Origin: a virus
Reading direction: 5' to 3' (one strand)
Virus record (IMG/VR): IMGVR_UViG_3300045988_158809
DNA: 64,000 bases
Shown: positions 1 to 64,000 of the stretch, piece by piece
Numbering within the stretch: position 1 is the first letter of the stretch
Layout: every line of letters begins with the position of its first letter
The notes under the pieces: generated by a model
The model's database searches: none
The model's input: the letters and a program-made list of their open reading frames with translations, nothing else
What the model was told of the DNA's origin: nothing
Program-made: the position numbers and the translations under genes

Positions 1-180
1 GCCGTGGCTTATATCCTGGCCAACGGCGGCGATTATCTGCCGCGTGTGACAAAGAATGTAGATTTCCTGATAGTTGGAGAGGATGCCGGCGACACGAAGA
101 CAGAACTTTGTGAGCGTTATGGAATACGGGAAATTTCCGAGTGTGATCTTAGAACTATGGCAGAAGGTAAGGCCGCATAA
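1..180 (+). CDS. 3' fragment of a gene; the C-terminus is BRCT-like
   Basis: Frame 1 is open from the window edge to TAA 178-180. The tail ...VTKNVDFLIVGEDAGDTKTELCERYGIREISECDL resembles a BRCT module, by eye only. Confidence 0.4.
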   Translation, partial: AVAYILANGGDYLPRVTKNVDFLIVGEDAGDTKTELCERYGIREISECDLRTMAEGKAA

Positions 181-229
181 TTTGATGATATAAAACATAT
201 TTTTCCATATAAAATAATTGTGTTTTTAT

Positions 230-260
230 TTTGCAAAAACAAAATAAAACCTTATCTTTG
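230..260 (+). promoter_or_regulatory. Bacteroides-type promoter (-33 TTTG / -7 TAnnTTTG)
   Basis: TTTG at 230-233 and TAtcTTTG at 253-260 with a 19-nt spacer, upstream of the first small gene. Confidence 0.55.
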
Positions 261-295
261 TATCAGTGTTAAGGAACAAACATTATTTACTTTTT

Positions 296-323
296 ACCGT
301 GGTGGCAACACGTCAATTCAGCA
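296..323 (+). repeat. 28-nt leader element, copy 1 (ACCGTGGTGGCAACACGTCAATTCAGCA)
   Basis: Identical to 634-661. It ends exactly 8 nt before ATG 332. Confidence 0.9.
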
Positions 324-331
324 TTATTTAT

Positions 332-619
332 ATGACTAAAAATCTCAACGTATGGTGTACATTATTTCATGAAAGTGAATGTAAAATTTACATACAAGAT
401 GAAGATGGTGAAACACTTTCTGAATATCTACATGTCCAAGGAAATCCAATTTCTGTAAAAGAAGTATATAAAAAAACAGGAGAGATAAAAGGTTCTTATA
501 AAGGGATCTGTGAATCTGTGAAAGAGATTAAAGAAAGAGAAAAAGAGTTTATGAAAAGAAATAAAGAGGATTTTGCGCGATATTACGGTAGAAGAGAAGC
601 GGATAAATACTTTAAATAA
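332..619 (+). CDS. hypothetical protein (95 aa)
   Basis: Taken from ORF 266..619. I prefer the ATG at 332 because the upstream part of the ORF is only the 28-nt repeat read through. Confidence 0.5.
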   Translation: MTKNLNVWCTLFHESECKIYIQDEDGETLSEYLHVQGNPISVKEVYKKTGEIKGSYKGICESVKEIKEREKEFMKRNKEDFARYYGRREADKYFK

Positions 620-633
620 AATATTCATTTATA

Positions 634-661
634 ACCGTGGTGGCAACACGTCAATTCAGCA
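634..661 (+). repeat. 28-nt leader element, copy 2
   Basis: Identical to 296-323. It ends exactly 8 nt before ATG 670. Confidence 0.9.
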
Positions 662-669
662 GACACATT

Positions 670-1179
670 ATGTTACTTTACGTCGAAAAAAAATCTTCAC
701 AGGAACAAATTTATCAGTTTGCAAAAGAAGTAGGTGCAAAATGGATTGTAGTCAATTCAGATCATTATAAGGGAAACAATAAAGGGTATTACCAGGATGT
801 AGAATCTTTCCGTAGTTCAACGGTATTCCACTGGAATTTAAAACCGGAAGATCGCGGTGCCATTTCTGTATATGTTACGGATATTGATATACCGGCTGCA
901 GTGTCTAAGAGGATAGAATTACAGCGGGAAATAGTCAGACTTGATTACGATTTTCAGTTATTTATGAAAAAGATTGAGACTGATTATCCTTTGCAGAAAA
1001 TAGATAAAAGATGGGGAGTAAATAACCCTAAAAGGCTGGAAATTGAGGAACTTAGAGATAAACGTAGAGAGGCGATAAAGAATGCTTGTGAAGAGCATGA
1101 CAAAAATGTAGCTCATATCAAGTCAGAAATGATTTCCACTAATTTCGTTTCTTCCACATTTATAGAATTATCCTTATAA
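670..1179 (+). CDS. hypothetical protein (169 aa)
   Basis: Taken from ORF 637..1179, with the ATG at 670 placed after the repeat. No domain recognised. Confidence 0.55.
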   Translation: MLLYVEKKSSQEQIYQFAKEVGAKWIVVNSDHYKGNNKGYYQDVESFRSSTVFHWNLKPEDRGAISVYVTDIDIPAAVSKRIELQREIVRLDYDFQLFMKKIETDYPLQKIDKRWGVNNPKRLEIEELRDKRREAIKNACEEHDKNVAHIKSEMISTNFVSSTFIELSL

Positions 1180-1190
1180 TTTTTTATAAG

Positions 1191-1221
1191 CCTATGTACT
1201 TTCAGAAAAATCACTGTTTTT
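1191..1221 (+). repeat. Boundary motif, site a (CCTATGt-N12-ATCACTG-TTTTT)
   Basis: CCTATG at 1191 and ATCACTG at 1210 (19-nt register), followed by a T-run. Confidence 0.8.
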
Positions 1222-1246
1222 ATTAAACTTCATAAAATCAATTATC

Positions 1247-1735
1247 ATGAAACGTATTGTAAACATATTAAATATTAATCAGGCTGTATGCCGTTCCAGA
1301 GAAGACAATACAATAGTATCTTCTCTGGAAGATGAAAAATTATCTATAGCATTTATCGAGTCTTATCTAAATGGTAATATATGGGGAGTGTATTATCAAG
1401 AAGATAACCTGGTATATGAAACAAAAGACGGTGATATTTATTTCATGTCAGAAGATTGTGTGAAACTATCAGACGACGAACAATTACTTTTTGATACCAG
1501 CGATTTCGGCTGGAAAGTAAATCCGCAAAACTGGGTGTATCTTATAGGTACTGATAGTGTTGAAAAATTGGATTTGGAAGAAAATTCGGCCGATTCTGAT
1601 AGCGATGTATGTTACTATCAGGGAGAGTCTGGAGCCATGGTGACTGAAAAAGATAGTGACGGGACTGAGAATCCACTAAAATCAGGATGGTATCCGTGCT
1701 CCAGTTACAATGAATATGTTGAATCTTATAATTAA
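1247..1735 (+). CDS. hypothetical acidic protein
   Basis: 162-aa ORF with a very acidic C-terminal half (DLEENSADSDSD...). No domain recognised. Confidence 0.55.
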   Translation: MKRIVNILNINQAVCRSREDNTIVSSLEDEKLSIAFIESYLNGNIWGVYYQEDNLVYETKDGDIYFMSEDCVKLSDDEQLLFDTSDFGWKVNPQNWVYLIGTDSVEKLDLEENSADSDSDVCYYQGESGAMVTEKDSDGTENPLKSGWYPCSSYNEYVESYN

Positions 1736-1744
1736 TTTGCTACA

Positions 1745-2182
1745 ATGAAAAAATTCAAAATATCACAAGACCAGATACATTATCAGGACGATAAAGTATT
1801 ATTATCATTTGCAGTTGACAAAGGTGTACCGGGATATAATTCGCGTGAAAACAAGTTTTCTGAGCCGTTTGTGGCCGATATAGATGGCCGCATGTATCTT
1901 ATACGGCCCGAAAATGTAACATCGTCCTCAGACGGTAAATTCTTCCTTATGGAAGCCGTAATGCCCGACCGCACCATGAACGACGCGGAAATCATTGGAT
2001 GGAAACTGAAATGCGCCCGCCAGGACGCCGGGATTACATGCGATGAACTGGCCGATCGTGCCGGCGTGCGGCGTAACACAGTTGAACTCATTGAAAAAGG
2101 TTGTTTCAACGCGAAAATCAATCTCATTTGCAGCCTGGCAGAAGCTATGGGAATGGAAGTAACACTCACCCCTATGGAGTGA
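1745..2182 (+). CDS. protein with a C-terminal XRE-type helix-turn-helix
   Basis: The C-terminus IIGWKLKCARQDAGITCDELADRAGVRRNTVELIEKGCFNAKINLICSLAEAMG fits the Cro/C1 HTH pattern. Confidence 0.65.
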   Translation: MKKFKISQDQIHYQDDKVLLSFAVDKGVPGYNSRENKFSEPFVADIDGRMYLIRPENVTSSSDGKFFLMEAVMPDRTMNDAEIIGWKLKCARQDAGITCDELADRAGVRRNTVELIEKGCFNAKINLICSLAEAMGMEVTLTPME

Positions 2183-2224
2183 CGGAAAAATCACTCTATG
2201 GCACCTCAGAAAAATCACTGTTTT
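2171..2224 (+). repeat. Boundary motif, site b (double unit)
   Basis: CCTATGG 2171 / ATCACT 2190, then CTATGG 2196 / ATCACTG 2214 and TTTT. The units overlap with a 24-nt period. Confidence 0.85.
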
Positions 2225-2506
2225 ATCGTCTAAATGTAAATAAACAAACGTAAGGCATACGGAAAAAACTGTATTAAATGGGTATTAAATATAAATTAAA
2301 AGCGCGACGGAGTACGCCGCGCTAGGATACTAAAAGTGTGAAGCAATTCACAAATGAAAACCTACTGATAGTAGATTTTCGTTTTAATCCACAAGGGAAA
2401 ATCCCTTGACGGCACAAAGATAGTATTTATCTTATATCCAAAAAATATTCATCATAATTTCTATACCTGTTTTATGAACTGAATTATTATTTTAAAAGAA
2501 AAATCA

Positions 2507-3172
2507 ATGAAAACACAAATAGAGAAACTTAGACAACTTTCAGATAAAAAGAAAGGTGTAGTAATGAATCAATATGTAGATGATTTATTACGCAATGGAA
2601 AAGCATATACTGTACGGAGCCGGTATAGTGGACGTTACTACCATAAAAAGAGTTATACTGAAGAACTGGATAAACTTCTTACAGAGCATGGCATAAGCCA
2701 TGAAATAGGAAACGACGCCCCTCGCGGTGGAATGAATGGTGAGTTTGTATCACTTAAAGGTACTGTGTTAAAGTATGTATTAGACCGCAAAAAGGAAAGA
2801 GAGGAATTCTGGAAAGCAGAACAAGATGGCAAGGATAAACAAAGGAAATTGGCTTATGAAAGATATAAACAGGAATGCGAAAAAACTTATAAGTTCTGCG
2901 TGGAGAATAATATAGAAATTGATTTTTCTTACTTTACTGAAAAAGATAATGAAAGGTTTTTCCATCTTGATTATGACGATATAAAGAAGGAAAAATTAGG
3001 ATATAAAATATCTATTCCTAAACGCTTTTACGGTATAGCATCGAGGTCTTCAGGTGTACATTCGAATGAAGGATTTCGTAGATACGTTAAAGAAAAACTG
3101 TTGTCTTCGGGTTTATCGCATGAAGGGTGCAAGATTACTAAAGTTTACGACTGTGGCGTTGGCGATGGTTAA
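2507..3172 (+). CDS. hypothetical protein (221 aa)
   Basis: ORF on the track. Lys/Glu-rich, no domain recognised. Confidence 0.55.
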   Translation: MKTQIEKLRQLSDKKKGVVMNQYVDDLLRNGKAYTVRSRYSGRYYHKKSYTEELDKLLTEHGISHEIGNDAPRGGMNGEFVSLKGTVLKYVLDRKKEREEFWKAEQDGKDKQRKLAYERYKQECEKTYKFCVENNIEIDFSYFTEKDNERFFHLDYDDIKKEKLGYKISIPKRFYGIASRSSGVHSNEGFRRYVKEKLLSSGLSHEGCKITKVYDCGVGDG

Positions 3173-3181
3173 TTTATACCA

Positions 3182-3211
3182 CCTATGGAGTTTCAGAAAT
3201 ATCACTGTTTT
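3182..3211 (+). repeat. Boundary motif, site c
   Basis: CCTATGG 3182-3188, ATCACTG 3201-3207, then TTTT. Confidence 0.85.
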
Positions 3212-3231
3212 GTTTTTTAATTATACTATTT

Positions 3232-3525
3232 ATGGACGAAAGATTTATAATTACACGATTTACTGACGATACAAACCGCTGGGCGTTGGAAGACACTGAG
3301 TTTGGAGTGTTGTATGAATATGTTGGCGCAGACCTTAACCCTGTAAATATCCTTACAGAAAAGAAAGGATTTTTCGACGGCAAGAAAGGACATCAGCGGA
3401 TGGTTAATTTAGGAGTGGACGCTATCCAGTTCATCATAAAGAATCATGAGAAGATTTTCAGACTGGCCGAAATAGAAGAAGATGATATTGATGAATATCC
3501 GCAAATGGCGACAGAACTGAACTGA
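3232..3525 (+). CDS. hypothetical protein (97 aa)
   Basis: ORF on the track, sitting between two boundary motifs. Confidence 0.5.
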   Translation: MDERFIITRFTDDTNRWALEDTEFGVLYEYVGADLNPVNILTEKKGFFDGKKGHQRMVNLGVDAIQFIIKNHEKIFRLAEIEEDDIDEYPQMATELN

Positions 3526-3565
3526 GTTATCCCGAATAAATCCGTTTCTCTTTATTATATTCAAC

Positions 3566-3597
3566 CCTATGGACCTATAAAAATATCACTGTTTTTT
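3566..3597 (+). repeat. Boundary motif, site d
   Basis: CCTATGG 3566-3572, ATCACTG 3585-3591, T6. The next ATG (3598) directly abuts the T-run. Confidence 0.85.
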
Positions 3598-4053
3598 ATG
3601 CAAGTATTCGTAACATCTACATCGTGTATCGAGACCGCCTCACAGCTCGACAAGAAAAGACTTAACAAACAGATTATAGAAGCCGGACAAATCCTTAAAG
3701 CCATAAGAGGGGAGGGGAAAGGCTGGCACCATCATCCTGCTACCCTGATGTATTCACACCACACGGCATGGCTGGAGCTTTACCGTCTTTGCCTGCAGGC
3801 CTACATGTCCGGCAACACTCAGGAGGCAGAAGCATACAGCCGACAGGCAGACGCGATACGTCCGCCCTTCCTGACAGACAGCCTTTGCGAGCAGCACAGA
3901 AAACGCCTGTTCACCAAAGCTCCGGAGCTATATCCTTTATTCCAGGCGTACGGCACGAGCCGCGAGAACTGGTATATTGTAGATGGCAGATTATTGAGAT
4001 ATATCGACGGCAAACTTATAAAGAAGCCTATGGAAAATGCCGGAAATCACTGA
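3598..4053 (+). CDS. conserved phage protein, possibly pyrimidine-dimer DNA glycosylase-like
   Basis: The N-terminus MQVFVTS..ASQLDKKRLNKQIIEAGQIL...GW.HHPA matches a pattern I recall from phage proteins annotated as Pyr_excise-like. The functional call is tentative. Confidence 0.4.
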   Translation: MQVFVTSTSCIETASQLDKKRLNKQIIEAGQILKAIRGEGKGWHHHPATLMYSHHTAWLELYRLCLQAYMSGNTQEAEAYSRQADAIRPPFLTDSLCEQHRKRLFTKAPELYPLFQAYGTSRENWYIVDGRLLRYIDGKLIKKPMENAGNH

Positions 4054-4060
4054 TTTTTTT
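4027..4060 (+). repeat. Boundary motif, site e
   Basis: CCTATGG 4027-4033 and ATCACTG 4046-4052 (which contains the stop TGA 4051-4053), then T7. Confidence 0.85.
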
Positions 4061-4138
4061 ATTTATAATCGTGTCGGCAAAAAAAGATTGTAGTGAATAC
4101 TGATTATAATAGAAGTAACAATTAAAAATGTAGATATT

Positions 4139-4915
4139 ATGGGAAAATACGATTTCGATGATTCAATATATGACTATGAAGAAGAATTGTTTTATAACAT
4201 TCGTTACTCAGACGATGTGACATTGATAGAAAATGTATCACATCTGCGTCATCACATAAACTGTCATGGCTTTAGTGAAAAATTATATGAGTATCTGAAT
4301 ATGGATTACGAACAAATCTGTCAAGTGGTGGAATGCGCCAAAGGATCTATTTCTGTGGCAAGTCTGAGAAAAGATTTTAATGGCGTTATGGCTCCATTGA
4401 TTGAGGAAAAACAGCGTAAAGAGGAAGCAATGGCAAAGAATGAAAAACTCATTGCCTGCCTGAAGGACAAAAGAAAAACTATGTGTGGAATAGGGACAAG
4501 AAAGCTGAAACTGTTCCTTAACAAACTGATAAAGCAAGGTGACACAACAGCAGCTTTATATAGGACAGTACTGGAAGCAGAAGACTTTAATATTAAAGCA
4601 AAAGATACCCGTCTTGATTACAAGGAAAAAGTTTACGAAAAAAAGCATGAAGAAATACACAAACTGATAGAATTATGCCGTGAATATGGAGTCACGTTCG
4701 GGAAACAGTTGTCCGATGTCAGAGATACACGATATGTGGTTTATTTTGAACTGCCAAATATGGAACAAATCAGTTTTCATACGGATTTGATTGATGCCGG
4801 TAAGATACCCGACTATACGAAGGAGTGGGACGGCAAGCGATGTTCCACCCTCGGAAAGATTGAGAATGCCATTAATTTCAGATACAGAGATAGGATTGAA
4901 GAAGTCTATAAATAA
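4139..4915 (+). CDS. hypothetical protein (258 aa)
   Basis: ORF on the track. A C-terminal block ISFHTDLIDAGKIPDYTKEWDG looks conserved, but I cannot name the family. Confidence 0.6.
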   Translation: MGKYDFDDSIYDYEEELFYNIRYSDDVTLIENVSHLRHHINCHGFSEKLYEYLNMDYEQICQVVECAKGSISVASLRKDFNGVMAPLIEEKQRKEEAMAKNEKLIACLKDKRKTMCGIGTRKLKLFLNKLIKQGDTTAALYRTVLEAEDFNIKAKDTRLDYKEKVYEKKHEEIHKLIELCREYGVTFGKQLSDVRDTRYVVYFELPNMEQISFHTDLIDAGKIPDYTKEWDGKRCSTLGKIENAINFRYRDRIEEVYK

Positions 4916-4998
4916 ATCTGAACCTATATTTATCAGGAATTATAATAATTGTTTCAATCTTATTGAGAAAACGATTAATGCACAGGCTTACAGAGTAG

Positions 4999-5033
4999 CC
5001 TATGGAACTTGACATAAATCACTGATTTTTTTT
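4999..5033 (+). repeat. Boundary motif, site f
   Basis: CCTATGG 4999-5005, ATCACTG 5018-5024, then T8. Confidence 0.85.
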
Positions 5034-5046
5034 AAATATTGGAATT

Positions 5047-5997
5047 ATGGAAGAATTAGACAGACAGATAATTGAAATGTACCGTGCAGGCATAAAGGTG
5101 TCCGAAATTTGTCGTACATTGGGCACACACACCCAGAAAGTATATAAGGTGCTCCGAGAAAACAATATCTCGAAGAACGGACGCCGACTGACTCCGGAAG
5201 TTATTCAGGAAATTGCAGAAAAGCTTCGTCAGGATGTGCCATCTACAAAGCTGGCCGAACAGTACGGATGCTCCGTCTGGACCATACACAAGATTATGCG
5301 CGAAAACAACATACCTATGCAGGTGGGCCGTCCGTGGCATCGCCGCAAAGACAAGCAGGCAGCATCCGCGCCATCTGCTCCCATCCCTGAGTCCTTACAA
5401 GCTCCCGAAATGCCTGATTCGCTTCGCGCACTGGTCATGGCACCTGAAAACCGTACGTACTTTGCCTGTTTCCACAAAAACAAAAAAGAAGTGTCTTCTG
5501 CAGCCGAAGCGGTAGCCTTTCTGTATTCCGTCATGTCACGCCGTTTCACGCTGTCGTCCGACGACGTGACTCGCATAGAGCAGACATTTGCCCAGCTACA
5601 GGCATTCGACAAACCGCGCCAGACGCTTGTATGCCCGCTCAGCATAAATGAAAATCTCCGTTTTAAGATTATGCTGGCACCGGAAGTGAACGCGCAGTAC
5701 AGCGCATTCCAGAAGGGACGCGACGAGAGTGTGGTGAGATTGAAAAAGACAGACTGGCGGGCTTTTAATCCGGGCATGTACGGCATCTGTATTCCGGTAG
5801 GCGTGTATTCTGAGAATGGCGATGCGGTGAAGTATTACGACTTTAAGGGAGCGGTTCAGGCCGAATGCAAGGAGCAGGCATACGATCGTGCGCTGGATAA
5901 GTTGAAGGCAGAAACCGGTGAAGATCGTTTCAACAGCCTGAAAGTTCCTGGCAAGTACAGCGACAAGGTAAAATTCACTTTCAAGCCTATGGACTGA
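5047..5997 (+). CDS. protein with two N-terminal HTH motifs
   Basis: Two resolvase/sigma-r4-like HTH repeats: GIKVSEICRTLGTHTQKVYKVLRENNI and STKLAEQYGCSVWTIHKIMRENNI. GC content is visibly higher than in neighbouring genes. Confidence 0.6.
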   Translation: MEELDRQIIEMYRAGIKVSEICRTLGTHTQKVYKVLRENNISKNGRRLTPEVIQEIAEKLRQDVPSTKLAEQYGCSVWTIHKIMRENNIPMQVGRPWHRRKDKQAASAPSAPIPESLQAPEMPDSLRALVMAPENRTYFACFHKNKKEVSSAAEAVAFLYSVMSRRFTLSSDDVTRIEQTFAQLQAFDKPRQTLVCPLSINENLRFKIMLAPEVNAQYSAFQKGRDESVVRLKKTDWRAFNPGMYGICIPVGVYSENGDAVKYYDFKGAVQAECKEQAYDRALDKLKAETGEDRFNSLKVPGKYSDKVKFTFKPMD

Positions 5998-6043
5998 CAA
6001 AAATATCACCCTATGGAGTTTTTGAGAAATCACTGATTTTTTT
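5986..6043 (+). repeat. Boundary motif, site g (double unit)
   Basis: CCTATGG 5986 / ATCACC 6005, then CCTATGG 6010 / ATCACTG 6029 and T7. Confidence 0.85.
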
Positions 6044-6063
6044 GAAACATTCATTCCATTAAA

Positions 6064-6711
6064 ATGAAAAAGAACAGATTGTTTGAAGAGCGTAAAAGAA
6101 AAGTGTCCGCAAAAGCCAAAGAATTGGTCGATTCAGCTTTTAAACGAATTGATGAAGAGCATGAACTTTTAAAGGACAAAAATCTGCCTAAAGAGGATTT
6201 ATTTCAATCAATATCTAAAACAACAAACATGAAAAAAGAATTCACATTAGAACAACTCGTAACGATACGCGACGTGTTTGCCGACATGTGCGACAAGCAG
6301 ATTGAACGCGGAAAAAGAGATTTGGCAGAAGAATATCTGGACATTGTGAATGTAGTTCAAGCCAAAACAGGATGCGACGAATACGAAAGTCTGGAAGATT
6401 TTCAACTTGACGAGAGTGGAACTTACGGCTATGCGGAAAAGAGAGAGCTGGACGACCTGGAAGAAGTGGCAGTGGACGAAATGATAGCTTTCGCAAAGTC
6501 TTCTGACGAGCAGCCATGGGAAATACTGAAAGCGAGAGTAAACAATTATCTGGAGGATGTTTCGGCAAACACAGGCATGACCCGTAAGGACACAATAGAC
6601 CGTAGAACCATTTGCATAAACAGGCTAATTATTCATTGTATCCATGCCTGCACCAGCGAAGAATTGAAGCGTCTGGACGGGATAGTAAAAGAACTTGCAG
6701 AGAATTTTTAG
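6064..6711 (+). CDS. hypothetical acidic protein (215 aa)
   Basis: ORF on the track. No domain recognised. Confidence 0.55.
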   Translation: MKKNRLFEERKRKVSAKAKELVDSAFKRIDEEHELLKDKNLPKEDLFQSISKTTNMKKEFTLEQLVTIRDVFADMCDKQIERGKRDLAEEYLDIVNVVQAKTGCDEYESLEDFQLDESGTYGYAEKRELDDLEEVAVDEMIAFAKSSDEQPWEILKARVNNYLEDVSANTGMTRKDTIDRRTICINRLIIHCIHACTSEELKRLDGIVKELAENF

Positions 6712-6766
6712 CCTATGGGCTCGGAGAAATATCACTCTATGGCATTTGCCAGAAATCACTGATTTT
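6712..6766 (+). repeat. Boundary motif, site h (double unit)
   Basis: CCTATGG 6712 / ATCACT 6731, then CTATGG 6737 / ATCACTG 6755 and TTTT. An extra CCTATG lies at 6771-6776. Confidence 0.85.
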
Positions 6767-6881
6767 CCCACCTATGATTACGGTAAAAATATTTTACACT
6801 AAAATCACGCAAAAAAGTCGCTACGAAAACAAAAAATTTCTACCGCGGTAGCAAAAAAACGCCTTCGTAGTCACATAAAAA

Positions 6882-6920
6882 ATAAGCATACAGTCCGGTA
6901 GTTCTGTATGCTTATTTTTT
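6882..6920. terminator. Bidirectional intrinsic terminator between convergent units
   Basis: Stem ATAAGCATACAG / CTGTATGCTTAT, flanked by A-rich sequence on the left and a T-run on the right. Confidence 0.75.
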
Positions 6921-6934
6921 ATTCAGATGTCGGT

Positions 6935-7399
6935 TTAAGTCAACTCTCCACCTCCACCGTCTTCACCACCGCCAGACTCTCCGCCGCCACCGGGTGATGT
7001 CGGTTCCGTGTCGGCTTCTTCGTAAGACACGACCGACAGATTACCGATAAATTCACGAAGTTTCTTTCCCGGTTGGAAAAGTATATGTTTGCGTTTTATG
7101 GAGTCCACTGTGGCTGTATCTGCCGTGTCCTGGCTTGCTGCGCTGAAAGTTGGTTTGAAGATACCGAAATCGCCAAGCCTTACGCCGTGACCTTGTTTCA
7201 TAAACGTAATACTTACTTCAATAAGAGCTTCTATAGCTGCATAGACTTCACCGTTATTAAGACGTGATTGTTTAGCGACTTCCTGAAGAATGTCCTCATA
7301 GCTGACTGTGTGGTTTCGCTGTGCGGTAGCCACATACTTTTCTGCTTTAGTCTTGTCGAAAGCAAAAACTCTTTTCTTTACTTTGTAACCTAATGGCAT
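6935..7399 (-). CDS. HU-like DNA-binding protein (Bacteroidales type) with a Gly/acidic tail
   Basis: MPLGYKVKKRV...YEDILQEVAKQSRLNNGEVYAAIEALIE...GHGVRLGDFGIFKPTF matches the Bacteroidales HU-like family. I prefer the ATG at 7399. The tail is GGGGESGGGEDGGGGE. Confidence 0.8.
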   Translation of the reverse strand: MPLGYKVKKRVFAFDKTKAEKYVATAQRNHTVSYEDILQEVAKQSRLNNGEVYAAIEALIEVSITFMKQGHGVRLGDFGIFKPTFSAASQDTADTATVDSIKRKHILFQPGKKLREFIGNLSVVSYEEADTEPTSPGGGGESGGGEDGGGGELT

Positions 7400-7551
7400 A
7401 ATTTTAAGGTTTAGTTTTTGTGTTTTGTATTGTGCTGCATCTACCGGAATGCGCCATAAAGATAAAAACAATTATCGGAAATGCAAATTTTCGGGGATAA
7501 AAAAAGCTGCTGCATTTATAGGTGCAACAGCTTTTATCAGAGGATATGTAA

Positions 7552-9096
7552 TTATTTTTGAACTATCTCATACTTAATCTTCGCCTTCTCGCCAAATGCA
7601 GCTTCCGAAGCCTGTTCCAGCAGGGGCTTGAAGTTTTCCTGAATATATGTGTAGAAGAATGCGGTAGGCACTTTAATCGTGACTGTACCGCAGCCCGTTC
7701 CGCCGTAATCGAGAAAGCGTAGCCAGGTGTTATATTCCGTCACGGTGCAGTTGTTCTGAATCACGTCCATGAAGATTTGCCATGCCTGGAGTTCCTTTTC
7801 CGTAGGCTGCGGGGTGGGGGATGCTTCCTTCTCCTCCTGCTGCCCTTTCTGTTCCGGTGGTTCCGGGTGAGCTTCTGGCGTGCGGCTGGTGATGAAGTTC
7901 TTCAGCGAGGTGATGACGTATGCCTTTACTGAGCGCGGCTTGTATCGCTTCACCATATCGCCCAGTTCGAGCACATATTTGCGGAAGTCGTTCACCAGCT
8001 CGTCGGGAAGCATATCCGACAGGCCTTTCACGTCGGTATCGGTCAGCTTGTATTCGGTGCGAAGGAGCGTCCATGCGTCGGCAGGCTGGTTGATGCGCTT
8101 GCGCTGCTGACGGAGTTCTTCGCCCAGTCCTGAAAGCTTTATCTGGAACTGCAGGTTTTCGGGGTTTCCCCGCTTTGCGCCATTCTTGTATAGCGGCTTG
8201 TAATCAAAAGTAAAGTCCACGAGGTTGTATTCAGAAAGTTCGTCCAGATCTTCCTTTATCGGGTCGAGCACAGTGGAACAGAAACGTGAAAATTTGGGGT
8301 AAATGTCCTTATCCACCTTCACCTTGTTTCCGTTCTTGTCAGTTTCGGTCACTTCCTCTATCAGTCCGAGGTACTTTTTAAGCTCTACAAGGTTGACTGA
8401 TTTACTGCCTATATCCTTCCATCGGGTGAGGTAGATGTAGATGGAAGGGGTGCGCTTGCGCCGGCATATACGGGTGATGTGGCGAAGATGGTTCATGTAT
8501 CCCAGTCCGTTTCCGAGGTCGCAAAGGTATCTCAGGGTATTAAGCGACATCTGGACTTCCACATAGTTTTCGCGCCGTGTGGTGCTTTTCTTGTATTTGT
8601 ATGTGCCTCCGATTTTCTCTTTTTCGGGAATACTGATTTCGGTGAACACATTTGCGAACACGCGCCTTAGCTGACCTGTTTCGGCATCCCGGCGTATGTA
8701 AGTGACGGACATGTTTTTCAGATTCCCGCACGTTTCCTGAAGGATATGATACGCGTCCGGCTTTACACCTATCGATGCGGTATCTACGCGCAGAGTGACT
8801 ATCTTGTTTTCGGTCTGTTTATTGTCTTTCGACTTATCCAGGCACTCCGCAAGGTCGTTTTCTTCTGGCATTCCGAGTTCAGGGAAAAGTACGAGCTGAC
8901 GCCCGGCATTTCCTTTTTTCAGGTATTGGTTGAACTGGTCCTGCAGGGAGTTCATGAGTTCTATCATGATGCTTCGCTCCGTGAGGGTGAAGTCGCCTCC
9001 TATCGTGGCGTAAAGATACGGCTGCTTGATAAATTCACAGTCTTTCAGCTCGCTTACAAGCTGGCTTTTCGGCAGAATATCTTTCTGTTTTTTCAT
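7552..9096 (-). CDS. Replication initiator (Rep_3-like N-terminus) with a DnaA-domain-I-like C-terminus
   Basis: The N-terminus FIKQPYLYATIGGDFTLTERSIMIELMNSLQ is plasmid-Rep-like. The C-terminus WQIFMDVIQ...YNTWLRFLDYGG..VTIKVPTAFFYTYIQENFKPLLEQA follows the DnaA N-terminal domain pattern. The gene sits next to the 22-bp iterons. Confidence 0.7.
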   Translation of the reverse strand: MKKQKDILPKSQLVSELKDCEFIKQPYLYATIGGDFTLTERSIMIELMNSLQDQFNQYLKKGNAGRQLVLFPELGMPEENDLAECLDKSKDNKQTENKIVTLRVDTASIGVKPDAYHILQETCGNLKNMSVTYIRRDAETGQLRRVFANVFTEISIPEKEKIGGTYKYKKSTTRRENYVEVQMSLNTLRYLCDLGNGLGYMNHLRHITRICRRKRTPSIYIYLTRWKDIGSKSVNLVELKKYLGLIEEVTETDKNGNKVKVDKDIYPKFSRFCSTVLDPIKEDLDELSEYNLVDFTFDYKPLYKNGAKRGNPENLQFQIKLSGLGEELRQQRKRINQPADAWTLLRTEYKLTDTDVKGLSDMLPDELVNDFRKYVLELGDMVKRYKPRSVKAYVITSLKNFITSRTPEAHPEPPEQKGQQEEKEASPTPQPTEKELQAWQIFMDVIQNNCTVTEYNTWLRFLDYGGTGCGTVTIKVPTAFFYTYIQENFKPLLEQASEAAFGEKAKIKYEIVQK

Positions 9097-9151
9097 GGGA
9101 AAAAGTTTTATATTCGATTCGACACTTTATCTGACCTAAGTATTACTGAGG

Positions 9152-9409
9152 TCAGCTTTTCACTTCGCGTATTTCGAAGTGTCTCTCTCCGCTGGTGAAG
9201 GTGGATACCACGCGCGAGGTATCGTCTTCTATCAGACTGATGAATGACACGCCGAGCACCTGGGCCACTTTCTCCATAAACTCGGTGGTGCAGCTCAGGT
9301 GTCCGTTCATGCGCTGTGAGAGCGCCACCGGAGTCATTCCGAGTTCCTGGGCAAGTTCTATCTGCGACATGCCTTTTTCTTTCAGAATTTCCTTTATTCT
9401 TAATTTCAT
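9152..9409 (-). CDS. XRE-family HTH transcriptional regulator
   Basis: MKLRIKEILKEKGMSQIELAQELGMTPVALSQRMNG... It is the first gene of the Rep operon and faces the iterons. Confidence 0.8.
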   Translation of the reverse strand: MKLRIKEILKEKGMSQIELAQELGMTPVALSQRMNGHLSCTTEFMEKVAQVLGVSFISLIEDDTSRVVSTFTSGERHFEIREVKS

Positions 9410-9510
9410 GATGAATGTGTTTTGTTTCCGGCAAAGGTAGAAATAATTTCTAAATAATGAAATATTATTCTGGCATATTTCTATAAATCGAAATTATAAG
9501 AAAATATATA

Positions 9511-9647
9511 GTTGTAGTAATTTGTACCTTCAGGCTGAAAAGTTGTAGTAAATTGTACTAAATGTTGGGGTAATTTGTACAATAAGTTGTAGTAATTTGT
9601 ACCAAATGTTGTAGTAAATTGTCCCTATAGTTGTAGTAATTTGTACC
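9511..9647 (+). repeat. Iteron array A: six direct copies of GTTGTAGTAATTTGTACC
   Basis: Copies start at 9511, 9542, 9564, 9586, 9608 and 9630. The last five are spaced exactly 22 bp apart. Confidence 0.9.
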
Positions 9648-9840
9648 GAAGCGTTTTTAATTTGCTGATTTTCAATTATTATTGCATCGTTATATATCTA
9701 TATCTTATCATTTCATATTTAAGCAGAACGAAAGGTATTTATTCTATAAATAATAATCTTTCCTCTTTTCCATATACTATGATGGATATATGATATAGAG
9801 AGTTTGTGACGGTTGAATTTCAGAAGGTTACAAATGCGTT
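9648..9840. other. AT-rich spacer between the iteron arrays (candidate DNA-unwinding element)
   Basis: Visibly AT-rich stretch between two oppositely oriented iteron arrays. Confidence 0.5.
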
Positions 9841-9969
9841 TGTACAAATTACTACAACATTTGGTACAAAACGCTCAAACATTAGGGGCAAAACGGTGCA
9901 ACATTACGGCCAAAATGATACAGCATTAGGGACAAAAAGTTCCAACTATACGGTCACAAAAATAGCAGC
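9841..9969 (-). repeat. Iteron array B: six inverted, progressively degenerate copies at a 22-bp period
   Basis: GTACAAATTACTACAAC (9842-9858) is the exact reverse complement of the array A core. Further copies start at 9863, 9885, 9907, 9929 and 9951. Confidence 0.8.
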
Positions 9970-10067
9970 CCCGATTCACATCGGAGCTGCATTTCCGCCG
10001 GTCGCATCCGGCATACTGTAATCAATCTAAAATTCAAGTTTTATGCTAATACTCAATTCAGAGTGCA

Positions 10068-10388
10068 TTATCTGTAGTCTACGCAAATAATCGGCTCTCC
10101 TGCTACCCCCGTTATCATACGGAAACCCTGGGCTCCCAGGAGCTCCAGGTAGTTTACCAGCGGGTCGCCAAGCGGACGAGGGTAAGCCTGAAAATACGAC
10201 CGCAGCCGCGCTTCATCGAAAATCTCGTCGGCATCGGCTTCGTTGTCGGTATATCTGTATGACTTCACAAATGCTTCCACCTTGTGATAGGAAACGAAGT
10301 CGAGCACGCTGGGGCCCGATTGGGTTTCGGCCTGAGACGGTTCCGAATCGTACTCGTCGCGATCGTATTTTCGTTTAGACTTTCCCAT
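10068..10388 (-). CDS. hypothetical protein (106 aa)
   Basis: ORF on the track. No domain recognised. Confidence 0.5.
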   Translation of the reverse strand: MGKSKRKYDRDEYDSEPSQAETQSGPSVLDFVSYHKVEAFVKSYRYTDNEADADEIFDEARLRSYFQAYPRPLGDPLVNYLELLGAQGFRMITGVAGEPIICVDYR

Positions 10389-10625
10389 TTTTCTAAAGCA
10401 TTTTACTTATGTTGAAGAAATTCTATTGCGTTGCAAATATAGGATATTTTCTTTATCTAAATGCTAAAAACGACAATAAATCTCCTTTATGTTTAAAAAT
10501 ATATACCAAAACGGTAAACATTTATGAATACTTTTATATATTTGTGCGCATGAAGGCATCCGTGAGGATATCCAATTCGACTCATTAGTTGGTGAATCGT
10601 ATTCTTTATTTAGGTAACAATTCTT

Positions 10626-10651
10626 CTGCCACGGGAAACCGTGGCAGTTTT
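10626..10651 (+). terminator. Intrinsic-terminator-like hairpin in an ORF-free region
   Basis: CTGCCACGG-GAAA-CCGTGGCAG (9-bp stem, GAAA loop) followed by TTTT. Confidence 0.55.
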
Positions 10652-10745
10652 CCGGGTATTAATGATTTGATAATTCTCATTTTCATTACTTGCTGCGCCT
10701 TTTGTGAAAAATGTGCGGCGGTCTTTTTTTATAGTAGCTATACGA

Positions 10746-10777
10746 GGGAAAGAACCGAAAGATTCTTTCCCTTTTTT
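10746..10777 (+). terminator. Intrinsic terminator in an ORF-free region
   Basis: GGGAAAGAA / TTCTTTCCC 9-bp stem followed by T6. The loop and right arm contain AAAGATTCTTT. Confidence 0.65.
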
Positions 10778-10839
10778 GTGAAAAAACGGCTCAAATGGTA
10801 TATTAACTTTTTGTAATGCCCAAAAACATAAAAAATAAT

Positions 10840-10870
10840 ATACCATTTTGGTATAGATTCTTTATCTTTG
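10840..10870 (+). promoter_or_regulatory. Operator-like site overlapping a -7 box (head of the 10.9-kb operon)
   Basis: Palindrome ATACCATTTTGGTAT (10840-10854), the 22-mer CCATTTTGGTATAGATTCTTTA, and TAtcTTTG at 10863-10870. Confidence 0.6.
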
Positions 10871-10904
10871 TAGCAAAATTTAAAATATTAATACCGGGTA
10901 TGTA

Positions 10905-12650
10905 ATGGAAAACGTTATTACAAATGCTTATGGAACAGGTAATTTATTGTCCAGAAGCAATCTCATGAAAGGCTGTACTTCTTACAGCGCAACGAGTATC
11001 GAAAACTGTTCGGGCGACTTTGCCCGTATGCTGCATCCCGCATCCGTCGGTAATCTGGTCACGGTCAGCAATCCGTACGACAAATTTTCTACGCAGGAAC
11101 GTGAGGCGATGGCCCACACCTGGCACTTTCATCTTATCTCTGCCGAATGCACCTTTGCAGAATATCTGTATAACTATGTGCGCGAACTGGAGCAGATGAT
11201 GGACGCTCACGGTTTGCTGAAGTTCAACGCCAAGCGTCTGGTGAATGAACTGAAGGATACCGTACAGAGTATGCAGGTGCTCGTAAGGGGACACGGACGC
11301 GCACAGATCAAGCTTTTCTGTGTTCCTATCTTCGCCCCGATGGCCGACGAGTATTACAACATCGGCGGAGACCTGACAAGCCGTATCGTGCTGCGCATCC
11401 GCAAGCGCATTGACGAGGAAGTGACCCGTATGTTCTACTGCACGAAGAATATGCTGAACCGTACCGGTTGCCCGTATGCCGACGTGCTGAACCACCTGCA
11501 GATGATTATGTTCGTGGTGACTACCGATATAGAGTTTTCCGACGTGGTGAGAGACCGCGCAAGAAAGTTGCTCGACGGTACCGGAAAGGAGATTCAGTAC
11601 ACCATGTCGAACCACAACGCGCGCATCGTGAAGGCCGCACGCCAGCTCATCCTCCAGCTATACAATGAAACGAAGTATCCTTTCCACAAGGAGGATATGG
11701 AAAACGTGCGTACGCTGGCCCGCGTGATTCAGGAAAGGCTGGTGGGCGAACGTACCCGCGATGCGATGGACGAAGAAATATGGGGTGTGCGCGGCGACTT
11801 TACGCTCTTCGTGCTTCTCCGTCTGGCCATGCGCCTGCAAGGTCAGGGCGAGCCGGTGAGCCGCAAGGAGCTGAAGCATCTGCTGTTCCGCCTGGGCACG
11901 AAAGAGAATGTGCGGGCCTTTGTGAAGGAACTGCGGGCAACCGCTATTCCCGAAGGTGAGGACATGATAGACCGCCTGGAGGGGTTTGACATTCCGGAAA
12001 GCAGTGACACCCTGATGCAGCAGTTTTTCCGCCTGTGTCTGGAAGACAAGTCGATGTACCGGCCTTTCAGCTCGGACGAGGAAGTGAAGATGCGAAATAT
12101 TCGTCAGATGGTGTACTACAGCAAGGACTCCACTATCAGCGATTCTATGCTACGCTACATCTTCATCATGAAGGGAGGAGTGAAGAAGCGGGTGGAAGAG
12201 TTTCTTTCCGCCGCCGGTACCGAAGTGATGCGCAAGACGCTGCGCAAGCTGAAAAAGATGAAGGTGGCCGACCTGCAAGGACGAAAGGGCCGTTACTACT
12301 TTGATTTCTTTAAGGGTATAGACGAGCTGCGTAAGGAGCGCGGACTGAGCGACAAGGGCATGATGCAGGCCATGGGTTTAGGAAAGACGAAATATTACGG
12401 CATGAAGAAAGTCACCTCCATGCGCTATACGCGTGGTGATGAAATAAGCCGTCTGATTCGTGACCTTTCCACTTTCATGAAGGTGGATGCCGCCTATTAC
12501 CTGTATCTGTGCATCCGTGAGACGGACAACGAGCTGGTTTCCGAGCAGACGGTGGAATACGTGCTTCGACGCGGCATTGTGGTGTATCTCACGAATAATG
12601 AAATCATGGCCGAAATGGATTCTGGAGAAGAGTATCAATTGGAAGGATAA
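10905..12650 (+). CDS. hypothetical protein (581 aa)
   Basis: Long GC-richer ORF with no recognisable motif. It lies immediately upstream of the PP-loop gene. Confidence 0.6.
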   Translation: MENVITNAYGTGNLLSRSNLMKGCTSYSATSIENCSGDFARMLHPASVGNLVTVSNPYDKFSTQEREAMAHTWHFHLISAECTFAEYLYNYVRELEQMMDAHGLLKFNAKRLVNELKDTVQSMQVLVRGHGRAQIKLFCVPIFAPMADEYYNIGGDLTSRIVLRIRKRIDEEVTRMFYCTKNMLNRTGCPYADVLNHLQMIMFVVTTDIEFSDVVRDRARKLLDGTGKEIQYTMSNHNARIVKAARQLILQLYNETKYPFHKEDMENVRTLARVIQERLVGERTRDAMDEEIWGVRGDFTLFVLLRLAMRLQGQGEPVSRKELKHLLFRLGTKENVRAFVKELRATAIPEGEDMIDRLEGFDIPESSDTLMQQFFRLCLEDKSMYRPFSSDEEVKMRNIRQMVYYSKDSTISDSMLRYIFIMKGGVKKRVEEFLSAAGTEVMRKTLRKLKKMKVADLQGRKGRYYFDFFKGIDELRKERGLSDKGMMQAMGLGKTKYYGMKKVTSMRYTRGDEISRLIRDLSTFMKVDAAYYLYLCIRETDNELVSEQTVEYVLRRGIVVYLTNNEIMAEMDSGEEYQLEG

Positions 12651-12662
12651 ACAATATATAAA

Positions 12663-13518
12663 ATGAATTTGACAGAGAAAATAGAGTATTCAATTAATCT
12701 ATTGAAAAAGAGTGAGAAAATGGCTCTTAAAATAGACCCTGAAAACGGCTTTTATTTGGCGTTTTCGGGTGGGAAAGACTCACAGGTATTATACCATTTA
12801 GCCGTAATGGGGGGGGGTGAAATTTAAAGCCCACATGAACCTTACAAGCGTAGATCCACCGGAGGTTATCAGGTTCGTAAAACAGCATTATCCTGATGTG
12901 GAACTGATAAAGCCGAAAATGAGTATCTATGATATGGCGAAGAAGAAAGGCTGTCTTCCTACTCAGAAAGTCAGATGGTGCTGTGAGGAATTTAAGGAAA
13001 TGTCTGGGGCCGGCAAGGTTACGTTAATCGGAATAAGACGAGAGGAAAGTGCAAGAAGATCGAAGCGTAATGAGGTAGAAATGAATAATTATAAATTCAG
13101 CGGAAGCTTCGGTCAGTGGAGCGAACATCGCGAGAATATGGTGACTTGCGTGGGAGGAAAAGATAAGATAATTGTCAGTCCGATACTCTACTGGACGAGC
13201 CGCGACGTTTGGGAGTTTCTTAATTCAAACTACATACCTCATTGCAGTCTTTACGATAAAGGGTATAAAAGAATAGGTTGCATACTCTGTCCAATGTCAA
13301 ATTATAAACAAAAGATTAGAGAGATAAGAGATTATCCGCATGTTAAAAGAAATTGGATAAAAGCTATAGAGTGGATGATGGAAAATAAATGGACTGAAAA
13401 ACGTTTAACGGAAGATGCGGAAATGGCTTTCAACTGGTGGATAAGCGGGAAATCTTTCAAACAGTTTTATGCGGATGAATATCTGCAACAGAAGATAGAT
13501 TTTGAGAACGTAAAATGA
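12663..13518 (+). pseudogene. PAPS-reductase-family PP-loop ATPase, interrupted by a frameshift in a G9 tract
   Basis: ATG 12663 gives ...FYLAFSGGKDSQVLYHLAVMGGGEI*. A run of 9 G lies at 12809-12817. Downstream frame 12817..13518 continues with KFKAHMNLTSVDPPEV...RWCCEEFK...GCILCP. Removing one G fuses the two frames. Confidence 0.75.
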
Positions 13519-13524
13519 TTTACT

Positions 13525-14028
13525 ATGAACTATAGAAAAGAAACTGAACTTGGGCCGGATGCCATTCAGAAATGGTGTGAGGAATTGGACAGAAAGCCTA
13601 AGATGGAAATGAGCGAAGAAGATACAAAAATCTTTGTAGGAATAAAGCTTAGAGAAGATAAGATAAACAATGATTTGTATTGTAAGACAATGCTTGCGAT
13701 GTCTCTTGTACATAATAGAATAAAACAGTTTCACACATTCACAGCCAACAATGCTGTGCTGATGTTTCTGGGCTGCATGATTGATCGTCCTGGTATCGCA
13801 GTGGAATACTGTAACTATATGCAGTACAAATGCTGGCAGCACGGAATCAAACACGTTGATATGGATTCATTCAGCAGATATATTTTCCCCATGGGATTTT
13901 TCAGCGAAGAAACTCTTCATGAAATGTGGGAGAAACAGAAAATCATTCCTAAAGACGGCGGAGGTTTGGCAAATATGCTCGATCATCCGGAATTTATGGA
14001 AAGTATCAGAGAGATTAAAGAGAAGTGA
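13525..14028 (+). CDS. hypothetical protein (167 aa)
   Basis: ORF on the track. Confidence 0.55.
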   Translation: MNYRKETELGPDAIQKWCEELDRKPKMEMSEEDTKIFVGIKLREDKINNDLYCKTMLAMSLVHNRIKQFHTFTANNAVLMFLGCMIDRPGIAVEYCNYMQYKCWQHGIKHVDMDSFSRYIFPMGFFSEETLHEMWEKQKIIPKDGGGLANMLDHPEFMESIREIKEK

Positions 14029-14030
14029 GT

Positions 14031-14543
14031 ATGGGAAAGGTTGTATTCGCAAAAACATCATGCAAGTCAGCTTCGGCAAAGCTTATTGACGACAGACTGG
14101 AGAAGGCTTTTGATGATCATATTTATATCGCTTACGATGCCCTGTATAATGATTACGGGGTGACAGGTGATTTGTCTGACGGATTATTTGCTGATAAACA
14201 TGAATTTCAGCTTGATCCGGACGAAGCCGACATGAGCCTTTGGGAGAATATCCGCGATGACTGGTATATTCCGAAAGAAGATGCAGCAGATGAGAATCTT
14301 CGAAAGATATGGAAAGATATTAATGAACTTTTCCCGAAGAAGTCAGAAATAGCAGAAATGCTGAAGTTGCCAGCCGGAACGGAAGTATTGGAATACGTTT
14401 CAAACCGGAAAGGTTTTGATGTGTTCGTATTCTACTTTAATTGCGAGTATAAACCGGAACTTCTGCCCGATGATTTGGAAGAGATTTCCGACAAGGAATA
14501 CGAAAGACTTTCGGGCGGAATTATTGAATTTCTTAAACGATAA
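14031..14543 (+). CDS. hypothetical acidic protein
   Basis: Taken from ORF 14025..14543. I prefer the ATG at 14031. Confidence 0.55.
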   Translation: MGKVVFAKTSCKSASAKLIDDRLEKAFDDHIYIAYDALYNDYGVTGDLSDGLFADKHEFQLDPDEADMSLWENIRDDWYIPKEDAADENLRKIWKDINELFPKKSEIAEMLKLPAGTEVLEYVSNRKGFDVFVFYFNCEYKPELLPDDLEEISDKEYERLSGGIIEFLKR

Positions 14544-14549
14544 ATAGTT

Positions 14550-15032
14550 ATGGACAGATATTACAAAACAGCAAAGGATTCTGAAACTGGGAAGAAGCTT
14601 TCGGAATTGGTAGAAAGATATAACGATTTTGAAGTCAAGAAAAAGGAGTTTGCTGAGAAGTACGGAATAAAAGGATTTTACAGTTATGAAATGTATTTAG
14701 CCCATGTAGGTGATGTAGTGTTTAAAGACAGTTCGCATGTAGATAAAAACAACTGGAAGAAAGGCTGTGCTTCAAACGCCTACCTGCCTAAGCAGAACCC
14801 GAAAGACAGGCAGCTCAAAAAAGACTGGGAAGAGCTTCGTTCTAAATCCATCCAGCGTTTTGAGCTTGATAAGATTGTAGGAGGTAAGGATCCGTTTCAC
14901 ATGTGCGGATTTGATTACTCCTCCGAAGATTACTTCTTCATCATCACAAACAAACCGGAGAAATTCGATTTTCCTTTCGACGTGATAGAGATTAGTAACC
15001 TGGAATATTTGGAACTTACAAAACAGAAATGA
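14550..15032 (+). CDS. hypothetical protein (160 aa)
   Basis: ORF on the track. Confidence 0.55.
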   Translation: MDRYYKTAKDSETGKKLSELVERYNDFEVKKKEFAEKYGIKGFYSYEMYLAHVGDVVFKDSSHVDKNNWKKGCASNAYLPKQNPKDRQLKKDWEELRSKSIQRFELDKIVGGKDPFHMCGFDYSSEDYFFIITNKPEKFDFPFDVIEISNLEYLELTKQK

Positions 15033-15033
15033 T

Positions 15034-16026
15034 ATGGAAAACAAATTACCGAAATATATCAAAGGACAGTTTGTGGTAATGAGAAGTATAGAAGAGCTTC
15101 GAGCCATGAATTATAAAGACGATGTGCTTAATTTTGTCCGTCCACTTGCGGGACAGGTAGTTATTATAGATAATGTTTCTAAAGCAGCGAATTCTTATTT
15201 TTATACCGTACGAAAGTATAAGGAAAATCATTGTGTAATGGTACATGAAGATTTTATTTTGTGCGATGCAAACGGCCGGACGCAAAGAGAATCTCTTGAA
15301 TGTCGCAATGAAATAGACAGTATAATAGCTCGTGATATTCATGTAGCGCAATTAGATACCAGCAAGTTCAATCCCAGCCCTATGGAAACATGGAAAGCCT
15401 TGTTTGCCAGTGTAGAATCTTTTCTCTCCGTTGCTTCTCCTGATATACAGGCATGGGCAGCCGGACAACTATATGGTTACTCTGAATGTCTGATGCAGCA
15501 GATAACTGAAACGCCTATAGAAGCTCCGGATACCGGGAAGGAAGATTTCAATGCTACAATTCTTGTATGTCTTGCAGATGATGTACTGGAATGTCCGAAT
15601 GAATGTGGAGGAAAAGAATTTGCTACTGGTACATTTAAACTGAAAGATGGTGCTTATTTCAGTAAGTACAGGATAAAGTCGTCATGTGTAGTTTATACTT
15701 CAAAAAACATCGGATTAAGAAGTTATAACCATAAATCCGGACTTTTTTCTTTGGGATTTACAATTCGTCAGGAAGGATTTACTGAAGAAGATTTAAAGGA
15801 TTTCCTGTTTAAATTTAAGGGAAGGAGAGTGGTTTTATTGTATAAGGAAGATGACAAAACATATTATAGCTGTATTTATACCAATGATATTACTTCTTCT
15901 TATGTGAATTTTCTTTTAGATGAATCTGGTCTGAAATATGTTAGCCTGATTGCAGAAAGAGTTTTTGCTTTAGAGATAAGATTAAAAGAAGAGGATTTGA
16001 ATTTATCTGAATTATTAAAAGACTAA
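15034..16026 (+). CDS. hypothetical protein (330 aa)
   Basis: ORF on the track, starting 1 nt after the previous stop. Confidence 0.6.
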   Translation: MENKLPKYIKGQFVVMRSIEELRAMNYKDDVLNFVRPLAGQVVIIDNVSKAANSYFYTVRKYKENHCVMVHEDFILCDANGRTQRESLECRNEIDSIIARDIHVAQLDTSKFNPSPMETWKALFASVESFLSVASPDIQAWAAGQLYGYSECLMQQITETPIEAPDTGKEDFNATILVCLADDVLECPNECGGKEFATGTFKLKDGAYFSKYRIKSSCVVYTSKNIGLRSYNHKSGLFSLGFTIRQEGFTEEDLKDFLFKFKGRRVVLLYKEDDKTYYSCIYTNDITSSYVNFLLDESGLKYVSLIAERVFALEIRLKEEDLNLSELLKD

Positions 16027-16030
16027 TTCT

Positions 16031-16327
16031 ATGAATAACCTGATACAAATACCTCCCATAACCAACCGATTGGGGCAGGGTTGGGAACAGCCGGATGCAG
16101 CCGAAATACTGGTGGACGATGAATATGCAGTAATGTCGAAGGAAGCTTTCGATAAACTAAAAGACTATACAGCTTCTCAACCTACAGCACTTTATAATGG
16201 GAAGATGTGGAAAGCATGTTATCGTACGAAAGACGGCCCGTTATGGGTGTTGCACTACTGTTTCAATGAGGATATGGAAAATAATCTGATAGATATCGCC
16301 GCACGTGATATTTTGATTTTGGAATAA
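16031..16327 (+). CDS. hypothetical protein (98 aa)
   Basis: ORF on the track. Confidence 0.5.
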   Translation: MNNLIQIPPITNRLGQGWEQPDAAEILVDDEYAVMSKEAFDKLKDYTASQPTALYNGKMWKACYRTKDGPLWVLHYCFNEDMENNLIDIAARDILILE

Positions 16328-16347
16328 CACAGAAAGGAGAAAGACAC

Positions 16348-17124
16348 ATGTTCACATTGACACAAGCTACACCCACCGGCGGAGATTGTACCGCCGGTTA
16401 CGATGTGAAATTCAGTAATGAATATACCGTAAGAGAGCTTATAGAAGAAGTTTTAAAGACGCATCCCGGAGAGTGGGGATATTTCGAGTTAAAGAATTTA
16501 GGAGTCAGAACGGATTATAAGCGTGGAAGACTGCTGAAACAGCATTTTGCCGATGAACTTCTGAACTCAAAGATAGTGAAAGCTTATGCTTCGGGCGGAT
16601 GGTCACGTATGGATTATTACCTGACCATAGAGCTGAAAGACGAGCATCCGGATAAATCAGTAAAACCTACTGAAGTGAAAGGGTGTTTCCAGAATGGAAA
16701 TAACCACCCGCAACCTTTGGAAACGCTGGTTCCTCTCCGGTATAGTGAGGAAAATCAGAAAGACCTTCAGATAGTAAAGCTGAAAAGGATTATCGAGGAC
16801 TACAAGAAGTATGACGCACGAAGGAAGGAATATTACGCTAAATCTATGATTCGACTGGGGATGCTTGAATCCGCATTCGATGAATTGAAAGAGTGCGGTT
16901 CCTACAATTCGCTAAAGGCAAAAGTTTTGTCTCAAAGAATTGAGATTGCCAGGTTGCTTCGCATACAGGGAGTAAATGAACTGTACCACAAGATAGACCC
17001 GGACATGATTGATCACATAAAGTCTGTTTCTGAACTGATAATAGAGAATGAGGAGCTGAAGAAACGGGTCGATAGTTTGAACTACATTGTCAGCAAGCTG
17101 CTGAGAAAGGAGAATAATCAATGA
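16348..17124 (+). CDS. hypothetical protein with a coiled-coil C-terminus
   Basis: ORF on the track. AAGGAG lies 8 nt upstream of the ATG. Confidence 0.6.
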   Translation: MFTLTQATPTGGDCTAGYDVKFSNEYTVRELIEEVLKTHPGEWGYFELKNLGVRTDYKRGRLLKQHFADELLNSKIVKAYASGGWSRMDYYLTIELKDEHPDKSVKPTEVKGCFQNGNNHPQPLETLVPLRYSEENQKDLQIVKLKRIIEDYKKYDARRKEYYAKSMIRLGMLESAFDELKECGSYNSLKAKVLSQRIEIARLLRIQGVNELYHKIDPDMIDHIKSVSELIIENEELKKRVDSLNYIVSKLLRKENNQ

Positions 17125-17351
17125 TAAACAAAAGAATGAAATCCCTTCTGCTTCCCCTTATCCTGGGGATGGCCGCGTCGGGGAATCCGAAAGAAGTGTT
17201 TGCTTCTTCGTTCCCTCAGAAGCCGAAATACAACCCCGATTATAAGCCGGAACAATCCCATCGTGAGTTGAAAGAGTTTTGTATCAAAGGTAAGAAAGTG
17301 ATGGCCTATTCGCGCAAGGATGCGATAGTCCGGTTAAGACATAAGAAATAG
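17121..17351 (+). CDS. small secreted protein (signal-peptide-like N-terminus)
   Basis: MINKRMKSLLLPLILGMAASG... ATGA overlap with the previous gene. AAGGAG lies upstream. Confidence 0.5.
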   Translation: MINKRMKSLLLPLILGMAASGNPKEVFASSFPQKPKYNPDYKPEQSHRELKEFCIKGKKVMAYSRKDAIVRLRHKK

Positions 17352-17352
17352 A

Positions 17353-17610
17353 ATGATGGAATGGACTAATTTAAGACAGTTTTTTGCAGACACATTATCA
17401 GAAAATTTAATTGCCGCCATGCTTATACAGTGGGCCATAGTGGGACTTTTCTATTTGTTCTGCTACATCGATAAGGTGAAGCCTTCTACTATGTGGTCGC
17501 GCTACATTGTGTTAGGTGTTGCTTTAGTGATTACTTTTTTGTTTGCTGGTATTTGTTTTGGATATGCTTCTATAGATATTTATCATTTTGTAAGGAGCTG
17601 GATTTTTTAA
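17353..17610 (+). CDS. small membrane protein (2 predicted TM helices)
   Basis: Hydrophobic stretches IAAMLIQWAIVGLFYLFCYI and IVLGVALVITFLFAGICFGYA. Confidence 0.5.
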   Translation: MMEWTNLRQFFADTLSENLIAAMLIQWAIVGLFYLFCYIDKVKPSTMWSRYIVLGVALVITFLFAGICFGYASIDIYHFVRSWIF

Positions 17611-17622
17611 TGTAGATGATTC

Positions 17623-17868
17623 ATGAATAAGTTTTATTACCTACACATCGCTCCGATAATCTGCCGGATATTCGGCCATAAATGGGATGGGGAATGTTAT
17701 TCATTTCTTGACGCTTATGACATCGGCATACGGCGTTTCAATCGCGGAAGGAAAGGCGGAAAACGGCGTCCTCAGATATACCGTAAACGTAGTAAGCAAA
17801 CTTTTGAATATTGCAGCCGGTGTGGTGAAGTAATGACAAAAACAGAAAGGAGAAAACTACATAAATAA
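17623..17868 (+). CDS. small basic Cys-containing protein (zinc-ribbon-like)
   Basis: CRIFGHKW...CSRCGEVMTK with a basic stretch between the Cys pairs. Confidence 0.45.
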   Translation: MNKFYYLHIAPIICRIFGHKWDGECYSFLDAYDIGIRRFNRGRKGGKRRPQIYRKRSKQTFEYCSRCGEVMTKTERRKLHK

Positions 17869-18058
17869 TACCTATCCCTACACACCCGACAGCAAATAGT
17901 ATTGTCCGAAGTGGAACAGAAGGCAGGCTTCGACAAACGATAACGGCACCACCTCTCCGCGTAAATCTTGCTTGCGTCTGCAGTACGAGCTACAAGGATG
18001 AAACAGTAGTAGCGGAAAATTGGACGAGCGGGAAATGGGGATCTAAAAACTAAAGAAG

Positions 18059-18211
18059 ATGATTGAAGTTTTAGAATTTATATTTCAAGATTTTTGGCAT
18101 TGGATTGGGACGGTGATACTCCTTTGCTGTACTCCTGTTCCGTTTAGCCGAAATGGATTCGAATTTAATATAGGTAAAAAACAATCTAAAGACGAGGAGG
18201 AGAAGAAGTGA
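18059..18211 (+). CDS. small ORF (50 aa) below the track threshold
   Basis: ATG 18059 ... TGA 18209-18211, overlapping the GTG start (18208) of the next gene in a GTGA arrangement. One hydrophobic segment. Confidence 0.3.
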   Translation: MIEVLEFIFQDFWHWIGTVILLCCTPVPFSRNGFEFNIGKKQSKDEEEKK

Positions 18212-18606
18212 GCAAACAAGTATTAGATATAGAACAAATGAAGCACTTGCAGGAGCTTGGGTTAGATACAAGCAAAGCAAGTATGTGTTATGTGGTAGAC
18301 GACAGTAAAGCGTACAAGCCTATACTGTGTGTTTCTGGTAATGAAAGCGAGTATCTGGATGCGATTTCCTATTCCGTTCCTGCTTTTACGTTGCAGGATA
18401 TAATAGATTTTTTTCCTGTAAACATAGACGGATATGTTTTGAGCATAGGTAAAAAAGGTGTAGCGTATAACAGATATGAGGATTTAGAAACTAAAGTCGG
18501 GAAAGGAGACCGTGAATTGATAGACGCTGCTTATAAAATGCTTTGCTGGTGCATTGAAAACAAGCATATAGATAAAAGACATTTAAGCCATGAAACGAAA
18601 GTATAA
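18208..18606 (+). CDS. hypothetical protein; member 1 of a 3-member paralog family
   Basis: GTG start with GAGGAGG upstream. Shares LQELGLDTSKA.., VPAFTLQDIIDFFP and a C-terminal MLCWCIENKHIDKRHL block with 32107..32526 and 22593..23186. Confidence 0.55.
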   Translation: MSKQVLDIEQMKHLQELGLDTSKASMCYVVDDSKAYKPILCVSGNESEYLDAISYSVPAFTLQDIIDFFPVNIDGYVLSIGKKGVAYNRYEDLETKVGKGDRELIDAAYKMLCWCIENKHIDKRHLSHETKV

Positions 18607-18793
18607 ATACACCCTCATAGTGGAGTTGTTGGGATTCATCGGTTCATACATCATTTATGCCTGTTGCACCTGTAGACTTGATATTTGGAATTTACCGGAG
18701 AGTTTTTTTCGCATGTTCCTGGTTTCGACAATAGTCATGTGCCTGATTGGAGGGATACTGGTGAATTTAGTCGAAAATGAAATAGAAAAATAG
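18590..18793 (+). CDS. small membrane protein
   Basis: Two hydrophobic helices. Overlaps the upstream gene by 17 nt. Confidence 0.5.
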   Translation: MKRKYKYTLIVELLGFIGSYIIYACCTCRLDIWNLPESFFRMFLVSTIVMCLIGGILVNLVENEIEK

Positions 18794-18824
18794 TGATACA
18801 GATTAAATAGGAAAGGAGTTTAAA

Positions 18825-19301
18825 ATGAAGATAACGCCAAAATTTGAATACGTGACAGGAAGCTTTGATACTGATAATGTCAAGATGCTTTGCCTGGCAA
18901 ACGAGAACCATGGGAAAGTAGAATTATGTATAGAAGAAAATCCTAATGGATTTAATTTCCCGATATCAACTATAAAGCTACATAGCAGAGACCTTTATGT
19001 TGATTTCAAGGAAACGCTGGAAGATGCCAAATGTTTAGGAAAAGAAATAGCAAGAAGGTGGAATGAGTTTCCTTCTTGGCGTGACGTGTCGGACGAGAAA
19101 TATCCTATAGACAAGGAAGTATTTTGTAGAATGAAATCGAATGGAGCGATTGTAAGTGGATATATCTATAAAGACAATGGCAAATACAAGGTGGCTACGT
19201 CTCCCAATTTTCATTTTGAAGATTACGGCGATTACGAATGCGATTTATATATGTTGATACCGGGAATGCCGGATAATGATACGACCAAAGAGGAGGAATA
19301 A
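18825..19301 (+). CDS. hypothetical protein (possibly DUF551-like C-terminus)
   Basis: AAAGGAG lies upstream. The C-terminus W.DVSDEKYP...VFC resembles DUF551 weakly. Confidence 0.5.
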   Translation: MKITPKFEYVTGSFDTDNVKMLCLANENHGKVELCIEENPNGFNFPISTIKLHSRDLYVDFKETLEDAKCLGKEIARRWNEFPSWRDVSDEKYPIDKEVFCRMKSNGAIVSGYIYKDNGKYKVATSPNFHFEDYGDYECDLYMLIPGMPDNDTTKEEE

Positions 19302-19304
19302 ACC

Positions 19305-19607
19305 ATGACAGTACACAGAGTTGCAGCCAGTCTGCAAGGAATAAGGAAACATCTTTGGAAAAAGAATCTTCATAGGTTCTTTACGGTAAATGGCCGGTAT
19401 CTTACCGACGACGAAGTGCGCAAAGTAGTGGACTACGGAATATCAAAGGGATATGACACGAATAAGGAATTTACGGACGAAGAGATTATTAATTTATTAG
19501 GCTGGAAAAATGAGAAAACAGGATTATGTATCGATAGAAGTGGCAAAGTTGCTTCAGGAGAAAGGATTCAGGGAGCCGTGCAAGGGAACTTATTTGATGG
19601 AGTTTAA
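19305..19607 (+). CDS. hypothetical protein (100 aa)
   Basis: AGAGGAGGA lies upstream. The 3' end overlaps the next gene by 98 nt. Confidence 0.5.
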   Translation: MTVHRVAASLQGIRKHLWKKNLHRFFTVNGRYLTDDEVRKVVDYGISKGYDTNKEFTDEEIINLLGWKNEKTGLCIDRSGKVASGERIQGAVQGNLFDGV

Positions 19608-19926
19608 AGACAGATACGATTTGTTTGTTTATGACAGAAAGAAGACTTTTAAATATTTGTCCCGCATTCCTTCAAAGGGAATACAGTTGCAGTATCTTGC
19701 GCCTACAATCTATGAAGCACGAGATTGGATCATGAAGAAATATAATATCGTACTGCTTGTGGACTGGAATGAAACATTCTCTTCCAGGAATGGATATAGT
19801 CCTCTTCACTTCGGATTCAAGATATATAAGAAATTGGAAGTTAGAGGATACTATGAAACGATGGAGCAAGCTTTAGATGCAGGAATATTGTATGTATTGG
19901 AAAATGAAGATTTATGGGAAAATTGA
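19510..19926 (+). CDS. hypothetical conserved phage protein
   Basis: The pattern YVSIEVAKLLQEKGF...APTIYEARDWIMKKYNI... is one I recognise from many phage hypothetical proteins. Confidence 0.5.
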   Translation: MRKQDYVSIEVAKLLQEKGFREPCKGTYLMEFKDRYDLFVYDRKKTFKYLSRIPSKGIQLQYLAPTIYEARDWIMKKYNIVLLVDWNETFSSRNGYSPLHFGFKIYKKLEVRGYYETMEQALDAGILYVLENEDLWEN

Positions 19927-20132
19927 ATTTTAGAGGAAACGGAGATACTACAAAAAATATTGCAACAGTTTTTAATCAATTATGTGAAGATCTGGAAAAC
20001 TTAGGCGAAATGGATCAAAGTTATTGGGCTTTACATCTTCGAGGTAATAAAGCCACACTAAGAAGCCGTGCTAAACAGATAGTTATGAGGGCGAAATTGT
20101 TGCAGGAAGCGATAAATAGTTATACAGCCTAA
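19914..20132 (+). CDS. hypothetical protein (72 aa)
   Basis: ORF on the track. Confidence 0.45.
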   Translation: MGKLNFRGNGDTTKNIATVFNQLCEDLENLGEMDQSYWALHLRGNKATLRSRAKQIVMRAKLLQEAINSYTA

Positions 20133-20143
20133 ACAAACATACT

Positions 20144-20352
20144 ATGTTTAACGGAGAATTTAAAATCGGTGAGGTATTTCAGTGCGGACTTCTCAAACTG
20201 AAAGTAGTAGAAGCATCAAATCCCCTTCATGTACTGGATGCGACCTTGACGTTTTTGCTGATTGTTATGGCCATTTGTACAGTCTTGTGGGATTGTGCCG
20301 GGAAAGAAAAGATAATAAGAATGTCATCTTTAAAATTGTGGATGGAATATGA
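20144..20352 (+). pseudogene. small Cys-rich protein gene with an apparent frameshift near 20216-20226
   Basis: Frame A gives MFNGEFKIGEVFQCGLLKLKVVEAS.. Frame B (open 20173-20352) gives ..SPSCTGCDLDVFADCYGHLYSLVGLCRERKDNKNVIFKIVDGI* and ends in an ATGA overlap with the next start (20349). One extra C in CCCC 20222-20225, or one extra A in AAA 20218-20220, joins the frames. Confidence 0.5.
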
Positions 20353-20549
20353 CAATAGAAGAATTTAGTAAAACCGGATTTCATGCAGGAATGAAGGTGA
20401 GATACAAGTGCGAAATAAGAGATTTGGTTTCTGTAGATTTTGAAGAAAATCTTATCGGGATTGAATCTGGAGAAATAGAATGTGAAGAGTGCGGACATGT
20501 TGAGACAGGCATTCAATGGGTAAGATGTGAAAACTGTGATTTGATTTAG
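20349..20549 (+). CDS. hypothetical protein (66 aa), Cys-containing
   Basis: ORF on the track. Contains CEECGH...CENC. Confidence 0.5.
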   Translation: MTIEEFSKTGFHAGMKVRYKCEIRDLVSVDFEENLIGIESGEIECEECGHVETGIQWVRCENCDLI

Positions 20550-20561
20550 GAGGACTGACAC

Positions 20562-20957
20562 ATGATACTACACAGATTTTGTTCCCAGGAAGAATTTGAC
20601 AGCTATAATCGTGGAGACCGGCTTGTAAACAATAAGGATCACAGCAAAACCCGCGGAAAGGCGACTACATCCGTCGGCTTTTGCTGGTTCACGGAAGACC
20701 CTGAGAAAGCCAAACACAGGCTGTCAGGAATTGTAGATTTCGATGTCTGCATTACGGTTGAAACAGATGCAAGCAATGTGAAGGAATCGAAAGGCCGTTA
20801 TTGTGTAAACGGAAAACGAGGTGTTTACCTTACCGAATATTGCTGTACTACATACGATAACACCCGGTTCCGACTCGTGGAAGCAACGGACAAATATAAA
20901 TCGTATGCTCCCAATTTCCGTGATTTGAAACGGATAATGCCGTGGATGTTTGTATAA
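20562..20957 (+). CDS. hypothetical protein (131 aa)
   Basis: TAGGAGGA lies upstream of the ATG. Confidence 0.55.
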   Translation: MILHRFCSQEEFDSYNRGDRLVNNKDHSKTRGKATTSVGFCWFTEDPEKAKHRLSGIVDFDVCITVETDASNVKESKGRYCVNGKRGVYLTEYCCTTYDNTRFRLVEATDKYKSYAPNFRDLKRIMPWMFV

Positions 20958-20982
20958 TATAAAAAACTAAGGAGAAAAGGAA

Positions 20983-21204
20983 ATGATACAGAAAGTAGAT
21001 ATGTACGCATGTGTATGCGACAGATGTAGCAAAACACATGTAAACGAGAATTTAGGATATGTAGCTTGGACAGATGGAAGTCGGGCTTTTGAAGATGCAG
21101 AAGAAGCCGGTTGGACTGAAATAGACGGAAAATATTACTGCCCTGATTGCTATGAATATGACGAAGAAACAGACGAGTATAAACCAAAATCAAAGGAAGA
21201 CTAA
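20983..21204 (+). CDS. small zinc-ribbon-like protein
   Basis: CVCDRC...YCPDCYEY. TAAGGAG lies upstream. Confidence 0.5.
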   Translation: MIQKVDMYACVCDRCSKTHVNENLGYVAWTDGSRAFEDAEEAGWTEIDGKYYCPDCYEYDEETDEYKPKSKED

Positions 21205-21208
21205 AAAA

Positions 21209-21475
21209 ATGACACCAGAAGAATATATAAAATCAAAAAGACGTGAAGATTACCCAGGAGGACAGCTTTGTTATACTGTATCAGAAGAAACCGCCTTGGA
21301 AGCTGTGAGAATGGCAAGGGAAGAAAAGGATAATTCAGCAATTCAAAATACAGGAATATTTGGTCAGCAAGGTTGGATATGTCCTAAGTGCGGAAGAGTT
21401 TATTCTCCGTTCACTTCAATGTGTAGTTTTTGTTCAAATGACAACATTTTTAAAACAACTTGCATGACTAAGTGA
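21209..21475 (+). CDS. small zinc-ribbon-like protein
   Basis: Taken from ORF 21152..21475. I prefer the ATG at 21209, after the previous stop. Contains CPKCGRVYSPFTSMCSFC. Confidence 0.5.
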   Translation: MTPEEYIKSKRREDYPGGQLCYTVSEETALEAVRMAREEKDNSAIQNTGIFGQQGWICPKCGRVYSPFTSMCSFCSNDNIFKTTCMTK

Positions 21476-21519
21476 TATTATTATTTACGAATTATTAAAA
21501 ACATTAAGGAGGACAAACA

Positions 21520-21765
21520 ATGATAACAACACAATTCATCTTAAACGTAATATGGGCTTTGCTCGGAATAGCAATATTCATCTACTCATTTATCGCCATA
21601 CGCGAACAGCGAAGAAAAACAAAGTTTGAATCCCTCATGCTTCACTTCCGCTACATCGAACAACTTACGAAGATGCGCGACATCTTCCGCAGCTACGGAA
21701 TGAACCAGGCAGCCGATAACCTCGACAACGACATCAAGAAACTTATAAATGACCTGAAGATATGA
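21520..21765 (+). CDS. small membrane-anchored protein
   Basis: N-terminal TM helix FILNVIWALLGIAIFIYSFIAI. TAAGGAGGA lies upstream. Confidence 0.5.
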   Translation: MITTQFILNVIWALLGIAIFIYSFIAIREQRRKTKFESLMLHFRYIEQLTKMRDIFRSYGMNQAADNLDNDIKKLINDLKI

Positions 21766-21787
21766 GTGTCGTAAAACTCTCCGAAAG

Positions 21788-22018
21788 ATGATAAAACTTT
21801 TTCGCGCAGACCAGCTTTTCCCGTCATCGTACGTGGTGGCGGTGAAAAGCCTGCATAAGACAGTATCCAAATGCCGCGAGCTGACCGGAAGCATCCTTCA
21901 GAAGCTTATCGATGATGGGTACATCCCGGAGGAGAAGAAAGAAGAAATGCTCTCCCTCTTCGACCGGGAAATGAACGAGTATTTACAGTTCAAGAAAATA
22001 GAAAAGAAACGTAAATGA
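21788..22018 (+). CDS. hypothetical protein (76 aa)
   Basis: ORF on the track. Confidence 0.45.
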   Translation: MIKLFRADQLFPSSYVVAVKSLHKTVSKCRELTGSILQKLIDDGYIPEEKKEEMLSLFDREMNEYLQFKKIEKKRK

Positions 22019-22028
22019 ATTTGAAGAT

Positions 22029-22574
22029 ATGAAAGAATTAAAAATGTATGGAGGTCAGAGCATAGGTGATGCCTACAGACTTATGAAAGATTATTCTCGC
22101 CGCACAGGTGAAGTTTGCTTTGTAAACTTTAATGATCAGATATTGTATTCTTATGATAGCTGGAATGCAATTTACATGAAGGTTACTCATAGGAACAGAC
22201 GTGCATTTGAAAAGATGATGCGTGACAGTCAGAGAAAGATTAAAGAATCATTCAGACGTTATTTGGCATCTTTGCCGAAGTGGAGAAGAGAATTGAAAAG
22301 CAAGGCCCGTGGCGTGATAGATGATAAATATCTTGATAAATGGGACGAGTGCGTGAATATCAGGACGAAGGATTTGTATCGCGGATTTGAATTAAAGTGT
22401 GTTCTGGAACTTATACAAGAGCTGAATCGGGATATTCCAAAGAACGAGAGATTTGAAAACTGTAAAGCGATAATGTTTCGTCAGGACCATACGGGAGGAA
22501 GTGCATATATGACTCTTTCTTGTTTACGTGCTTTCCATGATTTAGGAGAAGAAGCTTCCTTATATCTTCGTTGA
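22029..22574 (+). CDS. hypothetical protein (181 aa)
   Basis: ORF on the track. Confidence 0.55.
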   Translation: MKELKMYGGQSIGDAYRLMKDYSRRTGEVCFVNFNDQILYSYDSWNAIYMKVTHRNRRAFEKMMRDSQRKIKESFRRYLASLPKWRRELKSKARGVIDDKYLDKWDECVNIRTKDLYRGFELKCVLELIQELNRDIPKNERFENCKAIMFRQDHTGGSAYMTLSCLRAFHDLGEEASLYLR

Positions 22575-22592
22575 ACTTAAAAGGATACCTTC

Positions 22593-23186
22593 ATGAGTAA
22601 AAAGAATATTTGGTGCCGGATATTAGGTCACAGATACCAGATGGCGCTCGGTGGATATAGATGTGCAAGGTGTGGACATTTCAGGGAAGGGGCATGGGCT
22701 AAGATACCACCTCCACCCAAACCTCCGAAGCCAGTTGAAAAAAGAACAGATTATGAAGAGCTTTGGAAAAACTCAAGAAGCGTCACGGATATTTTTCAAT
22801 CCATGCGCCTGGCATTGTGGGGGATGTCCACTGACACATGCGATGTGATGTATGTCGGCGGGAAATACATCATTCTCGACGAGCCCCCCTCTCTGCTTCC
22901 CGAACAGGAGAAAGTCGCGCAGCTCCGATGGTCACTGGCCCGACTCATTGCGCTCGTTCCGAAATGTATCATTACGCCGCGAGGAACATTTAATGACTAT
23001 CTGTTCCACATTAGTGGAGATTTTATAGTTTATTCCCATGAGGAGAATGGAGAACACATAAGTAATCTGATATTTGTCCGGTGCAATGGAGATTATGTAA
23101 GTGGGATGATAAGTATCATAATCTGGCTTATTCAGAAAGGATTTATTGACAAAAAATATTTACGTGAAGATGCAGAAATAAAGTAA
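22593..23186 (+). CDS. hypothetical protein; zinc-ribbon N-terminus plus paralog-family C-terminus
   Basis: CRILGHRY..CARCGH, then PPPPKPPKP, then RWSLARLIALVP ... IIIWLIQKGFIDKKYL as in 18208.. and 32107.. Confidence 0.55.
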   Translation: MSKKNIWCRILGHRYQMALGGYRCARCGHFREGAWAKIPPPPKPPKPVEKRTDYEELWKNSRSVTDIFQSMRLALWGMSTDTCDVMYVGGKYIILDEPPSLLPEQEKVAQLRWSLARLIALVPKCIITPRGTFNDYLFHISGDFIVYSHEENGEHISNLIFVRCNGDYVSGMISIIIWLIQKGFIDKKYLREDAEIK

Positions 23187-23210
23187 AATTTTGTTTTCCA
23201 TGACTTGTTT

Positions 23211-23256
23211 CAGCACAGCCGAGAGCATTCTATGTTCTCGGCTGTGCTGATTTTTT
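23211..23256 (+). terminator. Strong intrinsic terminator ending the 10.9-23.2 kb unit
   Basis: CAGCACAGCCGAGA / TCTCGGCTGTGCTG 14-bp stem followed by T6. Confidence 0.85.
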
Positions 23257-23286
23257 ATGCAGTTATCATCCGTTTTTACGCTCAAA

Positions 23287-23425
23287 GTGGTAAAGAATCT
23301 TTGTAAAAATCTTAAATTTTACTATAATCATTCTATCCCATGCTCAAAAACATAAGAATCTTTACAATATAGCGGTAAATTATAGATAACTTTGCCAAAA
23401 AATTAAAGAATCTATCCCATAATGG
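23287..23425. promoter_or_regulatory. Cluster of AAAGAATCT-type operator-like sites plus a -7 box
   Basis: GGTAAAGAATCTTTG (23289-23303), TTCTATCCCAT (23331-23341), TAAGAATCTTTAC (23353-23365), TAacTTTG (23387-23394) and TAAAGAATCTATCCCATAATGG (23404-23425). Confidence 0.6.
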
Positions 23426-23468
23426 TAAAGAAAAGAAATCATTTTGAGCAAAAGAACAGATAGAATTT

Positions 23469-23900
23469 ATGACGGAAGATAAAACAGAATATACAGGGAC
23501 TTTCGTTGGTCTTACTGCTAAGATATATGTGGCAAAGGAAGATGGCGAGCTGGTGGAGATTAATACACAGAAAAATCCGATAGCCTTGTCGCCTTATGAT
23601 GAAACGGATAAAGTGGGTCCGACTACTTCCGATAGCGATAGGATTGTCGATGAAGGATGCCGTTCACTAAAAGAGTATTCAATCACGTGCAGCGTTCGCT
23701 GTACGGAGATCAGGAAGCTTATGAAAATTCTGGGGATAAGTCGCGGAGGGAAACATAAAGTTCTGTCCAGTGCTCCGTATTACCGCCGTTTTGAAGGAGA
23801 CTTTTTCCGCGTGATGAAATCCGTCGGCCGTCAGCATACAAAATTCAATAGGAATGTCCGTCCGAAAGGTACGCATTCTCACTTCAGGTTTTACAGATAG
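23469..23900 (+). CDS. hypothetical protein (143 aa)
   Basis: ORF on the track. Confidence 0.5.
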   Translation: MTEDKTEYTGTFVGLTAKIYVAKEDGELVEINTQKNPIALSPYDETDKVGPTTSDSDRIVDEGCRSLKEYSITCSVRCTEIRKLMKILGISRGGKHKVLSSAPYYRRFEGDFFRVMKSVGRQHTKFNRNVRPKGTHSHFRFYR

Positions 23901-23910
23901 CACTAATTAT

Positions 23911-24096
23911 ATGGGAAAAGTCAAGAATAAATGTGTTGAATGTGAATTATATTATCGTTTGCGTGTAAATAATCCATATCATAAAACAGCATATTGTGAA
24001 GTCGGTTCAAAATCCGTTAATATGATATCTGATAAATCTATTGCTTGTGAGAATTTTAAGATGAGAAAATCGTTAGAAAGTCGTCTGAAAGAATAA
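23911..24096 (+). CDS. small Cys-containing protein
   Basis: Taken from ORF 23854..24096. I prefer the ATG at 23911. Contains CVECE...YCE...IACENF. Confidence 0.4.
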   Translation: MGKVKNKCVECELYYRLRVNNPYHKTAYCEVGSKSVNMISDKSIACENFKMRKSLESRLKE

Positions 24097-24108
24097 AATC
24101 ATGAAAGT

Positions 24109-24381
24109 ATGAAAAAGAAATCAGATAAAAAAGAAAATGCACAATCGCTGAAGATGAAGATAGATAAGATTGCGCTGGAATACGGTTTCTATAAAGAGTC
24201 GAGCAATGCAGCAAATCTTTCGTCGAATTATCGTGACCCGGTGCTTCCGTTGCTAATTATATTCTATGCTACGACATGTACCATCGGGATAAGTTACTGT
24301 AAGCAACCTTTCAAATGGCATAAAGAATTAAAGGAGGAAAAGATAAAAGATGTGTTTGCTAATCCTTTGAATTATGTTTGA
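24109..24381 (+). CDS. hypothetical protein (90 aa)
   Basis: ORF on the track. Confidence 0.45.
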   Translation: MKKKSDKKENAQSLKMKIDKIALEYGFYKESSNAANLSSNYRDPVLPLLIIFYATTCTIGISYCKQPFKWHKELKEEKIKDVFANPLNYV

Positions 24382-24414
24382 TATAATCCTAATTATGTTT
24401 AATCAGCTTTGAAA

Positions 24415-24921
24415 ATGGATAATTCTAAAGTAAAACAGCGAAAGAAAGTATGTACCAAATGCGGCAGGAAGTTATGGCTTCGTGACTTTTACCGGCGCAT
24501 TGACGGAACGCTTGCTTCTGAATGCAAGGATTGTTACAGGGCGTACAAGCGTGAATATTACCGGCAGAACTTGAAGGTGGAAGACGGCACTTTCTATCAT
24601 AAATCGTATGGCAGGATAATGGTACACAATGGACTTTCCACACGCATATTTTGGTCTCCTTCAATGATAAGCTACCTGCAAAAGCATTTCCCTACAACAA
24701 AGAATAAGGAACTGGCAGAAGAATTAGGAGTTTCTCCACGCACCATGATACGCAAGGCCCGTGAGATGGGTTTACAGAAAAACCCGCAATGGATTCAAGG
24801 TGTATGGGACGAACACAGGTTAATGGCACAGGCAGAGAACAAGCGAAAAGGTTATCCCGGAGCATTCAAACCTGGAAATGAGATAGGAAAAGAATACAGG
24901 TTTAAGAAAAAAGTCGTATAG
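24415..24921 (+). CDS. zinc-ribbon plus HTH protein (tandem paralog 1)
   Basis: CTKCGRKLW..ECKDCYRAY, then FPTTKNKELAEELGVSPRTMIRKAREMGLQKN. Alignable with the next gene. Confidence 0.55.
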   Translation: MDNSKVKQRKKVCTKCGRKLWLRDFYRRIDGTLASECKDCYRAYKREYYRQNLKVEDGTFYHKSYGRIMVHNGLSTRIFWSPSMISYLQKHFPTTKNKELAEELGVSPRTMIRKAREMGLQKNPQWIQGVWDEHRLMAQAENKRKGYPGAFKPGNEIGKEYRFKKKVV

Positions 24922-24924
24922 AAT

Positions 24925-25422
24925 ATGAATTTAACCAGACCTTACAAGACCTGCCGCGTATGCGGATGCACCAAGCCGAAAGAGGATTTCGTGGAAGGAA
25001 GGAAAGTATGTCTCTCTTGCTTCTCCGAATACAATAAGCAGCTCTACAGAAAAAGACATGCAGACCGTTCGGATGGAGTAAGATACAGCAAGGAATCCCG
25101 ACAGATAGTGGAATACCGTAACGGGCTACAGCGGAAATACTGGAATCCGCAGATGATAGCCGATTTCAGGAAATTGTTTCCCGTCACTACGAATGAAGAG
25201 CTTGCTTCTTTGTTCTGTGTGTCGAAAAGAACAATCAACCGTAAGGCTACGGAACTGGGGTTGAGAAAAGATGCGGAGTGGATGCGGAAGATGAGTCGTC
25301 ACAACCTGTTTTTCGCATCGGTGAAGAATCGCTTAAACGGTTATTCACAACTGGTAAAGGCCCGTAAGGCACTGGAAATAAAGTATAACAATCCGAATTT
25401 TACAAGAATAGACAGAGTATGA
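24925..25422 (+). CDS. zinc-ribbon plus HTH protein (tandem paralog 2)
   Basis: CRVCGC..CLSCFSEY, then FPVTTNEELASLFCVSKRTINRKATELGLRKD. Confidence 0.55.
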   Translation: MNLTRPYKTCRVCGCTKPKEDFVEGRKVCLSCFSEYNKQLYRKRHADRSDGVRYSKESRQIVEYRNGLQRKYWNPQMIADFRKLFPVTTNEELASLFCVSKRTINRKATELGLRKDAEWMRKMSRHNLFFASVKNRLNGYSQLVKARKALEIKYNNPNFTRIDRV

Positions 25423-26201
25423 ATATAGAACTGAATACAATATATAACGAGGACTGTATGGAAGGTATGAAGCGTATTCCTGACGGATCGGTGGATTGCA
25501 TTATTTGTGATTTGCCGTATGGAGTATTGAATAGAGGAAATGAACATGCGCAGTGGGACTGTCCTTTACCTATGGATCAACTTTGGGCTGAATATAAAAG
25601 AGTAACAAAGGACAATGCAGCTATAATTCTTTTTGCTCAAGGAATGTTTACTGCAGATTTAATGGTTAGCAACAGGAACATGTGGAGATATAATCTGATA
25701 TGGGATAAAATGGGTAAAACGGGATTTTTGAACGCCAACAGAATGCCTCTCCGACAGCATGAAGATATATGTGTATTCTATAATTCTTTGCCGGTGTATA
25801 ATCCACAAATGGAGAAATGTGAATTGCATAAAAGAAATCATGGACGTGGAAATCTTAAATCGCCTGTAACAAATAGTTGTTATGGTAAACATATAGAAGT
25901 AAAAACTATCGAAAGTGATGAAAAATTCCCTACTTCTATTATAAGTATATCAAAGGAACATAAAATAGGGCATTTTTTTCACCCCACCCAGAAACCCGTT
26001 TCCCTCCTGAAATACCTCGTCCTCACCTACTCTAACAAAGGCGACACAATTCTTGACAACTGTATTGGAAGTGGCACAACAGCCTTAGCTTGCATAGATA
26101 CTGGGCGCAACTTCATCGGATTCGAGAAAGAAAAGAAATATTTCGACATAGCCATGAAGCGTATCGCTCAAATGAGACAACAACCAAAACTTGATTTTTA
26201 A
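25419..26201 (+). CDS. DNA methyltransferase (N6A/N4C, beta class)
   Basis: DLPY motif (CIICDLPYGV) precedes FHPTQKPVSLLKYLVLTYSNKGDTILDNCIGSGTTALAC, which is the motif IV-before-motif I order of the ParB-less N6_N4 MTase family. Confidence 0.85.
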   Translation: MNIELNTIYNEDCMEGMKRIPDGSVDCIICDLPYGVLNRGNEHAQWDCPLPMDQLWAEYKRVTKDNAAIILFAQGMFTADLMVSNRNMWRYNLIWDKMGKTGFLNANRMPLRQHEDICVFYNSLPVYNPQMEKCELHKRNHGRGNLKSPVTNSCYGKHIEVKTIESDEKFPTSIISISKEHKIGHFFHPTQKPVSLLKYLVLTYSNKGDTILDNCIGSGTTALACIDTGRNFIGFEKEKKYFDIAMKRIAQMRQQPKLDF

Positions 26202-26221
26202 TAAAAACCAAAACATACAAA

Positions 26222-26986
26222 ATGGAAAAGAAACAGACCGTTTATTTCCGGTTCCCTGCAGGAAGTGAGGGAGCGGAAAGCATGAAAAAACTCGTGGAAG
26301 CAATTACAACTTGTGAAGATAAGGCCGAAGAGCTGGCCCTGGAAATGGGAGTCACTGAATACTACCATGACAGCACGGCGGAATTCGGGGGCATTGGACT
26401 GATGAGCTTCGAACGCAAGCCGAAGTCGTCCGTTTTCAAGCAGGTGGATGTGATCAGCCATAAGGAGGGCGAATCGAAGTGTCAACTCGACAAGCTGTAT
26501 CAGCTCAACGTGGACAGCGTAGATCTGGTGATGACCGAAGAAGAAACAGAAAAGCATCTGGGCCTTACGAATGTGCTTATCAGCTCCCAGCACTACACAT
26601 GGTTGGAGATAAAGCACCGTCTTACCATTTCATCGGCTGCGCAGATGTGCGGTTACAAGCTGACCGGCGATAAGGAGCGCGACGACGAATATATCACCAT
26701 GCAACTTGGAGGAAAGAAGTTCCGCATCGTGACTGTGCTGAAATCAAAGAGCCAGCAGGCAATAGAATGGTACAAGGCCGTGAACCGCCTCCCCACTCTC
26801 CCACCCTTCACCAGCAACCAATATGCCGGTGTACCCGTGGAAGGACGGCAGCCCGTGTATTTCTTCTTCAACATAGCGGGCGATTTCTTCTGCAAGGCTC
26901 CGGCGTACAGCAGCTTTTCGCACGAGATACTGACGGAATCGGCCTTCACGAGCATTTATGAAGGACTTAATACGAATAGAACATGA
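26222..26986 (+). CDS. hypothetical protein (254 aa)
   Basis: ORF on the track, in a GC-richer segment. Confidence 0.55.
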   Translation: MEKKQTVYFRFPAGSEGAESMKKLVEAITTCEDKAEELALEMGVTEYYHDSTAEFGGIGLMSFERKPKSSVFKQVDVISHKEGESKCQLDKLYQLNVDSVDLVMTEEETEKHLGLTNVLISSQHYTWLEIKHRLTISSAAQMCGYKLTGDKERDDEYITMQLGGKKFRIVTVLKSKSQQAIEWYKAVNRLPTLPPFTSNQYAGVPVEGRQPVYFFFNIAGDFFCKAPAYSSFSHEILTESAFTSIYEGLNTNRT

Positions 26987-27115
26987 GACTACACATTGAA
27001 AAATCGGCGGGACTGTACCTCATTCCTTTCTACATAAGGCGGGGCGGTCCGGGTTATCGTGAAAAAATCATTTATTTTTTGAAGTGGCGAATTGCCGTTA
27101 TTTGGAACAAGAAAG

Positions 27116-27529
27116 ATGGACGCTAAGGAATTGAAACAGGTTTTGGAGCAGGACTTGTCGGTGCTTTCACCTCGTGAGAGAGCATACGCGCTGGCAGAAA
27201 AAATCAAAGTGTATCGTGAATATGGTATGAGAAACGTGGCGAAGGAAAAGGAGACCGACGTGGAGAAGGCTTTGCGCATGACACGCAATGTTTCCTTCCT
27301 CACCACGAAGGAAGAAAAGGAAATGTATGCGGGCGCTTTGCTGGCCGCAATCCGCTGGGGGCATAAGATTGACCGGATAAACAAGGCTTCGCAGAAGTCG
27401 GTAATTGAGCAGGCCGGTGGACAGAAGCCGGAGAAAAAAGCGGAGACGCAGGAAGAGCGAAGAGAACGCATACGCAAGAATTTTGAGAGATCTGTGAAAC
27501 TACAAGATTTTTATAGGAGATATAATTAA
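27116..27529 (+). CDS. hypothetical Lys/Glu-rich protein
   Basis: Taken from ORF 27092..27529. I prefer the ATG at 27116. Confidence 0.5.
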   Translation: MDAKELKQVLEQDLSVLSPRERAYALAEKIKVYREYGMRNVAKEKETDVEKALRMTRNVSFLTTKEEKEMYAGALLAAIRWGHKIDRINKASQKSVIEQAGGQKPEKKAETQEERRERIRKNFERSVKLQDFYRRYN

Positions 27530-28074
27530 TGTACAGATTAGACAATCTAATAGAACAGTGGGCGACGGAGTTCAAGCTTGTCTCCCACAATCCCGAAGGC
27601 GGTGCAGACGGCAAACGGTTTTTCCGCATCGACTCCATATCGGACCTGAAACCCGTTATTCTGAGTCTGACGAAAATCAAGACTCCCGTAGTGGCATACA
27701 GCACGCAGATAGAAGGCTCGTCCAACGAGGGCGGAAACGGAACGTACTATCTGGCGAACATCTACATACTCGTTCCGCAGGAGAAAACCACAGCCCCCTA
27801 CCGTGAGGACTTGAACGCGGCAAACGCCAAATATCTGGCAGTGGAGATAGCGGAAAAGCTGAAGGCATGGCTCATGGAGAAGAAGAAGAACGAAAAGCAA
27901 TACCCGGAACTGAGAGGTCTAAACCTGAAAACGGCAGCTATGGGATCATTCCCCAAACATTTCAACAACTGGTGGCCGCTCCATATCCAAATGGATTATC
28001 TGAACGCCGATTACGTGTGCGTAAATCCCGAAGACTATCACCAGGACGAAGCCGGGGAGGGCGCACAGTCATGA
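27529..28074 (+). CDS. conserved phage protein 'A', copy 1 (paralog of 56092..56598)
   Basis: Shares the blocks SHNPEGGA.GKRFFRID, KTP.V.Y.TQI, AVEIAEKL and CVNPEDY with copy 2, which lies just upstream of the tape measure gene. Confidence 0.65.
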   Translation: MYRLDNLIEQWATEFKLVSHNPEGGADGKRFFRIDSISDLKPVILSLTKIKTPVVAYSTQIEGSSNEGGNGTYYLANIYILVPQEKTTAPYREDLNAANAKYLAVEIAEKLKAWLMEKKKNEKQYPELRGLNLKTAAMGSFPKHFNNWWPLHIQMDYLNADYVCVNPEDYHQDEAGEGAQS

Positions 28075-28559
28075 AACGTCTGCCTCTTATAGTAGCCGCC
28101 TCCCTCCTCTGTGCTACCCTCTTCTTCGGATGCCGCACACAGCAGACCGGCACCACACGCATCATCACCCTTCGCGGCGACACTGTGATACGCAACCGTG
28201 TGGTACCCGTGGTATCGCCGGCAGACTCGGCCAGGATAAAAGCCCTCATGCGGTGCGACGAGAACGGACGTGTCCTCCTTGACTGGTACGAGCAGGAATG
28301 CAGCAAGAACGCGCGTCTGAAGTTCAAACTCGATTCGCTTGGCAAGCTGATGATAGACTTCGACGTTCTCCGCGATACGGTGTACATTCCCGTGGCAGAC
28401 ACAACCGTGAACCGCAGCAGCAGCGTGGAAGAAGTCAATACGGTGGAAGTGGAGCGAAAAATGCGCTGGTGGGAGAAATATCTTATAGGAGTCGGGATAT
28501 TGGCGCATGGTGTGTTAATCGGCTTCGGAATCTTTAAACTAAGGAAATTGTGGATTTGA
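28071..28559 (+). CDS. lipoprotein with a C-terminal TM helix (unimolecular-spanin-like architecture)
   Basis: Internal ATG at 28071 (ATGA overlap). Lipobox LFFGC, and C-terminal TM helix YLIGVGILAHGVLIGFGIF followed by KLRKLWI. Confidence 0.55.
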   Translation: MKRLPLIVAASLLCATLFFGCRTQQTGTTRIITLRGDTVIRNRVVPVVSPADSARIKALMRCDENGRVLLDWYEQECSKNARLKFKLDSLGKLMIDFDVLRDTVYIPVADTTVNRSSSVEEVNTVEVERKMRWWEKYLIGVGILAHGVLIGFGIFKLRKLWI

Positions 28560-28876
28560 TGAAAAAGACGAAAGTATATATCAGTCTGCCTATCTCAGGG
28601 CACGACATCGAGCAGGTGAAGAAACGCGCGGAGGAAGTGAAGCTGCGAATAGAGAACGACAGAGTGGAAGCCATTACCCCCTTCGACGTGTGCGACGAGA
28701 AAGACCGTCCATACTCCTACTACATGGGGCGCGACATCGAAGCCCTGATAGAGTGCGACGGCATCTATGTGTGCAACGGTTGGCACTCGTCGAAAGGCTG
28801 TCAGGCGGAAGTCCATGTAGCTGTGGTGTACGACAAGAAAATGGTGTTTGAGAGTAAAAGTAAGGTGTTTGTATGA
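28559..28876 (+). CDS. DUF4406-like protein (nucleoside 2-deoxyribosyltransferase-like fold)
   Basis: KVYISLPISGH...YYMGRDIEALIECDGIYVCNGWHSSKGCQAEVHVA matches the DUF4406 pattern as I remember it. Confidence 0.65.
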   Translation: MKKTKVYISLPISGHDIEQVKKRAEEVKLRIENDRVEAITPFDVCDEKDRPYSYYMGRDIEALIECDGIYVCNGWHSSKGCQAEVHVAVVYDKKMVFESKSKVFV

Positions 28877-29796
28877 AAATAGGTTTGCTTTCGGTTGACA
28901 GCAGTTATCCCAACCTCGCGCTTATGAAGATTTCCGCATATCATAAACAACGCGGCGATGAAGTGGAATGGTACTCTCCTTTCGAGCATTACGATAAGGT
29001 TTATGCAGCAAAGGTATTCAGTTTCACTCCCGATTACGGATATTACATCAATGCTGACGAGGTGGAGCGTGGCGGAACAGGCTACGACATACAGAAATGT
29101 CTGCCAAAGGAAATTGAAACCGTGCAGCCGGACTACAGCATATGTGGCTCGATAGAAAAGAATGTGGCATACGGATTTCTCACCCGCGGCTGTCCGAACC
29201 GCTGTAAATGGTGCGTCGTTCCTAAGAAAGAAGGTAAGATAGCTCCTTATATGGACGTGGAAGAAATAGCTATTGACGGCCGGAACAATCTTATTCTCAT
29301 GGATAACAACGTGCTGGCAAGCGATTACGGTATCAGTCAGATAGAAAAGATAGTGAAGCTGAAATATCGGGTAGATTTCAATCAGGGACTTGATGCCCGT
29401 CTGGTCACTCCCGAAATAGCCAAACTCCTTTCAAAGGTGAAATGGATAAAGCGAATCCGTTTCGGTTGCGACACTCTCGGACAGATAGACGATTGTGAAA
29501 AAGCCATATCACTCCTGGAGAGAAACGGTTACAAAGGTGAATACTTTTTCTACTGCATTCTTCTGGACGATTTCGACGAAGCTTTCCGGCGCGTAAACCA
29601 CTGGAAGCAGAGAGGCGGACGGTTCTATCCGCATTGCCAGCCATACCGCGACGTGAACAATCCTCACCAGATGATACCGCAATGGCAAAAGGATATGGCA
29701 AGCTGGGCAGACAAGAAGTGGATATTCAAGTCGTGCGAGTTTAAGGACTATGAGCCACGAAAAGGATTTAAGTGTAGTGCGTATTTTGAAAAGTAA
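28873..29796 (+). CDS. radical SAM enzyme with a B12-binding-like N-terminal domain
   Basis: CPNRCKWC (CxxxCxxC) preceded by GFLTRG. The N-terminus MKIGLLSVDSSYPNLALMKISAYHKQRGDEV resembles the class B radical SAM fold. Confidence 0.8.
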   Translation: MKIGLLSVDSSYPNLALMKISAYHKQRGDEVEWYSPFEHYDKVYAAKVFSFTPDYGYYINADEVERGGTGYDIQKCLPKEIETVQPDYSICGSIEKNVAYGFLTRGCPNRCKWCVVPKKEGKIAPYMDVEEIAIDGRNNLILMDNNVLASDYGISQIEKIVKLKYRVDFNQGLDARLVTPEIAKLLSKVKWIKRIRFGCDTLGQIDDCEKAISLLERNGYKGEYFFYCILLDDFDEAFRRVNHWKQRGGRFYPHCQPYRDVNNPHQMIPQWQKDMASWADKKWIFKSCEFKDYEPRKGFKCSAYFEK

Positions 29797-29893
29797 GCTT
29801 TTATAAACTACAACTCCCCCCACCCTGATTGCAGGACTTGAACTCCTCGGTTTCCGTCGCAGCCTGATAGACGATTTCAAGGGAGAGATTACA

Positions 29894-30010
29894 GTGATAA
29901 CCGACGGAGTTATCACTACAGCAGATAGAGATTTCCTGAAAAGGAATCCTGAATATGTGGAATTTTATCCGACGCAGGAATTAGATACAGTAAATCATGA
30001 GAACAAATGA
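29894..30010 (+). CDS. possible 38-aa peptide ORF (GTG start)
   Basis: The frame is open over 29807-30010 with no ATG. GTG 29894 is preceded by GGGAGAG at 6 nt. The stop overlaps the start of the ACP-like gene by 14 nt. Confidence 0.3.
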   Translation: MITDGVITTADRDFLKRNPEYVEFYPTQELDTVNHENK

Positions 30011-30533
30011 AATCAGAAAAGCGGTGTTTCGCATTATCGAGAAATATACCGATATAAAAATAAAATCGGGCACCTTACTACGCGATGATGCCGGACTTGA
30101 CAGCATGGAGCAGTTGGAAATATGCAATGATATAGAATCCGAGTTTAATTTAATCATTGAAGACAGTGAACTGTTTACCCCGAAAGTGGAGAATGCCACA
30201 GCAGGAGAAATCGTGGAAATGGTAATAGAGAAACTGAAAGAACAGGACGCGCAGCAGAAGGAAGCACCTGAAGAAGAAACGGAGGAGCAGACGGAAGAAA
30301 CATCCGATAAAAATAATGAAACAGATACATCCGGTTTAAGACGTAGGCTCGCCTTAATGATAAACGCCCGTTCTATCCTGTATTTTAATAATATGATTAC
30401 AGAATCAGAGAACGACCGCATACACTCAAAGATAATGCAGTTTGCCGAAAAGAGTAAAATTCAAATATCGCGTGCGCAAATAGATTCAGTGAATTTTACA
30501 TACGACGATAATGCTAAAGACGAGGAGGAATAA
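29997..30533 (+). CDS. acyl-carrier-protein-like domain, acidic linker and repeat domain 'X'
   Basis: LRDDAGLDSMEQLEICNDIESEFNLIIEDSELF...AGEIVEMV fits the ACP/PP-binding helix II pattern, with a DS(M) serine. The C-terminal LRRRLALMINARSILYFNNMITESENDRI... recurs in the next genes. Confidence 0.65.
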   Translation: MRTNEIRKAVFRIIEKYTDIKIKSGTLLRDDAGLDSMEQLEICNDIESEFNLIIEDSELFTPKVENATAGEIVEMVIEKLKEQDAQQKEAPEEETEEQTEETSDKNNETDTSGLRRRLALMINARSILYFNNMITESENDRIHSKIMQFAEKSKIQISRAQIDSVNFTYDDNAKDEEE

Positions 30534-30536
30534 ATT

Positions 30537-30953
30537 ATGTTTACACAATCATGTTTTATAAGGAAAAACTCTCCGGAGATTAGAGAAAAGCTTAAAGAGC
30601 TTGGATATCATGTGTACGATTTAGACATGAATAAGGATTCTCCGGCAGATTGGTGTACGGTTATTGAATCTGAAGCTGATTATGTAGGTATATGGTGTAA
30701 AGAACCTGCTAACAAAGAAAAGTTCCTTGATTGCGGAACTAATGAAGAGTTATTTCTTGCACTTGCAGCACTCAGGGATGATACCGATGCTTACCAGTGG
30801 TTTGTAAACGAAATCGGGAATGTTTGGTGGAGAACAGAGTTTGATTCTTTCCTGGAATGTTTCATTGAATCAAACGAAGATAGCGAATTAAAGTATGAAG
30901 ATTTTCATAAAGCAACACCTGAAGAACTTATCAAACATTTCAAACATGGATAA
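30537..30953 (+). CDS. hypothetical conserved phage protein
   Basis: GAGGAGGA lies upstream. The block CGTNEELFLALAALRDDTDAYQWF looks like a widespread phage family of unknown function. Ends in KHFKHG*. Confidence 0.55.
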   Translation: MFTQSCFIRKNSPEIREKLKELGYHVYDLDMNKDSPADWCTVIESEADYVGIWCKEPANKEKFLDCGTNEELFLALAALRDDTDAYQWFVNEIGNVWWRTEFDSFLECFIESNEDSELKYEDFHKATPEELIKHFKHG

Positions 30954-31188
30954 AGAGAATAAAGATTTAAGATGCAAACTTGCTTTAATGATAAATACTC
31001 GATTTTTTTTGTATGAAAATAAAATGATTACTGAAGCTGAGAATGAACGTATTTGTAAAAGAATAAACAAGTTCTCAGAGAAACATAATGTCAAATTGTC
31101 CATAGGACAGATACACGGTGTTTCTTTCGTTTATGACGATAATACTAAATTTGAAGATGTGTTAACCAAACATTTTGGACATGGATAA
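30946..31188 (+). CDS. stand-alone 'X' domain protein
   Basis: ATG at 30946. LRCKLALMINTRFFLYENKMITEAENERICKRINKFSEKHNVKLSIGQIHGVSFVYDDN parallels the C-terminus of the ACP-like protein. Ends in KHFGHG*. Confidence 0.55.
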   Translation: MDKENKDLRCKLALMINTRFFLYENKMITEAENERICKRINKFSEKHNVKLSIGQIHGVSFVYDDNTKFEDVLTKHFGHG

Positions 31189-31831
31189 AGAATACAAACG
31201 TGGTTTGCTTCGGAAGTTTTCTCCATACACGGAAGTAGATGAATTCTCAGACGAAAATGATGCTTTCGACTCTATAGTGTTAGGCTTATATCTATCATCA
31301 AGAACAAGACCTAAGCCGGAACAGGTAACAGAACAACAACTTGAAAAATTCTCAGAACAAATGAATGAAATGTCAGAAAAATACGGTAAAAGACCGATAG
31401 AAGAGGTACGGGAAATGTACCGTGGTCATATCAGAAGGATTTTAATTGGGTTAAATAATTTATATAATAATGGAGTTCTTTCAGATTCTGATTATCAGCA
31501 GGCTAAAGAAAGATTGAAAAAGGTAGCCGATGAATACAATATTGATAATTTTGAGAATCTGCCATACATAGAGGAAACACAAGATTTGATTCAAAAAGAG
31601 AATGAAGAAAAGACAGAAAGACTTGCAGAAATATTGAATGACTGCCTTGAAGAACACGGGCTCGCTCGTCTCTCTTCTGCTTCTCCCTCTCCCACCCTAC
31701 CCGTTTATGTTTTGGAGTCCAAACCGGAATTTCCAGCAATGATTAATTGCAGTTTTAAAGACGGGAAAGCAAAACGTTGTGAGTGCAGAGCAAAAGAAAG
31801 AATGACGAAGAAACAGAATAAAAGATATTAA
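31181..31831 (+). CDS. hypothetical protein with a weaker third 'X'-like segment
   Basis: The ATG at 31181 lies inside the repeated junction CATGGATAAAGA. Contains IRRILIGLNNLYNNGVLSDSDYQQAKERLKKVADEY. Confidence 0.5.
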   Translation: MDKEYKRGLLRKFSPYTEVDEFSDENDAFDSIVLGLYLSSRTRPKPEQVTEQQLEKFSEQMNEMSEKYGKRPIEEVREMYRGHIRRILIGLNNLYNNGVLSDSDYQQAKERLKKVADEYNIDNFENLPYIEETQDLIQKENEEKTERLAEILNDCLEEHGLARLSSASPSPTLPVYVLESKPEFPAMINCSFKDGKAKRCECRAKERMTKKQNKRY

Positions 31832-31832
31832 T

Positions 31833-32117
31833 ATGACAACAAACATTACAATCATAGCAGTAACCTTTCTCCTATGCTTCACATTCCTTGTGGCATACTT
31901 CGGCTACCTCATAATGAAAACTGAGATTTATAAAGTCCGCAGGTTGCTACGCATTATTGCCAGGCTAAGGAAGGAACTCTTAGAACTTAGAAAATTCTCT
32001 GATGAGACAATATATGAATGGGGTAAAGATATGGATAAAAGAAATAGTCAGTACGACGAACTTCTCGATAAATTTTATCAGTATGAATCCGCAAAACAAA
32101 ACAACAATGAACTTTAA
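31833..32117 (+). CDS. membrane-anchored coiled-coil protein
   Basis: N-terminal TM helix ITIIAVTFLLCFTFLVAYFGYLI. Confidence 0.5.
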   Translation: MTTNITIIAVTFLLCFTFLVAYFGYLIMKTEIYKVRRLLRIIARLRKELLELRKFSDETIYEWGKDMDKRNSQYDELLDKFYQYESAKQNNNEL

Positions 32118-32526
32118 ATCACTACCCACAACCAGCGAACAGCAGTCGCAAACGCTACTTAAAGCCGGACTGAATCCAAAGACTGCCGACTGTTACATAG
32201 AAGAAGACGGCCACACGATAATCGCGAGGGATGATTACAATTTGGAAATAGCATTAGATTATCGGAACCTCACTCCGTCGTGGAGTCTTTCCCGATTGTT
32301 GGATATGATGCCGTTTGAAGTTCCCGATCCTAAATCGGGATATAAACCACATCACCCTGAATTAATAAAGCGTCGTGAGGACTATGTTCTTTCGATAAGA
32401 AGATCTACAGCCGACTGTCTTGTAGGAACACATATCGAGGACAATCCGATAGAATGTGCAGTTTCTATGATAGGCTGGCTGATACGGAAAAATCATTTCA
32501 ATAAAGAATATCTAAAAAAGAAATAA
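32107..32526 (+). CDS. hypothetical protein; member of the 3-member paralog family
   Basis: Taken from ORF 32002..32526. I prefer the ATG at 32107. Contains LLKAGLNPKTADCY, TPSWSLSRLLDMMP and MIGWLIRKNHFNKEYL. Confidence 0.5.
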   Translation: MNFKSLPTTSEQQSQTLLKAGLNPKTADCYIEEDGHTIIARDDYNLEIALDYRNLTPSWSLSRLLDMMPFEVPDPKSGYKPHHPELIKRREDYVLSIRRSTADCLVGTHIEDNPIECAVSMIGWLIRKNHFNKEYLKKK

Positions 32527-32528
32527 CC

Positions 32529-32867
32529 ATGCAAATACTCAAACAAATCTACCCTACCGCCCGTGTGCCGCACCGTTGCGACCTTTGTGGCGGTACTATC
32601 AATCCAGGAGAAACATACAAAAGGACTACCGTTTCGGAAGACGGCAGAGTGTCCGATTCTGTTACGCACATACATTGCAGCAATCTTATAGACAGGCTCG
32701 ATATGGACGAATACTATGAGGGTGTTTTGATTGAGGATTACGAATGTATCGTTCAGGACTATGTTTCGGACAATCATCGTGATGATCCGCAATGGGATAT
32801 AAAGGATTTGCCGAAATGTACAAGAATGATTTATGAAGAACTTTGTAAGGAGGAAAGTAAGGTATGA
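32529..32867 (+). CDS. hypothetical Cys/His-containing protein
   Basis: ORF on the track. Contains HRCDLCGG...HIHC. Confidence 0.5.
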   Translation: MQILKQIYPTARVPHRCDLCGGTINPGETYKRTTVSEDGRVSDSVTHIHCSNLIDRLDMDEYYEGVLIEDYECIVQDYVSDNHRDDPQWDIKDLPKCTRMIYEELCKEESKV

Positions 32868-33130
32868 AAATAGCAGGATGTGTGTTCCGCCAGTCAGAAA
32901 TTCAAATAAACAACGAGAACACTTTTGCAGCACGTTACAGGAAGAGAACTATATACGTTTCGTCTGAACATGGATTCGGAAAAGCAAAAGAGCCAGGAAA
33001 GACTCGATTTTATCAGGAAGTATATGGTGATGATGGTATTTACGATATGGAATGTTATAATGATTTCCACAATATCGAGGAAGCAATTATAGATACGTTA
33101 GAAGGTGCAGGTTTAGCAAAGAACAATTAA
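32864..33130 (+). CDS. hypothetical protein (88 aa)
   Basis: TAAGGAGGA lies upstream. ATGA overlap with the previous gene. Confidence 0.5.
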   Translation: MKIAGCVFRQSEIQINNENTFAARYRKRTIYVSSEHGFGKAKEPGKTRFYQEVYGDDGIYDMECYNDFHNIEEAIIDTLEGAGLAKNN

Positions 33131-33143
33131 AAACGAAATAATT

Positions 33144-33563
33144 ATGCGAAGAATCATACAAATAGATGAATCAGAATATAATCAGCTTGTAGATAAGGCA
33201 AACCTTAACGAAAAGCAGATTGAAGAAAAGGCCGTAGCGCTTTATGAGGAGAAAGGAGTAGCTAACGTAGATATAACCGTGAAAACGGACAGCGATTGTT
33301 ATTCCTCCAGATACTTTAAATGCGGTAGCTTTGTGTGGTATAAGGATGAACGTTTCTTCATTTCTGAAAAGTTGAGAAACAATCTTAGAAAGTTTATTAC
33401 AGAACTGGTGCAGTATAAAGTAAACCAGGATTACGAAAAGCCTGAAAGGCTTGCAGAGGATTATGAACGCAAGTTGAATTTCCTTAAAAATGTGCGATAC
33501 ATTTTTTACGCTGTAGCTTTATCCGGCTGGGCCGCATTTGTAACATTATTATGTATGAAGTAA
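33144..33563 (+). CDS. hypothetical protein with a C-terminal TM helix
   Basis: The C-terminus is IFYAVALSGWAAFVTLLCM. Confidence 0.5.
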   Translation: MRRIIQIDESEYNQLVDKANLNEKQIEEKAVALYEEKGVANVDITVKTDSDCYSSRYFKCGSFVWYKDERFFISEKLRNNLRKFITELVQYKVNQDYEKPERLAEDYERKLNFLKNVRYIFYAVALSGWAAFVTLLCMK

Positions 33564-33579
33564 ATTGAAACAGTAGAAT

Positions 33580-34140
33580 ATGAAACAGATAAACGAAATT
33601 GACTTAAACTCTTACCGTGACAGAGTTTATCAGAATGCGGTAAACCATGGGTGGCATGAAGAAGAGAAAAGTATTGAGCATTGGCTTTGCATGGTAATGT
33701 CCGAACTGATGGAAGCGGTGGAAGCAGACAGGTTGGGGAAATATGCAGACCGAAACCAGTTTGAGAATTATATGAATCTGGTAGAGCGTTCAAACGACGA
33801 ATTTGTATATGCTTTCAAATATGGAATAAAAGACTCGGTTGAAGATGAGCTTGCAGATGCTTGTATCAGGCTGTTTGATATGGCTGGAGTATATAATGCT
33901 GATTTTAATCTTCTCACTCCTACCGAATATGAAACTTCAAGATATTCAAAATTAACTTTCACGGAGTCTGTTTATAAGATGATTGAAAATCTTTGCCTTT
34001 TCCAATTTAATATAATAGGACACCTGGACGAAATCTTTACCTTCTGCCGTTCTCGCAATATAGACATTTTCTGGTTCATCGATCAGAAGATGAAATACAA
34101 CGAATTCCGGCCATTTAAACACGGTGGAAAGAAATATTAA
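33580..34140 (+). CDS. MazG-like (all-alpha) nucleoside triphosphate pyrophosphohydrolase
   Basis: HWLCMVMSELMEAVEADR ... SVEDELADACIRLFDMAG fits the EExxE/D metal-binding helices of the phage MazG/dimeric-dUTPase-like fold. Confidence 0.6.
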   Translation: MKQINEIDLNSYRDRVYQNAVNHGWHEEEKSIEHWLCMVMSELMEAVEADRLGKYADRNQFENYMNLVERSNDEFVYAFKYGIKDSVEDELADACIRLFDMAGVYNADFNLLTPTEYETSRYSKLTFTESVYKMIENLCLFQFNIIGHLDEIFTFCRSRNIDIFWFIDQKMKYNEFRPFKHGGKKY

Positions 34141-34212
34141 TCAGTTAAAACATGTAAAGCAATCCGGTTTGATTTTTGTCAGACCGGAACCCGCTTTACA
34201 AGTCATTCTGGG

Positions 34213-34278
34213 AGCGAAAAATTTTCATTGCAATCACAGAAAATTTTTATTGCATTCGCAGAAAATTTTCATTGCAAT
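34213..34278 (+). repeat. Three tandem 22-bp repeats with nested palindromes
   Basis: Units at 34213-34234, 34235-34256 and 34257-34278. Consensus CAGAAAATTTTCATTGCAAT, containing GAAAATTTTC and ATTGCAAT. They lie upstream of the Dam-type gene. Confidence 0.85.
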
Positions 34279-34373
34279 GCCGGATTTACGTTTTCGCAAC
34301 CTCATTTTTACGGCGTAAAATAAACGCTTTATTTTGACATTTAGAAACAATTTGTTTACATATATTTGCAATC

Positions 34374-34859
34374 ATGAACACGACATTTGAAAAGTCAGCA
34401 AACAGTACCGACGAATGGTACACCCCGAAAGAAATACTCGATGAGCTGGGCCCTTTCGACCTCGACCCATGTGCGCCGGTAGTTCCACTGTGGCCAACGG
34501 CTGCCACCATGTATAATAAGAACGACGACGGACTTTCTAAGCCGTGGTTTGGCCGTGTATGGCTCAACCCTCCCTACTCCCGTCCGCTCATCGAGCAGTT
34601 TATCAACCGCATGGCGGAACACGGAAACGGCATCGCGCTTCTATTCAACCGGTGCGACAGCAAGATGTTTCAGGATGTGATTTTCAAGAAAGCATCCGCC
34701 ATGAAGTTTTTGCGCCACAGAATAAAGTTCTACAGGTCAGATGGTTGTAGGGGGGGGTCGCCCGGATGTGGCAGTATTTTGATAGCTTTTGGCGATGAGA
34801 ATGCAAATGTCATTCGTGATTGTAAGATAGAAGGTAAATTTGTATCACTTAAAGATTAA
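34374..34859 (+). CDS. phage-type DNA N6-adenine methyltransferase (Dam family)
   Basis: DEWYTPKEILDELGPFDLDPCA plus VWLNPPYS. Contains an in-frame G8 tract at about 34751-34758. Confidence 0.8.
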   Translation: MNTTFEKSANSTDEWYTPKEILDELGPFDLDPCAPVVPLWPTAATMYNKNDDGLSKPWFGRVWLNPPYSRPLIEQFINRMAEHGNGIALLFNRCDSKMFQDVIFKKASAMKFLRHRIKFYRSDGCRGGSPGCGSILIAFGDENANVIRDCKIEGKFVSLKD

Positions 34860-34864
34860 TCGTT

Positions 34865-35551
34865 ATGGATAAGGAAGAAGAAGAAAGACTGGAATACAAA
34901 CAGTATATGCAGGTGGTTGACGCTTGTCGTGAATTATTCAAAAAGAAATTGCAGGATTACGGTGCTGCATGGCGCATTCTACGCCCGGCGTCCGTGACCG
35001 ACCAGATATATATCAAAGTGGCTCGCATCCGTAGCCTGCAGCTCTCCGGCGAGAACCTGGTGGGCGATTCGATAGAAAGTGAGTTTATCGGTATCGTGAA
35101 TTATGGTATTATCGGACTGATACAGTTTGAAGATGGGTTTTCTGAAAAGAATGATACGCCAATCGATTTGGCGGAGAAACTTTACGATAGTCACTTTGCA
35201 GAGTGCTTTAACGTAATGAAAAAGAAAAACCATGATTACGGCGAAGCATGGAGGAACATGCGTGTGGAGACTATCACAGATTTAATTTTGACAAAGGTGT
35301 TCCGAACAAAGCAGATTGAGGACCATGACGGGCATACTATCGCATCGGAGGGAATCCCTGCCAACTACATCGACATGGTGAATTATGCTATCTTTGCGTT
35401 GTGCCTGCTTCAGGAACGTCCGGTTTCAAGTACAGATAAATTAGATGGTGAGGAAATGCCAGATTTCTCTTTAATGCCAATTCCTCCAAGTGGGAAATAT
35501 TATGCGGCAGAACGTAATCCTGAAGTAAATCCTTCCACTGAAACCAAGTAA
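34865..35551 (+). CDS. tandem DUF1599 (nucleotide modification associated domain 1, Nmad1) protein
   Basis: Two copies of the signature: KLQDYGAAWRILR..TDQIYIKVARI...IVNYGIIGL and KNHDYGEAWRNMR..TDLILTKVFR...MVNYAIFAL. Confidence 0.7.
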   Translation: MDKEEEERLEYKQYMQVVDACRELFKKKLQDYGAAWRILRPASVTDQIYIKVARIRSLQLSGENLVGDSIESEFIGIVNYGIIGLIQFEDGFSEKNDTPIDLAEKLYDSHFAECFNVMKKKNHDYGEAWRNMRVETITDLILTKVFRTKQIEDHDGHTIASEGIPANYIDMVNYAIFALCLLQERPVSSTDKLDGEEMPDFSLMPIPPSGKYYAAERNPEVNPSTETK

Positions 35552-35598
35552 TAATTTTGTATCACTATGTTTGTAAATTGGAAAAGATACTATATCCT

Positions 35599-36150
35599 AT
35601 GAAACTATTCAAAAAACTGAAAACCTTCTTCTCTGCTCCCCCCACCCCACTGTCAGAGGAAGCGCAGGCAGTAGAGTTTTTACGGAAGGAATCGGCACCG
35701 TACAGGGCGGTGCAGTTTGTCGACCGCATGGTCACTTCCGGAACCATATTCATCCGTCAGGAAGAGTCGGAAGTGTACATATCCACCAAATTAGTCTATC
35801 TGTATGCCGACAAGAAACTATGGACTAATTTTCTGAAATCTGTCGGACTTTGGTTTTGTTACCAGAAGTCGCGCGAAATGTGGAGCCGCAGGTTTGTCGA
35901 TGCGGAGAATCAGGCCATCCGTGAATCCGGAAAGACACCGGAGGAACTGGGAGAAGCGGAAGTGCGTAGACTGAAATGGGAAGCTCGCCAGAAAGTAAAA
36001 GTAAGCGACCTGTCTGCCCCGGCTCCAGGAAAATATAATTTCCTGCTCGTGTCCGAACATGACGGTTCGCCCGTGCTGGTAGGAAGTTATCAGGACGGAC
36101 AAGTCACGATGCGTAATTTTGACGAAGTGAAGGACCTGCTAAAAAAATAA
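35599..36150 (+). CDS. hypothetical protein (183 aa)
   Basis: Taken from ORF 35557..36150. I prefer the ATG at 35599. Confidence 0.5.
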   Translation: MKLFKKLKTFFSAPPTPLSEEAQAVEFLRKESAPYRAVQFVDRMVTSGTIFIRQEESEVYISTKLVYLYADKKLWTNFLKSVGLWFCYQKSREMWSRRFVDAENQAIRESGKTPEELGEAEVRRLKWEARQKVKVSDLSAPAPGKYNFLLVSEHDGSPVLVGSYQDGQVTMRNFDEVKDLLKK

Positions 36151-36154
36151 TGCT

Positions 36155-36682
36155 ATGCCGGTACGTGGATATGTCAAACCGATTTCTGCAAGGCAGAAGT
36201 TGGAATTTATTATTCAAGAAGCGCTCGAAGCCATAGAAAATAACTTCGAAACGCAGGGTATTTTCCCCTATGAAGTGTATCCTGGATACAGGGAAATAAA
36301 CGAGGAAGCCGGTACCGGATCATGGAAAAGTACCGGAAAAGGTATGCAGTCTTTCCGTGGCCAGATACTTGCCGACAAGGTATCCAATTCGCGCATAGAT
36401 TTCTTCTACGACCGTCACCTTGATTTCGTGGATATGGGTGTGGGCAAAGGTCGTCCCATCGGGAAAGTGGAACGCCGTTTGAGCGCGGACTACAAAATCC
36501 GCTACATGGAGTGGAACGCGAAGGAAGGAAGTACGCAGCGTCCGGCCATTTCGATGGAGTTTCGTCACCAGACGCGAAGGATGCAACGTTACTGGGCAAA
36601 CCGTTTCAAATTTGATGCTCAGTGCGTGCTTGTTTTTGGTATAGAAGGTACACTCGAAGGTAATGAACCCGAATATACTTAA
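36155..36682 (+). CDS. conserved phage protein 'B', copy 1 (paralog of 56600..57115)
   Basis: Shares the blocks EVYPGY, W(K)STG, SFRG.IL, FVDMGVGKGR.IG, RPA and YW.N.F with copy 2. Confidence 0.65.
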   Translation: MPVRGYVKPISARQKLEFIIQEALEAIENNFETQGIFPYEVYPGYREINEEAGTGSWKSTGKGMQSFRGQILADKVSNSRIDFFYDRHLDFVDMGVGKGRPIGKVERRLSADYKIRYMEWNAKEGSTQRPAISMEFRHQTRRMQRYWANRFKFDAQCVLVFGIEGTLEGNEPEYT

Positions 36683-36800
36683 TTCACAGTTTGAAACTTT
36701 GGTAAACAAATTTAAAGATTACGAGGTAAGGGGATTTTCGGACGATTTTATGCCGGAATCCCCCTTCACCCCCAAAAAAGAAGGTTGTCCCCTACCCTTC

Positions 36801-36950
36801 CAGACAAAAAACGCAACTGCCGGACAACGAAAAACGCCTGTTTTGTCTGAAATTCACTTCGTTTTGTCCAGACTGATTTTCTGTAAACTACTATATATCA
36901 AAACAATAAGCCTAAAAATGGGGTTATTTTGTCCAATTGTCTGAAATTTC
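36801..36950. repeat. Cluster of TTTTGTC(T/C) / GACAAAA words, locus 1
   Basis: CAGACAAAAAAC (36801), CGGACAACGAAAAAC (36821), GTTTTGTCTGAAATT (36840), GTTTTGTCCAGAC (36861) and ATTTTGTCCAATTGTCTGAAATTTC (36926). Confidence 0.7.
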
Positions 36951-37029
36951 GGGTAAATTACTTATGTTTCAAAAATATTTTTCTGTTGTGCCGTGCGTTG
37001 TGCGTCCTAAATGTTTACAAATTATAAAC

Positions 37030-37490
37030 AGGTGAGTAAGTGATTGCGTGAGTAAATGTATATACACCGAAGTGAATCTGTGATAAATCATCTGTTCACC
37101 CAGGTGTATGTGTACTTTCTCACTCAGGTGTGTTTGTGTTTTTCTACAAGTGATTTTGTGTGTAAGTGATTTTGCATTTGCGTGACTACGTGACAATGCA
37201 CGCAGGTGAGTATGTGAGTGAAGATGTATAAATGTGTACGTGATTAATCATCTACGCATATATACATTTATGCATATAATAACTTACTCACTTACGCACT
37301 TACGCACGCGTTCACTTACACACCTGAGTGTGTGAACACATAAACATTTAAACATATAAACACATACACATATAAATGTAAATTCACTTAAATGATAAAG
37401 CACGTAATCACATGAGTGTTTATTCACATTATCACATGAACACCTAAATATTTTCTCACTTAATCACCTAAACACTTGCACATATTTTAA
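37030..37490. repeat. Roughly 460-bp dyad field of GTGAG/GTGAT/AGGTG words (candidate partition centromere / par operator)
   Basis: The left half carries GTGAGTAAG, GTGATAAATCATC and CACTCAGGTGTGT. The right half carries the complements: CTTACTCAC (37283-37291) and ACACACCTGAGTG (37318-37330), the latter an exact reverse complement of 37121-37133. The field ends about 40 nt before parA. Confidence 0.6.
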
Positions 37491-37533
37491 ATTTTGCCTA
37501 CATTTGCAGTGTCGAATTTAAACATATAAGAAA

Positions 37534-38388
37534 ATGGCAAAAATTATTTCAGTGGTCAACTTCAAAGGGGGAGTGGCCAAATCAACCACAGCTTTTAATC
37601 TTGCGGCTGCACTTTGGATGTGCGGCAAACGTGTTTTGATAGTAGATGCAGATCCGCAGTATGAACTTACTACCCGTATCGGGTTTAATGAGCGCGATGC
37701 GGAGACTATGTATGAATGGATGCTGTCGGAGGGTACGAAGAATGAACTTCCGGCTCCTATATATAACAGGTATGCCGGAAACGATGATTTCTGTTTTATC
37801 CCATCAAGTTCAAAGGTCTCAAACATCGAGCAGGCTCTTGTCACTCAGCCCAACCGCTTCAAGTCTCCGTATATGATATTGAGAAATCTGCTGCATAAGT
37901 ATTGCGAAGATTTCGATTATATCTTCCTGGACTGTCCACCGTCGCCGGGATTTATGAATAATCTGGCTCTTATCGCGAGTGATGAAATTATCGTGCCTGT
38001 GGAATGTGCCGGTGAGTCAATCGACGGACTTATCAAACTTGATATGACTATTCAGGACGTGAAGGAACAGGTGAATCCTGATTTGACGATAAAAGGCTAC
38101 CTGCTTACCAAGTACGACGACCGTACAAAAATCACACGAAAAATCAGAGAGGAAATTTCGGAGGAGGGGTTACTCCTGAATACGAAAATCCGCTCGTCTA
38201 TCAAGTTTAAGGAGGCGGGTATGTTCTATAAGAACATCTTTGAGTATGATCCGAACGGAAACGGCGCCGAGGATTATATGTCGCTGGCAGAGGAACTGTT
38301 TGATGTGAAAAGGCCGGACAACTGGAAGACTGTTTCGGCTGAGTGTTGGGAAAAGACTATTGGTTCGCAAACCGAGGACGAAGAATAA
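37534..38388 (+). CDS. parA: ParA/Soj-family partition ATPase
   Basis: MAKIISVVNFKGGVAKSTTAFNLAAAL...RVLIVDADPQ shows the deviant Walker A motif, with no N-terminal HTH extension. Confidence 0.9.
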   Translation: MAKIISVVNFKGGVAKSTTAFNLAAALWMCGKRVLIVDADPQYELTTRIGFNERDAETMYEWMLSEGTKNELPAPIYNRYAGNDDFCFIPSSSKVSNIEQALVTQPNRFKSPYMILRNLLHKYCEDFDYIFLDCPPSPGFMNNLALIASDEIIVPVECAGESIDGLIKLDMTIQDVKEQVNPDLTIKGYLLTKYDDRTKITRKIREEISEEGLLLNTKIRSSIKFKEAGMFYKNIFEYDPNGNGAEDYMSLAEELFDVKRPDNWKTVSAECWEKTIGSQTEDEE

Positions 38389-38403
38389 AGAAAGGAGGTT
38401 GAT

Positions 38404-38910
38404 ATGGTATCTTTTCAGAAAAGCAGAAGTGCGCAGACAGGCAAAGAGGGCTCTTTCCTGCAGAAGAGAAAAAAAGAACTTCAGGGAAATGGTTCTGGAA
38501 TAGCCGATGATTTTTCCGCTCCATTGCATCAGCCGGAAGAAATGTATCAGTCTGAACAAGCATATAGTCAGACGATGGGAGAGGGGAGTGATAAAGTGCC
38601 GGTGGCGGTTCCGGAACAGACAGACGAAGGAACTGTGCCTGAAAATAAGAAGGAATCTCAAAAAACTTCCGAAAAGGTTGGGGAAGCAACGGAGAGTAAA
38701 AAGAAAAAGACCATCATCAGAAAGACCATCGCGATAGAGGAAGATGTATTCATGCAGCTTCAGCTATTAAAGGCTTATCACCGGCTGGACCATCAGGACG
38801 TGATAGCGGTGGCCGTGAAAGAATTTCTGAAGCGTCACACTGAGAACGGACGCATTAAGGAAGCCGACATAAAAAGCATCATGAAGATGGTAGACGAACT
38901 GAAAAAGTAA
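38404..38910 (+). CDS. ribbon-helix-helix partner protein (ParG-like centromere-binding candidate)
   Basis: Disordered N-terminus, then KTIAIEEDVFMQLQLLKAYHRLDHQDVIAVAVKEFLKRH (beta-alpha-alpha). AAGGAGG lies 5 nt upstream. Confidence 0.6.
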   Translation: MVSFQKSRSAQTGKEGSFLQKRKKELQGNGSGIADDFSAPLHQPEEMYQSEQAYSQTMGEGSDKVPVAVPEQTDEGTVPENKKESQKTSEKVGEATESKKKKTIIRKTIAIEEDVFMQLQLLKAYHRLDHQDVIAVAVKEFLKRHTENGRIKEADIKSIMKMVDELKK

Positions 38911-38942
38911 ATCCACATCCTATTTTCAGTATATATCTTTGG

Positions 38943-38972
38943 CCTGCATACTTTAGGTGTGCAGGTTTTTTT
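38943..38972 (+). terminator. Intrinsic terminator after the par operon
   Basis: CCTGCATA / (T)GTGCAGG stem followed by T7. Confidence 0.7.
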
Positions 38973-39072
38973 GTATATTTGTGCCGTATTCGACACTTTT
39001 CCCCGTTCAGGGAAAAAGTTAGGGGACGCAAGCCGTTTCGCGCCCCCTTTTCTTTTTTATATATAGGATAGT

Positions 39073-39693
39073 TTACAAGCTGGTTCCGTGCGAATCCTGC
39101 TCTGACAGCACATCCGACGTGGCGTATTTCCTGGGAGAAGGACTTTTGAGCTGGTTTCTCAGTACGGCCACTTCTTCGCGCAGCCTTATTATCTCATCGC
39201 TTTGCTCCTTCAACCGCTTTTCGTACTTCGTTTCAATGGATTTTCTTTCCTGCTGCAGCGATTCCATGTTCTTCTTCGCCCATTTCTCGGCGGCCGCTTC
39301 ACGTATGTCGCCTATGCGTTCCAGAAAGTCTTTCTCCATCTGGTTTATTTTGTTTTCATATCCTTCCTTAATCGCCCTCATCTGCTCCTCATATTTCATC
39401 ACTTCGGCCACATTGATGGATTTTTCCGAAGGCAGGCTTTTAAGTGCTTCTGTGTGGTCCTTGTCGTCGGTGTAAAGCGGTGATACCGGCATACCGTTTT
39501 CGGTAATGAAATCTCCCAGAGGGATTTTGAATTCATTGCAGATTTTCAGCAGCTTGGAAATGTAAATGTCTTCGCCGTGCACCCAGCGTATTACGGTCGG
39601 TCGTGAAGTATTGGTCGATTCGGATAAAGTGCGCTGTGAAAAAGTCTTATTTTTTATATGCCTGGTAAGGCTTTTGTGATTGTATTCGTACAT
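39073..39693 (-). CDS. HTH (XRE-like) regulator with a coiled-coil C-terminus; repressor candidate
   Basis: KTFSQRTLSESTNTSRPTVIRWVHGEDIYISKLLKICNEFKIPLGDFI. Divergent from the replication operon. Confidence 0.65.
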   Translation of the reverse strand: MYEYNHKSLTRHIKNKTFSQRTLSESTNTSRPTVIRWVHGEDIYISKLLKICNEFKIPLGDFITENGMPVSPLYTDDKDHTEALKSLPSEKSINVAEVMKYEEQMRAIKEGYENKINQMEKDFLERIGDIREAAAEKWAKKNMESLQQERKSIETKYEKRLKEQSDEIIRLREEVAVLRNQLKSPSPRKYATSDVLSEQDSHGTSL

Positions 39694-39753
39694 AAAACTT
39701 GAATTAAATGTTAAAGATTTAATCTCTCACAAAAAAATGGTATATAAACTTTA

Positions 39754-39782
39754 CAAATGGTATAGATTATTTACTATCTTTG
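39754..39782 (+). promoter_or_regulatory. Operator-like site plus a -7 box (head of the replication operon)
   Basis: CAAATGGTATAGATTATTTACTATCTTTG. A second ATGGTATA lies at about 39737. Confidence 0.55.
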
Positions 39783-39807
39783 TTCAAATTTAAAAAATTT
39801 CCATCGA

Positions 39808-40224
39808 ATGAGAAAATTGTATTTTGCAAAAATACTTAATGGTAGAGGGCACTCTAAGTCTTCCGACTTCTCCGTAAAGGAAAAGGAAAAACTGTTTTCA
39901 TTCTTTGAAGGTTACGGCATGAAACGCGGAACGGTTTACAACCGTTTTTTCCGTGACGGGTTCAAGGAGTGGGAGCTGTGCGGAGTGGAGTTCTGCATTA
40001 AAGATTATTGCCACTCGAATGGGATTGAACCGCCTGCAGACATGAGAACTTTCTTCCGCGAAAGTGAGCGGAAAGAAATGTTTATCTCTTACATGAGCAA
40101 AATGGGCATGTCTCGCCCCACCGTGCGGAAGCGTTTTGCTGCATGGTCATTCAAGGAGTGGGAGCTGTCTGGCGTCAGAAACCTTATCGACCGTCTGCTG
40201 GCGGAGGAGGTGGACGATGCTTAA
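39808..40224 (+). CDS. hypothetical protein with an internal two-fold repeat
   Basis: GMKRGTVYNRFFRDGFKEWELCGVEFCIKDY and GMSRPTVRKRFAAWSFKEWELSGVRNLIDRL. Confidence 0.55.
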   Translation: MRKLYFAKILNGRGHSKSSDFSVKEKEKLFSFFEGYGMKRGTVYNRFFRDGFKEWELCGVEFCIKDYCHSNGIEPPADMRTFFRESERKEMFISYMSKMGMSRPTVRKRFAAWSFKEWELSGVRNLIDRLLAEEVDDA

Positions 40225-40828
40225 ACCGTTTGAATCATCCCTACAGCCGGGTGGTGAAATCACGATACGGATAGTAGGAGAGAACACCTGCTTTATGTTC
40301 GATTCTACCGAAGGTTCCGATTTCATCGCGTCGCTGGTGGATGAAATGGAAAGGCGGCATCCTTCCGTGGTGCGTTCTGTGGAACAGAAGATCAGGCTTA
40401 CCAACCGTTCGCTCTATGCCGTAATGATGAAGGATTTGAGGACTTACCGTCTGAACGTGGCGCGTGTCATTCTTTCCTGCTGTTTCGGTGAGAACGATGA
40501 GCATCCCGACTGGGACGGTAAGGAGTTCCGGTTTGAGTTCCCGCGCATGTGCCGTGATGCTGCCTATTGCGTATGGAACGGATATTCGGAGCGTAACAAG
40601 GACAGCTACAAGGTGATTTGCGGTGCGAAAGCGGAATACGGATTCACTCCGCAGGAAAGGAGAGTGGTGCTGAACATTCAGCGCGGAATTACGGATTTAG
40701 GAACCATTGCCGATGTGATGGGGCTCACGAAGGCAAGCATCTGGAAGTTCATGACTTCCATTTACCGGAAAACGGAAACCACTTCGCTTCCGGATCTGGT
40801 GTCAAAGATTAAGGGATTGAAATTGTAA
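40217..40828 (+). CDS. protein with a C-terminal LuxR/GerE-type HTH
   Basis: Internal ATG at 40217 overlaps the previous stop. Contains FTPQERRVVLNIQRGITDLGTIADVMGLTKASIWKFMTSIYRK. Confidence 0.55.
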   Translation: MLKPFESSLQPGGEITIRIVGENTCFMFDSTEGSDFIASLVDEMERRHPSVVRSVEQKIRLTNRSLYAVMMKDLRTYRLNVARVILSCCFGENDEHPDWDGKEFRFEFPRMCRDAAYCVWNGYSERNKDSYKVICGAKAEYGFTPQERRVVLNIQRGITDLGTIADVMGLTKASIWKFMTSIYRKTETTSLPDLVSKIKGLKL

Positions 40829-40833
40829 ATGCC

Positions 40834-41403
40834 ATGCGTAAGTATAAGCTGATACCCAAAGAAAAATGCCGGCAGGCGTTCGACCTGTATAGGGAGCGCA
40901 ACCGCTATTCGCCAGTCAGTCTGATCGCGTTTTGCGAAGCCTGTAAGATACCCTATTGGGTAATGCGCCGGTGGATGCGGAACAATAACGAAACGGTGCG
41001 CCAGGCGCGGACGGGTGTTCCTGCAAGGGATAAGGTGCGGATGCCCGACATGGGAATTGGTTTTTACTGCATTGACTGGGAAGACGGAAAGCCTTATCGG
41101 CTCATTTTCCGCATTCTTCCGTTTGAAATCGCCACTAAGATTGGCGAAATCATGCTTTCCATGAGGGTGTGCAGCTCGTGTGAGGTAAAGACAAAGACAG
41201 ATTCCTACCGACGTGATTACGTGGCAGAACGGATTGAAATCAAAACCGAAGGATATACCGAAGGTTTTTCTGTTGAAAACTTGGAGAGGCTTTGCCGGGA
41301 GGTGGCTTTTGCCAGTGGATATGATTTGTACGAGCTCCCGGTGAACGATTTGATTAACCTGAAAGTCAAGACGGCTTTCAACAAAAGAAAAAGATATATA
41401 TGA
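40834..41403 (+). CDS. hypothetical protein (HTH-like N-terminus)
   Basis: ORF on the track. Contains SLIAFCEACKIPYWVMRRWMRNN. Confidence 0.5.
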   Translation: MRKYKLIPKEKCRQAFDLYRERNRYSPVSLIAFCEACKIPYWVMRRWMRNNNETVRQARTGVPARDKVRMPDMGIGFYCIDWEDGKPYRLIFRILPFEIATKIGEIMLSMRVCSSCEVKTKTDSYRRDYVAERIEIKTEGYTEGFSVENLERLCREVAFASGYDLYELPVNDLINLKVKTAFNKRKRYI

Positions 41404-42122
41404 AAAAACTGAATGTGGTTGTGGATATTGAAACATTGTCTTTAAGGCCCGACGCGGCTATTATCAGTATTGCGGCGGTGCCGTTTGTTTTGGATAAGAA
41501 GTCGCTACAAGATAATAATAAATACGGGTACTACGGTGTTCCTGCTTTCGATGAAATGACGAAAGGTGTATCATGCCCTGAAGAATATGCTCATTTCTAT
41601 GAAACAATCGACGCGACATCATGCGCCATGGCTGGAATGGCTTTCGATATGGAGACTGTCAAGTTCTGGTCCGAAATGCCCGATGCGGCAAAATCCGCCA
41701 TCCTTGAAAAACCGCGCGTAAGCATCCGTCAGGCATTAGAGGATTTTGTGGCTTACCTGGATAATCTGAAAGGAATGAACCAGGCCGATGAGCTTGTTAT
41801 CTGGACGCAGGGAAGTGACTTCGATATTCCGATACTGAAAAATGCCATGTACAAGGTGCTCGGACTTACTCCGGAAACGCTTCCGTGGAAGCACCGCAAT
41901 ATCCGCGACGCGCGTACTTTCATGATAGAATCGCTATCTTTGGTTTATCCCGACACTCCGGTGAACGAGCTTTACGGAAAACTTCTGCCATACGACGAAC
42001 TGACGAAACACAACAGTCTGCACGATTGCATGTGGACGGCTCTGAACATTATCAACGAAAAACGTCGATTGTATGGAATGTTTACATCTGGTGACGGGGG
42101 AGAAAAAGCTTCTTCGGACTGA
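41400..42122 (+). CDS. DEDDh 3'-5' exonuclease (DnaQ-like)
   Basis: VVDIETLSL (DxE), WTQGSDFDIPILKN (D) and HNSLHDCMW (H-x4-D). Confidence 0.75.
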   Translation: MKKLNVVVDIETLSLRPDAAIISIAAVPFVLDKKSLQDNNKYGYYGVPAFDEMTKGVSCPEEYAHFYETIDATSCAMAGMAFDMETVKFWSEMPDAAKSAILEKPRVSIRQALEDFVAYLDNLKGMNQADELVIWTQGSDFDIPILKNAMYKVLGLTPETLPWKHRNIRDARTFMIESLSLVYPDTPVNELYGKLLPYDELTKHNSLHDCMWTALNIINEKRRLYGMFTSGDGGEKASSD

Positions 42123-42153
42123 TTATTTCCGCTTGAATCCGTGGTTCAAGAGA

Positions 42154-42486
42154 ATGAGGGCAGATATGGGTGCGGCCGAGTTCGACGAATGTTACCGCGG
42201 AGTTTACAAGCTTATGAGCAAACTCTATTTCGAGAATTATTTCATCATCGAAAAGGTTTGCATCAAGAAACCTGAGTATCACGATATAGTCTTGGCCTGT
42301 TGCGATGTATATTGGCACATGGATTTGTTCGTCAATATGGATTACAACCGCGAAACGGACGCGATAACAGTCAGACGGCCTACGTTCCCGTTTCTGAAAT
42401 GTACGGATCACTACTGGCCGCCCGACGTTTACAGCCGACTTATCCGACAACCGGGTTTATGGGGAATAAATCCTGAAGATGTATAA
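42154..42486 (+). CDS. hypothetical protein
   Basis: Taken from ORF 42073..42486. This is the first ATG after the exonuclease stop. Confidence 0.45.
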   Translation: MRADMGAAEFDECYRGVYKLMSKLYFENYFIIEKVCIKKPEYHDIVLACCDVYWHMDLFVNMDYNRETDAITVRRPTFPFLKCTDHYWPPDVYSRLIRQPGLWGINPEDV

Positions 42487-45400
42487 CTTTCCATTATCTG
42501 AAAAAATGAGCGATTTATTAGAAACATTAGACAATATAGACTTGAATGCGGTGATGCAGTCACACGGCTTCCAGCCTGCAGCAAAGCAGGAGAAGGAGGA
42601 CGCTGTGATGTATTTCTGCCCGTTCCACAAATCGGACAGGCAGCCGCATTTCCTTATAAGCAAAGGCTCGTCACGCGGAGGTCTGTACAATGCTCCGGCA
42701 TGGCGCTGTCTTCGTGATGAACGCCGCAGCGGTTACGGAGCCATTGCGCTGGAAGCCGCACTTTCGGGTATGTCGGTCGAAGGTAACGACTTGCGCCAGG
42801 TGATGCAGAGCCTTTGCAAGATAGCCGGTATAGACGCCGACTGCCTGAATGACGAGAACCGCAACGGCATAGTTTCTTTTCCCGACGGATTTCCTGCCGA
42901 AGCTTCCGTGGAGCGCATGGAAGGTTTCACTCCATACGCATTGCAGCTTTTGGGGTGCCGCACAGAGAGAATGTATGAATATAAGAAGGGCGAGGGTAGG
43001 GCAGCACTGAAAGATGAAGAAGGGCAGCCCGTATATCGTTATTCTTTCGGACCGAAGTTTTCCGACAAGTACGCGAAAGACTCCAATTTCGACATCGAGC
43101 GTCTGCACACCGAAATGTGCTGCTGGCAGATTGCATCGTATATCACTCCCGGCAAAGGCAAGAGCAAAGGTACAAAGGTGACAGCCCATGAGCTTTATCC
43201 TATCTTCGCATTTATCTACACCACGAAGGGAGACAAGGAATACGGCATCATCTACGAACCTGAATACAGCGAGCCGGAGAGCGGAGTATGCGGCCGTCGT
43301 ACAGTGTTCTACACCGGCGGACTGGCAGAAAAGGACGTGAATCTCACTCTTTGCGGCGACGCGGTTTGCATGGAAGTATTGAAAGGTATAACTATTCCCG
43401 ATGCAGTGAAACGCGTGAATACCGGCGAGCCGCTACAGGAAGAGATAGAAACAAAGAACGATGACGGCGAAAAGGTGTACGAGCGTCTGCCGAAAGAAAA
43501 AGTTCGCGCCTATCATCTTATATACTGTAACTCCGCCCTCGATGCGCTTTGCTCGTACTTCCACCTGAATGCGGTGCGCGACTCCTACCGCGACGAACAA
43601 CTTAAAGAAAGTTTCTTTCACGTATGCTGGAACGAGAAGCCCGATACTGAATACAGCGTTTACACCTACGCCATGCAGAAAAAGATAGCGAAAAATCTTT
43701 ACGTTCTTCTTAATTTGAACAATGCCGGAAAGAATGCTTCATTCCGTATCGGCAAGAGATTTTCGGACGTGCGTCTGGCTTTTTTGCCGTATAACACCGA
43801 GAAGTACGTTATCTGCAAGGGCGGCGAGCTGAGGACCTGTGCCAGTGTGACCGATTTCTTCCGCACCTATCAGATGAATAAGGACGAAGCCATGAGTAGC
43901 GACTACGACCTGAACAAGTTTCACCTCCAGTCTCTCACTGCTGCCCTTCCTGTCAATCCGCTTATCTACGAGCCGAAGTACGACAAGAAAGGCACGCTCA
44001 TGAGCTACAACTACCGTCTGGACGTGATGCGTCTGTGGCTTTTTATGGCTTCCGAAGGTTACTGCCGCGAGGTGGAAAAGGACTCTAAGGACACTATGGG
44101 CCGTATACTCCGCATAAGGGGCTGTTTCGTGAAGGAACTGGAGCCGCAGTCCGTCATCGTCGATGCGTCGGAGCACCTGAAGGAACTCGCCAAACGTCTG
44201 GCACGTCCGAATACCGACGACTACAATAAAATGACAAACGCTTTCGTCAATTCCCGGAGCATTACCAACATATCCATTTCCAACCTGCCTGTCATCAAGG
44301 TGGAATACAATCGCGGATATGGTCCGGAACTCGATCATTTCTTCTACCGCAACGGAGCTTTGCGTATCACTCCCGACATGATAGACTTCGTATCGTACAA
44401 TGACATCGACTTTCATGTAGATGAAGCGCAGATACTCCCTTTCGATTTTGAAATGCCCTGCACCCGTGGTAACGAGCCTTTCTCCATTTATGAGAATCCC
44501 GAATATCGCGAGCGTCTGAAAACTCTGAACGAGCATAAGAAGGACACGAAGAACTATACCCAGTTTATGATTGAACAGGAGGAAGGAGAGCTCAATAAAT
44601 GGGCGCAGCACAACCGATGGAAGTTTGATTTCAAGGGGCGCGAGGAAAAGGACTGGTGGAAACCGCTCCGCGTTATCCGCTGCTTTGCGAATGAAGAGTT
44701 TGAGAAAGAAGCCGAACTTCGTCGCGAGAGAAAGGAGTTTTCGGAAGAACAGCATAACGACCTGCAGAGCCGCATGGCCAACCTGATTTACTCCCTTGGC
44801 CGTCCGCTGTTCCGCTTCAAGGGCAACGGTCTGAACTTCATGCCCTACCTTACGGAAAACAACGTGACCAGCGAGGGTAGGAGTGAGGGAGGTTCCGGTA
44901 AGTCTGTTTTCGGCAATATCTTTATGGGTTGTGCCGGTAAGGTACTTTCGCTCGATGCCCGCAATTTCAAGCCGGACACTGATACATCGCTCTTCCTGGC
45001 AACCTACATACACCGCGTGCACCGTGTGGTACACTGGGAGGACTGGCCGCGCATTCCGATTGATCCGCTATTCAACTACGTCACCAGTGGTTTCGTATCG
45101 CGCGACTATCACAAGAAGGCCGTCCGCGTACCGCTTTCGGAAAGTCCCGGCATGATCGTATCGAGCAACTATCAGCAACGCTACGACAATGACTCCGCCG
45201 AAGGACGTACCGTACAGACAGGTTTCTCCCACTATTTCCACCGCGCCAACAGCCGCAAGAACCAGCGAGCTTCAATGATTAGCGCCATCATGCCGGAGCT
45301 CCGCGACACGCCCGAAGAAATGCCGACGGAGATACGCAACCAGATAGCCTACATTTGCGCTTTGGCCGTACAGTTCTGCATGAACGCCAAGGAACGCGTG

Positions 45401-46063
45401 CTTCCCCCAATGGACAACCTGAACACCCGAAGCCGTGTGGCCGCAATGGGTTCCAAGTTTGTGGAATGGGCAGAGGACTTTTTCGCCAAGCCATACGTTT
45501 ATAACTGCCCTATCGACATAAAGACCATTCAGAGCGAATACATAGACCTCTGTGAAGCGTCCGAAAGTAAAAAGGATTTATTCTCCCTGAATGCCTTCCG
45601 CGACAAGATAAAGGAATATTGCAACGATATGGGTATAGACCCTCTGCCGGAAGTCTGTCTGAGTGGCGGTACCACCGGGAAGAAGTATCTCCGCGCAAAA
45701 GCTTGGGTACGCCAGACATATTTCGACGACGAAAAGATTTGGGGACCGGGAATGCGAAAGGATATAAGGGTACTGACGCAATCGCAAAGCTGCCTGTTCT
45801 TCTGCCGCAAAGGCCAGGAACCAAAGGATTACGAGGAAGTACGCCGTATCTGCCGCGACTATTCAGCACAGGAAGACCCGGAACCATATCTCGATCCTGA
45901 CGGGAATCCCGTAACACTTACAGAAGAGGAGCAGACGAAATGGAATGATTATCTGACGATGAAACAGGGCGGCAAACGTTCTTATCAGAAGTCTGGAGAA
46001 GCGGCAAGCACAGCGTCAGGAAACGATGGGAATAAAGAAGTGAAGGATGATTTACCGTTTTAA
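42479..46063 (+). CDS. primase-helicase (CHC2-like zinc finger plus P-loop NTPase), 1194 aa, with a DDLPF tail
   Basis: FCPFHKSDRQPHF...WRC is CHC2-like. GRSEGGSGKSVFGN is a Walker A motif in the C-terminal third. Ends in KEVKDDLPF*. Confidence 0.65.
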   Translation: MYNFPLSEKMSDLLETLDNIDLNAVMQSHGFQPAAKQEKEDAVMYFCPFHKSDRQPHFLISKGSSRGGLYNAPAWRCLRDERRSGYGAIALEAALSGMSVEGNDLRQVMQSLCKIAGIDADCLNDENRNGIVSFPDGFPAEASVERMEGFTPYALQLLGCRTERMYEYKKGEGRAALKDEEGQPVYRYSFGPKFSDKYAKDSNFDIERLHTEMCCWQIASYITPGKGKSKGTKVTAHELYPIFAFIYTTKGDKEYGIIYEPEYSEPESGVCGRRTVFYTGGLAEKDVNLTLCGDAVCMEVLKGITIPDAVKRVNTGEPLQEEIETKNDDGEKVYERLPKEKVRAYHLIYCNSALDALCSYFHLNAVRDSYRDEQLKESFFHVCWNEKPDTEYSVYTYAMQKKIAKNLYVLLNLNNAGKNASFRIGKRFSDVRLAFLPYNTEKYVICKGGELRTCASVTDFFRTYQMNKDEAMSSDYDLNKFHLQSLTAALPVNPLIYEPKYDKKGTLMSYNYRLDVMRLWLFMASEGYCREVEKDSKDTMGRILRIRGCFVKELEPQSVIVDASEHLKELAKRLARPNTDDYNKMTNAFVNSRSITNISISNLPVIKVEYNRGYGPELDHFFYRNGALRITPDMIDFVSYNDIDFHVDEAQILPFDFEMPCTRGNEPFSIYENPEYRERLKTLNEHKKDTKNYTQFMIEQEEGELNKWAQHNRWKFDFKGREEKDWWKPLRVIRCFANEEFEKEAELRRERKEFSEEQHNDLQSRMANLIYSLGRPLFRFKGNGLNFMPYLTENNVTSEGRSEGGSGKSVFGNIFMGCAGKVLSLDARNFKPDTDTSLFLATYIHRVHRVVHWEDWPRIPIDPLFNYVTSGFVSRDYHKKAVRVPLSESPGMIVSSNYQQRYDNDSAEGRTVQTGFSHYFHRANSRKNQRASMISAIMPELRDTPEEMPTEIRNQIAYICALAVQFCMNAKERVLPPMDNLNTRSRVAAMGSKFVEWAEDFFAKPYVYNCPIDIKTIQSEYIDLCEASESKKDLFSLNAFRDKIKEYCNDMGIDPLPEVCLSGGTTGKKYLRAKAWVRQTYFDDEKIWGPGMRKDIRVLTQSQSCLFFCRKGQEPKDYEEVRRICRDYSAQEDPEPYLDPDGNPVTLTEEEQTKWNDYLTMKQGGKRSYQKSGEAASTASGNDGNKEVKDDLPF

Positions 46064-46099
46064 ATAAAATATAAGTATAACATTTAAACAGAAAGAATT

Positions 46100-46633
46100 A
46101 TGAGTAATTTTAGTTTATCAGTAGATTTGTTGAAATTTATTGGCGCAGAAGTATGCAGCCTTGATTTTAAAGGACAGAAACGTAACTGTATCATCATCCC
46201 TGTGAATTGGAATGATATAGAAGTGAAATTAGATAACAATGGAAAGCCTGCAGCCGCACCGGTCTATATGAGAGGATGGGAGGCAAAGGAGTCTTACATT
46301 GAAGCCTGCAAGAAAAAGAACTCCGACAATAAGGATTTCGTGCCGCCTTCACATTTGCTCGAAGTAAACTGGCATGAGGATTTTATGAATCAGGCGGTAG
46401 AGACTGTATATAACCGAATGAAGGCCGACCCGCAGAATGCAAGTATCAGTGAAGAAGATTTGAGGAAGAAAGCGCTTTACGAGGTTAGAAACAAACTTCG
46501 CGTCGGCAATATGAAGATGTTGGCTAAACGTGAACAGCCCACACTCCAGGGCGATGCTGCCCCTCTGAATGCCGCTCCGCAGGAATTTTCTAAGGAGGTT
46601 GAAGTAGACGAGAAAGACGACCTTCCATTCTGA
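46100..46633 (+). CDS. putative non-canonical ssDNA-binding protein with an SSB-like acidic tip
   Basis: Last gene of the replication operon. Flexible C-terminus ending in EVDEKDDLPF*. I recognise no canonical OB signature. Confidence 0.4.
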   Translation: MSNFSLSVDLLKFIGAEVCSLDFKGQKRNCIIIPVNWNDIEVKLDNNGKPAAAPVYMRGWEAKESYIEACKKKNSDNKDFVPPSHLLEVNWHEDFMNQAVETVYNRMKADPQNASISEEDLRKKALYEVRNKLRVGNMKMLAKREQPTLQGDAAPLNAAPQEFSKEVEVDEKDDLPF

Positions 46634-46667
46634 TATAAGCCATTTTTCGTATATACTTTTTCATTTA

Positions 46668-46710
46668 TCCCGCTCCGCGAATCCAGTATTCGGGGGCGGG
46701 ATTTTTCGTT
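46668..46710 (+). terminator. Intrinsic terminator after the replication operon
   Basis: TCCCGCTCCGCGAAT / ATTCGGGGGCGGGA imperfect stem followed by TTTTTCGTTTTT. Confidence 0.7.
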
Positions 46711-46880
46711 TTTCGTCGCGCGCACAATCCCCGTAACCCCTAAAAGAGAATGGTAGCAACCATAGCGGTTGCAGACAACGGACTTAATGTATAAAAGGGG
46801 CAGCAATGGAGAGTAAAAATGCTGACTTCGGAATTTTTTATTTTTGAAACCATTAAACTTTAGAGTAATATATAGACTTT

Positions 46881-46990
46881 TAGACAAAATATCAGACAAA
46901 ACCTATTCAGAAATACTTATAAGGCACTTTTGATTTTGTCTGATTTTGTCTGTGATTGTTTTTCATTGTCTGAACTGGACAAAACAAGGC
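46881..46990. repeat. Cluster of TTTTGTCTG / CAGACAAAA words, locus 2
   Basis: TAGACAAAATATCAGACAAAACC (46881), GATTTTGTCTGATTTTGTCTGTG (46932) and CATTGTCTGAACTGGACAAAACAAGG (46965). Confidence 0.7.
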
Positions 46991-47133
46991 TAAAAACTGT
47001 ATATTTTCTGCATAAATCAGTAAAAACGTGATTTCCGTGCCGTGCGAACGTCGGCTTTTCATTCTTTCGGTTTGTGCTGTCTTATCGTATTTTTTGTGAT
47101 GGTTTTCCGGATATATTTTCTGCCACATAACAT

Positions 47134-47174
47134 TAAAGAATCTATCCCGAAATGGCATAAAATATTTACCTTTG
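47134..47174. promoter_or_regulatory. Inverted copy of the 22-nt operator-like site plus a -7 box
   Basis: TAAAGAATCTATCCCGAAATGG is the reverse complement of CCATTTCGGGATAGATTCTTTA. TAccTTTG lies at 47167-47174. Confidence 0.55.
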
Positions 47175-47199
47175 TGATGTGTGTTTTAATTATTTTAAT

Positions 47200-47367
47200 A
47201 TGAAAACGATTTTAAGTATCTTGACGGTCTCTAAAAGTGGATGCAGAAAAGTTCTGCACACTTCGTATGTCACTTCAGACTTGAATGCTTATCGTGCGGA
47301 GATTCTGGAACGCAATCCTGATTTGGAAAGAGTGTTTTTCATGTACGAAGAGCAAAACGTAGAGTAA
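47200..47367 (+). CDS. small hypothetical protein (55 aa)
   Basis: Taken from ORF 47179..47367. The ATG at 47200 is about 26 nt after the -7 box. Confidence 0.35.
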   Translation: MKTILSILTVSKSGCRKVLHTSYVTSDLNAYRAEILERNPDLERVFFMYEEQNVE

Positions 47368-47453
47368 ACTCTAATGTTTAATGTTTTTTGTGAGAATTCT
47401 GACATTTTCGCAAAAAAGTATCTATCTTTGTATCGTAATCAATTTAAAATAAC

Positions 47454-47852
47454 ATGTACACACGTCTGGTGAAGAGTGTCGTGGTTGTTCTTTTGTTGAC
47501 GCTATTCGCATGTAGTGAGAAAGAATCTCCTATCGACCTTAACAAATCGGACATTGTGGGTGAGTGGGAAACGGAATATTTTGAGTGCGCTCCTATGTAT
47601 GGCCCGCTAAAGGCTGTATTTACGGATGAAGGCACTTTCCGTTTTGAGTATTACATGAGCTTCAATGAGGATGATGACCGGAGTCTGGTCAGGGAAACTG
47701 GTATGTATTCGGTTTCTGGAAACAAGTTGAAGTATCAAAGTGAATACGGTTACTCCGGTGAGGTTTCTATCGAAGCGTTTACCGGGCGCACAGCCATCTT
47801 CAATGTTTCGAACGGAGAAATCGGATTCTCCGCCAAAGCTTCCAAAAAGTAG
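47454..47852 (+). CDS. lipoprotein, lipocalin-like (paralog of 52010..52408)
   Basis: Signal peptide plus lipobox LTLFAC. IVGEWETEYFECAPMYGPLKAVF parallels LVGTWKTDYFDKSPFYGPMAITF in the paralog. Confidence 0.7.
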   Translation: MYTRLVKSVVVVLLLTLFACSEKESPIDLNKSDIVGEWETEYFECAPMYGPLKAVFTDEGTFRFEYYMSFNEDDDRSLVRETGMYSVSGNKLKYQSEYGYSGEVSIEAFTGRTAIFNVSNGEIGFSAKASKK

Positions 47853-47967
47853 CTTGGGTGTACAGGGAATCAAGTTGTCCGGCATGGTTTTTCCATGCCG
47901 GATTTTTTTTGTCACTTTACAAACTTCTTGATACATATCTTTGGTGTCATAAAAATATATTTTCATT

Positions 47968-48270
47968 ATGGCACAGACAACTCTAACCTTCCAGCCGCAA
48001 ATGGTTGACGGAAAACAGCGTTACGTTTGCGAAGAAACCGTAACAGCCGACTATGCGCTACATATAGAAAGGACCGGCGCCGGAAAACTTAACTTCTTTG
48101 TACGATCTACAGCCGACGGCAAATACTGTCCGTCGGACGTAAGCTCATTCCTGCAGAACCTCGCAAAAGAGGTGTTCGATTATGATTTCACTCACCTGGT
48201 GTACCCGAAGTACATCCGCATTGAGAGCGATACGGAGGTCACTTCTGCTACCCTCATTACAGCAGAGTAA
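47968..48270 (+). CDS. hypothetical protein (100 aa)
   Basis: ORF on the track, at the head of the fibre-like cassette. Confidence 0.5.
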   Translation: MAQTTLTFQPQMVDGKQRYVCEETVTADYALHIERTGAGKLNFFVRSTADGKYCPSDVSSFLQNLAKEVFDYDFTHLVYPKYIRIESDTEVTSATLITAE

Positions 48271-48273
48271 CGT

Positions 48274-48432
48274 ATGAAAATCAATTTTATAGGAGTAAAC
48301 AGATTGAAAACAGGGGGGCAGTATATCAATTTTGCAATTGAAAAATCCAAACCAGGAAAACCTGTTACTCCTCCTGAAGAAAAATACCTCGTACTCGACA
48401 AAGGAAAGCTCGATGTAAACAAATTAAAATAA
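48274..48432 (+). CDS. small ORF (52 aa) below the track threshold
   Basis: ATG 48274 ... TAA 48430-48432 fills the gap between neighbouring genes. The antisense ORF 48192..48440 is the alternative reading. Confidence 0.4.
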   Translation: MKINFIGVNRLKTGGQYINFAIEKSKPGKPVTPPEEKYLVLDKGKLDVNKLK

Positions 48433-48438
48433 TATGCC

Positions 48439-48690
48439 ATGGCAGATATTCAGAAATTAAATAAAACATTCACCAGAGAGCAGGTGTTGCAGTCTGATGA
48501 AATGAACACTATAACGAAGAAGATAGACGAACTCGTAGATGGAGTAAACTCTTCCTTGAAACAAGTACCTGAAGGCTACATAACAGAAGAAGAACTTGCG
48601 AAGAAAGGGTACGCTACCTCTCAGGATTTAAGCAATGCTATAGGAGATATAAACACAGTACTTGATGAAGTAAACGGGGAGGTGATATAA
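48439..48690 (+). CDS. small coiled-coil protein (fibre-associated)
   Basis: Ends in ..INTVLDEVNGEVI*. TAATG overlap with the next gene. Confidence 0.5.
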   Translation: MADIQKLNKTFTREQVLQSDEMNTITKKIDELVDGVNSSLKQVPEGYITEEELAKKGYATSQDLSNAIGDINTVLDEVNGEVI

Positions 48691-50108
48691 TGGGAACGAC
48701 AGCAGACAAACTAAACAAGTTAAAAGAAAGCAAAGCCGCCATAAAGGCAGCCATTGAAGCAAAGGGTGTAGAAAATGTAGGAGAAATCCTTTCCGAATAC
48801 CCGGCTAAAATAGCAGCCATTCCGACAGGGGATGAATACGCCCTTGAATCGCAAATGCTGATACTGCCGGTACGTTCGACCATTATCACCACGAGTGAAG
48901 GAAAGACTGCAGCGATAGCCACAAACGACCATATCAAGATTGTAGATGCAGACCTGAAACATTACACAGTAAAAGAATGGAACGACCGAAGCGTGGCAAA
49001 TGGCTTCGACAACGAACTCATTGCTCCTCCTGTAGGCTTTTCTCTGGAGTGTAACGGAGTCAGAACTATATTATACTGGCCGTGGATGGGAGAATACTAT
49101 GCTACATCCGGCACTACAAGCAAGGTGTCAAACGCGATGCAACACTCCGTGTTTGAATACGACCAGATGACTGGAGCGCGCGAAGGTACAGATTATCACG
49201 GCACGGCAGATGAAAACCTTGGCACGCACGCCGCAGGAAGTCACTTCGCGGCGGATTGGAGCGTGTCCGTGACCGAAGACGACAAACTGGAACTCTATTG
49301 CGGCAATACCAAGCAACGCTGGATAATGGAAAAGAATTGCGGCAATGTAAATGCTATGATAGCGGATAATTACGCCGAACGTCTTGAAGCCATGTATGTA
49401 CAGAATGAATGGCTTCGCCACAGGTTTGCCATCTGTAGCGGCATAGCATCTTCTGAAGCAGAAGGCACAATAACCAATGTGGAAATCCTAAATTCATCAG
49501 GCGTACAGGCTCAGGTAGGTGAAGATATGTTTTTCTTCGTAAACGGCCAGAACACAGGTTTGAAAGCAATGTACAATACAAATAATAAGTATTTAGTAAA
49601 CAACGCATACTATTTCAAACCTGAATACGCTGAATGGCTGTACGAACAGCAGAAAACAAACGGTGTAAACATGAACGACACCGGAGTAAACTCCGTCGAA
49701 CGACCTCTTCTTTCTCCGGGCGCAAAAGGAGCGGAAGCCATTACTGTTGATGGTTATTGGTATATCATCACCCCATACATAAGCAGACCGGGAAGTTCCA
49801 GTACAGATTACGACTGGAATATGGCTGACTCTCCCGCTGTGTATTACATCAAATCTCTTGAAAATAAATATATGGTTGGAGAGAAAGAGTTATACGCATA
49901 CTGGACAAATAAAAGCATAATTTCAGGATTAATAAATTATCTTAATGTTTATGAAAAATGGGGTGTACCCAATGTCCTGGGCAGCAATGTCTGGAGCTGT
50001 GTCCGCTTAAATGGCTTCAGAGCCTGGTACGTGACCATGGGCTACGGCTACTTGCACATCAACGACCCGATCTACACCGGCAGTGTGGTGCCGGCCTCCG
50101 CTTTTTAG
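48690..50108 (+). CDS. tail fibre / receptor-binding protein candidate
   Basis: The N-terminus ADKLNKLKESKAAIKAAIEAKGVENVGEILSEYPAKIAAI is a motif I associate with phage fibre proteins. The C-terminus W.C.....AWYV..G.G resembles DUF1566 / lectin-like ends. Confidence 0.5.
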   Translation: MGTTADKLNKLKESKAAIKAAIEAKGVENVGEILSEYPAKIAAIPTGDEYALESQMLILPVRSTIITTSEGKTAAIATNDHIKIVDADLKHYTVKEWNDRSVANGFDNELIAPPVGFSLECNGVRTILYWPWMGEYYATSGTTSKVSNAMQHSVFEYDQMTGAREGTDYHGTADENLGTHAAGSHFAADWSVSVTEDDKLELYCGNTKQRWIMEKNCGNVNAMIADNYAERLEAMYVQNEWLRHRFAICSGIASSEAEGTITNVEILNSSGVQAQVGEDMFFFVNGQNTGLKAMYNTNNKYLVNNAYYFKPEYAEWLYEQQKTNGVNMNDTGVNSVERPLLSPGAKGAEAITVDGYWYIITPYISRPGSSSTDYDWNMADSPAVYYIKSLENKYMVGEKELYAYWTNKSIISGLINYLNVYEKWGVPNVLGSNVWSCVRLNGFRAWYVTMGYGYLHINDPIYTGSVVPASAF

Positions 50109-50251
50109 GAAAAGTGCCAGCCTGGATAGCTGTCGAAAGCGACTGTTACAAAAACAAGCACGCATCGCTCGAAGCAGCATCGTTTCATTCCAACCTGTCG
50201 CGTATTTATGAATTGATAAACAGAATAAACAACGGCTAATTTTAGAAAAAT

Positions 50252-50626
50252 ATGAAATATGGGAAATTAATCAATGATACTCTTGAGATTAAAGAGTTTG
50301 AAAACGGAATGGAGGTAGGCGGCAGCCTTACCGAGCAACAGATTATCGCACAAGGCTATAAGCCATACTGCGAAACGGAAAAGCCTGAAGAAGCAGACTT
50401 CTTCATCAACCGTGAACATGAAACCTGCATAGTTCAGGAGTGGGGAACGATAACCGAAGAATCCGGCATAAGCCGCGAGGCACTGCTGTTCTTTATCGAG
50501 AATACAGACAGCAACTCCGTTATCACACTCACGCTTCCGGCAAAAGACTATGCCTCAATCATCGAGGACGAAGAAATCCTGTCGGTACTGAAAAACAAAC
50601 CATCAATCTCAATCGTGACATTATGA
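50252..50626 (+). CDS. hypothetical protein (124 aa)
   Basis: ORF on the track. Confidence 0.5.
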   Translation: MKYGKLINDTLEIKEFENGMEVGGSLTEQQIIAQGYKPYCETEKPEEADFFINREHETCIVQEWGTITEESGISREALLFFIENTDSNSVITLTLPAKDYASIIEDEEILSVLKNKPSISIVTL

Positions 50627-51147
50627 TAAAATTTACAGAAAAAGAGATTTACAGTACAGAAGGCCTGTACATAAATCGTATCGGAACAAACATCTATTTC
50701 AAGCGTGCCAACCGCCTTCCTTCCGACATGGAGGAAATGTTCAAAGAAGTAAGCGATCTGCCCACCGACGAACTGGGAGCCGCAAAAGCCGCGAAGATAT
50801 TCGAGATAGACAGCTACGACACTAGCGACGCGGTAAACAGCTTCACTCTCGACGGCGAATCCGTTTGGCTCGACAAGAACACCCGCGTAGGACTGATGAA
50901 CTCCACCCGGATACAGAAGGCAGCCTCCATGATCACCACCAAACTCTGGTTCGGAGGTAAAAGCTACACCCTCGAATGCGACACAGCCATACAGATGCTC
51001 TCTGCCCTTGAACTGTACGCCCTGCAGTGTTACAACGTAACGGCACAACACAAGGCAAATGTGGAAGCCCTGCAAAGCGTGGAAGAAGTGGAAGCCTACG
51101 ACCACACAACAGGATATCCTGAAAAACTTAATCTGAACACAAAATGA
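50623..51147 (+). CDS. DUF4376-domain protein (fibre-associated / assembly-type)
   Basis: ATG at 50623 (ATGA overlap). The pattern IDSYDTSDAVNSFTLDGESVWLDKNTRVGL...MLSALELYALQCYNVTAQHKANVEAL.SVEEVEAYDHTTGYPEKL is DUF4376-like. Confidence 0.6.
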   Translation: MIKFTEKEIYSTEGLYINRIGTNIYFKRANRLPSDMEEMFKEVSDLPTDELGAAKAAKIFEIDSYDTSDAVNSFTLDGESVWLDKNTRVGLMNSTRIQKAASMITTKLWFGGKSYTLECDTAIQMLSALELYALQCYNVTAQHKANVEALQSVEEVEAYDHTTGYPEKLNLNTK

Positions 51148-51659
51148 TACTCATAATCTTATCAATGGGCGTCATCCTCACATACGTGGGGGTGATGGTT
51201 TACAAAACAAAGGAGATACCTTACTCCATTAGCGACACATACTATTCGTTGAAACATAAGCTGTGGTTCGGCTTTACCATGGCCGCAACCGCCCTCCTCC
51301 TCATGCCCGCCATCCTCTCTGCTACCCCCGAAAATTATCAGTTCACCGCATTTTTGATGTGCGGAGCGTTGCTGTTCGTGGGTGCGGCACCCAATTTCAA
51401 AGCCGGGATGGACCGGTCTGTACACATCGTCGCTACCACGATAGCTGCGCTCAACAGTCAGATATGGACAGCACTTACCTGCCCGTGGATGCTGCTTGTA
51501 TGGATTGCGTGGGCATTATATATCGGTATACGCTTGAAACAAGTCTGGAATGGGGATTTATGGTACAGCTTCGTGCTATGCAAGCCGCTGTTCTGGGCGG
51601 AGGTGATAGCGTTCGGGATGGTTTATGGAACATTGTTTATAGCGGGAAATATATACTGA
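51144..51659 (+). CDS. polytopic membrane protein (about 5 TM helices)
   Basis: Hydrophobic throughout. ATGA overlap with the previous gene. Confidence 0.6.
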   Translation: MILIILSMGVILTYVGVMVYKTKEIPYSISDTYYSLKHKLWFGFTMAATALLLMPAILSATPENYQFTAFLMCGALLFVGAAPNFKAGMDRSVHIVATTIAALNSQIWTALTCPWMLLVWIAWALYIGIRLKQVWNGDLWYSFVLCKPLFWAEVIAFGMVYGTLFIAGNIY

Positions 51660-51677
51660 ATATTTATTTTTATAATT

Positions 51678-51848
51678 ATGAAAAAGAAACTTATCATTTT
51701 AGCAATCGCTATTGTTGTTATTGTAGGATTGCTTGCTTATTACCAGTACGTGCCTTTCTGGGCGAGTATTGTAAGTACAGGAGCATTTATCGCCGGCATG
51801 GTAGTCGGTTGGATGGCCAAAGTCTGGTCAGAGAAACACATCGTTTGA
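51678..51848 (+). CDS. small two-TM membrane protein (56 aa; holin-like size and topology)
   Basis: MKKKLIILAIAIVVIVGLLAYY...GAFIAGMVVGWMAKVW. Below the track threshold. It is followed by a strong terminator. Confidence 0.45.
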   Translation: MKKKLIILAIAIVVIVGLLAYYQYVPFWASIVSTGAFIAGMVVGWMAKVWSEKHIV

Positions 51849-51874
51849 CAGGATGATGTTTCATTTTAAGTTGA

Positions 51875-51908
51875 AGAGGAAAAGTTTTTGCTTTTCCTCT
51901 TTTTTTTT
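51875..51908 (+). terminator. Intrinsic terminator
   Basis: AGAGGAAAAG / CTTTTCCTCT perfect 10-bp stem followed by T8. Confidence 0.85.
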
Positions 51909-52009
51909 GTAGAGCTAACTATTAGTTTATACTCATTATTAGTGAGATTTGATTTTTAGATAGATTATTTTTTTATTTTTGCTCATGTAATCAATTTAAA
52001 ATTATTATT

Positions 52010-52408
52010 ATGAAAGCAATGTGTTTTTTCAGAGTGGCAATAATTTTGCTTCTCTTATCTCTGTCGTCCTGCAAGAAGGAGACTGATATTTACTTATCTA
52101 TTGAAGATTTGGTTGGAACATGGAAGACAGATTATTTTGATAAGTCACCATTTTATGGCCCCATGGCAATAACATTCAGAGACGACTATACTTTAACTAT
52201 TCATTACAAAAAGACTTTAGACGATGGGCCTATGTCTAATGTTTATGTTTTGAGTATGTTTGATATTGATGGTAACAAAATTAATTATTACGGTTCTGAT
52301 GGAAATACATCCACTCTTTTGATAAAATCGTTTTCATGGAATACAATGAAATTCAGAATGTCTGATCACGAGATTAATTTAACTCTTGAAGCAGAAAAGA
52401 TAGAATGA
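52010..52408 (+). CDS. lipoprotein, lipocalin-like (paralog of 47454..47852)
   Basis: Lipobox LSLSSC. Has its own TAttTTTG box (51974-51981) and the same 16-nt leader GTAATCAATTTAAAAT as its paralog. Confidence 0.7.
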   Translation: MKAMCFFRVAIILLLLSLSSCKKETDIYLSIEDLVGTWKTDYFDKSPFYGPMAITFRDDYTLTIHYKKTLDDGPMSNVYVLSMFDIDGNKINYYGSDGNTSTLLIKSFSWNTMKFRMSDHEINLTLEAEKIE

Positions 52409-52560
52409 TTTCTTGAAAAATTATCGTTAAATTATTTTGTTTAATTCCAGGAAAGAACTTCCTTTGCGTTAAATAAAAACCCGAATTTTAAATAATAAAC
52501 AAAAGTTTACATGAAGCGGAAAGCCTAAAAATGAGGTTTTCCGCTTTATTATTGAAACAG

Positions 52561-52890
52561 TTAAATATTTTCCTTGAATTTCCTGTAAAGGCAGTATGTT
52601 GAAACAACAAACCAAACAAAAGCCGGGAAAGCGATAAGCGGATGCGAATCAACCATACAGACACCGGAAACTGAAGCCATTGCGTTTATGCCTGTTTTTG
52701 ACAACATTATCCGTACCTCATGCTTCTCCAATTCGCACCACTCCAACATGTATTTGAGAAGTTTTCTTTTCATTCGTGTGCGGATTGGTGTTATGGTTTC
52801 CGTCTGAGCATTTTTAGGAACTGTTCCCACTCTTTCTACAGGTTGAATGTTGTTTAGTATTATAAGTGTATCGTTCTTTGCCATAGTCAA
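52561..52890 (-). CDS. membrane protein (C-terminal TM pair)
   Basis: ORF on the track. Contains INAMASVSGVCMV and LIAFPAFVWFVVSTYCLY. Confidence 0.5.
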   Translation of the reverse strand: MTMAKNDTLIILNNIQPVERVGTVPKNAQTETITPIRTRMKRKLLKYMLEWCELEKHEVRIMLSKTGINAMASVSGVCMVDSHPLIAFPAFVWFVVSTYCLYRKFKENI

Positions 52891-54044
52891 AGTTCTTTTG
52901 AAATTTTCATCATGTTTTCCATTATCTCTTCCAGAGTGTTGCTTGGAGCAACTTTATTTATTTCGTAAAGCTTGATTATTGAGTCAAGCAGGACAACCTT
53001 CTGCTCATTTGTTTTTGCTTGTGACCTTTGTAGAGCCGTTTGCTTGACGGATTTCGTTTTAGGTACAATGCTGTAGTCACTGCTGAACACTTTTTCAAAG
53101 ATTTCCCTGTACAATTGAACCGGTTCAACCATTATTCTTTCAAAGGTTTTGATACTCATGTAGTATTTGCCTAAAGCATCCTTATGAGTTCTTTCGCTTC
53201 CCTTCTGAGTGTAATCTTTGTCATAAACAAAGATATTCGGCTGTCCGTTACGTCCAAGCAGCTTATCCATGACACGGCGCTTTGCGCTAAACCTCATACC
53301 CCAAACTTCATCTACCGGAACAGGAAATTTGTTGTTGTCGGCACATTTCATCTTTATTTCAAGAAAATACGCTTCAATCTCTTCGCGTGTGGATTCGGCA
53401 GTGAGGCGAAGCATTTCTTTTGATGTGGGCTTGTGTACAATGGCTTTCTGAGGTTTTTCGGCTACTTTGTGGAACACTTGGCGGTACACCTCAAACACGG
53501 CTCTGATTTTTCGGGCGATGAAGAATTCAAGGCATGAAACGGAGAGGTAGTATTTTTCTATCGGACGGCCTTTTCTTGATTTTTCCGCATTTCTGCGTAA
53601 AAATTGATTATCAGCACCTTGCGGTTGCGTTTCCGTAATATTCGCATCTTCTCCGAATACATCTTTTGTCCATTCTTTGTCCGAAGTGTTTGATTTTTTG
53701 ATATTTTGGTCAAAAAATTGATATTCAGTTACTTGTGTATTTTTAATTCCGTTTTTAAAGCCTGTGTTTTTAGGCTGGAATGAATCTCGCTTGCCATTTT
53801 GGTCAAGCGAGTTTGATTTTGGTTTTTCGCTCTTTGTAATAAAATCTATGCTCTCAATAAAGTTGTTTTTTAAAGCCTTTACAGCCACACCTTTTTCAGC
53901 ATACGCCAACATCCAAACATCATCAAGTTCCACCGGAAACTCTTTGTTCTCTCTCGTCAGTTTTAGGATTCCCTGAAAGTAACTCTTAATAGTTGCTTCG
54001 GGACAGTCCTTTGTCAGTTTCAAAATTTCTGTTGCCATTTTCAC
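52887..54044 (-). CDS. two-repeat protein, weakly AntA/AntB (antirepressor)-like
   Basis: Two similar segments: NKEFPVELDDVWMLAYAEKG and NNKFPVPVDEVWGMRFSAKR. The functional call is tentative. Confidence 0.4.
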   Translation of the reverse strand: MKMATEILKLTKDCPEATIKSYFQGILKLTRENKEFPVELDDVWMLAYAEKGVAVKALKNNFIESIDFITKSEKPKSNSLDQNGKRDSFQPKNTGFKNGIKNTQVTEYQFFDQNIKKSNTSDKEWTKDVFGEDANITETQPQGADNQFLRRNAEKSRKGRPIEKYYLSVSCLEFFIARKIRAVFEVYRQVFHKVAEKPQKAIVHKPTSKEMLRLTAESTREEIEAYFLEIKMKCADNNKFPVPVDEVWGMRFSAKRRVMDKLLGRNGQPNIFVYDKDYTQKGSERTHKDALGKYYMSIKTFERIMVEPVQLYREIFEKVFSSDYSIVPKTKSVKQTALQRSQAKTNEQKVVLLDSIIKLYEINKVAPSNTLEEIMENMMKISKEL

Positions 54045-54295
54045 TCAATTTTTAAGTTTATATTCTGTTTAATTTGATTGTTGTCTTTCTGAAACATAGC
54101 AAGTAGACCAATAAATGATTCAAAGAAATATTTGTTTACCTCTATATTTCCGGTTGCATTGCTGATTGTTACTGTATTACCGCTTTCGCAAATTGAAACG
54201 CTTTCGGTCGTTCCTATTTCCGTGTCAATGATATAGTTTATTTCCTTTGTAATTTTCTTTGTTCCCATGATTCCTGATGCTTTTTTGTTATACAT
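54041..54295 (-). CDS. hypothetical protein (84 aa)
   Basis: ORF on the track, overlapping its neighbours in operon style. Confidence 0.45.
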   Translation of the reverse strand: MYNKKASGIMGTKKITKEINYIIDTEIGTTESVSICESGNTVTISNATGNIEVNKYFFESFIGLLAMFQKDNNQIKQNINLKIE

Positions 54296-54515
54296 AATTC
54301 TTAACGTAGTTCATTGCCCTGTAGTGTTGTCCGTACATCTGAACATCCGGTCTGTAAGGCTCAAACACGAACTCTTTCACTCCATCAGGATGCACAGCCA
54401 TTGCCTCTGCTCCGTCTTTATGGTACACTATCTTCACCACTGCCGCATTACTTAACTTTTCATGAATGCGCCTGCAGGCTTCCACCTGCTCTTTTCCGAT
54501 TCTGGTCTTTTCCAT
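54288..54515 (-). CDS. hypothetical protein (75 aa)
   Basis: ORF on the track. Confidence 0.45.
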   Translation of the reverse strand: MEKTRIGKEQVEACRRIHEKLSNAAVVKIVYHKDGAEAMAVHPDGVKEFVFEPYRPDVQMYGQHYRAMNYVKNYV

Positions 54516-54533
54516 AATTATATAAGTATTGGT

Positions 54534-54791
54534 TTAAAATTTTCTGTAACCATAGTCAACACGCCAGTCGTTTCTACCGAAAGTCACATTGCGGTATGCG
54601 CGCTCATTCTGTATGTCTTTTGCAGAACGAGTGAATGATACAGCTTTCCCCTCATTTGCTTCCCTTTCTTTCAAGGCTACCTTTGCGCGACGCCATGCTT
54701 CTTTCAATGCCTGGCTCATTGTGCACCATGAGTTTCTGAAAATGCGGTGAGCTGCTTTCATTATTTCTGACTTGTTGAATTTTGATTTCAT
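54534..54791 (-). CDS. hypothetical protein (85 aa)
   Basis: Taken from ORF 54534..54821. I prefer the ATG at 54791 over the TTG at 54821. Confidence 0.45.
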   Translation of the reverse strand: MKSKFNKSEIMKAAHRIFRNSWCTMSQALKEAWRRAKVALKEREANEGKAVSFTRSAKDIQNERAYRNVTFGRNDWRVDYGYRKF

Positions 54792-54959
54792 ATTTACTGC
54801 TACTTTATTATTATGGCGCAAATATATAGTAATAGTATATATAAAACAAAGCAGAAAATAAATAAATACTTTATATTAACATCTTTTATATATAGTAATA
54901 CTTTACTTTATAGATAGATGGTTTATTTTTGCAGAAACATTTATAACCTATAACTTAAT

Positions 54960-55238
54960 ATGAAATATAGAATTAAAGAAATTTGTGACGAGAAGGGAAT
55001 AAAAGTCAATTCCCTTACTGAAACGGTTGGTATTACATTACCAGCTCTTTACAATATCGTAAATGGAAAAATGTCGCCTAAAATGGAAACATTGGTAAAA
55101 ATTGCCGAAGCCCTAAATGTACCTTTGTGGCAATTATTTGCTTCACCTGAAGAAGTCAGAAAAGAAACGGAGACAGCAGGAAATTATGTTTGCCCCAAAT
55201 GTGGCGCAAAGTTAGAGATTGAGATAAAAGAAGTTTAA
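54960..55238 (+). CDS. XRE-family HTH regulator with a C-terminal zinc ribbon
   Basis: MKYRIKEICDEKGIKVNSLTETVGITLPALYNIVNG... plus CPKCGAKLE. The N-terminus parallels the XRE at 9152..9409. Confidence 0.75.
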   Translation: MKYRIKEICDEKGIKVNSLTETVGITLPALYNIVNGKMSPKMETLVKIAEALNVPLWQLFASPEEVRKETETAGNYVCPKCGAKLEIEIKEV

Positions 55239-55256
55239 TTTTAAAATTCAGTAGTT

Positions 55257-56066
55257 ATGGGGGCTTTAATAGTTGCTTTTGTTATAGCTATTTTTATTGG
55301 AACATTTATTTATGCATGGAAAGAAGAAAAGGTTGAAGGAGAGGTTTCTTCCGAAGAGTTGTTGGAGAGAATAAAATGTTCTGACATTAAAAGAATAGAT
55401 TTCAGGATAAGAGGTATTGCTTTTTTATCCGAAGAAAGCAGGCAAATGGTGTTTTCCTTGATGCCGACAGATACTTTATATTTAAGGCGAGAACCTTGGA
55501 ATCCTGTAGATTCGAATGCTGTGGCGGTTTTCAGAGGTGATGAAAAGATTGGATATGTAGAAAAACCTATAAACAAGGTTATTCTTAAATATATATCAAG
55601 TGATTTTATGTATAATTGCTGTTTTGCATATAAGGAAAGGAATGATAAGGATTATATGGAATATTATTGTTCGTTTTTTATTGAATCAAAAGGGAGCAAT
55701 GATAAATTGCCGTCAGGTGTTCTAAATCCTACAATGGATAATATTTTCACTAATCCAAAAATAGATTTTCCTTTTGGTAAAGAAAATTATGATTTTTATG
55801 CCGTTCCTGGAGAATGGATTTTCAGTGAATACCAATCTTATGGAAAGAAAAGCAAACTTGAGGTTAAAGAAGATCCTGATACAAGAGAATTATATGATGC
55901 AAATAAAGATTTAATGTCTGATTTTTTAAATAATTTATATCTTTTGAACGAGGAAACTACAACTGTAAATGACGTTATTAGAAAATATAGAGAATTATTT
56001 AAAAAAAGATATATGGAAGGTTGGATTAACAAGTATTTAGCTACTCATGATATATTTATAGATTAA
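55257..56066 (+). CDS. HIRAN-domain protein with an N-terminal TM helix
   Basis: TM helix GALIVAFVIAIFIGTFIYAW, then IRGIAFLS...LYLRREPWNPVDSNAVAVFRGDEKIGYVEK (HIRAN signature). Confidence 0.65.
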   Translation: MGALIVAFVIAIFIGTFIYAWKEEKVEGEVSSEELLERIKCSDIKRIDFRIRGIAFLSEESRQMVFSLMPTDTLYLRREPWNPVDSNAVAVFRGDEKIGYVEKPINKVILKYISSDFMYNCCFAYKERNDKDYMEYYCSFFIESKGSNDKLPSGVLNPTMDNIFTNPKIDFPFGKENYDFYAVPGEWIFSEYQSYGKKSKLEVKEDPDTRELYDANKDLMSDFLNNLYLLNEETTTVNDVIRKYRELFKKRYMEGWINKYLATHDIFID

Positions 56067-56091
56067 TTATTTAACAGTAAAAATATTAGAC

Positions 56092-56598
56092 ATGCAGAGA
56101 TTTGACAATTTACTTGAAAAGTGGGCTACAACCTTTAAGGCCATATCTCACAATCCTGAAGGAGGAGCGGCAGGAAAACGTTTTTTCAGGATAGACGGAC
56201 CGGAACATTTAAGTACAGTCCTGAACTCAATAGTAGGAGTTAAAACACCGATTGTGGGGTATATAACGCAAATAGCAGGAACGGCAATTGACAATAAGGA
56301 CGGGCTTATGGAGTATATTCACAGGGTGTTTATCTTTTCATACGCCAGAGTTCAGAACAATTACAGGGACGACCTTGTGGCTACTGAAAGCAAGGTGGAA
56401 GCTGTGGAGATTGCCGAAAAGCTTATAGCTTATTTGCGCCAGTTGAAAAAACAGGACCCTGAGTACCGTGGCCTGAGTCTTGACGATACAGCCTTGATGG
56501 CATATCCGGTGAAATTTGGCAACTGGTATCCTGTTGAAGTAACTTTCTACCAGACGCAGAATTATAACATGTGTGTTAATCCTGAAGATTATTATTAA
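56092..56598 (+). CDS. conserved phage protein 'A', copy 2
   Basis: Paralog of 27529..28074. Lies upstream of B2 and the tape measure gene. Confidence 0.65.
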   Translation: MQRFDNLLEKWATTFKAISHNPEGGAAGKRFFRIDGPEHLSTVLNSIVGVKTPIVGYITQIAGTAIDNKDGLMEYIHRVFIFSYARVQNNYRDDLVATESKVEAVEIAEKLIAYLRQLKKQDPEYRGLSLDDTALMAYPVKFGNWYPVEVTFYQTQNYNMCVNPEDYY

Positions 56599-56599
56599 A

Positions 56600-57115
56600 A
56601 TGGAAGAAGATAAAAAAATAATTCCTGTAAACAGAAAAGTTGCCTTCATTGTGTCCGATACACTGACGGCGTTAAAAGAAAATTTTGATACACAGCGTAT
56701 CTATCCGTTTGAGGTTTATCCGGGTTACAAGGAGAAAAACGAAAAGGTAAAAAAAGGATGGAAAAGTACAGGGCGTGCTTATAGATCGTTCAGAGGCGAG
56801 ATTTTAAGCTCCAAGATAGACGATGTTCATATCCGATTTACCTATATGTATTACATGAGGTTTGTCGATATGGGTGTGGGTAAAGGACGAAAAATCGGTG
56901 ATGTAAATACCCAGCTTGATGCATCCAGAAAAGTCAGGTATGTCAAGATATGGAATGCGGCAAAAGGGGAAACGCATCGTCCGGCATTGATGATGGAGTA
57001 TAAACGTCAGAGCAAAAGGCTTGAAAGCTATTGGGTTAACGCATTCGAAGATGCAGCTATGTTCACTATCATGCGAACGCTTGACGGAATGGAAATCAAT
57101 ATCGGAGAAGAGTGA
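56600..57115 (+). CDS. conserved phage protein 'B', copy 2
   Basis: The ATG at 56600 is 1 nt after the A2 stop. Paralog of 36155..36682. Confidence 0.65.
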   Translation: MEEDKKIIPVNRKVAFIVSDTLTALKENFDTQRIYPFEVYPGYKEKNEKVKKGWKSTGRAYRSFRGEILSSKIDDVHIRFTYMYYMRFVDMGVGKGRKIGDVNTQLDASRKVRYVKIWNAAKGETHRPALMMEYKRQSKRLESYWVNAFEDAAMFTIMRTLDGMEINIGEE

Positions 57116-57116
57116 G

Positions 57117-57144
57117 AAAGGAGGGCGGCGGCTCTCCTTTTTTT
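57117..57144 (+). terminator. Intrinsic terminator between B2 and the tape measure gene
   Basis: AAAGGAGGGC / GCTCTCCTTT stem (one G-U pair), GGCG loop, then a T-run. Confidence 0.75.
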
Positions 57145-57200
57145 GTCTCTAAAGCCTTTATTGTGAGGGCTAAATTTGCCATAAACAATCATTCTTATTT

Positions 57201-60200
57201 ATGGCAAAAAGCGACAGCAACAAGGTTGCACATATAGAACTTCTACTTAATGGTAATAAGGCACGAAATGTGCTTGAAGGATTACGTCGCGGTGCGGAAT
57301 CCTTGAAAAAAGAACTGGAGGAACTGAAAGCGACAGGCCTTCCTGATGATGACAAGCGTGTCAAACAGTTGACCGCTGCATTAAAAGATGCCACGAGTGC
57401 GGTAAACGCGGCAGAACGTAATTTGCTTGACCTTGACAGTATTGTGAAAAATCTTAGCAGTCAAAGTCTGAAAAAACTTGAAGCTGCCGCAAGACAGCTA
57501 AAGAAACAAATGTCGCTTACGGCTGGAGATGACCCGAAGTTAAATGAACTCATAAAGCAGTATCAGACTATCAATGAACAGATTGATAATATCACTAATC
57601 GGTGGAAAAAGCAAAACACAGAACTTAATCAGACTGAGAAGGAGTTGCTTGATATCAAGAAGATAATAGACAGTCTTGATACGCAGAGCGTTGATGTTCT
57701 GGAAAAAGCCAAAAGTCAGATAAAGAAAGAATACACGAGTGTTTCGCCAACCGATCCTAAAATGAAGGAACTGGCGGCACAGTATAAAATCATTGATGAA
57801 AGAATAAGTGATATAAACAACGGGCTAAAGCGGCAAAACACAGAACTTGACAGTTCTGAAAAAGAATTGCTGGACATTAAGAAGATTGTAGATACTCTTG
57901 ATACTCAAAGCCTGAAAATCTTGAATCAGGCAAAGACTCAAATAGAAAAAGACCTGAACGAGGCAATACCCGGTTCAGAACAAATGGCTGAATTGTCAGA
58001 GCAGTATAAGGTTATAAAAAACAGAATATCCGAAGTTTCTGATACCTGGAAAAAACAGGAAGAGGTAATTGAAGATGTAGAAGAAGAATTGCTTGATGTC
58101 AATAAGATTCTGAAAGAACTTAACAAGCAGGATTTGGCTACTCTTACCAAAGCCATGAAGCAGGTAAGGGATGAAATGGAACATACGGCTGCCAATTCTC
58201 CTAAAATGAAAGAATTGGCCAAGCTGTATCAAGCCCTTGATGACCAGGTATCGAAAATAACAGGTTCATGGAAGCGTCAGGACGGCGCTATTACGTCTGT
58301 GGTGCGCAGACTTGCCGCGTATGTGTCGGTGTATGGCGGATTTAATCTGGTTACAGACCGTTTGCGACAGATAGTTACTGGGAATCTGGAATTTTCCGAT
58401 TCCCTTGCAGATATTCAGAAAACTACCGGACTTTCTGCCGACGGTGTAGCTGAATTAAGTTACCAGATAAGCAAGATTGATACCCGTACAAGTGTTCAGG
58501 CTCTTCATGAACTTGCATACGAAGCCGGAAAGCTTGGTATAGGTAGCGAAGGTGTGGAAGGTGTGGCAGGATTCGTTCGTGCAGCAGATAAGATTTCAGT
58601 TGCTTTGGGAGAAGAACTTGGAGGTTCGGAAGCGATTAAGGAACTGATGAAAATGAATGATGTGTTAGGCCTTACACAGAAAATGGGTATTGAAAAATCC
58701 CTTATGGCCACAGGTTCTGCAATCAATCTTTTAGGACAGACTTCTACTGCTAATGCAAGTTATATAGCTGATTTCGCAAAGAGACTTTCAGGTATTGCCA
58801 CACAGGCCCATATAACAATGGATGAAATTCTGGCTTTTGGTGCGGCAGCAGACGCAACAGGTCAGGAGGTGGAAGTGGCGGCTACTGCAATGAACTTGTT
58901 TATCACACAGTTACAGACACACTATAAGACAGTTTCTCAGGCAGCCGGAGTAAATGAAGAAACAATAAAGAATCTTCTTGAAATGGGTAAGACTACCGAA
59001 GCTGTCATGATAGTTCTTAGAGGATTGTCAGAGAAAGGCGGTCTTTCACAGTTAGGGCCAATTATGAAAGATTTAGGTTCGGAAGGTGCGCGTATGTCTG
59101 GTGTGCTTGCCAACTTCGCAAGTAATCTTGATATGGTGGAACAGGCTTTAATGGTCTCAAAAAAAGGTTTTACAGAAGCTACTTCAGTAACCAACGAATA
59201 TAACATCAAGAATGAAAATGCGGCGGCCATAATGGAGAAGATGGCTAATTCATGGGAGAAGATGTTTGTCAATTCCCAGAATACCGGACTTGTGAAAGAT
59301 ATGGCCGACAATTTCTATGAGCTTTCAAAATCCTTGCAGCAAAGCAGCGTGTGGATGAACTCTATATATGCTATATTATGGGGATTACAGAAACTCATAT
59401 CCACACTCATTGCTTCCCTTCCTGTTTTGATAACGCTGTTTACTTTGAAGGGGCTTGTGGTGGGTATCGCTCGTCTTTCAGCCTTTATAAAAGAAGCCCG
59501 TGCGGCTGCTACTGCAATGACCGTGCTTAATTCAGCCATGAAAAGCAATGTCATAATTTCTGTTATCAGTCTTGTGGCCGGTCTTGCATTCAGTCTTGTA
59601 AATCTAAAACGTGAACTATCCGATGTAGAAAAATCTGCAAACGACCTTAGTGACAGCTTTCGCAAATTCAGTAAGGACAGTAACGCCGCAGGAATAGAAG
59701 CAAATACCCTTTTTGGACGATTGAAAAACCTGAAAGCAGGTACTGATGAACGTCGTGATTTGCTCATTAAGATTAATGAACTATATGGAAAATACATTCC
59801 CCATCTGCTTTCCGAAAAATCCACTCTTGAAGAAATTAAGGAAGCCCAGGATGCGGTAAACGCTTCGCTGGCACAATCCATAGCCTACCGTTCAAAGGAG
59901 TCGGCCATACAGCGAGTTGGTGAACAATATACAAGCAAGCTGGCCGACCAGATTAGTGATTTGCAGAATGTGTATAGTGCGGCTGGAGTAGGGAACTTAG
60001 GAGATATTGATGCACAGAAGTTAGCAGAACTTACGGCAAAGTATTATGATGCAGGGCTGAAATGGCGCTCGGCGCAAAAACAGATCTGGCAGGACATGTA
60101 CGGGCAGAAAGGTATGTCACACAGTCTGGTTACTGAGAACAGTGTGTTTATCAATCGAATGGATGAAGCGCAGCGTGCTGTAAATAATTATGTGGCCCAT

Positions 60201-62759
60201 TTCTACAACCAGCAGCAGGCAATAAAAAATATCAATAAAAAGTACGATCCGGTTATCGGTTCCTACAAGCCGAAGGAAGAAGAGGAAGGTCCGTATAAAA
60301 TTACGGAGGCAGAAAAAGACTCTGAAGCCAAACGCCGACAACGTGAAGCATTGAAATATGCGCGCGATGAATACGATGCGGTTATGGCAGCTATCAAGGT
60401 GTATTACAGCCAGCAGCGTCAGGTTATCAATGACAGCTACCTGCAGCAGAAGATTACAACCGAACAGCGGGAAAAGGAACTTACTGACATTGAACTGAGA
60501 GAATTGAACACACGCATAGAGGCACGTAAGAAGCTTCATGGCGATGCCGATGAGAACTGGGCTACAGAACTTGGTTACATTTCGCAGAATGACATTGCAA
60601 AAACGGATTCTTCGCAAAAGGCTATTGTAAACCTCACCTCGAAAAACCTGGACGACATTCGCGAAAAACTGAAAAAGTTTGGTACCGGTGAAATGGATGG
60701 AATATGGTCTGAGCTGGAAAAAGATCTTTTGAAGATTCAGGAAATATCCATCGATTTGCAGAAGGAAATCGAGGACATTCTTCTGAAAAAAGATTATTCC
60801 GGGCAGGTGGAAAGAAACTATCAGGCACAGCTTGAAAAGCTCGGACTTTTCTTTACGCAATATGAAGAGATGGCGAAGGAAGGAATGGAGGGTGCTTCCG
60901 GAGAAATGCTTTTAGGCCTGAAAAAGCTGGCCAACCAGGCAGCAGGTGAAGGAATGAAGGCATTGCTCGATATAAGCAAACAGCTTTACACCATCGATAT
61001 AAATACCGAAGAAGGACAGGCGGCTTTCCGTAAGATGTTGTCCGACCAGGCTATTTTCGGCGAAGAAATGGTAAATCTGGAAGGAGACCGTCTGAAGGCA
61101 CTTTATTACAAGACCATTGAATACGGCGACGCTACCACTCAGGCCATAAAAAAGCAGCGCGAGGAGCAGTTGAAGATTGCAGCAGAAAGATTTGCTCCAC
61201 GCCAGCGCGAGCTTGATAAAGAGGGAAAAGGTTATGAATGGGCTGTAAATTTCCGGAAAGCAGAGCATGACATTGGTCTGGCCACTCCAGGAATGGTGCT
61301 CGATACGGAAGTGGAAATGTATCGTCAACGACTGGAAGCCGCTCAGGAATATTACGATTATCTGGCCACGCATGGATACGATGTGGAAGAGCAGCGTATG
61401 GTAGTAGAACAGGCCGCTTCCGATTTGTCGGAAAAGATGGTGGAGCAGGTAAAAAACAGGTTGAGCACCTATAAAGACTATTTCGATGCCTTTGAGGAAA
61501 TGGGAGAAAACTTTACCTTTGAGGGTGGAGAAGAAGGGCTTGAAGCGCGACAGGAAGCGTTTGAGAATTTCGTGAAGGAAATGGGAAATCTCACGAAAGA
61601 GCTCATCATGAACTGGGTGAAGGAGAAGATAGAACATGCGCTCATTCGTGCGGCGATGGTTGATACAGAGAAAGAATCGCAGGATGAAATGAGTGATGTG
61701 TCAAAGGAAGGTTTGGAAAGTGAGGGAGATATAGCGAAGAAAGCTGGTAAGAAAACTTTGAGCGAAATAGCAAAAGTTGGCTTGTCAAAGATTTCCTTGA
61801 AAAAGAAAGAAAACAAGGATGTGACAAATGTAGTTCAGGAAGGGCAGAATGCTGAACAGACCTTAGTTCAGGAAGGAGCCGGGGCCATTGCTAACGCTAC
61901 AATGCAAATAGGTCAGCAGGTTGTGGCCGCCAAAAAAACGCAGGCTGCAGAGAATGTTTCTACTTCCGCTTCTGAAACAGCCGCAGAAGTTCCTCTTGGT
62001 ATTGCCTCTGGTGCCGCAAAAACAATTGGAAACCTTGGATGGTGGGGTATTCCGCTTGTCGCAGTCATATCGGCTGTGCTTGGTGCTTTGCTGAATACGG
62101 CCATGAGTGCTGTATCTAATCTTTTCGGAGGCTCAGAAAAAACCACTCCTGCAACCACAGCCACAAAGCTCGTTACAGGTATGCTTACCTACGACAGCGG
62201 AAACGTACAGTCCGTGTCTGCAGGAAATGATACGGTAAGCGTGGCGGCAGACGATGGTCATACCTACAATGCCCATGTGGCTCCGGCTCTTCCTGCAGGA
62301 GTAGGAGTAGTAAACTCTCCTCTTGCTACCCTTGTCAACGGTAAGCCGTCCATTGTGGGCGAGCGAGGACCGGAGATAGTGATTGGTCGTGAAACCACGC
62401 GCGCCATCATGCAGTACCGTCCGGACTTGCTTCAGGGGCTTATCAGTTACGACAAGCGTTTCTCAAACGGAGGCGGAAGATACCGCGCGTATGACAGCGG
62501 AAACGTGCAGCTATTGTCTCCTTCCATGGCTGGAAGCAATACAGGGGTAACAAATGAGGAACTTGCAGGATTGCTTCGTGATGTCACGTCTGCCATATCG
62601 AAAAATGCGGAAGTAAACCAGGCGTTGACCAAACGGATGGGAAATATACGCGCGCAGATTGTACGCAAGGAAATGGTCGATGAAACAGTAGATGAGCTGT
62701 ATTTCCGTAGAGAAAGAGGCAGTGATAAGAAAATAAATAAGATGTTTGGTAAAAAATAG
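57201..62759 (+). CDS. tail tape measure protein (1852 aa)
   Basis: Coiled-coil N-terminus. TP901-type core ELAYEAGKLGIGSEGVEG..FVRAADKISVALGEELGG...LGQTSTANASYIADFAKRLSGIA...DEILAFGAAADATGQ. Followed by hydrophobic helices typical of tape measure proteins. Confidence 0.85.
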   Translation: MAKSDSNKVAHIELLLNGNKARNVLEGLRRGAESLKKELEELKATGLPDDDKRVKQLTAALKDATSAVNAAERNLLDLDSIVKNLSSQSLKKLEAAARQLKKQMSLTAGDDPKLNELIKQYQTINEQIDNITNRWKKQNTELNQTEKELLDIKKIIDSLDTQSVDVLEKAKSQIKKEYTSVSPTDPKMKELAAQYKIIDERISDINNGLKRQNTELDSSEKELLDIKKIVDTLDTQSLKILNQAKTQIEKDLNEAIPGSEQMAELSEQYKVIKNRISEVSDTWKKQEEVIEDVEEELLDVNKILKELNKQDLATLTKAMKQVRDEMEHTAANSPKMKELAKLYQALDDQVSKITGSWKRQDGAITSVVRRLAAYVSVYGGFNLVTDRLRQIVTGNLEFSDSLADIQKTTGLSADGVAELSYQISKIDTRTSVQALHELAYEAGKLGIGSEGVEGVAGFVRAADKISVALGEELGGSEAIKELMKMNDVLGLTQKMGIEKSLMATGSAINLLGQTSTANASYIADFAKRLSGIATQAHITMDEILAFGAAADATGQEVEVAATAMNLFITQLQTHYKTVSQAAGVNEETIKNLLEMGKTTEAVMIVLRGLSEKGGLSQLGPIMKDLGSEGARMSGVLANFASNLDMVEQALMVSKKGFTEATSVTNEYNIKNENAAAIMEKMANSWEKMFVNSQNTGLVKDMADNFYELSKSLQQSSVWMNSIYAILWGLQKLISTLIASLPVLITLFTLKGLVVGIARLSAFIKEARAAATAMTVLNSAMKSNVIISVISLVAGLAFSLVNLKRELSDVEKSANDLSDSFRKFSKDSNAAGIEANTLFGRLKNLKAGTDERRDLLIKINELYGKYIPHLLSEKSTLEEIKEAQDAVNASLAQSIAYRSKESAIQRVGEQYTSKLADQISDLQNVYSAAGVGNLGDIDAQKLAELTAKYYDAGLKWRSAQKQIWQDMYGQKGMSHSLVTENSVFINRMDEAQRAVNNYVAHFYNQQQAIKNINKKYDPVIGSYKPKEEEEGPYKITEAEKDSEAKRRQREALKYARDEYDAVMAAIKVYYSQQRQVINDSYLQQKITTEQREKELTDIELRELNTRIEARKKLHGDADENWATELGYISQNDIAKTDSSQKAIVNLTSKNLDDIREKLKKFGTGEMDGIWSELEKDLLKIQEISIDLQKEIEDILLKKDYSGQVERNYQAQLEKLGLFFTQYEEMAKEGMEGASGEMLLGLKKLANQAAGEGMKALLDISKQLYTIDINTEEGQAAFRKMLSDQAIFGEEMVNLEGDRLKALYYKTIEYGDATTQAIKKQREEQLKIAAERFAPRQRELDKEGKGYEWAVNFRKAEHDIGLATPGMVLDTEVEMYRQRLEAAQEYYDYLATHGYDVEEQRMVVEQAASDLSEKMVEQVKNRLSTYKDYFDAFEEMGENFTFEGGEEGLEARQEAFENFVKEMGNLTKELIMNWVKEKIEHALIRAAMVDTEKESQDEMSDVSKEGLESEGDIAKKAGKKTLSEIAKVGLSKISLKKKENKDVTNVVQEGQNAEQTLVQEGAGAIANATMQIGQQVVAAKKTQAAENVSTSASETAAEVPLGIASGAAKTIGNLGWWGIPLVAVISAVLGALLNTAMSAVSNLFGGSEKTTPATTATKLVTGMLTYDSGNVQSVSAGNDTVSVAADDGHTYNAHVAPALPAGVGVVNSPLATLVNGKPSIVGERGPEIVIGRETTRAIMQYRPDLLQGLISYDKRFSNGGGRYRAYDSGNVQLLSPSMAGSNTGVTNEELAGLLRDVTSAISKNAEVNQALTKRMGNIRAQIVRKEMVDETVDELYFRRERGSDKKINKMFGKK
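57423..58292 (+). repeat. Four tandem 74-aa (222-nt) coiled-coil repeats inside the tape measure gene
   Basis: The ELLD(I/V/L) anchor sits at residues 75, 149, 223 and 297, an exact 74-aa period. Confidence 0.8.
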
Positions 62760-62822
62760 TGTGTAATTTGTTAAAAGTAGAATATATATGAATTATGATG
62801 GAATATCTTAAATAATATATCG

Positions 62823-62849
62823 CATTTTGGATTAGATTCTTTATCTTTG
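62823..62849 (+). promoter_or_regulatory. Operator-like site plus a -7 box, near-identical to 10844-10870
   Basis: CATTTTGGATTAGATTCTTTATCTTTG versus CATTTTGGTATAGATTCTTTATCTTTG. Confidence 0.6.
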
Positions 62850-62875
62850 GGGCAGAAACCTGAAAAAATTGTGAC

Positions 62876-63802
62876 ATGAACAGTTATCTTGATACACGTA
62901 TCAGTGTATATAACGGCGTGACGGACAATGTGGGGGTTATCTGCCCTTTGCGTGCTTTTTTATTCTCGAAAAAGCATAAGAACGACGTGGAGAGAATACG
63001 TTCTCTATACGGAAGCGAAAAGTACAAGCAAGAGAAAAAGCATCTGCCGATGGCTGCTATAAGCGGTACGTTCAAAACAAGGACTTTAGGCGATCTTATA
63101 GAGCATACCGGACTGATATGTATAGATATTGATGCAAAGGACAATCCGAATCTTGACATGAATAAGGATGTAATGCCCATACTCACGCATCTTCCTTACG
63201 TGCTGTATGCCGGAAAGTCTGTGAGCGGAAACGGATATTTTGCAATCATACCGTTGCTTCATAAGGGGTTGCATCGTCAGCATTATTGCAGCTTGAAGCA
63301 TGAGTTCCTGAAGATGGGTATCATTATAGACAAGGCCTGTGGCGACGTGACAAGAACCCGTTTTATTTCATACGATGATAATTTCTATCTGAACGAAGAT
63401 GCCGAAGTGTATGACGGCATTGAATCGGAACAGGAATGTCATGTCAACAAGGTTTATAGTCAGACCACAAATATTGAAAGAACACCCGAAACCGGATTTA
63501 CTGACTTGCAGAAAGTGGAGCTATGTGTACGATTGATTGAAGAAAGGCATATCGACATTACAGAAGGTTATGCCAACTGGGTATCGGTCGGTGCTTCTCT
63601 GGCCAGCCTTGGCGAGCAGGGACGCAGTTTCTACCACAGAGTCAGTAAACAGAATCCACAATACAAATATGGAGAAACGGAAAGGAAGTTTACAAATGTA
63701 ATGACCACCATGAAAAGGTTTAATCTTGGTTATTTTTTTGAAGTGTGCTACCGGTATGGAATCACCTTCAGAGACGCTTTCAGACAAGTAACTAATGTAT
63801 AA
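62876..63802 (+). CDS. BT4734-like N-terminal domain plus PriCT-2-like protein (primase-type)
   Basis: LICIDIDAKDN, SVSGNGYFAIIPL and GDVTRTRFISYDD are AEP-like. The C-terminus YANWVSVGASLASLGEQGRSFYHRVSKQNPQY is PriCT-like. Confidence 0.55.
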   Translation: MNSYLDTRISVYNGVTDNVGVICPLRAFLFSKKHKNDVERIRSLYGSEKYKQEKKHLPMAAISGTFKTRTLGDLIEHTGLICIDIDAKDNPNLDMNKDVMPILTHLPYVLYAGKSVSGNGYFAIIPLLHKGLHRQHYCSLKHEFLKMGIIIDKACGDVTRTRFISYDDNFYLNEDAEVYDGIESEQECHVNKVYSQTTNIERTPETGFTDLQKVELCVRLIEERHIDITEGYANWVSVGASLASLGEQGRSFYHRVSKQNPQYKYGETERKFTNVMTTMKRFNLGYFFEVCYRYGITFRDAFRQVTNV

Positions 63803-63820
63803 CTTTAAAATTTGAACACA

Positions 63821-64000
63821 ATGTTGAACGAAATTCAGTTGCAGAAATTAATTAACAAGGGTATTGAATTTGTCTCAGTATCGAAGGATGATAACGACAA
63901 GGGTTATGTAGTGAGCAAGCTCACATCGGAAGGATGGAACGTGAGTCCTGTTGTTACCGACCAGGAACTATCTGATGAATTGAACAAATACAAGTTCAGA
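63821..64000 (+). CDS. 5' fragment of a gene running off the window
   Basis: ATG 63821 with the frame open to the window edge (60 codons). Confidence 0.5.
   Translation, partial: MLNEIQLQKLINKGIEFVSVSKDDNDKGYVVSKLTSEGWNVSPVVTDQELSDELNKYKFR

Follow-up and report, generated by a model that had tools for sequence, protein, structure and literature searches.

A one-way bipartite repeat lies at points of gene exchange in a Bacteroides phage-plasmid and may double as a gene-start signal

The DNA analysed here, a window of 64,000 nt (IMG/VR virus record IMGVR_UViG_3300045988_158809), comes from an uncultured Bacteroides phage-plasmid lineage, with a source genome of ~98 kb. The element encodes a plasmid replicon and ParA, and therefore a carrier state exists. 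On the left of the window lies a plus-strand array of accessory genes of the anti-defence and early type. A canonical Bacteroides-type promoter (TTTG-N19-TATCTTTG) is located at 230..260 on the plus strand, and a perfect 19-bp inverted repeat between A- and T-runs (6875..6922, both strands) forms a bidirectional intrinsic terminator that closes the block. The whole window has 41 TAnnTTTG boxes, yet the plus strand has none between 253 and 7084. Judged from its sequence, the 230..260 promoter can drive the entire plus-strand block up to this terminator.

Searching the window for CCTATGG-N12-ATCACTG with up to two mismatches yielded 11 matches, all on the plus strand, starting at 1191, 2171, 2195, 3182, 3566, 4027, 4999, 5986, 6010, 6712 and 6736. 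Shuffled windows gave 0.22 matches on average, and 11 were reached in none of 100 shuffles. The 19-nt register between the two blocks that an earlier note had described is exact in 11/11 copies. A weight matrix derived from 48 copies detected no match on either strand in the remaining 57 kb, matching the note, which had seen none outside 1.1-6.8 kb, and no complement of the motif anywhere in the window.

All copies are plus-strand. The first (1191..1221; matrix score 41.2) is a single unit, CCTATGT-N12-ATCACTG followed by TTTTT, between genes 637..1179 and 1247..1735. A double follows, whose unit 1 (2171..2196) lacks a T-run and holds the last codons and stop (..PME*) of an XRE-type HTH gene (1745..2182), while unit 2 (2195..2224) ends in TTTT and is separated by a 287-nt gap from gene 2507..3172. 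The next single unit, with TTTTGTTTTTT, lies at 3182..3218, 24 nt ahead of the ATG at 3232. The unit at 3566..3597 touches ATG 3598 of a pyrimidine-dimer glycosylase gene; its core stops 6 nt short of the start codon and TTTTTT fills the gap, as had been claimed. At 4027..4060 (with ATTTTTTT), the motif is read in frame 1 of this gene (3598..4053; ..KKPMENAGNH*) and does contain the stop codon reported for it, TGA 4051-4053, at motif positions 25-27. Another single unit, with ATTTTTTTT, occupies 4999..5033, 22 nt before ATG 5047. The second double comprises unit 1 (5986..6011), holding the end (..KPMD*) of gene 5047..5997, and unit 2 (6010..6043) with ATTTTTTT, 28 nt from ATG 6064. In the terminal double, unit 1 (6712..6737) sits directly behind the stop TAG 6709-6711, and the last unit (6736..6766) has a weak T-run (ATTTT) and no ORF behind it; the sequence downstream is not conserved in relatives. 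The three overlapping doubles with a 24-nt period (2171/2195, 5986/6010, 6712/6736) were thus recovered, and a T-run stands behind every single or last unit, with only four T after 6736.

Two statements of the earlier note needed adjustment. The motif does not mark every gene boundary; it is found at 8 of the 11 plus-strand boundaries and is missing at 180/332, 619/637 and 1735/1745. CCTATGG-N12-ATCACTG is real, but the conserved element extends further on both sides: an A/T-rich patch (ATATA) at -8..-4, CCTATGG(A), N7-8, RAAAW-ATCAC-TG and WTTTTT. Together these form a composite signal of ~40 bp, in which two invariant blocks surround a free spacer, with the A/T-rich patch and the T-run. The site shows no dyad symmetry and has no Rfam match. 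We found no consistent stem-loop (folding z-scores -2.2 to +1.1, pairing only in doubles), which supports the view that the motif is not a classical intrinsic terminator. Two further candidates were rejected, namely a Rep iteron and a Bacteroides TTTG/TAnnTTTG promoter, whose consensus the sequence does not match.

The conservation acts on nucleotides rather than on protein, as suggested before, since some copies lie in non-coding DNA and others are read in either of two frames. Would-be third codon positions (T5, A20, A23) are invariant, and the second-position sites 19 and 25 vary. Many copies begin 0-12 nt behind a stop codon. The upstream gene stops in phase with the motif AUG in 36/73 cases, above chance, and A at position 27 (129/206 copies) closes a 7-codon frame from the AUG in CCUAUGG. 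In polyvalent proteins, in-frame copies lie at domain junctions, in one reading frame every time, and one J-domain/LPD29 protein has a domain module between two such copies that another lacks. Copies with an intact T-run (5-8 T) also occur within long ORFs, at L317 7559, L057 3367 and L066 1024.

The series runs on upstream beyond the start of the window, where six further copies (L317 7229-8783) bring the total to 17 within 9.2 kb of the source genome. No copies were present in those of its late and replication regions that were examined. In 43 related loci we counted 226 matches, none on the opposite strand, comprising 154 distinct 26-mers with near-invariant blocks. Conservation at gene boundaries of related genomes, which the earlier note had named as its own test, is thus observed, and the site is nearly invariant among phages with 25-50% protein identity. 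Tandem arrays occur with periods of 24, 39, 45, 51 and 57 nt. L066 has lost the terminal copy, and in L319 the T-run of this copy has decayed.

Homology break points between related loci fall inside the motif in 42% of cases versus 7% for random positions, and within 10 nt of it in 58% versus 9%, an enrichment partly due to gene ends as such, with alignments also continuing across the motif that both sequences share. Of the 117 gene families in the arrays, 64 are singletons. L319 lacks the segment 2195..3566, with the deletion junction inside ATCAC, and the segment 4027..4999, with the junction within a motif copy; the gene behind copy 1191 is deleted as well, one deletion end adjoining the motif. 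In L074, an unrelated gene lies between copies 3566 and 4027 with flanks that are 95% identical: the 95%-identity block begins exactly at the 3182 copy, homology stops within the 3566 unit at 3578, and it resumes at 4025. Copy 4999 is absent from the equivalent L074 junction, where two genes are 32 nt apart. In L052, homology breaks at 6051. As far as sequence comparison can tell, the motif is thereby shown to be a crossover point for the insertion, deletion and replacement of whole genes and in-frame domains between related phages. Any gene flanked by two copies thus acts as a cassette that can be exchanged.

The T-run is linked to the downstream gene. Its length is 5.6 if an ORF starts within 120 nt, compared with 3.6 in intragenic copies (p=5e-8) and 4.6 in copies without an ORF (p=4e-5). 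Motif-to-ATG distances cluster at 15-31 nt, with extremes of 6 and >280 nt, and each intergenic gap >40 nt contains a canonical promoter or a motif. Canonical promoters are also located at L317 4974, 9166 and 9899, and these could transcribe everything without the motif. The geometry suits a promoter, but the half-sites CCTATGG and ATCACTG, proposed earlier as -35 and -10 elements, are separated by only 12 nt; pairing CCTATGG as the -35-like with the T-run as the -10-like element would give a layout that could work.

We tentatively favour the reading that the motif is a protein-recognised, promoter-like gene-start element doubling as a recombination linker. The pair of invariant blocks flanking a free spacer suggests contact by a sequence-specific protein. 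The ATG spacing, the link between T-run and ORF, the content of the gaps, the stretch free of TAnnTTTG and the decay of the terminal copy lead us to infer a 5′ signal for the downstream gene. Most likely this would be a phage-specific promoter, used by the host RNA polymerase together with an activator or sigma-like factor that the phage supplies, with CCTATGG as the -35-like element, TG-W-TTTTT as an extended -10-like element and a start ~5-7 nt past the T-run. Such a promoter would supplement the read-through that the few canonical promoters of host type provide. First units of doubles, terminal copies and in-frame copies may be footprints of past cassette fusions, which would lose the T-run and decay slowly. 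The blocks differ from the Bacteroides sigma-A consensus, and the most conserved one, ATCAC, would lie in the spacer if the layout were of the sigma-70 type, both of which speak against a promoter. A gene-start role is further at odds with the mere 6 nt between copy 3566 and its ATG, with the sufficiency of canonical promoters and with the lack of a recognised reader behind the near-invariance. The ~83 kb of genome examined yielded no recognisable sigma factor, RNA polymerase or activator. The candidate readers are the plus-strand product of 5047..5997, with two tandem, paired-domain-like N-terminal HTH domains and a C-terminal domain of unknown type, and the XRE-family HTH protein of 1745..2182 (plus strand), whose gene stops within the first motif unit of a double. 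The former has only 15 homologs, limited to close relatives and absent from distant motif-bearing contigs; the latter occurs in 9 of the related loci.

Two other readings also give the motif a role in expression. A stoperator-like function, rather unlikely in our view but still a serious competitor, would have a phage repressor monomer on each asymmetric site block elongating host RNA polymerase in one orientation, keeping the accessory genes silent while the phage is a plasmid-prophage, with recombination at the sites as a by-product. The strict co-orientation of asymmetric sites with transcription, their position mostly in short intergenic spaces, with some over stop codons or within ORFs, the HTH genes in the array, the tandem HTH domains of the 5047..5997 product and the carrier state all fit this, and copies within ORFs or at the block end need no extra explanation. 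It does not explain the T-run link, however, nor the restriction to ~9 kb of a 98-kb genome; immunity specificities usually diverge, unlike this site, the two-HTH candidate is lacking from distant contigs, and blocks 18-19 bp apart centre to centre are far for one small two-domain monomer. A signal in the polycistronic mRNA is less probable still. Ribosomes might land or re-initiate at it in a host without Shine-Dalgarno pairing, using the U-run and a mini-ORF from AUG(4-6) to UGA(25-27), or it could be the site of a sequence-specific RNA-binding protein or nuclease defining monocistronic units. The motif is on the sense strand throughout, the U-run precedes most start codons by 10-25 nt and follows the downstream ORF, the mini-ORF and its phase point the same way, and canonical promoters are enough for transcription. 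Yet neither RNA structure nor covariation was seen, a third of the copies do not keep the mini-ORF, which in copy 3566 ends after 3 codons, the ATG lies at highly variable distances, no complement was found in the window, and the upstream A/T-rich patch with a free 8-nt spacer looks more like a DNA-protein contact.

Dedicated recombination sites, at which a phage enzyme cuts and joins so that gene and domain cassettes are captured, excised and shuffled in an integron-like manner among anti-defence genes, would account for cassette gain, loss and replacement, for copies without obvious expression use that flank the last cassette or sit at domain junctions, for doubles that look as if two cassette ends had been placed side by side, ATCAC(Y)|(Y)CTATGG, and for the tandem arrays. 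We consider this improbable: the surroundings of the arrays showed no recognisable integrase, invertase, transposase or HUH enzyme, the site lacks dyad symmetry, and terminal and intragenic copies decay. Crossovers also vary in position, lying once in ATCAC and another time in CCTATGG, so short-homology recombination fits better than a fixed cleavage point. We disfavour most strongly, as very improbable, a hairpin-less, factor-dependent terminator or attenuator at every gene's 3′ end. The T-run behind a conserved block, the closeness to upstream stops and the copy behind the last gene would suit it, but a stem-loop is lacking, T-rich copies inside long ORFs would abolish their C-terminal domains, it is precisely where no gene comes next that the T-run is weaker, 15-31 nt to the next ATG is too short for a new promoter, and a strong classical terminator already closes the block.

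The closest known systems are the PeSLs of T4-type phages, mobile regulatory cassettes composed of a host sigma-70 consensus promoter and a G+C stem-loop terminator, both experimentally tested (Arbiol et al. 2010, PMC2839356; Comeau et al. 2014, PMC4122927). By analogy, the motif appears to resemble PeSLs without their promoter consensus and stem-loop. Both are short, conserved and repeated one-way before small accessory genes in a plastic genome region, and recombination between copies accounts for insertions, deletions and replacements among close relatives; PeSL-like sequences between halves of a split gene parallel the in-frame copies. Unlike PeSLs, the motif has neither the host TTTG/TAnnTTTG consensus nor a stem-loop, is bipartite with a free spacer, and is also translated, in one frame throughout, inside polyvalent proteins. 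T4 MotA-dependent middle promoters and the SPO1 gp28 promoters (AGGAGA-N17-TTTNTTT) are phage-specific promoter sets served by phage sigma factors or activators. They likewise combine a non-host upstream block with a T-rich -10-like block and are repeated before many early or middle genes alongside host-type promoters, but the motif has an additional invariant ATCAC block just 5′ of the T-run, and its factor is putative. Integron attC sites, which are imperfectly palindromic and fold in single-stranded form, depend on an attI site and a neighbouring integrase. One site per cassette, uniform orientation, highly variable content and promoter-less cassettes read from an upstream promoter are shared features; no such palindrome, adjacent integrase or attI was seen at the arrays. 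Stoperators of cluster A mycobacteriophages (L5, Bxb1, TipsytheTRex) are 13 bp long, genome-wide and identical to the early-promoter operator; they are asymmetric, oriented with transcription and mostly in short intergenic spaces, some over stop codons or in ORFs (PMC9283540). The motif shares their asymmetry, multiplicity, orientation and placement, and a reader with two DNA-binding domains is plausible in both, but it spans 26-40 bp with a free spacer, is restricted to one accessory region and has a T-run tied to the downstream gene and only a putative repressor.

Beyond the earlier account, the analysis adds that the motif delimits the cassettes and domains of a mosaic, that copies lie in frame in polyvalent proteins and that the series continues upstream of the window. 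For this phage-plasmid lineage, the motif marks where anti-defence-type genes are swapped, and it is probably also a phage-specific gene-start signal.

The motif CCTATGG-N12-ATCACTG with its T-run forms a genuine series in the window. Allowing two mismatches at most, we found 11 copies between 1191 and 6761, all on the plus strand as the earlier note had claimed, versus a mean of 0.22 and a maximum of one match in dinucleotide-preserving shuffles. On the plus strand of the 64 kb window, eight of the ten CCTATGG and all eight ATCACTG occurrences lie within motif sites. The three overlapping doubles with a 24-nt period (2171/2195, 5986/6010 and 6712/6736) are present as described; the stop codon TGA at 4051-4053 does lie inside a copy, and another copy ends 6 nt 5′ of the ATG at 3598. 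Two further statements of that note needed narrowing. The motif was said to mark every gene boundary; it is found at eight of the 11 plus-strand boundaries and lacking at the other three. It was also said not to have been found outside 1.1-6.8 kb, which holds within the window, where a weight matrix built from 48 copies returned nothing beyond the 11 copies on either strand, but not upstream of it. The window belongs to a contig of ~98 kb that is also present in public assemblies, and its start cuts the series: six further copies follow immediately upstream, yielding 17 in 9.2 kb. No copy was found in the other ~74 kb examined, with ~83 kb of the ~98 kb genome covered. The full unit extends beyond the one given in that note and consists of an A/T-rich patch at -8 to -4, the two blocks with RAAAW 5′ and TG 3′ of ATCAC, and a terminal WTTTTT.

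We collected 43 related loci by searching viral and metagenome collections for the pattern and then applying the weight matrix. They contain 226 motif hits in 206 distinct contexts (154 distinct 26-mers), none on the opposite strand of its own locus. CCTATGG and ATCAC are practically invariant across these loci, while the eight bases separating the blocks are free. Distant relatives, whose proteins are 22-50% identical, keep both blocks and differ at position 25 (ATCAC-A/G/T-G). Across the lineage, the motif is a strand-specific element at the junctions of an accessory-gene array. A scan of bacterial genomes gave at least 120 matching stretches; among the matches listed, the extended motif occurred only in a phage contig binned with a Bacteroides MAG. 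Tandem arrangements are not restricted to the 24-nt period. In locus L066 (IMGVR_UViG_3300029111_000017, 2560-2830), six head-to-tail units with a 45-bp period are directly followed by a 410-aa ORF resembling TnpB of the IS605 family, and other related loci have doubles at 39, 51 and 57 nt. All 49 spacings of neighbouring tandem units (24, 39, 45, 51 or 57 nt) are multiples of three, which may be the imprint of an origin in, or passage through, coding sequence; within ORFs, only pairs at 39 nt were seen.

The element that carries the array is a tailed phage, uncultured and associated with Bacteroides, that also has plasmid features. Among its genes are those for the tape measure, an endolysin, an HU-like protein and ParA (37534..38388). 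Its Rep initiator (7552..9096, minus strand) combines DnaA_N and Rep3 domains and adjoins classical 22-bp iterons, which lie just upstream of it and of a small HTH gene: six direct repeats at 9507-9647 (TATAGTTGTAGTAATTTGTACC) and, at 9833-9964, five to six repeats in an inverted set. Repeats, Rep and the small HTH gene constitute a classical iteron origin, and with ParA this makes the element look like a phage-plasmid. Neither a relative of the element nor the motif was found among GenBank phages and PLSDB plasmids; one homologue of an array gene is labelled "uncultured Bacteroides sp.", and the promoters of the element are of the Bacteroides TTTG/TAnnTTTG type. Elsewhere in the window lie DNA-modification-type genes (12817-13518, 25419-26201, 28873-29796 and 34374-34859: PAPS-reductase-like, N6/N4 methyltransferase, radical SAM and Dam) and a gene for a HIRAN-domain protein (55257-56066).

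The array genes are small and highly variable. Their products include ArdA, an LPD5/LPD1/MutS_I polyvalent protein (metalloprotease/MutS_I), J-domain/LPD29 proteins, DUF6908, a BRCT protein, a pyrimidine-dimer glycosylase (DNA glycosylase), a methyltransferase-like protein and HTH proteins. Over the arrays of the 43 loci, 279 ORFs fall into 117 families, including 64 singletons. Such a gene content is that of an anti-defence or early accessory region.

Constraint on the motif acts at the level of DNA or RNA and not of protein, in line with the earlier proposal. The majority of copies are non-coding, and those that are translated occupy two reading frames: frame 3 inside long ORFs, and frame 1 where some genes end (..PME*, ..PMENAGNH*). 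In frame 3, the invariant positions include the third codon positions T5, A20 and A23, while the variable positions 19 and 25 are second codon positions. A protein-coding repeat or a linker carrying a protease site was considered as the primary cause and rejected, since most copies are untranslated or in another frame and the invariance ignores codon positions. The 12 copies that are clearly intragenic all use frame 3, in which they encode xYG-xx-E(K/I)S(L/Q), and are located between domains of polyvalent proteins. For a translated motif this is probably the sole tolerated frame, because frame 1 meets TGA and frame 2 yields a hydrophobic peptide. In the J-domain/LPD29 family a copy occupies the identical junction in proteins just 27-57% identical, and two members of 586 and 478 aa differ by a whole domain between two in-frame copies. 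Placed at domain junctions, the intragenic copies indicate that one element borders genes and domains alike. We also noted that the ATG within CCTATGG opens a 7-codon frame (motif positions 4-27; for example window 4030-4053 and 6013-6038), closed by TGA at positions 25-27 when position 27 is A, as in 129 of 206 copies; at 36 of 73 junctions the upstream gene stops in phase with this ATG.

Comparison with close relatives located mosaic break points at the same element. In genome L319, whose flanks are 95-98% identical to the window, the two-gene segment from unit 2195 to unit 3566 is absent, with the junction inside ATCAC, and the cassette between units 4027 and 4999 is missing as well. In genome L074, blocks matching 3182-3578 and 4025-4916 are 95% identical, and an unrelated gene takes the place of the one that the window has between units 3566 and 4027. 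Over all arrays, 42% of high-identity alignment ends lie inside a motif, versus 7% of random positions, and 58% versus 9% lie within 10 nt of one, an enrichment that in both measures is partly expected because motifs sit at gene ends. The motif thus coincides with mosaic break points, at gene as well as domain borders. One further mosaic was seen in gene 6064..6711, whose first 50 codons (window 6052-6214) are unique to the source genome; relatives have at this place a gene of 171 aa, a copy of the motif and the 5′ part of a gene of 160 aa. The left break point of this segment is at the motif, the right one within the gene.

Crossovers occur in the one conserved block in some cases and in the other in others, and the spacer goes with the upstream gene in some cases and with the downstream gene in others, which fits short-homology exchange better than one fixed cut point. 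We also considered that the motif could be the recombination site of a dedicated, unrecognised cassette-exchange system for anti-defence genes in Bacteroides phage-plasmids, integron-like and also assembling or disassembling polyvalent proteins in frame, and regard this as improbable. An identity with integron attC sites was rejected, the motif having no dyad symmetry and the genes around the arrays no integrase domain. Within the ~83 kb examined, no domain of a recombinase, sigma factor or RNA polymerase was recognised.

One function considered for the motif at intergenic sites is that of a terminator. The earlier note had seen no stem-loop and excluded a classical intrinsic terminator, and both points stood up. 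Single units fold no better than shuffles (z +0.6 to +1.1); only doubles pair, weakly, via CUAUGG/CUAUGG with G-U pairs. There is no G+C-rich hairpin before the U-run, copies with 5-8 T occur inside long ORFs, and the 15-31 nt to the ATG are too short for another promoter, so that a terminator function is unlikely. Instead, the T-run goes with a following gene. The longest run averages 5.6 where an ORF starts within 120 nt, compared with 3.6 for copies within genes (p = 5e-8) and 4.6 for copies without a following ORF (p = 4e-5). The first unit of doubles has none, and at the terminal copy (6736 in the window) the run is lost in L319 and the whole copy is missing in L066. The T-run keeps a constant distance from the core but not from the ATG, and so is part of the motif.

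A host promoter does not account for it either. A Bacteroides sigma-ABfr promoter would have TTTG at -33 and TAnnTTTG at -7, 19-21 nt apart; neither TTTG-N19-21-TAnnTTTG nor a TAnnTTTG box is present in any of the 11 window copies, and the nearest reading, TATG-N18-TGWTTTTT, misses the A and the final G of the -7 box. A sigma-70 scan of the motif gave background level only. The plus strand between 253 and 7084 is devoid of TAnnTTTG boxes, versus 41 in the whole window, and each intergenic gap of the block longer than 40 nt has either a canonical host-type promoter or the motif. The layout, with an A/T-rich patch, CCTATGG(A), ~18 nt, TG-W-TTTTT and an A-rich stretch ~5-7 nt further on, has the geometry of a bacterial promoter whose recognition blocks are foreign. 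A palindromic operator, AAAATCA-C-TGATTTT, was rejected: position 25 varies, unlike its mirror position 23, and no covariation links positions 19 and 29. Rfam gave no match to an RNA family or ribozyme. Given that a terminator is unlikely, that the T-run is tied to the downstream gene, and given the position relative to host promoters and the promoter-like geometry, we favour a putative phage-specific, protein-recognised, promoter-like signal for the start of the downstream gene. It would be read with a phage-supplied factor and would add to transcription reading through from canonical promoters, at 230-260 and further upstream.

An attractive candidate for such a reader is the product of 5047..5997. 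The model (pLDDT 79.5, confident) has two tandem HTH domains resembling the CRISPR-repeat-binding protein Cbp1 and Pax paired domains; its C-terminal domain gave no match. As universal reader this protein was rejected: it has only 15 close homologues, is carried among IMG/VR contigs only by the two closest, and is absent from distant motif-bearing contigs.

Among known systems, the T4-type PeSLs are the closest analogue. These regulatory cassettes recur in plastic regions, where recombination among them shuffles accessory genes; they are also seen between the halves of a split gene (PMC2839356). Likewise, the motif lies 5′ of accessory genes in a plastic region, and recombination between copies explains the indels and replacements. 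Unlike PeSLs, it has neither a consensus promoter for the host primary sigma factor nor a stable stem-loop terminator or attenuator; by analogy it would work like a PeSL without being one. We regard it as a variant of the mobile regulatory cassette with an unusual twist, the same DNA element also being found, translated, between protein domains. Stoperators of cluster A mycobacteriophages are asymmetric, oriented and intergenic (PMC9283540), and the motif resembles them in its asymmetry, its intergenic position and its orientation along transcription (226/226 hits on the array coding strand). However, it is bipartite and 26 nt long, versus 13 nt, and all 17 copies in the ~83 kb examined lie within 9.2 kb instead of being spread over the genome including an early lytic promoter; as counterpart of the stoperator repressor, the two-HTH protein is a candidate only, and it is absent from distant motif-bearing contigs. 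Iterons of the Rep3/DnaA_N type were rejected, as the genome's own 22-bp iterons lie elsewhere (9507-9964) and are unrelated in sequence. Part of the motif, WATCAC-N4-TTT, may resemble the IHF consensus, WATCAR-N4-TTR; the WATCACW heptads of the pSM19035 omega repressor and the T7 class II termination signal, ATCTGTT plus T-run, are further possible resemblances.

Several other elements were observed in and around the arrays. In the 287-nt gap after unit 2195 (window 2291-2455), the minus strand has a -7 box, TATCTTTG (reverse complement of 2418-2425), with TTTG 16 nt upstream. The ~115 nt that follow are rich in hairpins and end with a strong terminator (2323-2301 plus T-run). They are a candidate small RNA antiparallel to the operon, with no match in Rfam. 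The motif-free stretch has a second repeat system (window 211-281, 284-323 and 622-661; 9147-9217 in the source genome, L317): a canonical promoter segment of 71 nt is duplicated with 85% identity 5′ of the BRCT gene and of gene 332..619, and a 27-nt leader, CCGTGGTGGCAACACGTCAATTCAGCA, occurs in exact repeat 5′ of gene 332..619 and of gene 637/670..1179. Between the motif and the start codon, the large genes (polyvalent, J-domain/LPD29) share another conserved leader that includes a small G+C hairpin, AAGACCCCGCGCGGCCGGTTGCCGCACAAGTGTATG (L320 2193-2256, L057(rc) 2275-2340, L002(rc) 5700-5765), and a variant of it lies 5′ of ArdA. The hairpin GGCGGtttttatCCGCC precedes some motif copies.

Gut Bacteroides phages are mostly uncultured, and to our knowledge next to nothing is known about their transcription signals or about how they exchange genes. 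The accessory-gene pool whose borders the motif marks is highly diverse, with 117 families in 43 loci, methyltransferases among them. Since it is short, invariant and easily mutated, the ideas put forward here are directly testable. A gene-start signal, if true, would suggest that the Bacteroides RNA polymerase is acted on by an unknown transcription factor or a sigma-like protein, and the motif could be used as an orthogonal expression part. Exchange at the motif, if true, would provide a simple sequence tag to find such genes in metagenomes and would explain the modular assembly of anti-defence arsenals and polyvalent proteins.

Follow-up and report, generated by a model that had tools for sequence, protein, structure and literature searches.

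The 64,000-nt stretch analysed here, hereafter the window, belongs to a gut Bacteroidales phage of ~95-105 kb which encodes plasmid-type Rep and ParA genes and for which no DNA-level similarity was found among deposited phages and plasmids. Its 24-37 kb interval is best read as a portion of a long co-directional early/accessory operon, in and around which the following features are located:

12817..13518, + strand: PAPS-reductase-like gene of the PP-loop type; the proposed island lies 15 kb further downstream (PF01507, 1.7e-18)
25419..26201, + strand: orphan N4/N6 DNA methyltransferase, DPPY-type, a variable cassette (PF01555, 1.7e-31; PADLOC MTase_II, 8e-73)
28559..28876, + strand: DUF4406 protein, nucleoside 2-deoxyribosyltransferase-like fold (PF14359, 2.2e-10; phrog_355, 5.6e-20)
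28873..29796, + strand: stand-alone radical SAM enzyme, PHROG 9298 (full-length match to phrog_9298, 3e-123)
29828..29983, + strand: remnant of a 74-aa open reading frame, no start codon (tblastn, 86.5% identity over 52 aa to positions 1039-1263 of sibling genome L094)
29997..30533, + strand: ACP-fold domain, acidic linker and swappable C-terminal domain (PF00550, PP-binding, 23.1 bits against a cutoff of 20.8)
30895..31188, + strand: small open reading frame, a paralogue of the domain at the C-terminus of the ACP-like protein (BLASTP, 55% identity over 64 aa, E=6e-22)
33580..34140, + strand: MazG-like all-alpha NTP pyrophosphohydrolase (phrog_9236, 1.2e-53; phrog_3301, 3.7e-19)
34218..34283, no strand assigned: three tandem 22-nt repeats (AAAATTTTCATTGCAATCACAG-like)
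34374..34859, + strand: phage Dam-type N6-adenine methyltransferase with NPPY, a variable cassette (PF05869, 7.8e-12; phrog_111, 3.6e-38; PADLOC orphan methyltransferase)
34865..35551, + strand: tandem DUF1599/Nmad1 protein, a lineage-core gene (PF07659, 3.7e-55, two domains)

A first-pass annotation had recognized six families here, DUF4406, radical SAM, ACP-fold fusion, MazG-like, Dam and tandem DUF1599/Nmad1, all of which are borne out at the coordinates it gave, and its theme of nucleotide and DNA-methylation genes is correct by family assignment; no open reading frame was assigned to an unrelated function such as ribonucleotide reductase activase or membership in a lipid ACP operon. The DUF4406 protein, whose SxGxxxE motif reads 'SKGCQAE', matches a PHROG of nucleoside 2-deoxyribosyltransferases. 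The MazG-like call holds on PHROGs only, the Pfam match being not significant (E=0.12) and profile matches to MazG-like PDB entries weak; the protein carries the motif segments SELMEAVEAD ... EDELADACIRLFD and the invariant acidic residues E42, E45, D50, E90 and D100. Pfam likewise confirms the distant PAPS-reductase-like gene and the second orphan methyltransferase that had been pointed out. The former hits BrxP best (3.7e-12) and DndC weakly in PADLOC, and its family is also found near the radical SAM gene in other Bacteroidales phages, while the slot of the latter is occupied by a tyrosine-integrase-like gene in three relatives (L093, L167 and L169).

The expected ACP-looking N-terminus with a DS(M) serine (residues 1-85, DS36 motif) is supported by the PP-binding score, by Foldseek similarity to real ACPs (TM 0.83-0.85, rmsd 1.6 A) and by conservation of the serine in 16 of 17 relatives. 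Type II ACPs (PF00550) and the phage 'ACP' PHROG 4154 have in common with it the four-helix fold and the serine of a DS(M/L) motif where helix II begins, but the window protein, which is highly acidic, is fused via its linker to exchangeable domains, with the N-domain conserved and the C-termini exchanged among relatives; the family comprises only 42 proteins, all within one phage lineage, and a PPTase, synthase or ligase was not found in the 64 kb.

For the radical SAM enzyme, described beforehand as class-B-looking with a CPNRCKWC motif, the family is upheld by the PHROG match and by Foldseek, although it scores 24.8 bits against Pfam, under the cutoff of 29.5, and matches neither NCBIfam models nor the Pfam B12-binding domain. 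Its only invariant cysteines are C107, C111 and C114, all from CPNRCKWC, and a 'CxVPxKEG' motif similar to that of MiaB follows the cluster. The AF2 model (pLDDT 96.4) is composed of a Rossmann-like N-domain truncated to ~70-95 aa and a radical SAM barrel; the nearest folds are MtaB, MiaB, RimO and the B12-dependent MgmA (E 5e-8 to 2e-5, TMq 0.57-0.66). These methylthiotransferases and class-B cobalamin methylases share the two-domain layout, an N-terminal Rossmann/flavodoxin-like domain followed by a barrel with CX3CX2C, whereas in the window enzyme the N-domain is shortened and both the auxiliary-cluster cysteines and the TRAM domain are absent. The predicted architecture is a truncated class-B/methylthiotransferase-like one without auxiliary cluster.

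The six genes had also been described as tightly coupled, a claim that did not stand, as only three tight junctions were found: the TGATG between a lipoprotein-like open reading frame and DUF4406, the ATGA overlap of DUF4406 and radical SAM gene at 28873-28876, and the 5-nt gap between Dam and Nmad1. Other stretches are interrupted by a 200-bp gap 3' of the radical SAM gene, inside which the gene remnant lies, by eight unrelated, mostly ORFan reading frames between the ACP-like and MazG-like genes, and by a 233-bp gap 5' of Dam which contains the 22-nt repeats followed by a hairpin/T-run at 34312-34328 and is probably an operator or promoter region at the start of a new transcription unit. Within the proposed island the GC content shows a step, being 0.49 at 28-30 kb and 0.37 at 30-32 kb.

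The comparison covered eight genomes of this phage lineage, the window counted as one of them. The gene order is conserved among them, with DUF4406 in seven, Dam in six (missing in L169 and L170) and the radical SAM gene in five, while the ACP-like, MazG-like and tandem Nmad1 genes are present in all eight; as three genomes were recruited via the ACP-like gene, its complete representation is partly due to ascertainment. The combinations observed include DUF4406 and Dam without the radical SAM gene, DUF4406 without either, and the absence of all three. Sibling L094 is 98% identical to the window up to 28874, about the 3' end of DUF4406; similarity by blastn is then lost over exactly the radical SAM open reading frame and comes back at 29797 inside a truncated reading frame. 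In L094 the radical SAM gene alone is missing, with unrelated small reading frames in the same slot, and the 74-aa reading frame of which the window retains the remnant is intact; the remnant represents a scar of cassette exchange. Between the radical SAM and the ACP-like gene, siblings carry from none to three or more genes. The radical SAM gene is a precise single-gene cassette.

The enzyme has more than 8000 homologs (303 clusters at E<=1e-30), is conserved at about 75% identity across many phage types and occurs exclusively in phages of anaerobes. The gene is found alone, with differing neighbours, in phages as unrelated as LoVEphage-like and Mu-like phages (adjoining Gam), Clostridium phiCT453B, Methanomassiliicoccales viruses and a Marinitoga virus. 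Among 122 radical SAM loci of other phages, HMM searches recovered MazG-like in 36, DUF4406 in 13 and Dam in 13, and the ACP domain and Nmad1 in none. This widespread stand-alone phage radical SAM enzyme is the only unusual piece of the region.

The closest counterparts are accessory 'nin-like' early regions found in temperate phages, among them Phocaeicola phage PV4-TP1 and the Bacteroides phages BKO1-TP3 and LoVEphage, which likewise encode PAPS reductase, pyrophosphatases of MazG type and orphan DNA methyltransferases. Their co-directional early module, interspersed with ORFans, unites phrog_111 Dam, C5/N6 methyltransferases, PAPS reductase and a pyrophosphatase with a protein of the radical SAM domain (71% and 42% identical). 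In contrast to these, the window phage is larger (~95 kb), possesses the plasmid-type Rep and ParA and adds the lineage-specific ACP-fold fusion and the tandem Nmad1 protein. Elsewhere, Nmad1 is encoded in the orders dUTPase-Nmad1-PolB-RecA and PolA-HNH-Nmad1 and beside a clamp loader, and Asgard viruses contain a dUTPase-ThyX-Nmad1 block (10.1101/2021.07.29.453957). While the Pfam domain of these wyrdviruses and of IMG/VR phages (dUTPase-Nmad1-PolB) is the same and its context is DNA replication and dNTP supply, the window protein has the domain duplicated in tandem and follows Dam, not dUTPase or polymerase.

The region is best read as a mosaic early module of "anti-restriction plus nucleotide housekeeping", and it is probable that single-gene cassettes have been independently gained, lost and replaced here, that no biosynthetic gene cluster exists and that the parts work separately. 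The Dam-type and N4/N6 orphan methyltransferases would methylate phage DNA and thereby permit escape from host type II restriction; the family membership of these enzymes is established, and methylation is the one form of DNA modification for which there is direct support. MazG-like, DUF4406 (of N-glycosidase/transferase fold) and tandem Nmad1 proteins may target the pool of free nucleotides or nucleosides, contributing to dNTP sanitation or salvage or to supply for replication, a role suggested by their families and by the recurrent dUTPase, ThyX and polymerase neighbourhood of Nmad1. For these last two, as for the radical SAM and ACP-like proteins, we infer the housekeeping label. The radical SAM enzyme, in which a single [4Fe-4S]/SAM site is combined with an N-terminus resembling a degenerate cobalamin domain, would be autonomous, requiring no neighbouring gene; its substrate in the anaerobic hosts is probably a nucleic acid or a nucleotide. 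The ACP-fold protein can be envisaged as a lineage-specific module with exchangeable C-termini and no dedicated phage partner enzyme, its phosphopantetheinylation, if any, depending on host AcpS.

The ATGA overlap, the fact that within the lineage the radical SAM gene never occurs without DUF4406, which it invariably follows directly, and the NDT-superfamily gene directly upstream of it in 5 of 54 clusters (95% identity) leave room for a facultative two-gene partnership, in which the radical SAM enzyme and an NDT-fold partner (DUF4406 or one of its relatives) would act jointly on a nucleoside or nucleotide, giving rise to a modified nucleotide or destroying one, as in the supply of a DNA precursor or in countering nucleotide-based host immunity. 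Other lineages carry a different NDT-like 143-aa protein (weak PF15891/PF05014) 12-21 bp upstream, and in L127, where the radical SAM enzyme is only 38% identical, and L140 DUF4406 lies 0.4-0.5 kb downstream. Such a partnership is nevertheless rather doubtful, given that by raw counts an NDT-superfamily gene lies within 3 kb in 11 of the 54 clusters but in 43 does not, that phages commonly carry NDT-like genes as accessory genes, that L110 and L170 have DUF4406 and no radical SAM gene, and that only one of 24 DUF4406 loci from other phages has a radical SAM homolog within 10 kb. That the enzyme is an RNA- or tRNA-modifying methylthiotransferase or methylase which retunes host or phage translation, unrelated to DNA, would agree with its structural neighbours, tRNA/ribosomal methylthiotransferases and MgmA, with the MiaB-resembling motif and with the frequent RtcB RNA ligase in the same early regions; a length ~140 aa below that of methylthiotransferases, together with the missing auxiliary-cluster cysteines, TRAM RNA-binding domain and NCBIfam match, makes this unlikely.

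It is distinctly unlikely that the variable cassettes (the radical SAM enzyme, the acidic ACP-like protein and the small ORFans) serve anti-defence or host takeover, with no metabolic role for phage DNA: hypervariable turnover among near-identical siblings, the early-operon position beside orphan methyltransferases and the acidity and exchangeable C-termini of the ACP-like protein fit such a role, but most anti-defence proteins evolve fast, whereas the radical SAM enzyme is unusually conserved, and the cassettes match no PADLOC model, these models describing defence, not anti-defence. The first-pass proposal that all six genes, the PAPS reductase optionally included, constitute a single pathway to a new hypermodified base, a carrier-tethered group being installed by radical chemistry, is highly improbable. 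It draws on the correct family calls, the lineage-wide gene order, the Pfam name of DUF1599 (nucleotide-modification-associated domain) and a phage-DNA-modifying radical SAM precedent, the isomerase gp53 of the M6 5-hmdU pathway (PMC8989533). The thymidine hypermodification clusters of M6, ViI and PaMx11, in which a spore-photoproduct-lyase-like radical SAM gene also lies near nucleotide-metabolism genes, are conserved as units with dUMP hydroxymethylase, 5-HMUDK kinase, aGPT-Pplase and PLP enzymes (PMC8989533), whereas the 64-kb window lacks those partners, its radical SAM enzyme is methylthiotransferase/class-B-like and its gene set is not conserved. In agreement with what had been noted beforehand, Pfam scans covering ~90 open reading frames of the 64 kb, outside which ~31 kb of the genome lies, found no TGT/DpdA, QueC/D/E or thymidylate-synthase-like gene, nor a hydroxymethylase, kinase, aGPT-Pplase, glycosyltransferase or other transferase, PPTase or acyl-ligase. 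GATC is strongly avoided (59 observed, 223 expected), as are several 6-bp palindromes (CAGCTG 0 against 16 expected, CATATG 1 against 15), which suggests that the DNA is exposed to ordinary restriction. The single-pathway inference fails because co-occurrence is not conserved: siblings do without the radical SAM gene, Dam or DUF4406 individually, neither the ACP domain nor Nmad1 accompanies the radical SAM gene in the 122 loci of other phages, and genes so independently swappable bear no likeness to a hypermodification pathway, which nothing in these sequence data seems specifically to indicate. A possible link among the lineage-core ACP-like, MazG-like and tandem Nmad1 genes is compatible with the presence/absence data.

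The six recognisable genes that the first-pass annotation had placed between 28559 and 35551 are confirmed by Pfam, PHROGs and NCBIfam, with the radical SAM (rSAM) protein under the Pfam threshold and the MazG-like assignment based on PHROGs, and the PAPS reductase and second methyltransferase it had noticed elsewhere are both real by Pfam. The proposal that the six genes constitute one tightly coupled hypermodification pathway is not supported, their co-occurrence not being kept across independent lineages, and the region is probably a mosaic early/accessory module instead.

Features of the region and two genes elsewhere in the window
28071-28559, +, lipoprotein-like ORF (ORF series)
28559-28876, +, DUF4406 protein (PF14359, 41.2 bits against a cutoff of 22; phrog_355, 5.6e-20)
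28873-29796, +, rSAM protein, 307 aa (phrog_9298, 3e-123, end to end)
29828-29983, start-less remnant of a 74-aa ORF (86.5% amino acid identity to the intact sibling ORF)
29997-30533, +, acyl carrier protein (ACP)-like protein, 178 aa (PF00550, 23.1 bits against a cutoff of 20.8)
30537-33563, +, eight small ORFs (family match absent for nearly all)
33580-34140, +, MazG-like protein, 186 aa (PHROGs, 1.2e-53; conserved acidic motifs)
34374-34859, +, Dam methyltransferase (PF05869, 45.6 bits against a cutoff of 28.1; 'WLNPPYS')
34865-35551, +, tandem DUF1599 (Nmad1) protein, 228 aa (PF07659, 184.6 bits, two stretches)
12817-13518, PAPS reductase (Pfam scan)
25419-26201, N4/N6 methyltransferase, the second methyltransferase (Pfam scan)

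Ten ORFan neighbours matched solely families of unknown function in the PHROG scan. Inside the proposed island the GC content drops from 0.49 to 0.37 and there are two long gaps, one of which, just upstream of Dam, carries repeats and a hairpin. This 233-bp gap contains three 22-nt repeats in tandem, AAAATTTTCATTGCAATCACAG-like and in part palindromic, at 34218-34283 and, 3' of them, a GC hairpin with a T-run at 34312-34328, while a TAnnTTTG-like motif lies just before the ATG. The repeat and hairpin region is probably an operator or promoter and suggests a separate transcription unit.

Every window gene was scored by tblastn in seven independent relatives of the same phage (genomes L092, L093, L094/L110, L095/L111, L167, L169 and L170). 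Counting the window, the genes for the ACP-like, MazG-like and tandem Nmad1 proteins are present in all eight genomes, DUF4406 in seven, Dam in six, rSAM in five and the N4/N6 methyltransferase in four. One relative (L094/L110; IMGVR_UViG_3300045988_166558, 95,275 bp) matches the window at 98% identity as far as the end of DUF4406 at 28874, loses similarity over exactly the rSAM ORF, where it possesses unrelated ORFs of 148, 74 and 100 aa, and regains it at 29797 inside the 74-aa ORF. The remnant at 29828-29983 shows where the rSAM cassette recombined, and in other siblings rSAM and the ACP-like gene are separated by zero to three or more inserted genes. Three siblings have a 294-aa tyrosine-integrase-like gene in place of the N4/N6 methyltransferase at 25419-26201 (Phage_integrase; L093 6437-7321, L167 4794-5678, L169 5813-6697); here too, one single-gene cassette replaces another while the flanking ORFs stay the same.

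Outside the lineage, 122 rSAM loci of other phages, each taken with a flank of 8-10 kb, had their entire ORF set searched with HMMs, which recovered the ACP domain and Nmad1 at none of the loci, DUF4406 and Dam at 13 each and the MazG-like family at 36. Seen from the other genes, rSAM occurs within 10 kb of foreign DUF4406 at one of 24 loci and the remaining island genes at none of the 24, and none of 14 distant Nmad1 loci is accompanied by any other island gene. The gene-neighbourhood check that the first-pass annotation had itself named thus fails within the lineage as well as beyond it, which leaves the ACP-rSAM-DUF4406 pathway unsupported; that all six genes act as one full hypermodification pathway is highly improbable. 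A smaller unit, in which an enzyme of the nucleoside 2-deoxyribosyltransferase (NDT) superfamily and the rSAM protein form a facultative two-gene module, can point to an NDT-superfamily gene, either DUF4406 or one for an NDT-like protein of 143 aa, at most 3 kb from rSAM in 11 of 54 clusters at 95% identity, directly upstream in five of these 11, and is unlikely. The rest of the probability falls to a role of rSAM in RNA modification or anti-defence.

In the preferred reading, that of a mosaic module, the orphan methyltransferases would provide restriction escape via methylation, the MazG-like protein, the NDT-fold DUF4406 protein and Nmad1 would be nucleotide-pool enzymes, the ACP-fold protein would be a lineage-specific adaptor and rSAM an autonomous cassette. 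Were a carrier-protein/radical-SAM pathway to a novel DNA base real, it would add a further class to the chemistry of phage DNA; the prospect is small, as the evidence points to mosaic assembly as the reason why these genes are neighbours.

The cysteines of the [4Fe-4S]-binding CX3CX2C motif of rSAM (C107, C111 and C114) do not vary across 46 sequences that extend to 33% identity. Although PF04055 scores 24.8 bits, under the gathering cutoff of 29.5, the superfamily assignment stands, since the fold evidence compensates: the model built from the 46-sequence alignment reaches a pLDDT of 96.4 and all its significant Foldseek matches are rSAM enzymes. The model comes closest in the PDB to MtaB, MiaB and RimO, which are methylthiotransferases, and to MgmA, a cobalamin-dependent methylase (E 5e-8 to 2e-5, TMq 0.57-0.66). 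Unlike the methylthiotransferases, which hold three conserved cysteines in an N-terminal UPF0004 domain and end in a C-terminal TRAM domain, rSAM has no invariant or near-invariant cysteine outside CX3CX2C and stops at residue 307, TRAM being absent in Pfam and NCBIfam; the methylthiotransferase targets measure 417-451 aa, with a TMt versus rSAM of just 0.42-0.47. As the CX3CX2C triad provides the sole invariant cysteines, the protein would lack an auxiliary cluster. Compared with class B cobalamin-dependent methylases, of which MgmA is the Foldseek match, the Rossmann-like N-domain is truncated and PF02310 is absent at E<=0.01. The class B-like appearance noted in the first pass is a reasonable impression, given the domain order of a Rossmann-like N-domain followed by the rSAM barrel, but the protein has no Pfam B12-binding match and is likewise devoid of an auxiliary cluster, TRAM or an NCBIfam model.

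PDB sequence searches with rSAM, the MazG-like protein, tandem Nmad1 and DUF4406 gave nothing significant, and NCBIfam offers no model for rSAM, DUF4406, MazG-like or Nmad1. Three candidate identities of rSAM were rejected, all lacking an NCBIfam or Pfam match: anaerobic RNR activase, QueE, which is also structurally remote (E 2.5e-3, TMq 0.36), and spore photoproduct lyase (SPL), which is absent among the Foldseek matches. Rosetta-stone fusions of rSAM to ParB_N, ERF and an ABC ATPase yield no functional clue and resemble gene calls that read through into adjacent early genes. Literature searches found no functional studies of the rSAM family, DUF4406, DUF1599/Nmad1 or phage ACPs.

What remains novel is an abundant, uncharacterised rSAM family confined to viruses of anaerobes. 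It comprises more than 8000 homologs in one database and 303 clusters (50% identity, E<=1e-30), and its identity of around 75% across many Bacteroidales phage types is unusually high. The family, very abundant and highly conserved, is already annotated in LoVEphage and several isolates. The viruses in which it bears the name 'radical SAM domain protein' are Bacteroides LoVEphage, BI-TP1 and BKO1-TP3, Phocaeicola phage PV4-TP1, Clostridium phage phiCT453B, Methanomassiliicoccales viruses and a Marinitoga virus, and their hosts are strict anaerobes throughout. A genome scan queried with the single rSAM protein matched Bacteroidales and Clostridia, where the genes appear to lie in prophages. The neighbours change with phage type: a C5 methyltransferase in LoVEphage-like phages, Gam in Mu-like phages, small ORFans and Dam in PV4-TP1, and RusA and ORFans in phiCT453B. 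Further genes recur beside rSAM in other phages (loci L001-L091 and L136-L166): 53 loci have a DUF551 protein, 25 an NAD-dependent epimerase/dehydratase, 21 C5 methyltransferases, 12 a protein with a ComF-like phosphoribosyltransferase motif and 10 a second small rSAM protein of 178 aa with CPNKCPMC.

In a further, speculative reading with a rather low probability, the PHROG-9298 rSAM, with its size of about 300 aa, degenerate B12-like N-domain, one Fe-S cluster, conservation of about 75% over many Bacteroidales phage types and occurrence in viruses of strict anaerobes, would be a new self-contained enzyme acting on nucleic acids or nucleotides. It would install or remove an undescribed DNA, RNA or nucleotide modification in the phage-host arms race and might be assisted in some lineages by an adjacent NDT-fold protein. 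The naturally occurring sibling phages with and without rSAM constitute a ready comparison pair for its function.

Residues 1-85 of the ACP-like protein adopt a four-helix ACP fold in which S36 starts helix II, and align with solved ACPs at a TMt of 0.83-0.85 and an rmsd of 1.6-1.9 Å (Foldseek); D35 is invariant, and 16 of 17 relatives retain S36. The four-helix bundle and the conserved serine at the start of helix II place the N-domain among ACPs (PF00550). Pfam detected no PPTase, synthase or ligase domain for it among the approximately 90 ORFs of the window; the host AcpS may modify it. The family comprises 42 proteins in total, exclusively from this phage lineage, and its C-terminal half is swapped between relatives, with siblings carrying a different C-terminus of about 120 aa. 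A domain of around 64 aa occurs twice in the window as paralogues with 55% identity, at the ACP-like C-terminus (30331-30533) and as a free small ORF (30895-31188).

Genes of known hypermodification systems are missing from the window, as the first pass had stated for the TGT/Que and thymidylate-synthase-like genes: among the approximately 90 ORFs of the 64-kb window, neither Pfam nor NCBIfam matched TGT/DpdA, QueC, QueD or QueE, and Pfam gave no thymidylate-synthase-like hydroxymethylase, nucleotide kinase, aGPT-Pplase, glycosyltransferase or acyl ligase. The cluster for 5-hmdU-derived thymidine hypermodification consists of a thymidylate-synthase-like dUMP hydroxymethylase, the 5-HMUDK kinase, aGPT-Pplase and tailoring enzymes, and within it is encoded M6 gp53, the one characterised phage rSAM that modifies DNA, which is spore-photoproduct-lyase-like (PMC8989533). 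In contrast, the dUMP hydroxymethylase, 5-HMUDK kinase and aGPT-Pplase families are all missing from the 64-kb window, and its rSAM is neither spore-photoproduct-lyase-like nor part of a conserved 5-hmdU cluster. Palindromes are strongly avoided over the whole window, with 59 GATC sites observed versus 223 expected (z=-15.5), 2 versus 65 for CTAG, 0 versus 16 for CAGCTG, 1 versus 15 for CATATG, 7 versus 28 for GATATC and 0 versus 8 for GCATGC. As indirect evidence, such avoidance is typical of phage DNA still vulnerable to type II restriction and not of phages that shield their DNA through bulk base substitution.

As Pfam yields just E=0.12 for the MazG-like protein, its assignment is based on two PHROG 'pyrophosphatase' families (1.2e-53 and 3.7e-19) and on the invariant acidic residues E42, E45, D50, E90 and D100 (cf. 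the metal-binding motifs EExxE...ExxD); the MazG-like PDB entries 2q73 and 4qgp are matched weakly by profile (E 0.16-0.28). Dam, above the PF05869 threshold, displays the NPPY catalytic motif of its family, and DUF4406, which passes the PF14359 threshold, contains an SxGxxxE motif that we take to be catalytic, as in the NDT/DNPH1 families. The Nmad1 protein harbours PF07659 in two copies; a divergent MazG-type all-alpha NTPase was rejected as its identity (hhalign probability 0.3%), its profile showing no similarity to the MazG-like family. Elsewhere, Nmad1 is encoded between dUTPase and family-B DNA polymerase genes, with RecA coming next, or after PolA and an HNH endonuclease, and Asgard viruses possess a dUTPase-ThyX-Nmad1 block (10.1101/2021.07.29.453957). 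In these gene orders, its neighbourhood is a replication or dNTP-supply context that is not specific for hypermodification. Tandem Nmad1 is found in only two isolated phages, Chryseobacterium jumbo phages of around 215 kb; in these it forms the N-terminus of a 469-aa protein adjoining the clamp loader (in phage MA9V-2, gene MA9V2_030; locus L171, 5001-6410), of which the C-terminal approximately 280 aa have no Pfam match.

PADLOC matches were limited to the methyltransferases and the PAPS reductase. For the latter (12817-13518), the best match is BrxP, a component of BREX type 4 (3.7e-12), with DndC as a weak second, and further members of its family lie close to rSAM in PV4-TP1, in BKO1-TP3 and at 14 other loci. 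That gut Bacteroidales phages exchange their methyltransferase, rSAM and NDT-like cassettes one gene at a time matters for the prediction of restriction escape and for phage engineering.

Megablast of 27-37 kb against phage and plasmid collections and tblastn of a 472-aa ORF of the structural region against phages gave no match; the nearest relatives of the window are viral contigs of 95-106 kb. At 7552-9096 (-), 37534-38388 (+), 57201-62759 (+) and 62876-63802 (+), the window encodes a plasmid-type initiator (Rep3_C and DnaA_N), a ParA ATPase, a PriCT-2 primase and an 1852-aa phage tape-measure protein, not listed here in the order of the coordinates. On the basis of these Rep3/DnaA_N, ParA, PriCT and tape-measure genes and of the size of the relatives, the element is a large Bacteroidales phage and may be a phage-plasmid. 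A HIRAN-domain protein is encoded at 55257-56066, and the 63 remaining ORFs include a T4 endoV-like pyrimidine-dimer glycosylase (Pyr_excise), an Rv2179c-like 3'-5' exonuclease and an HU-HIG protein.
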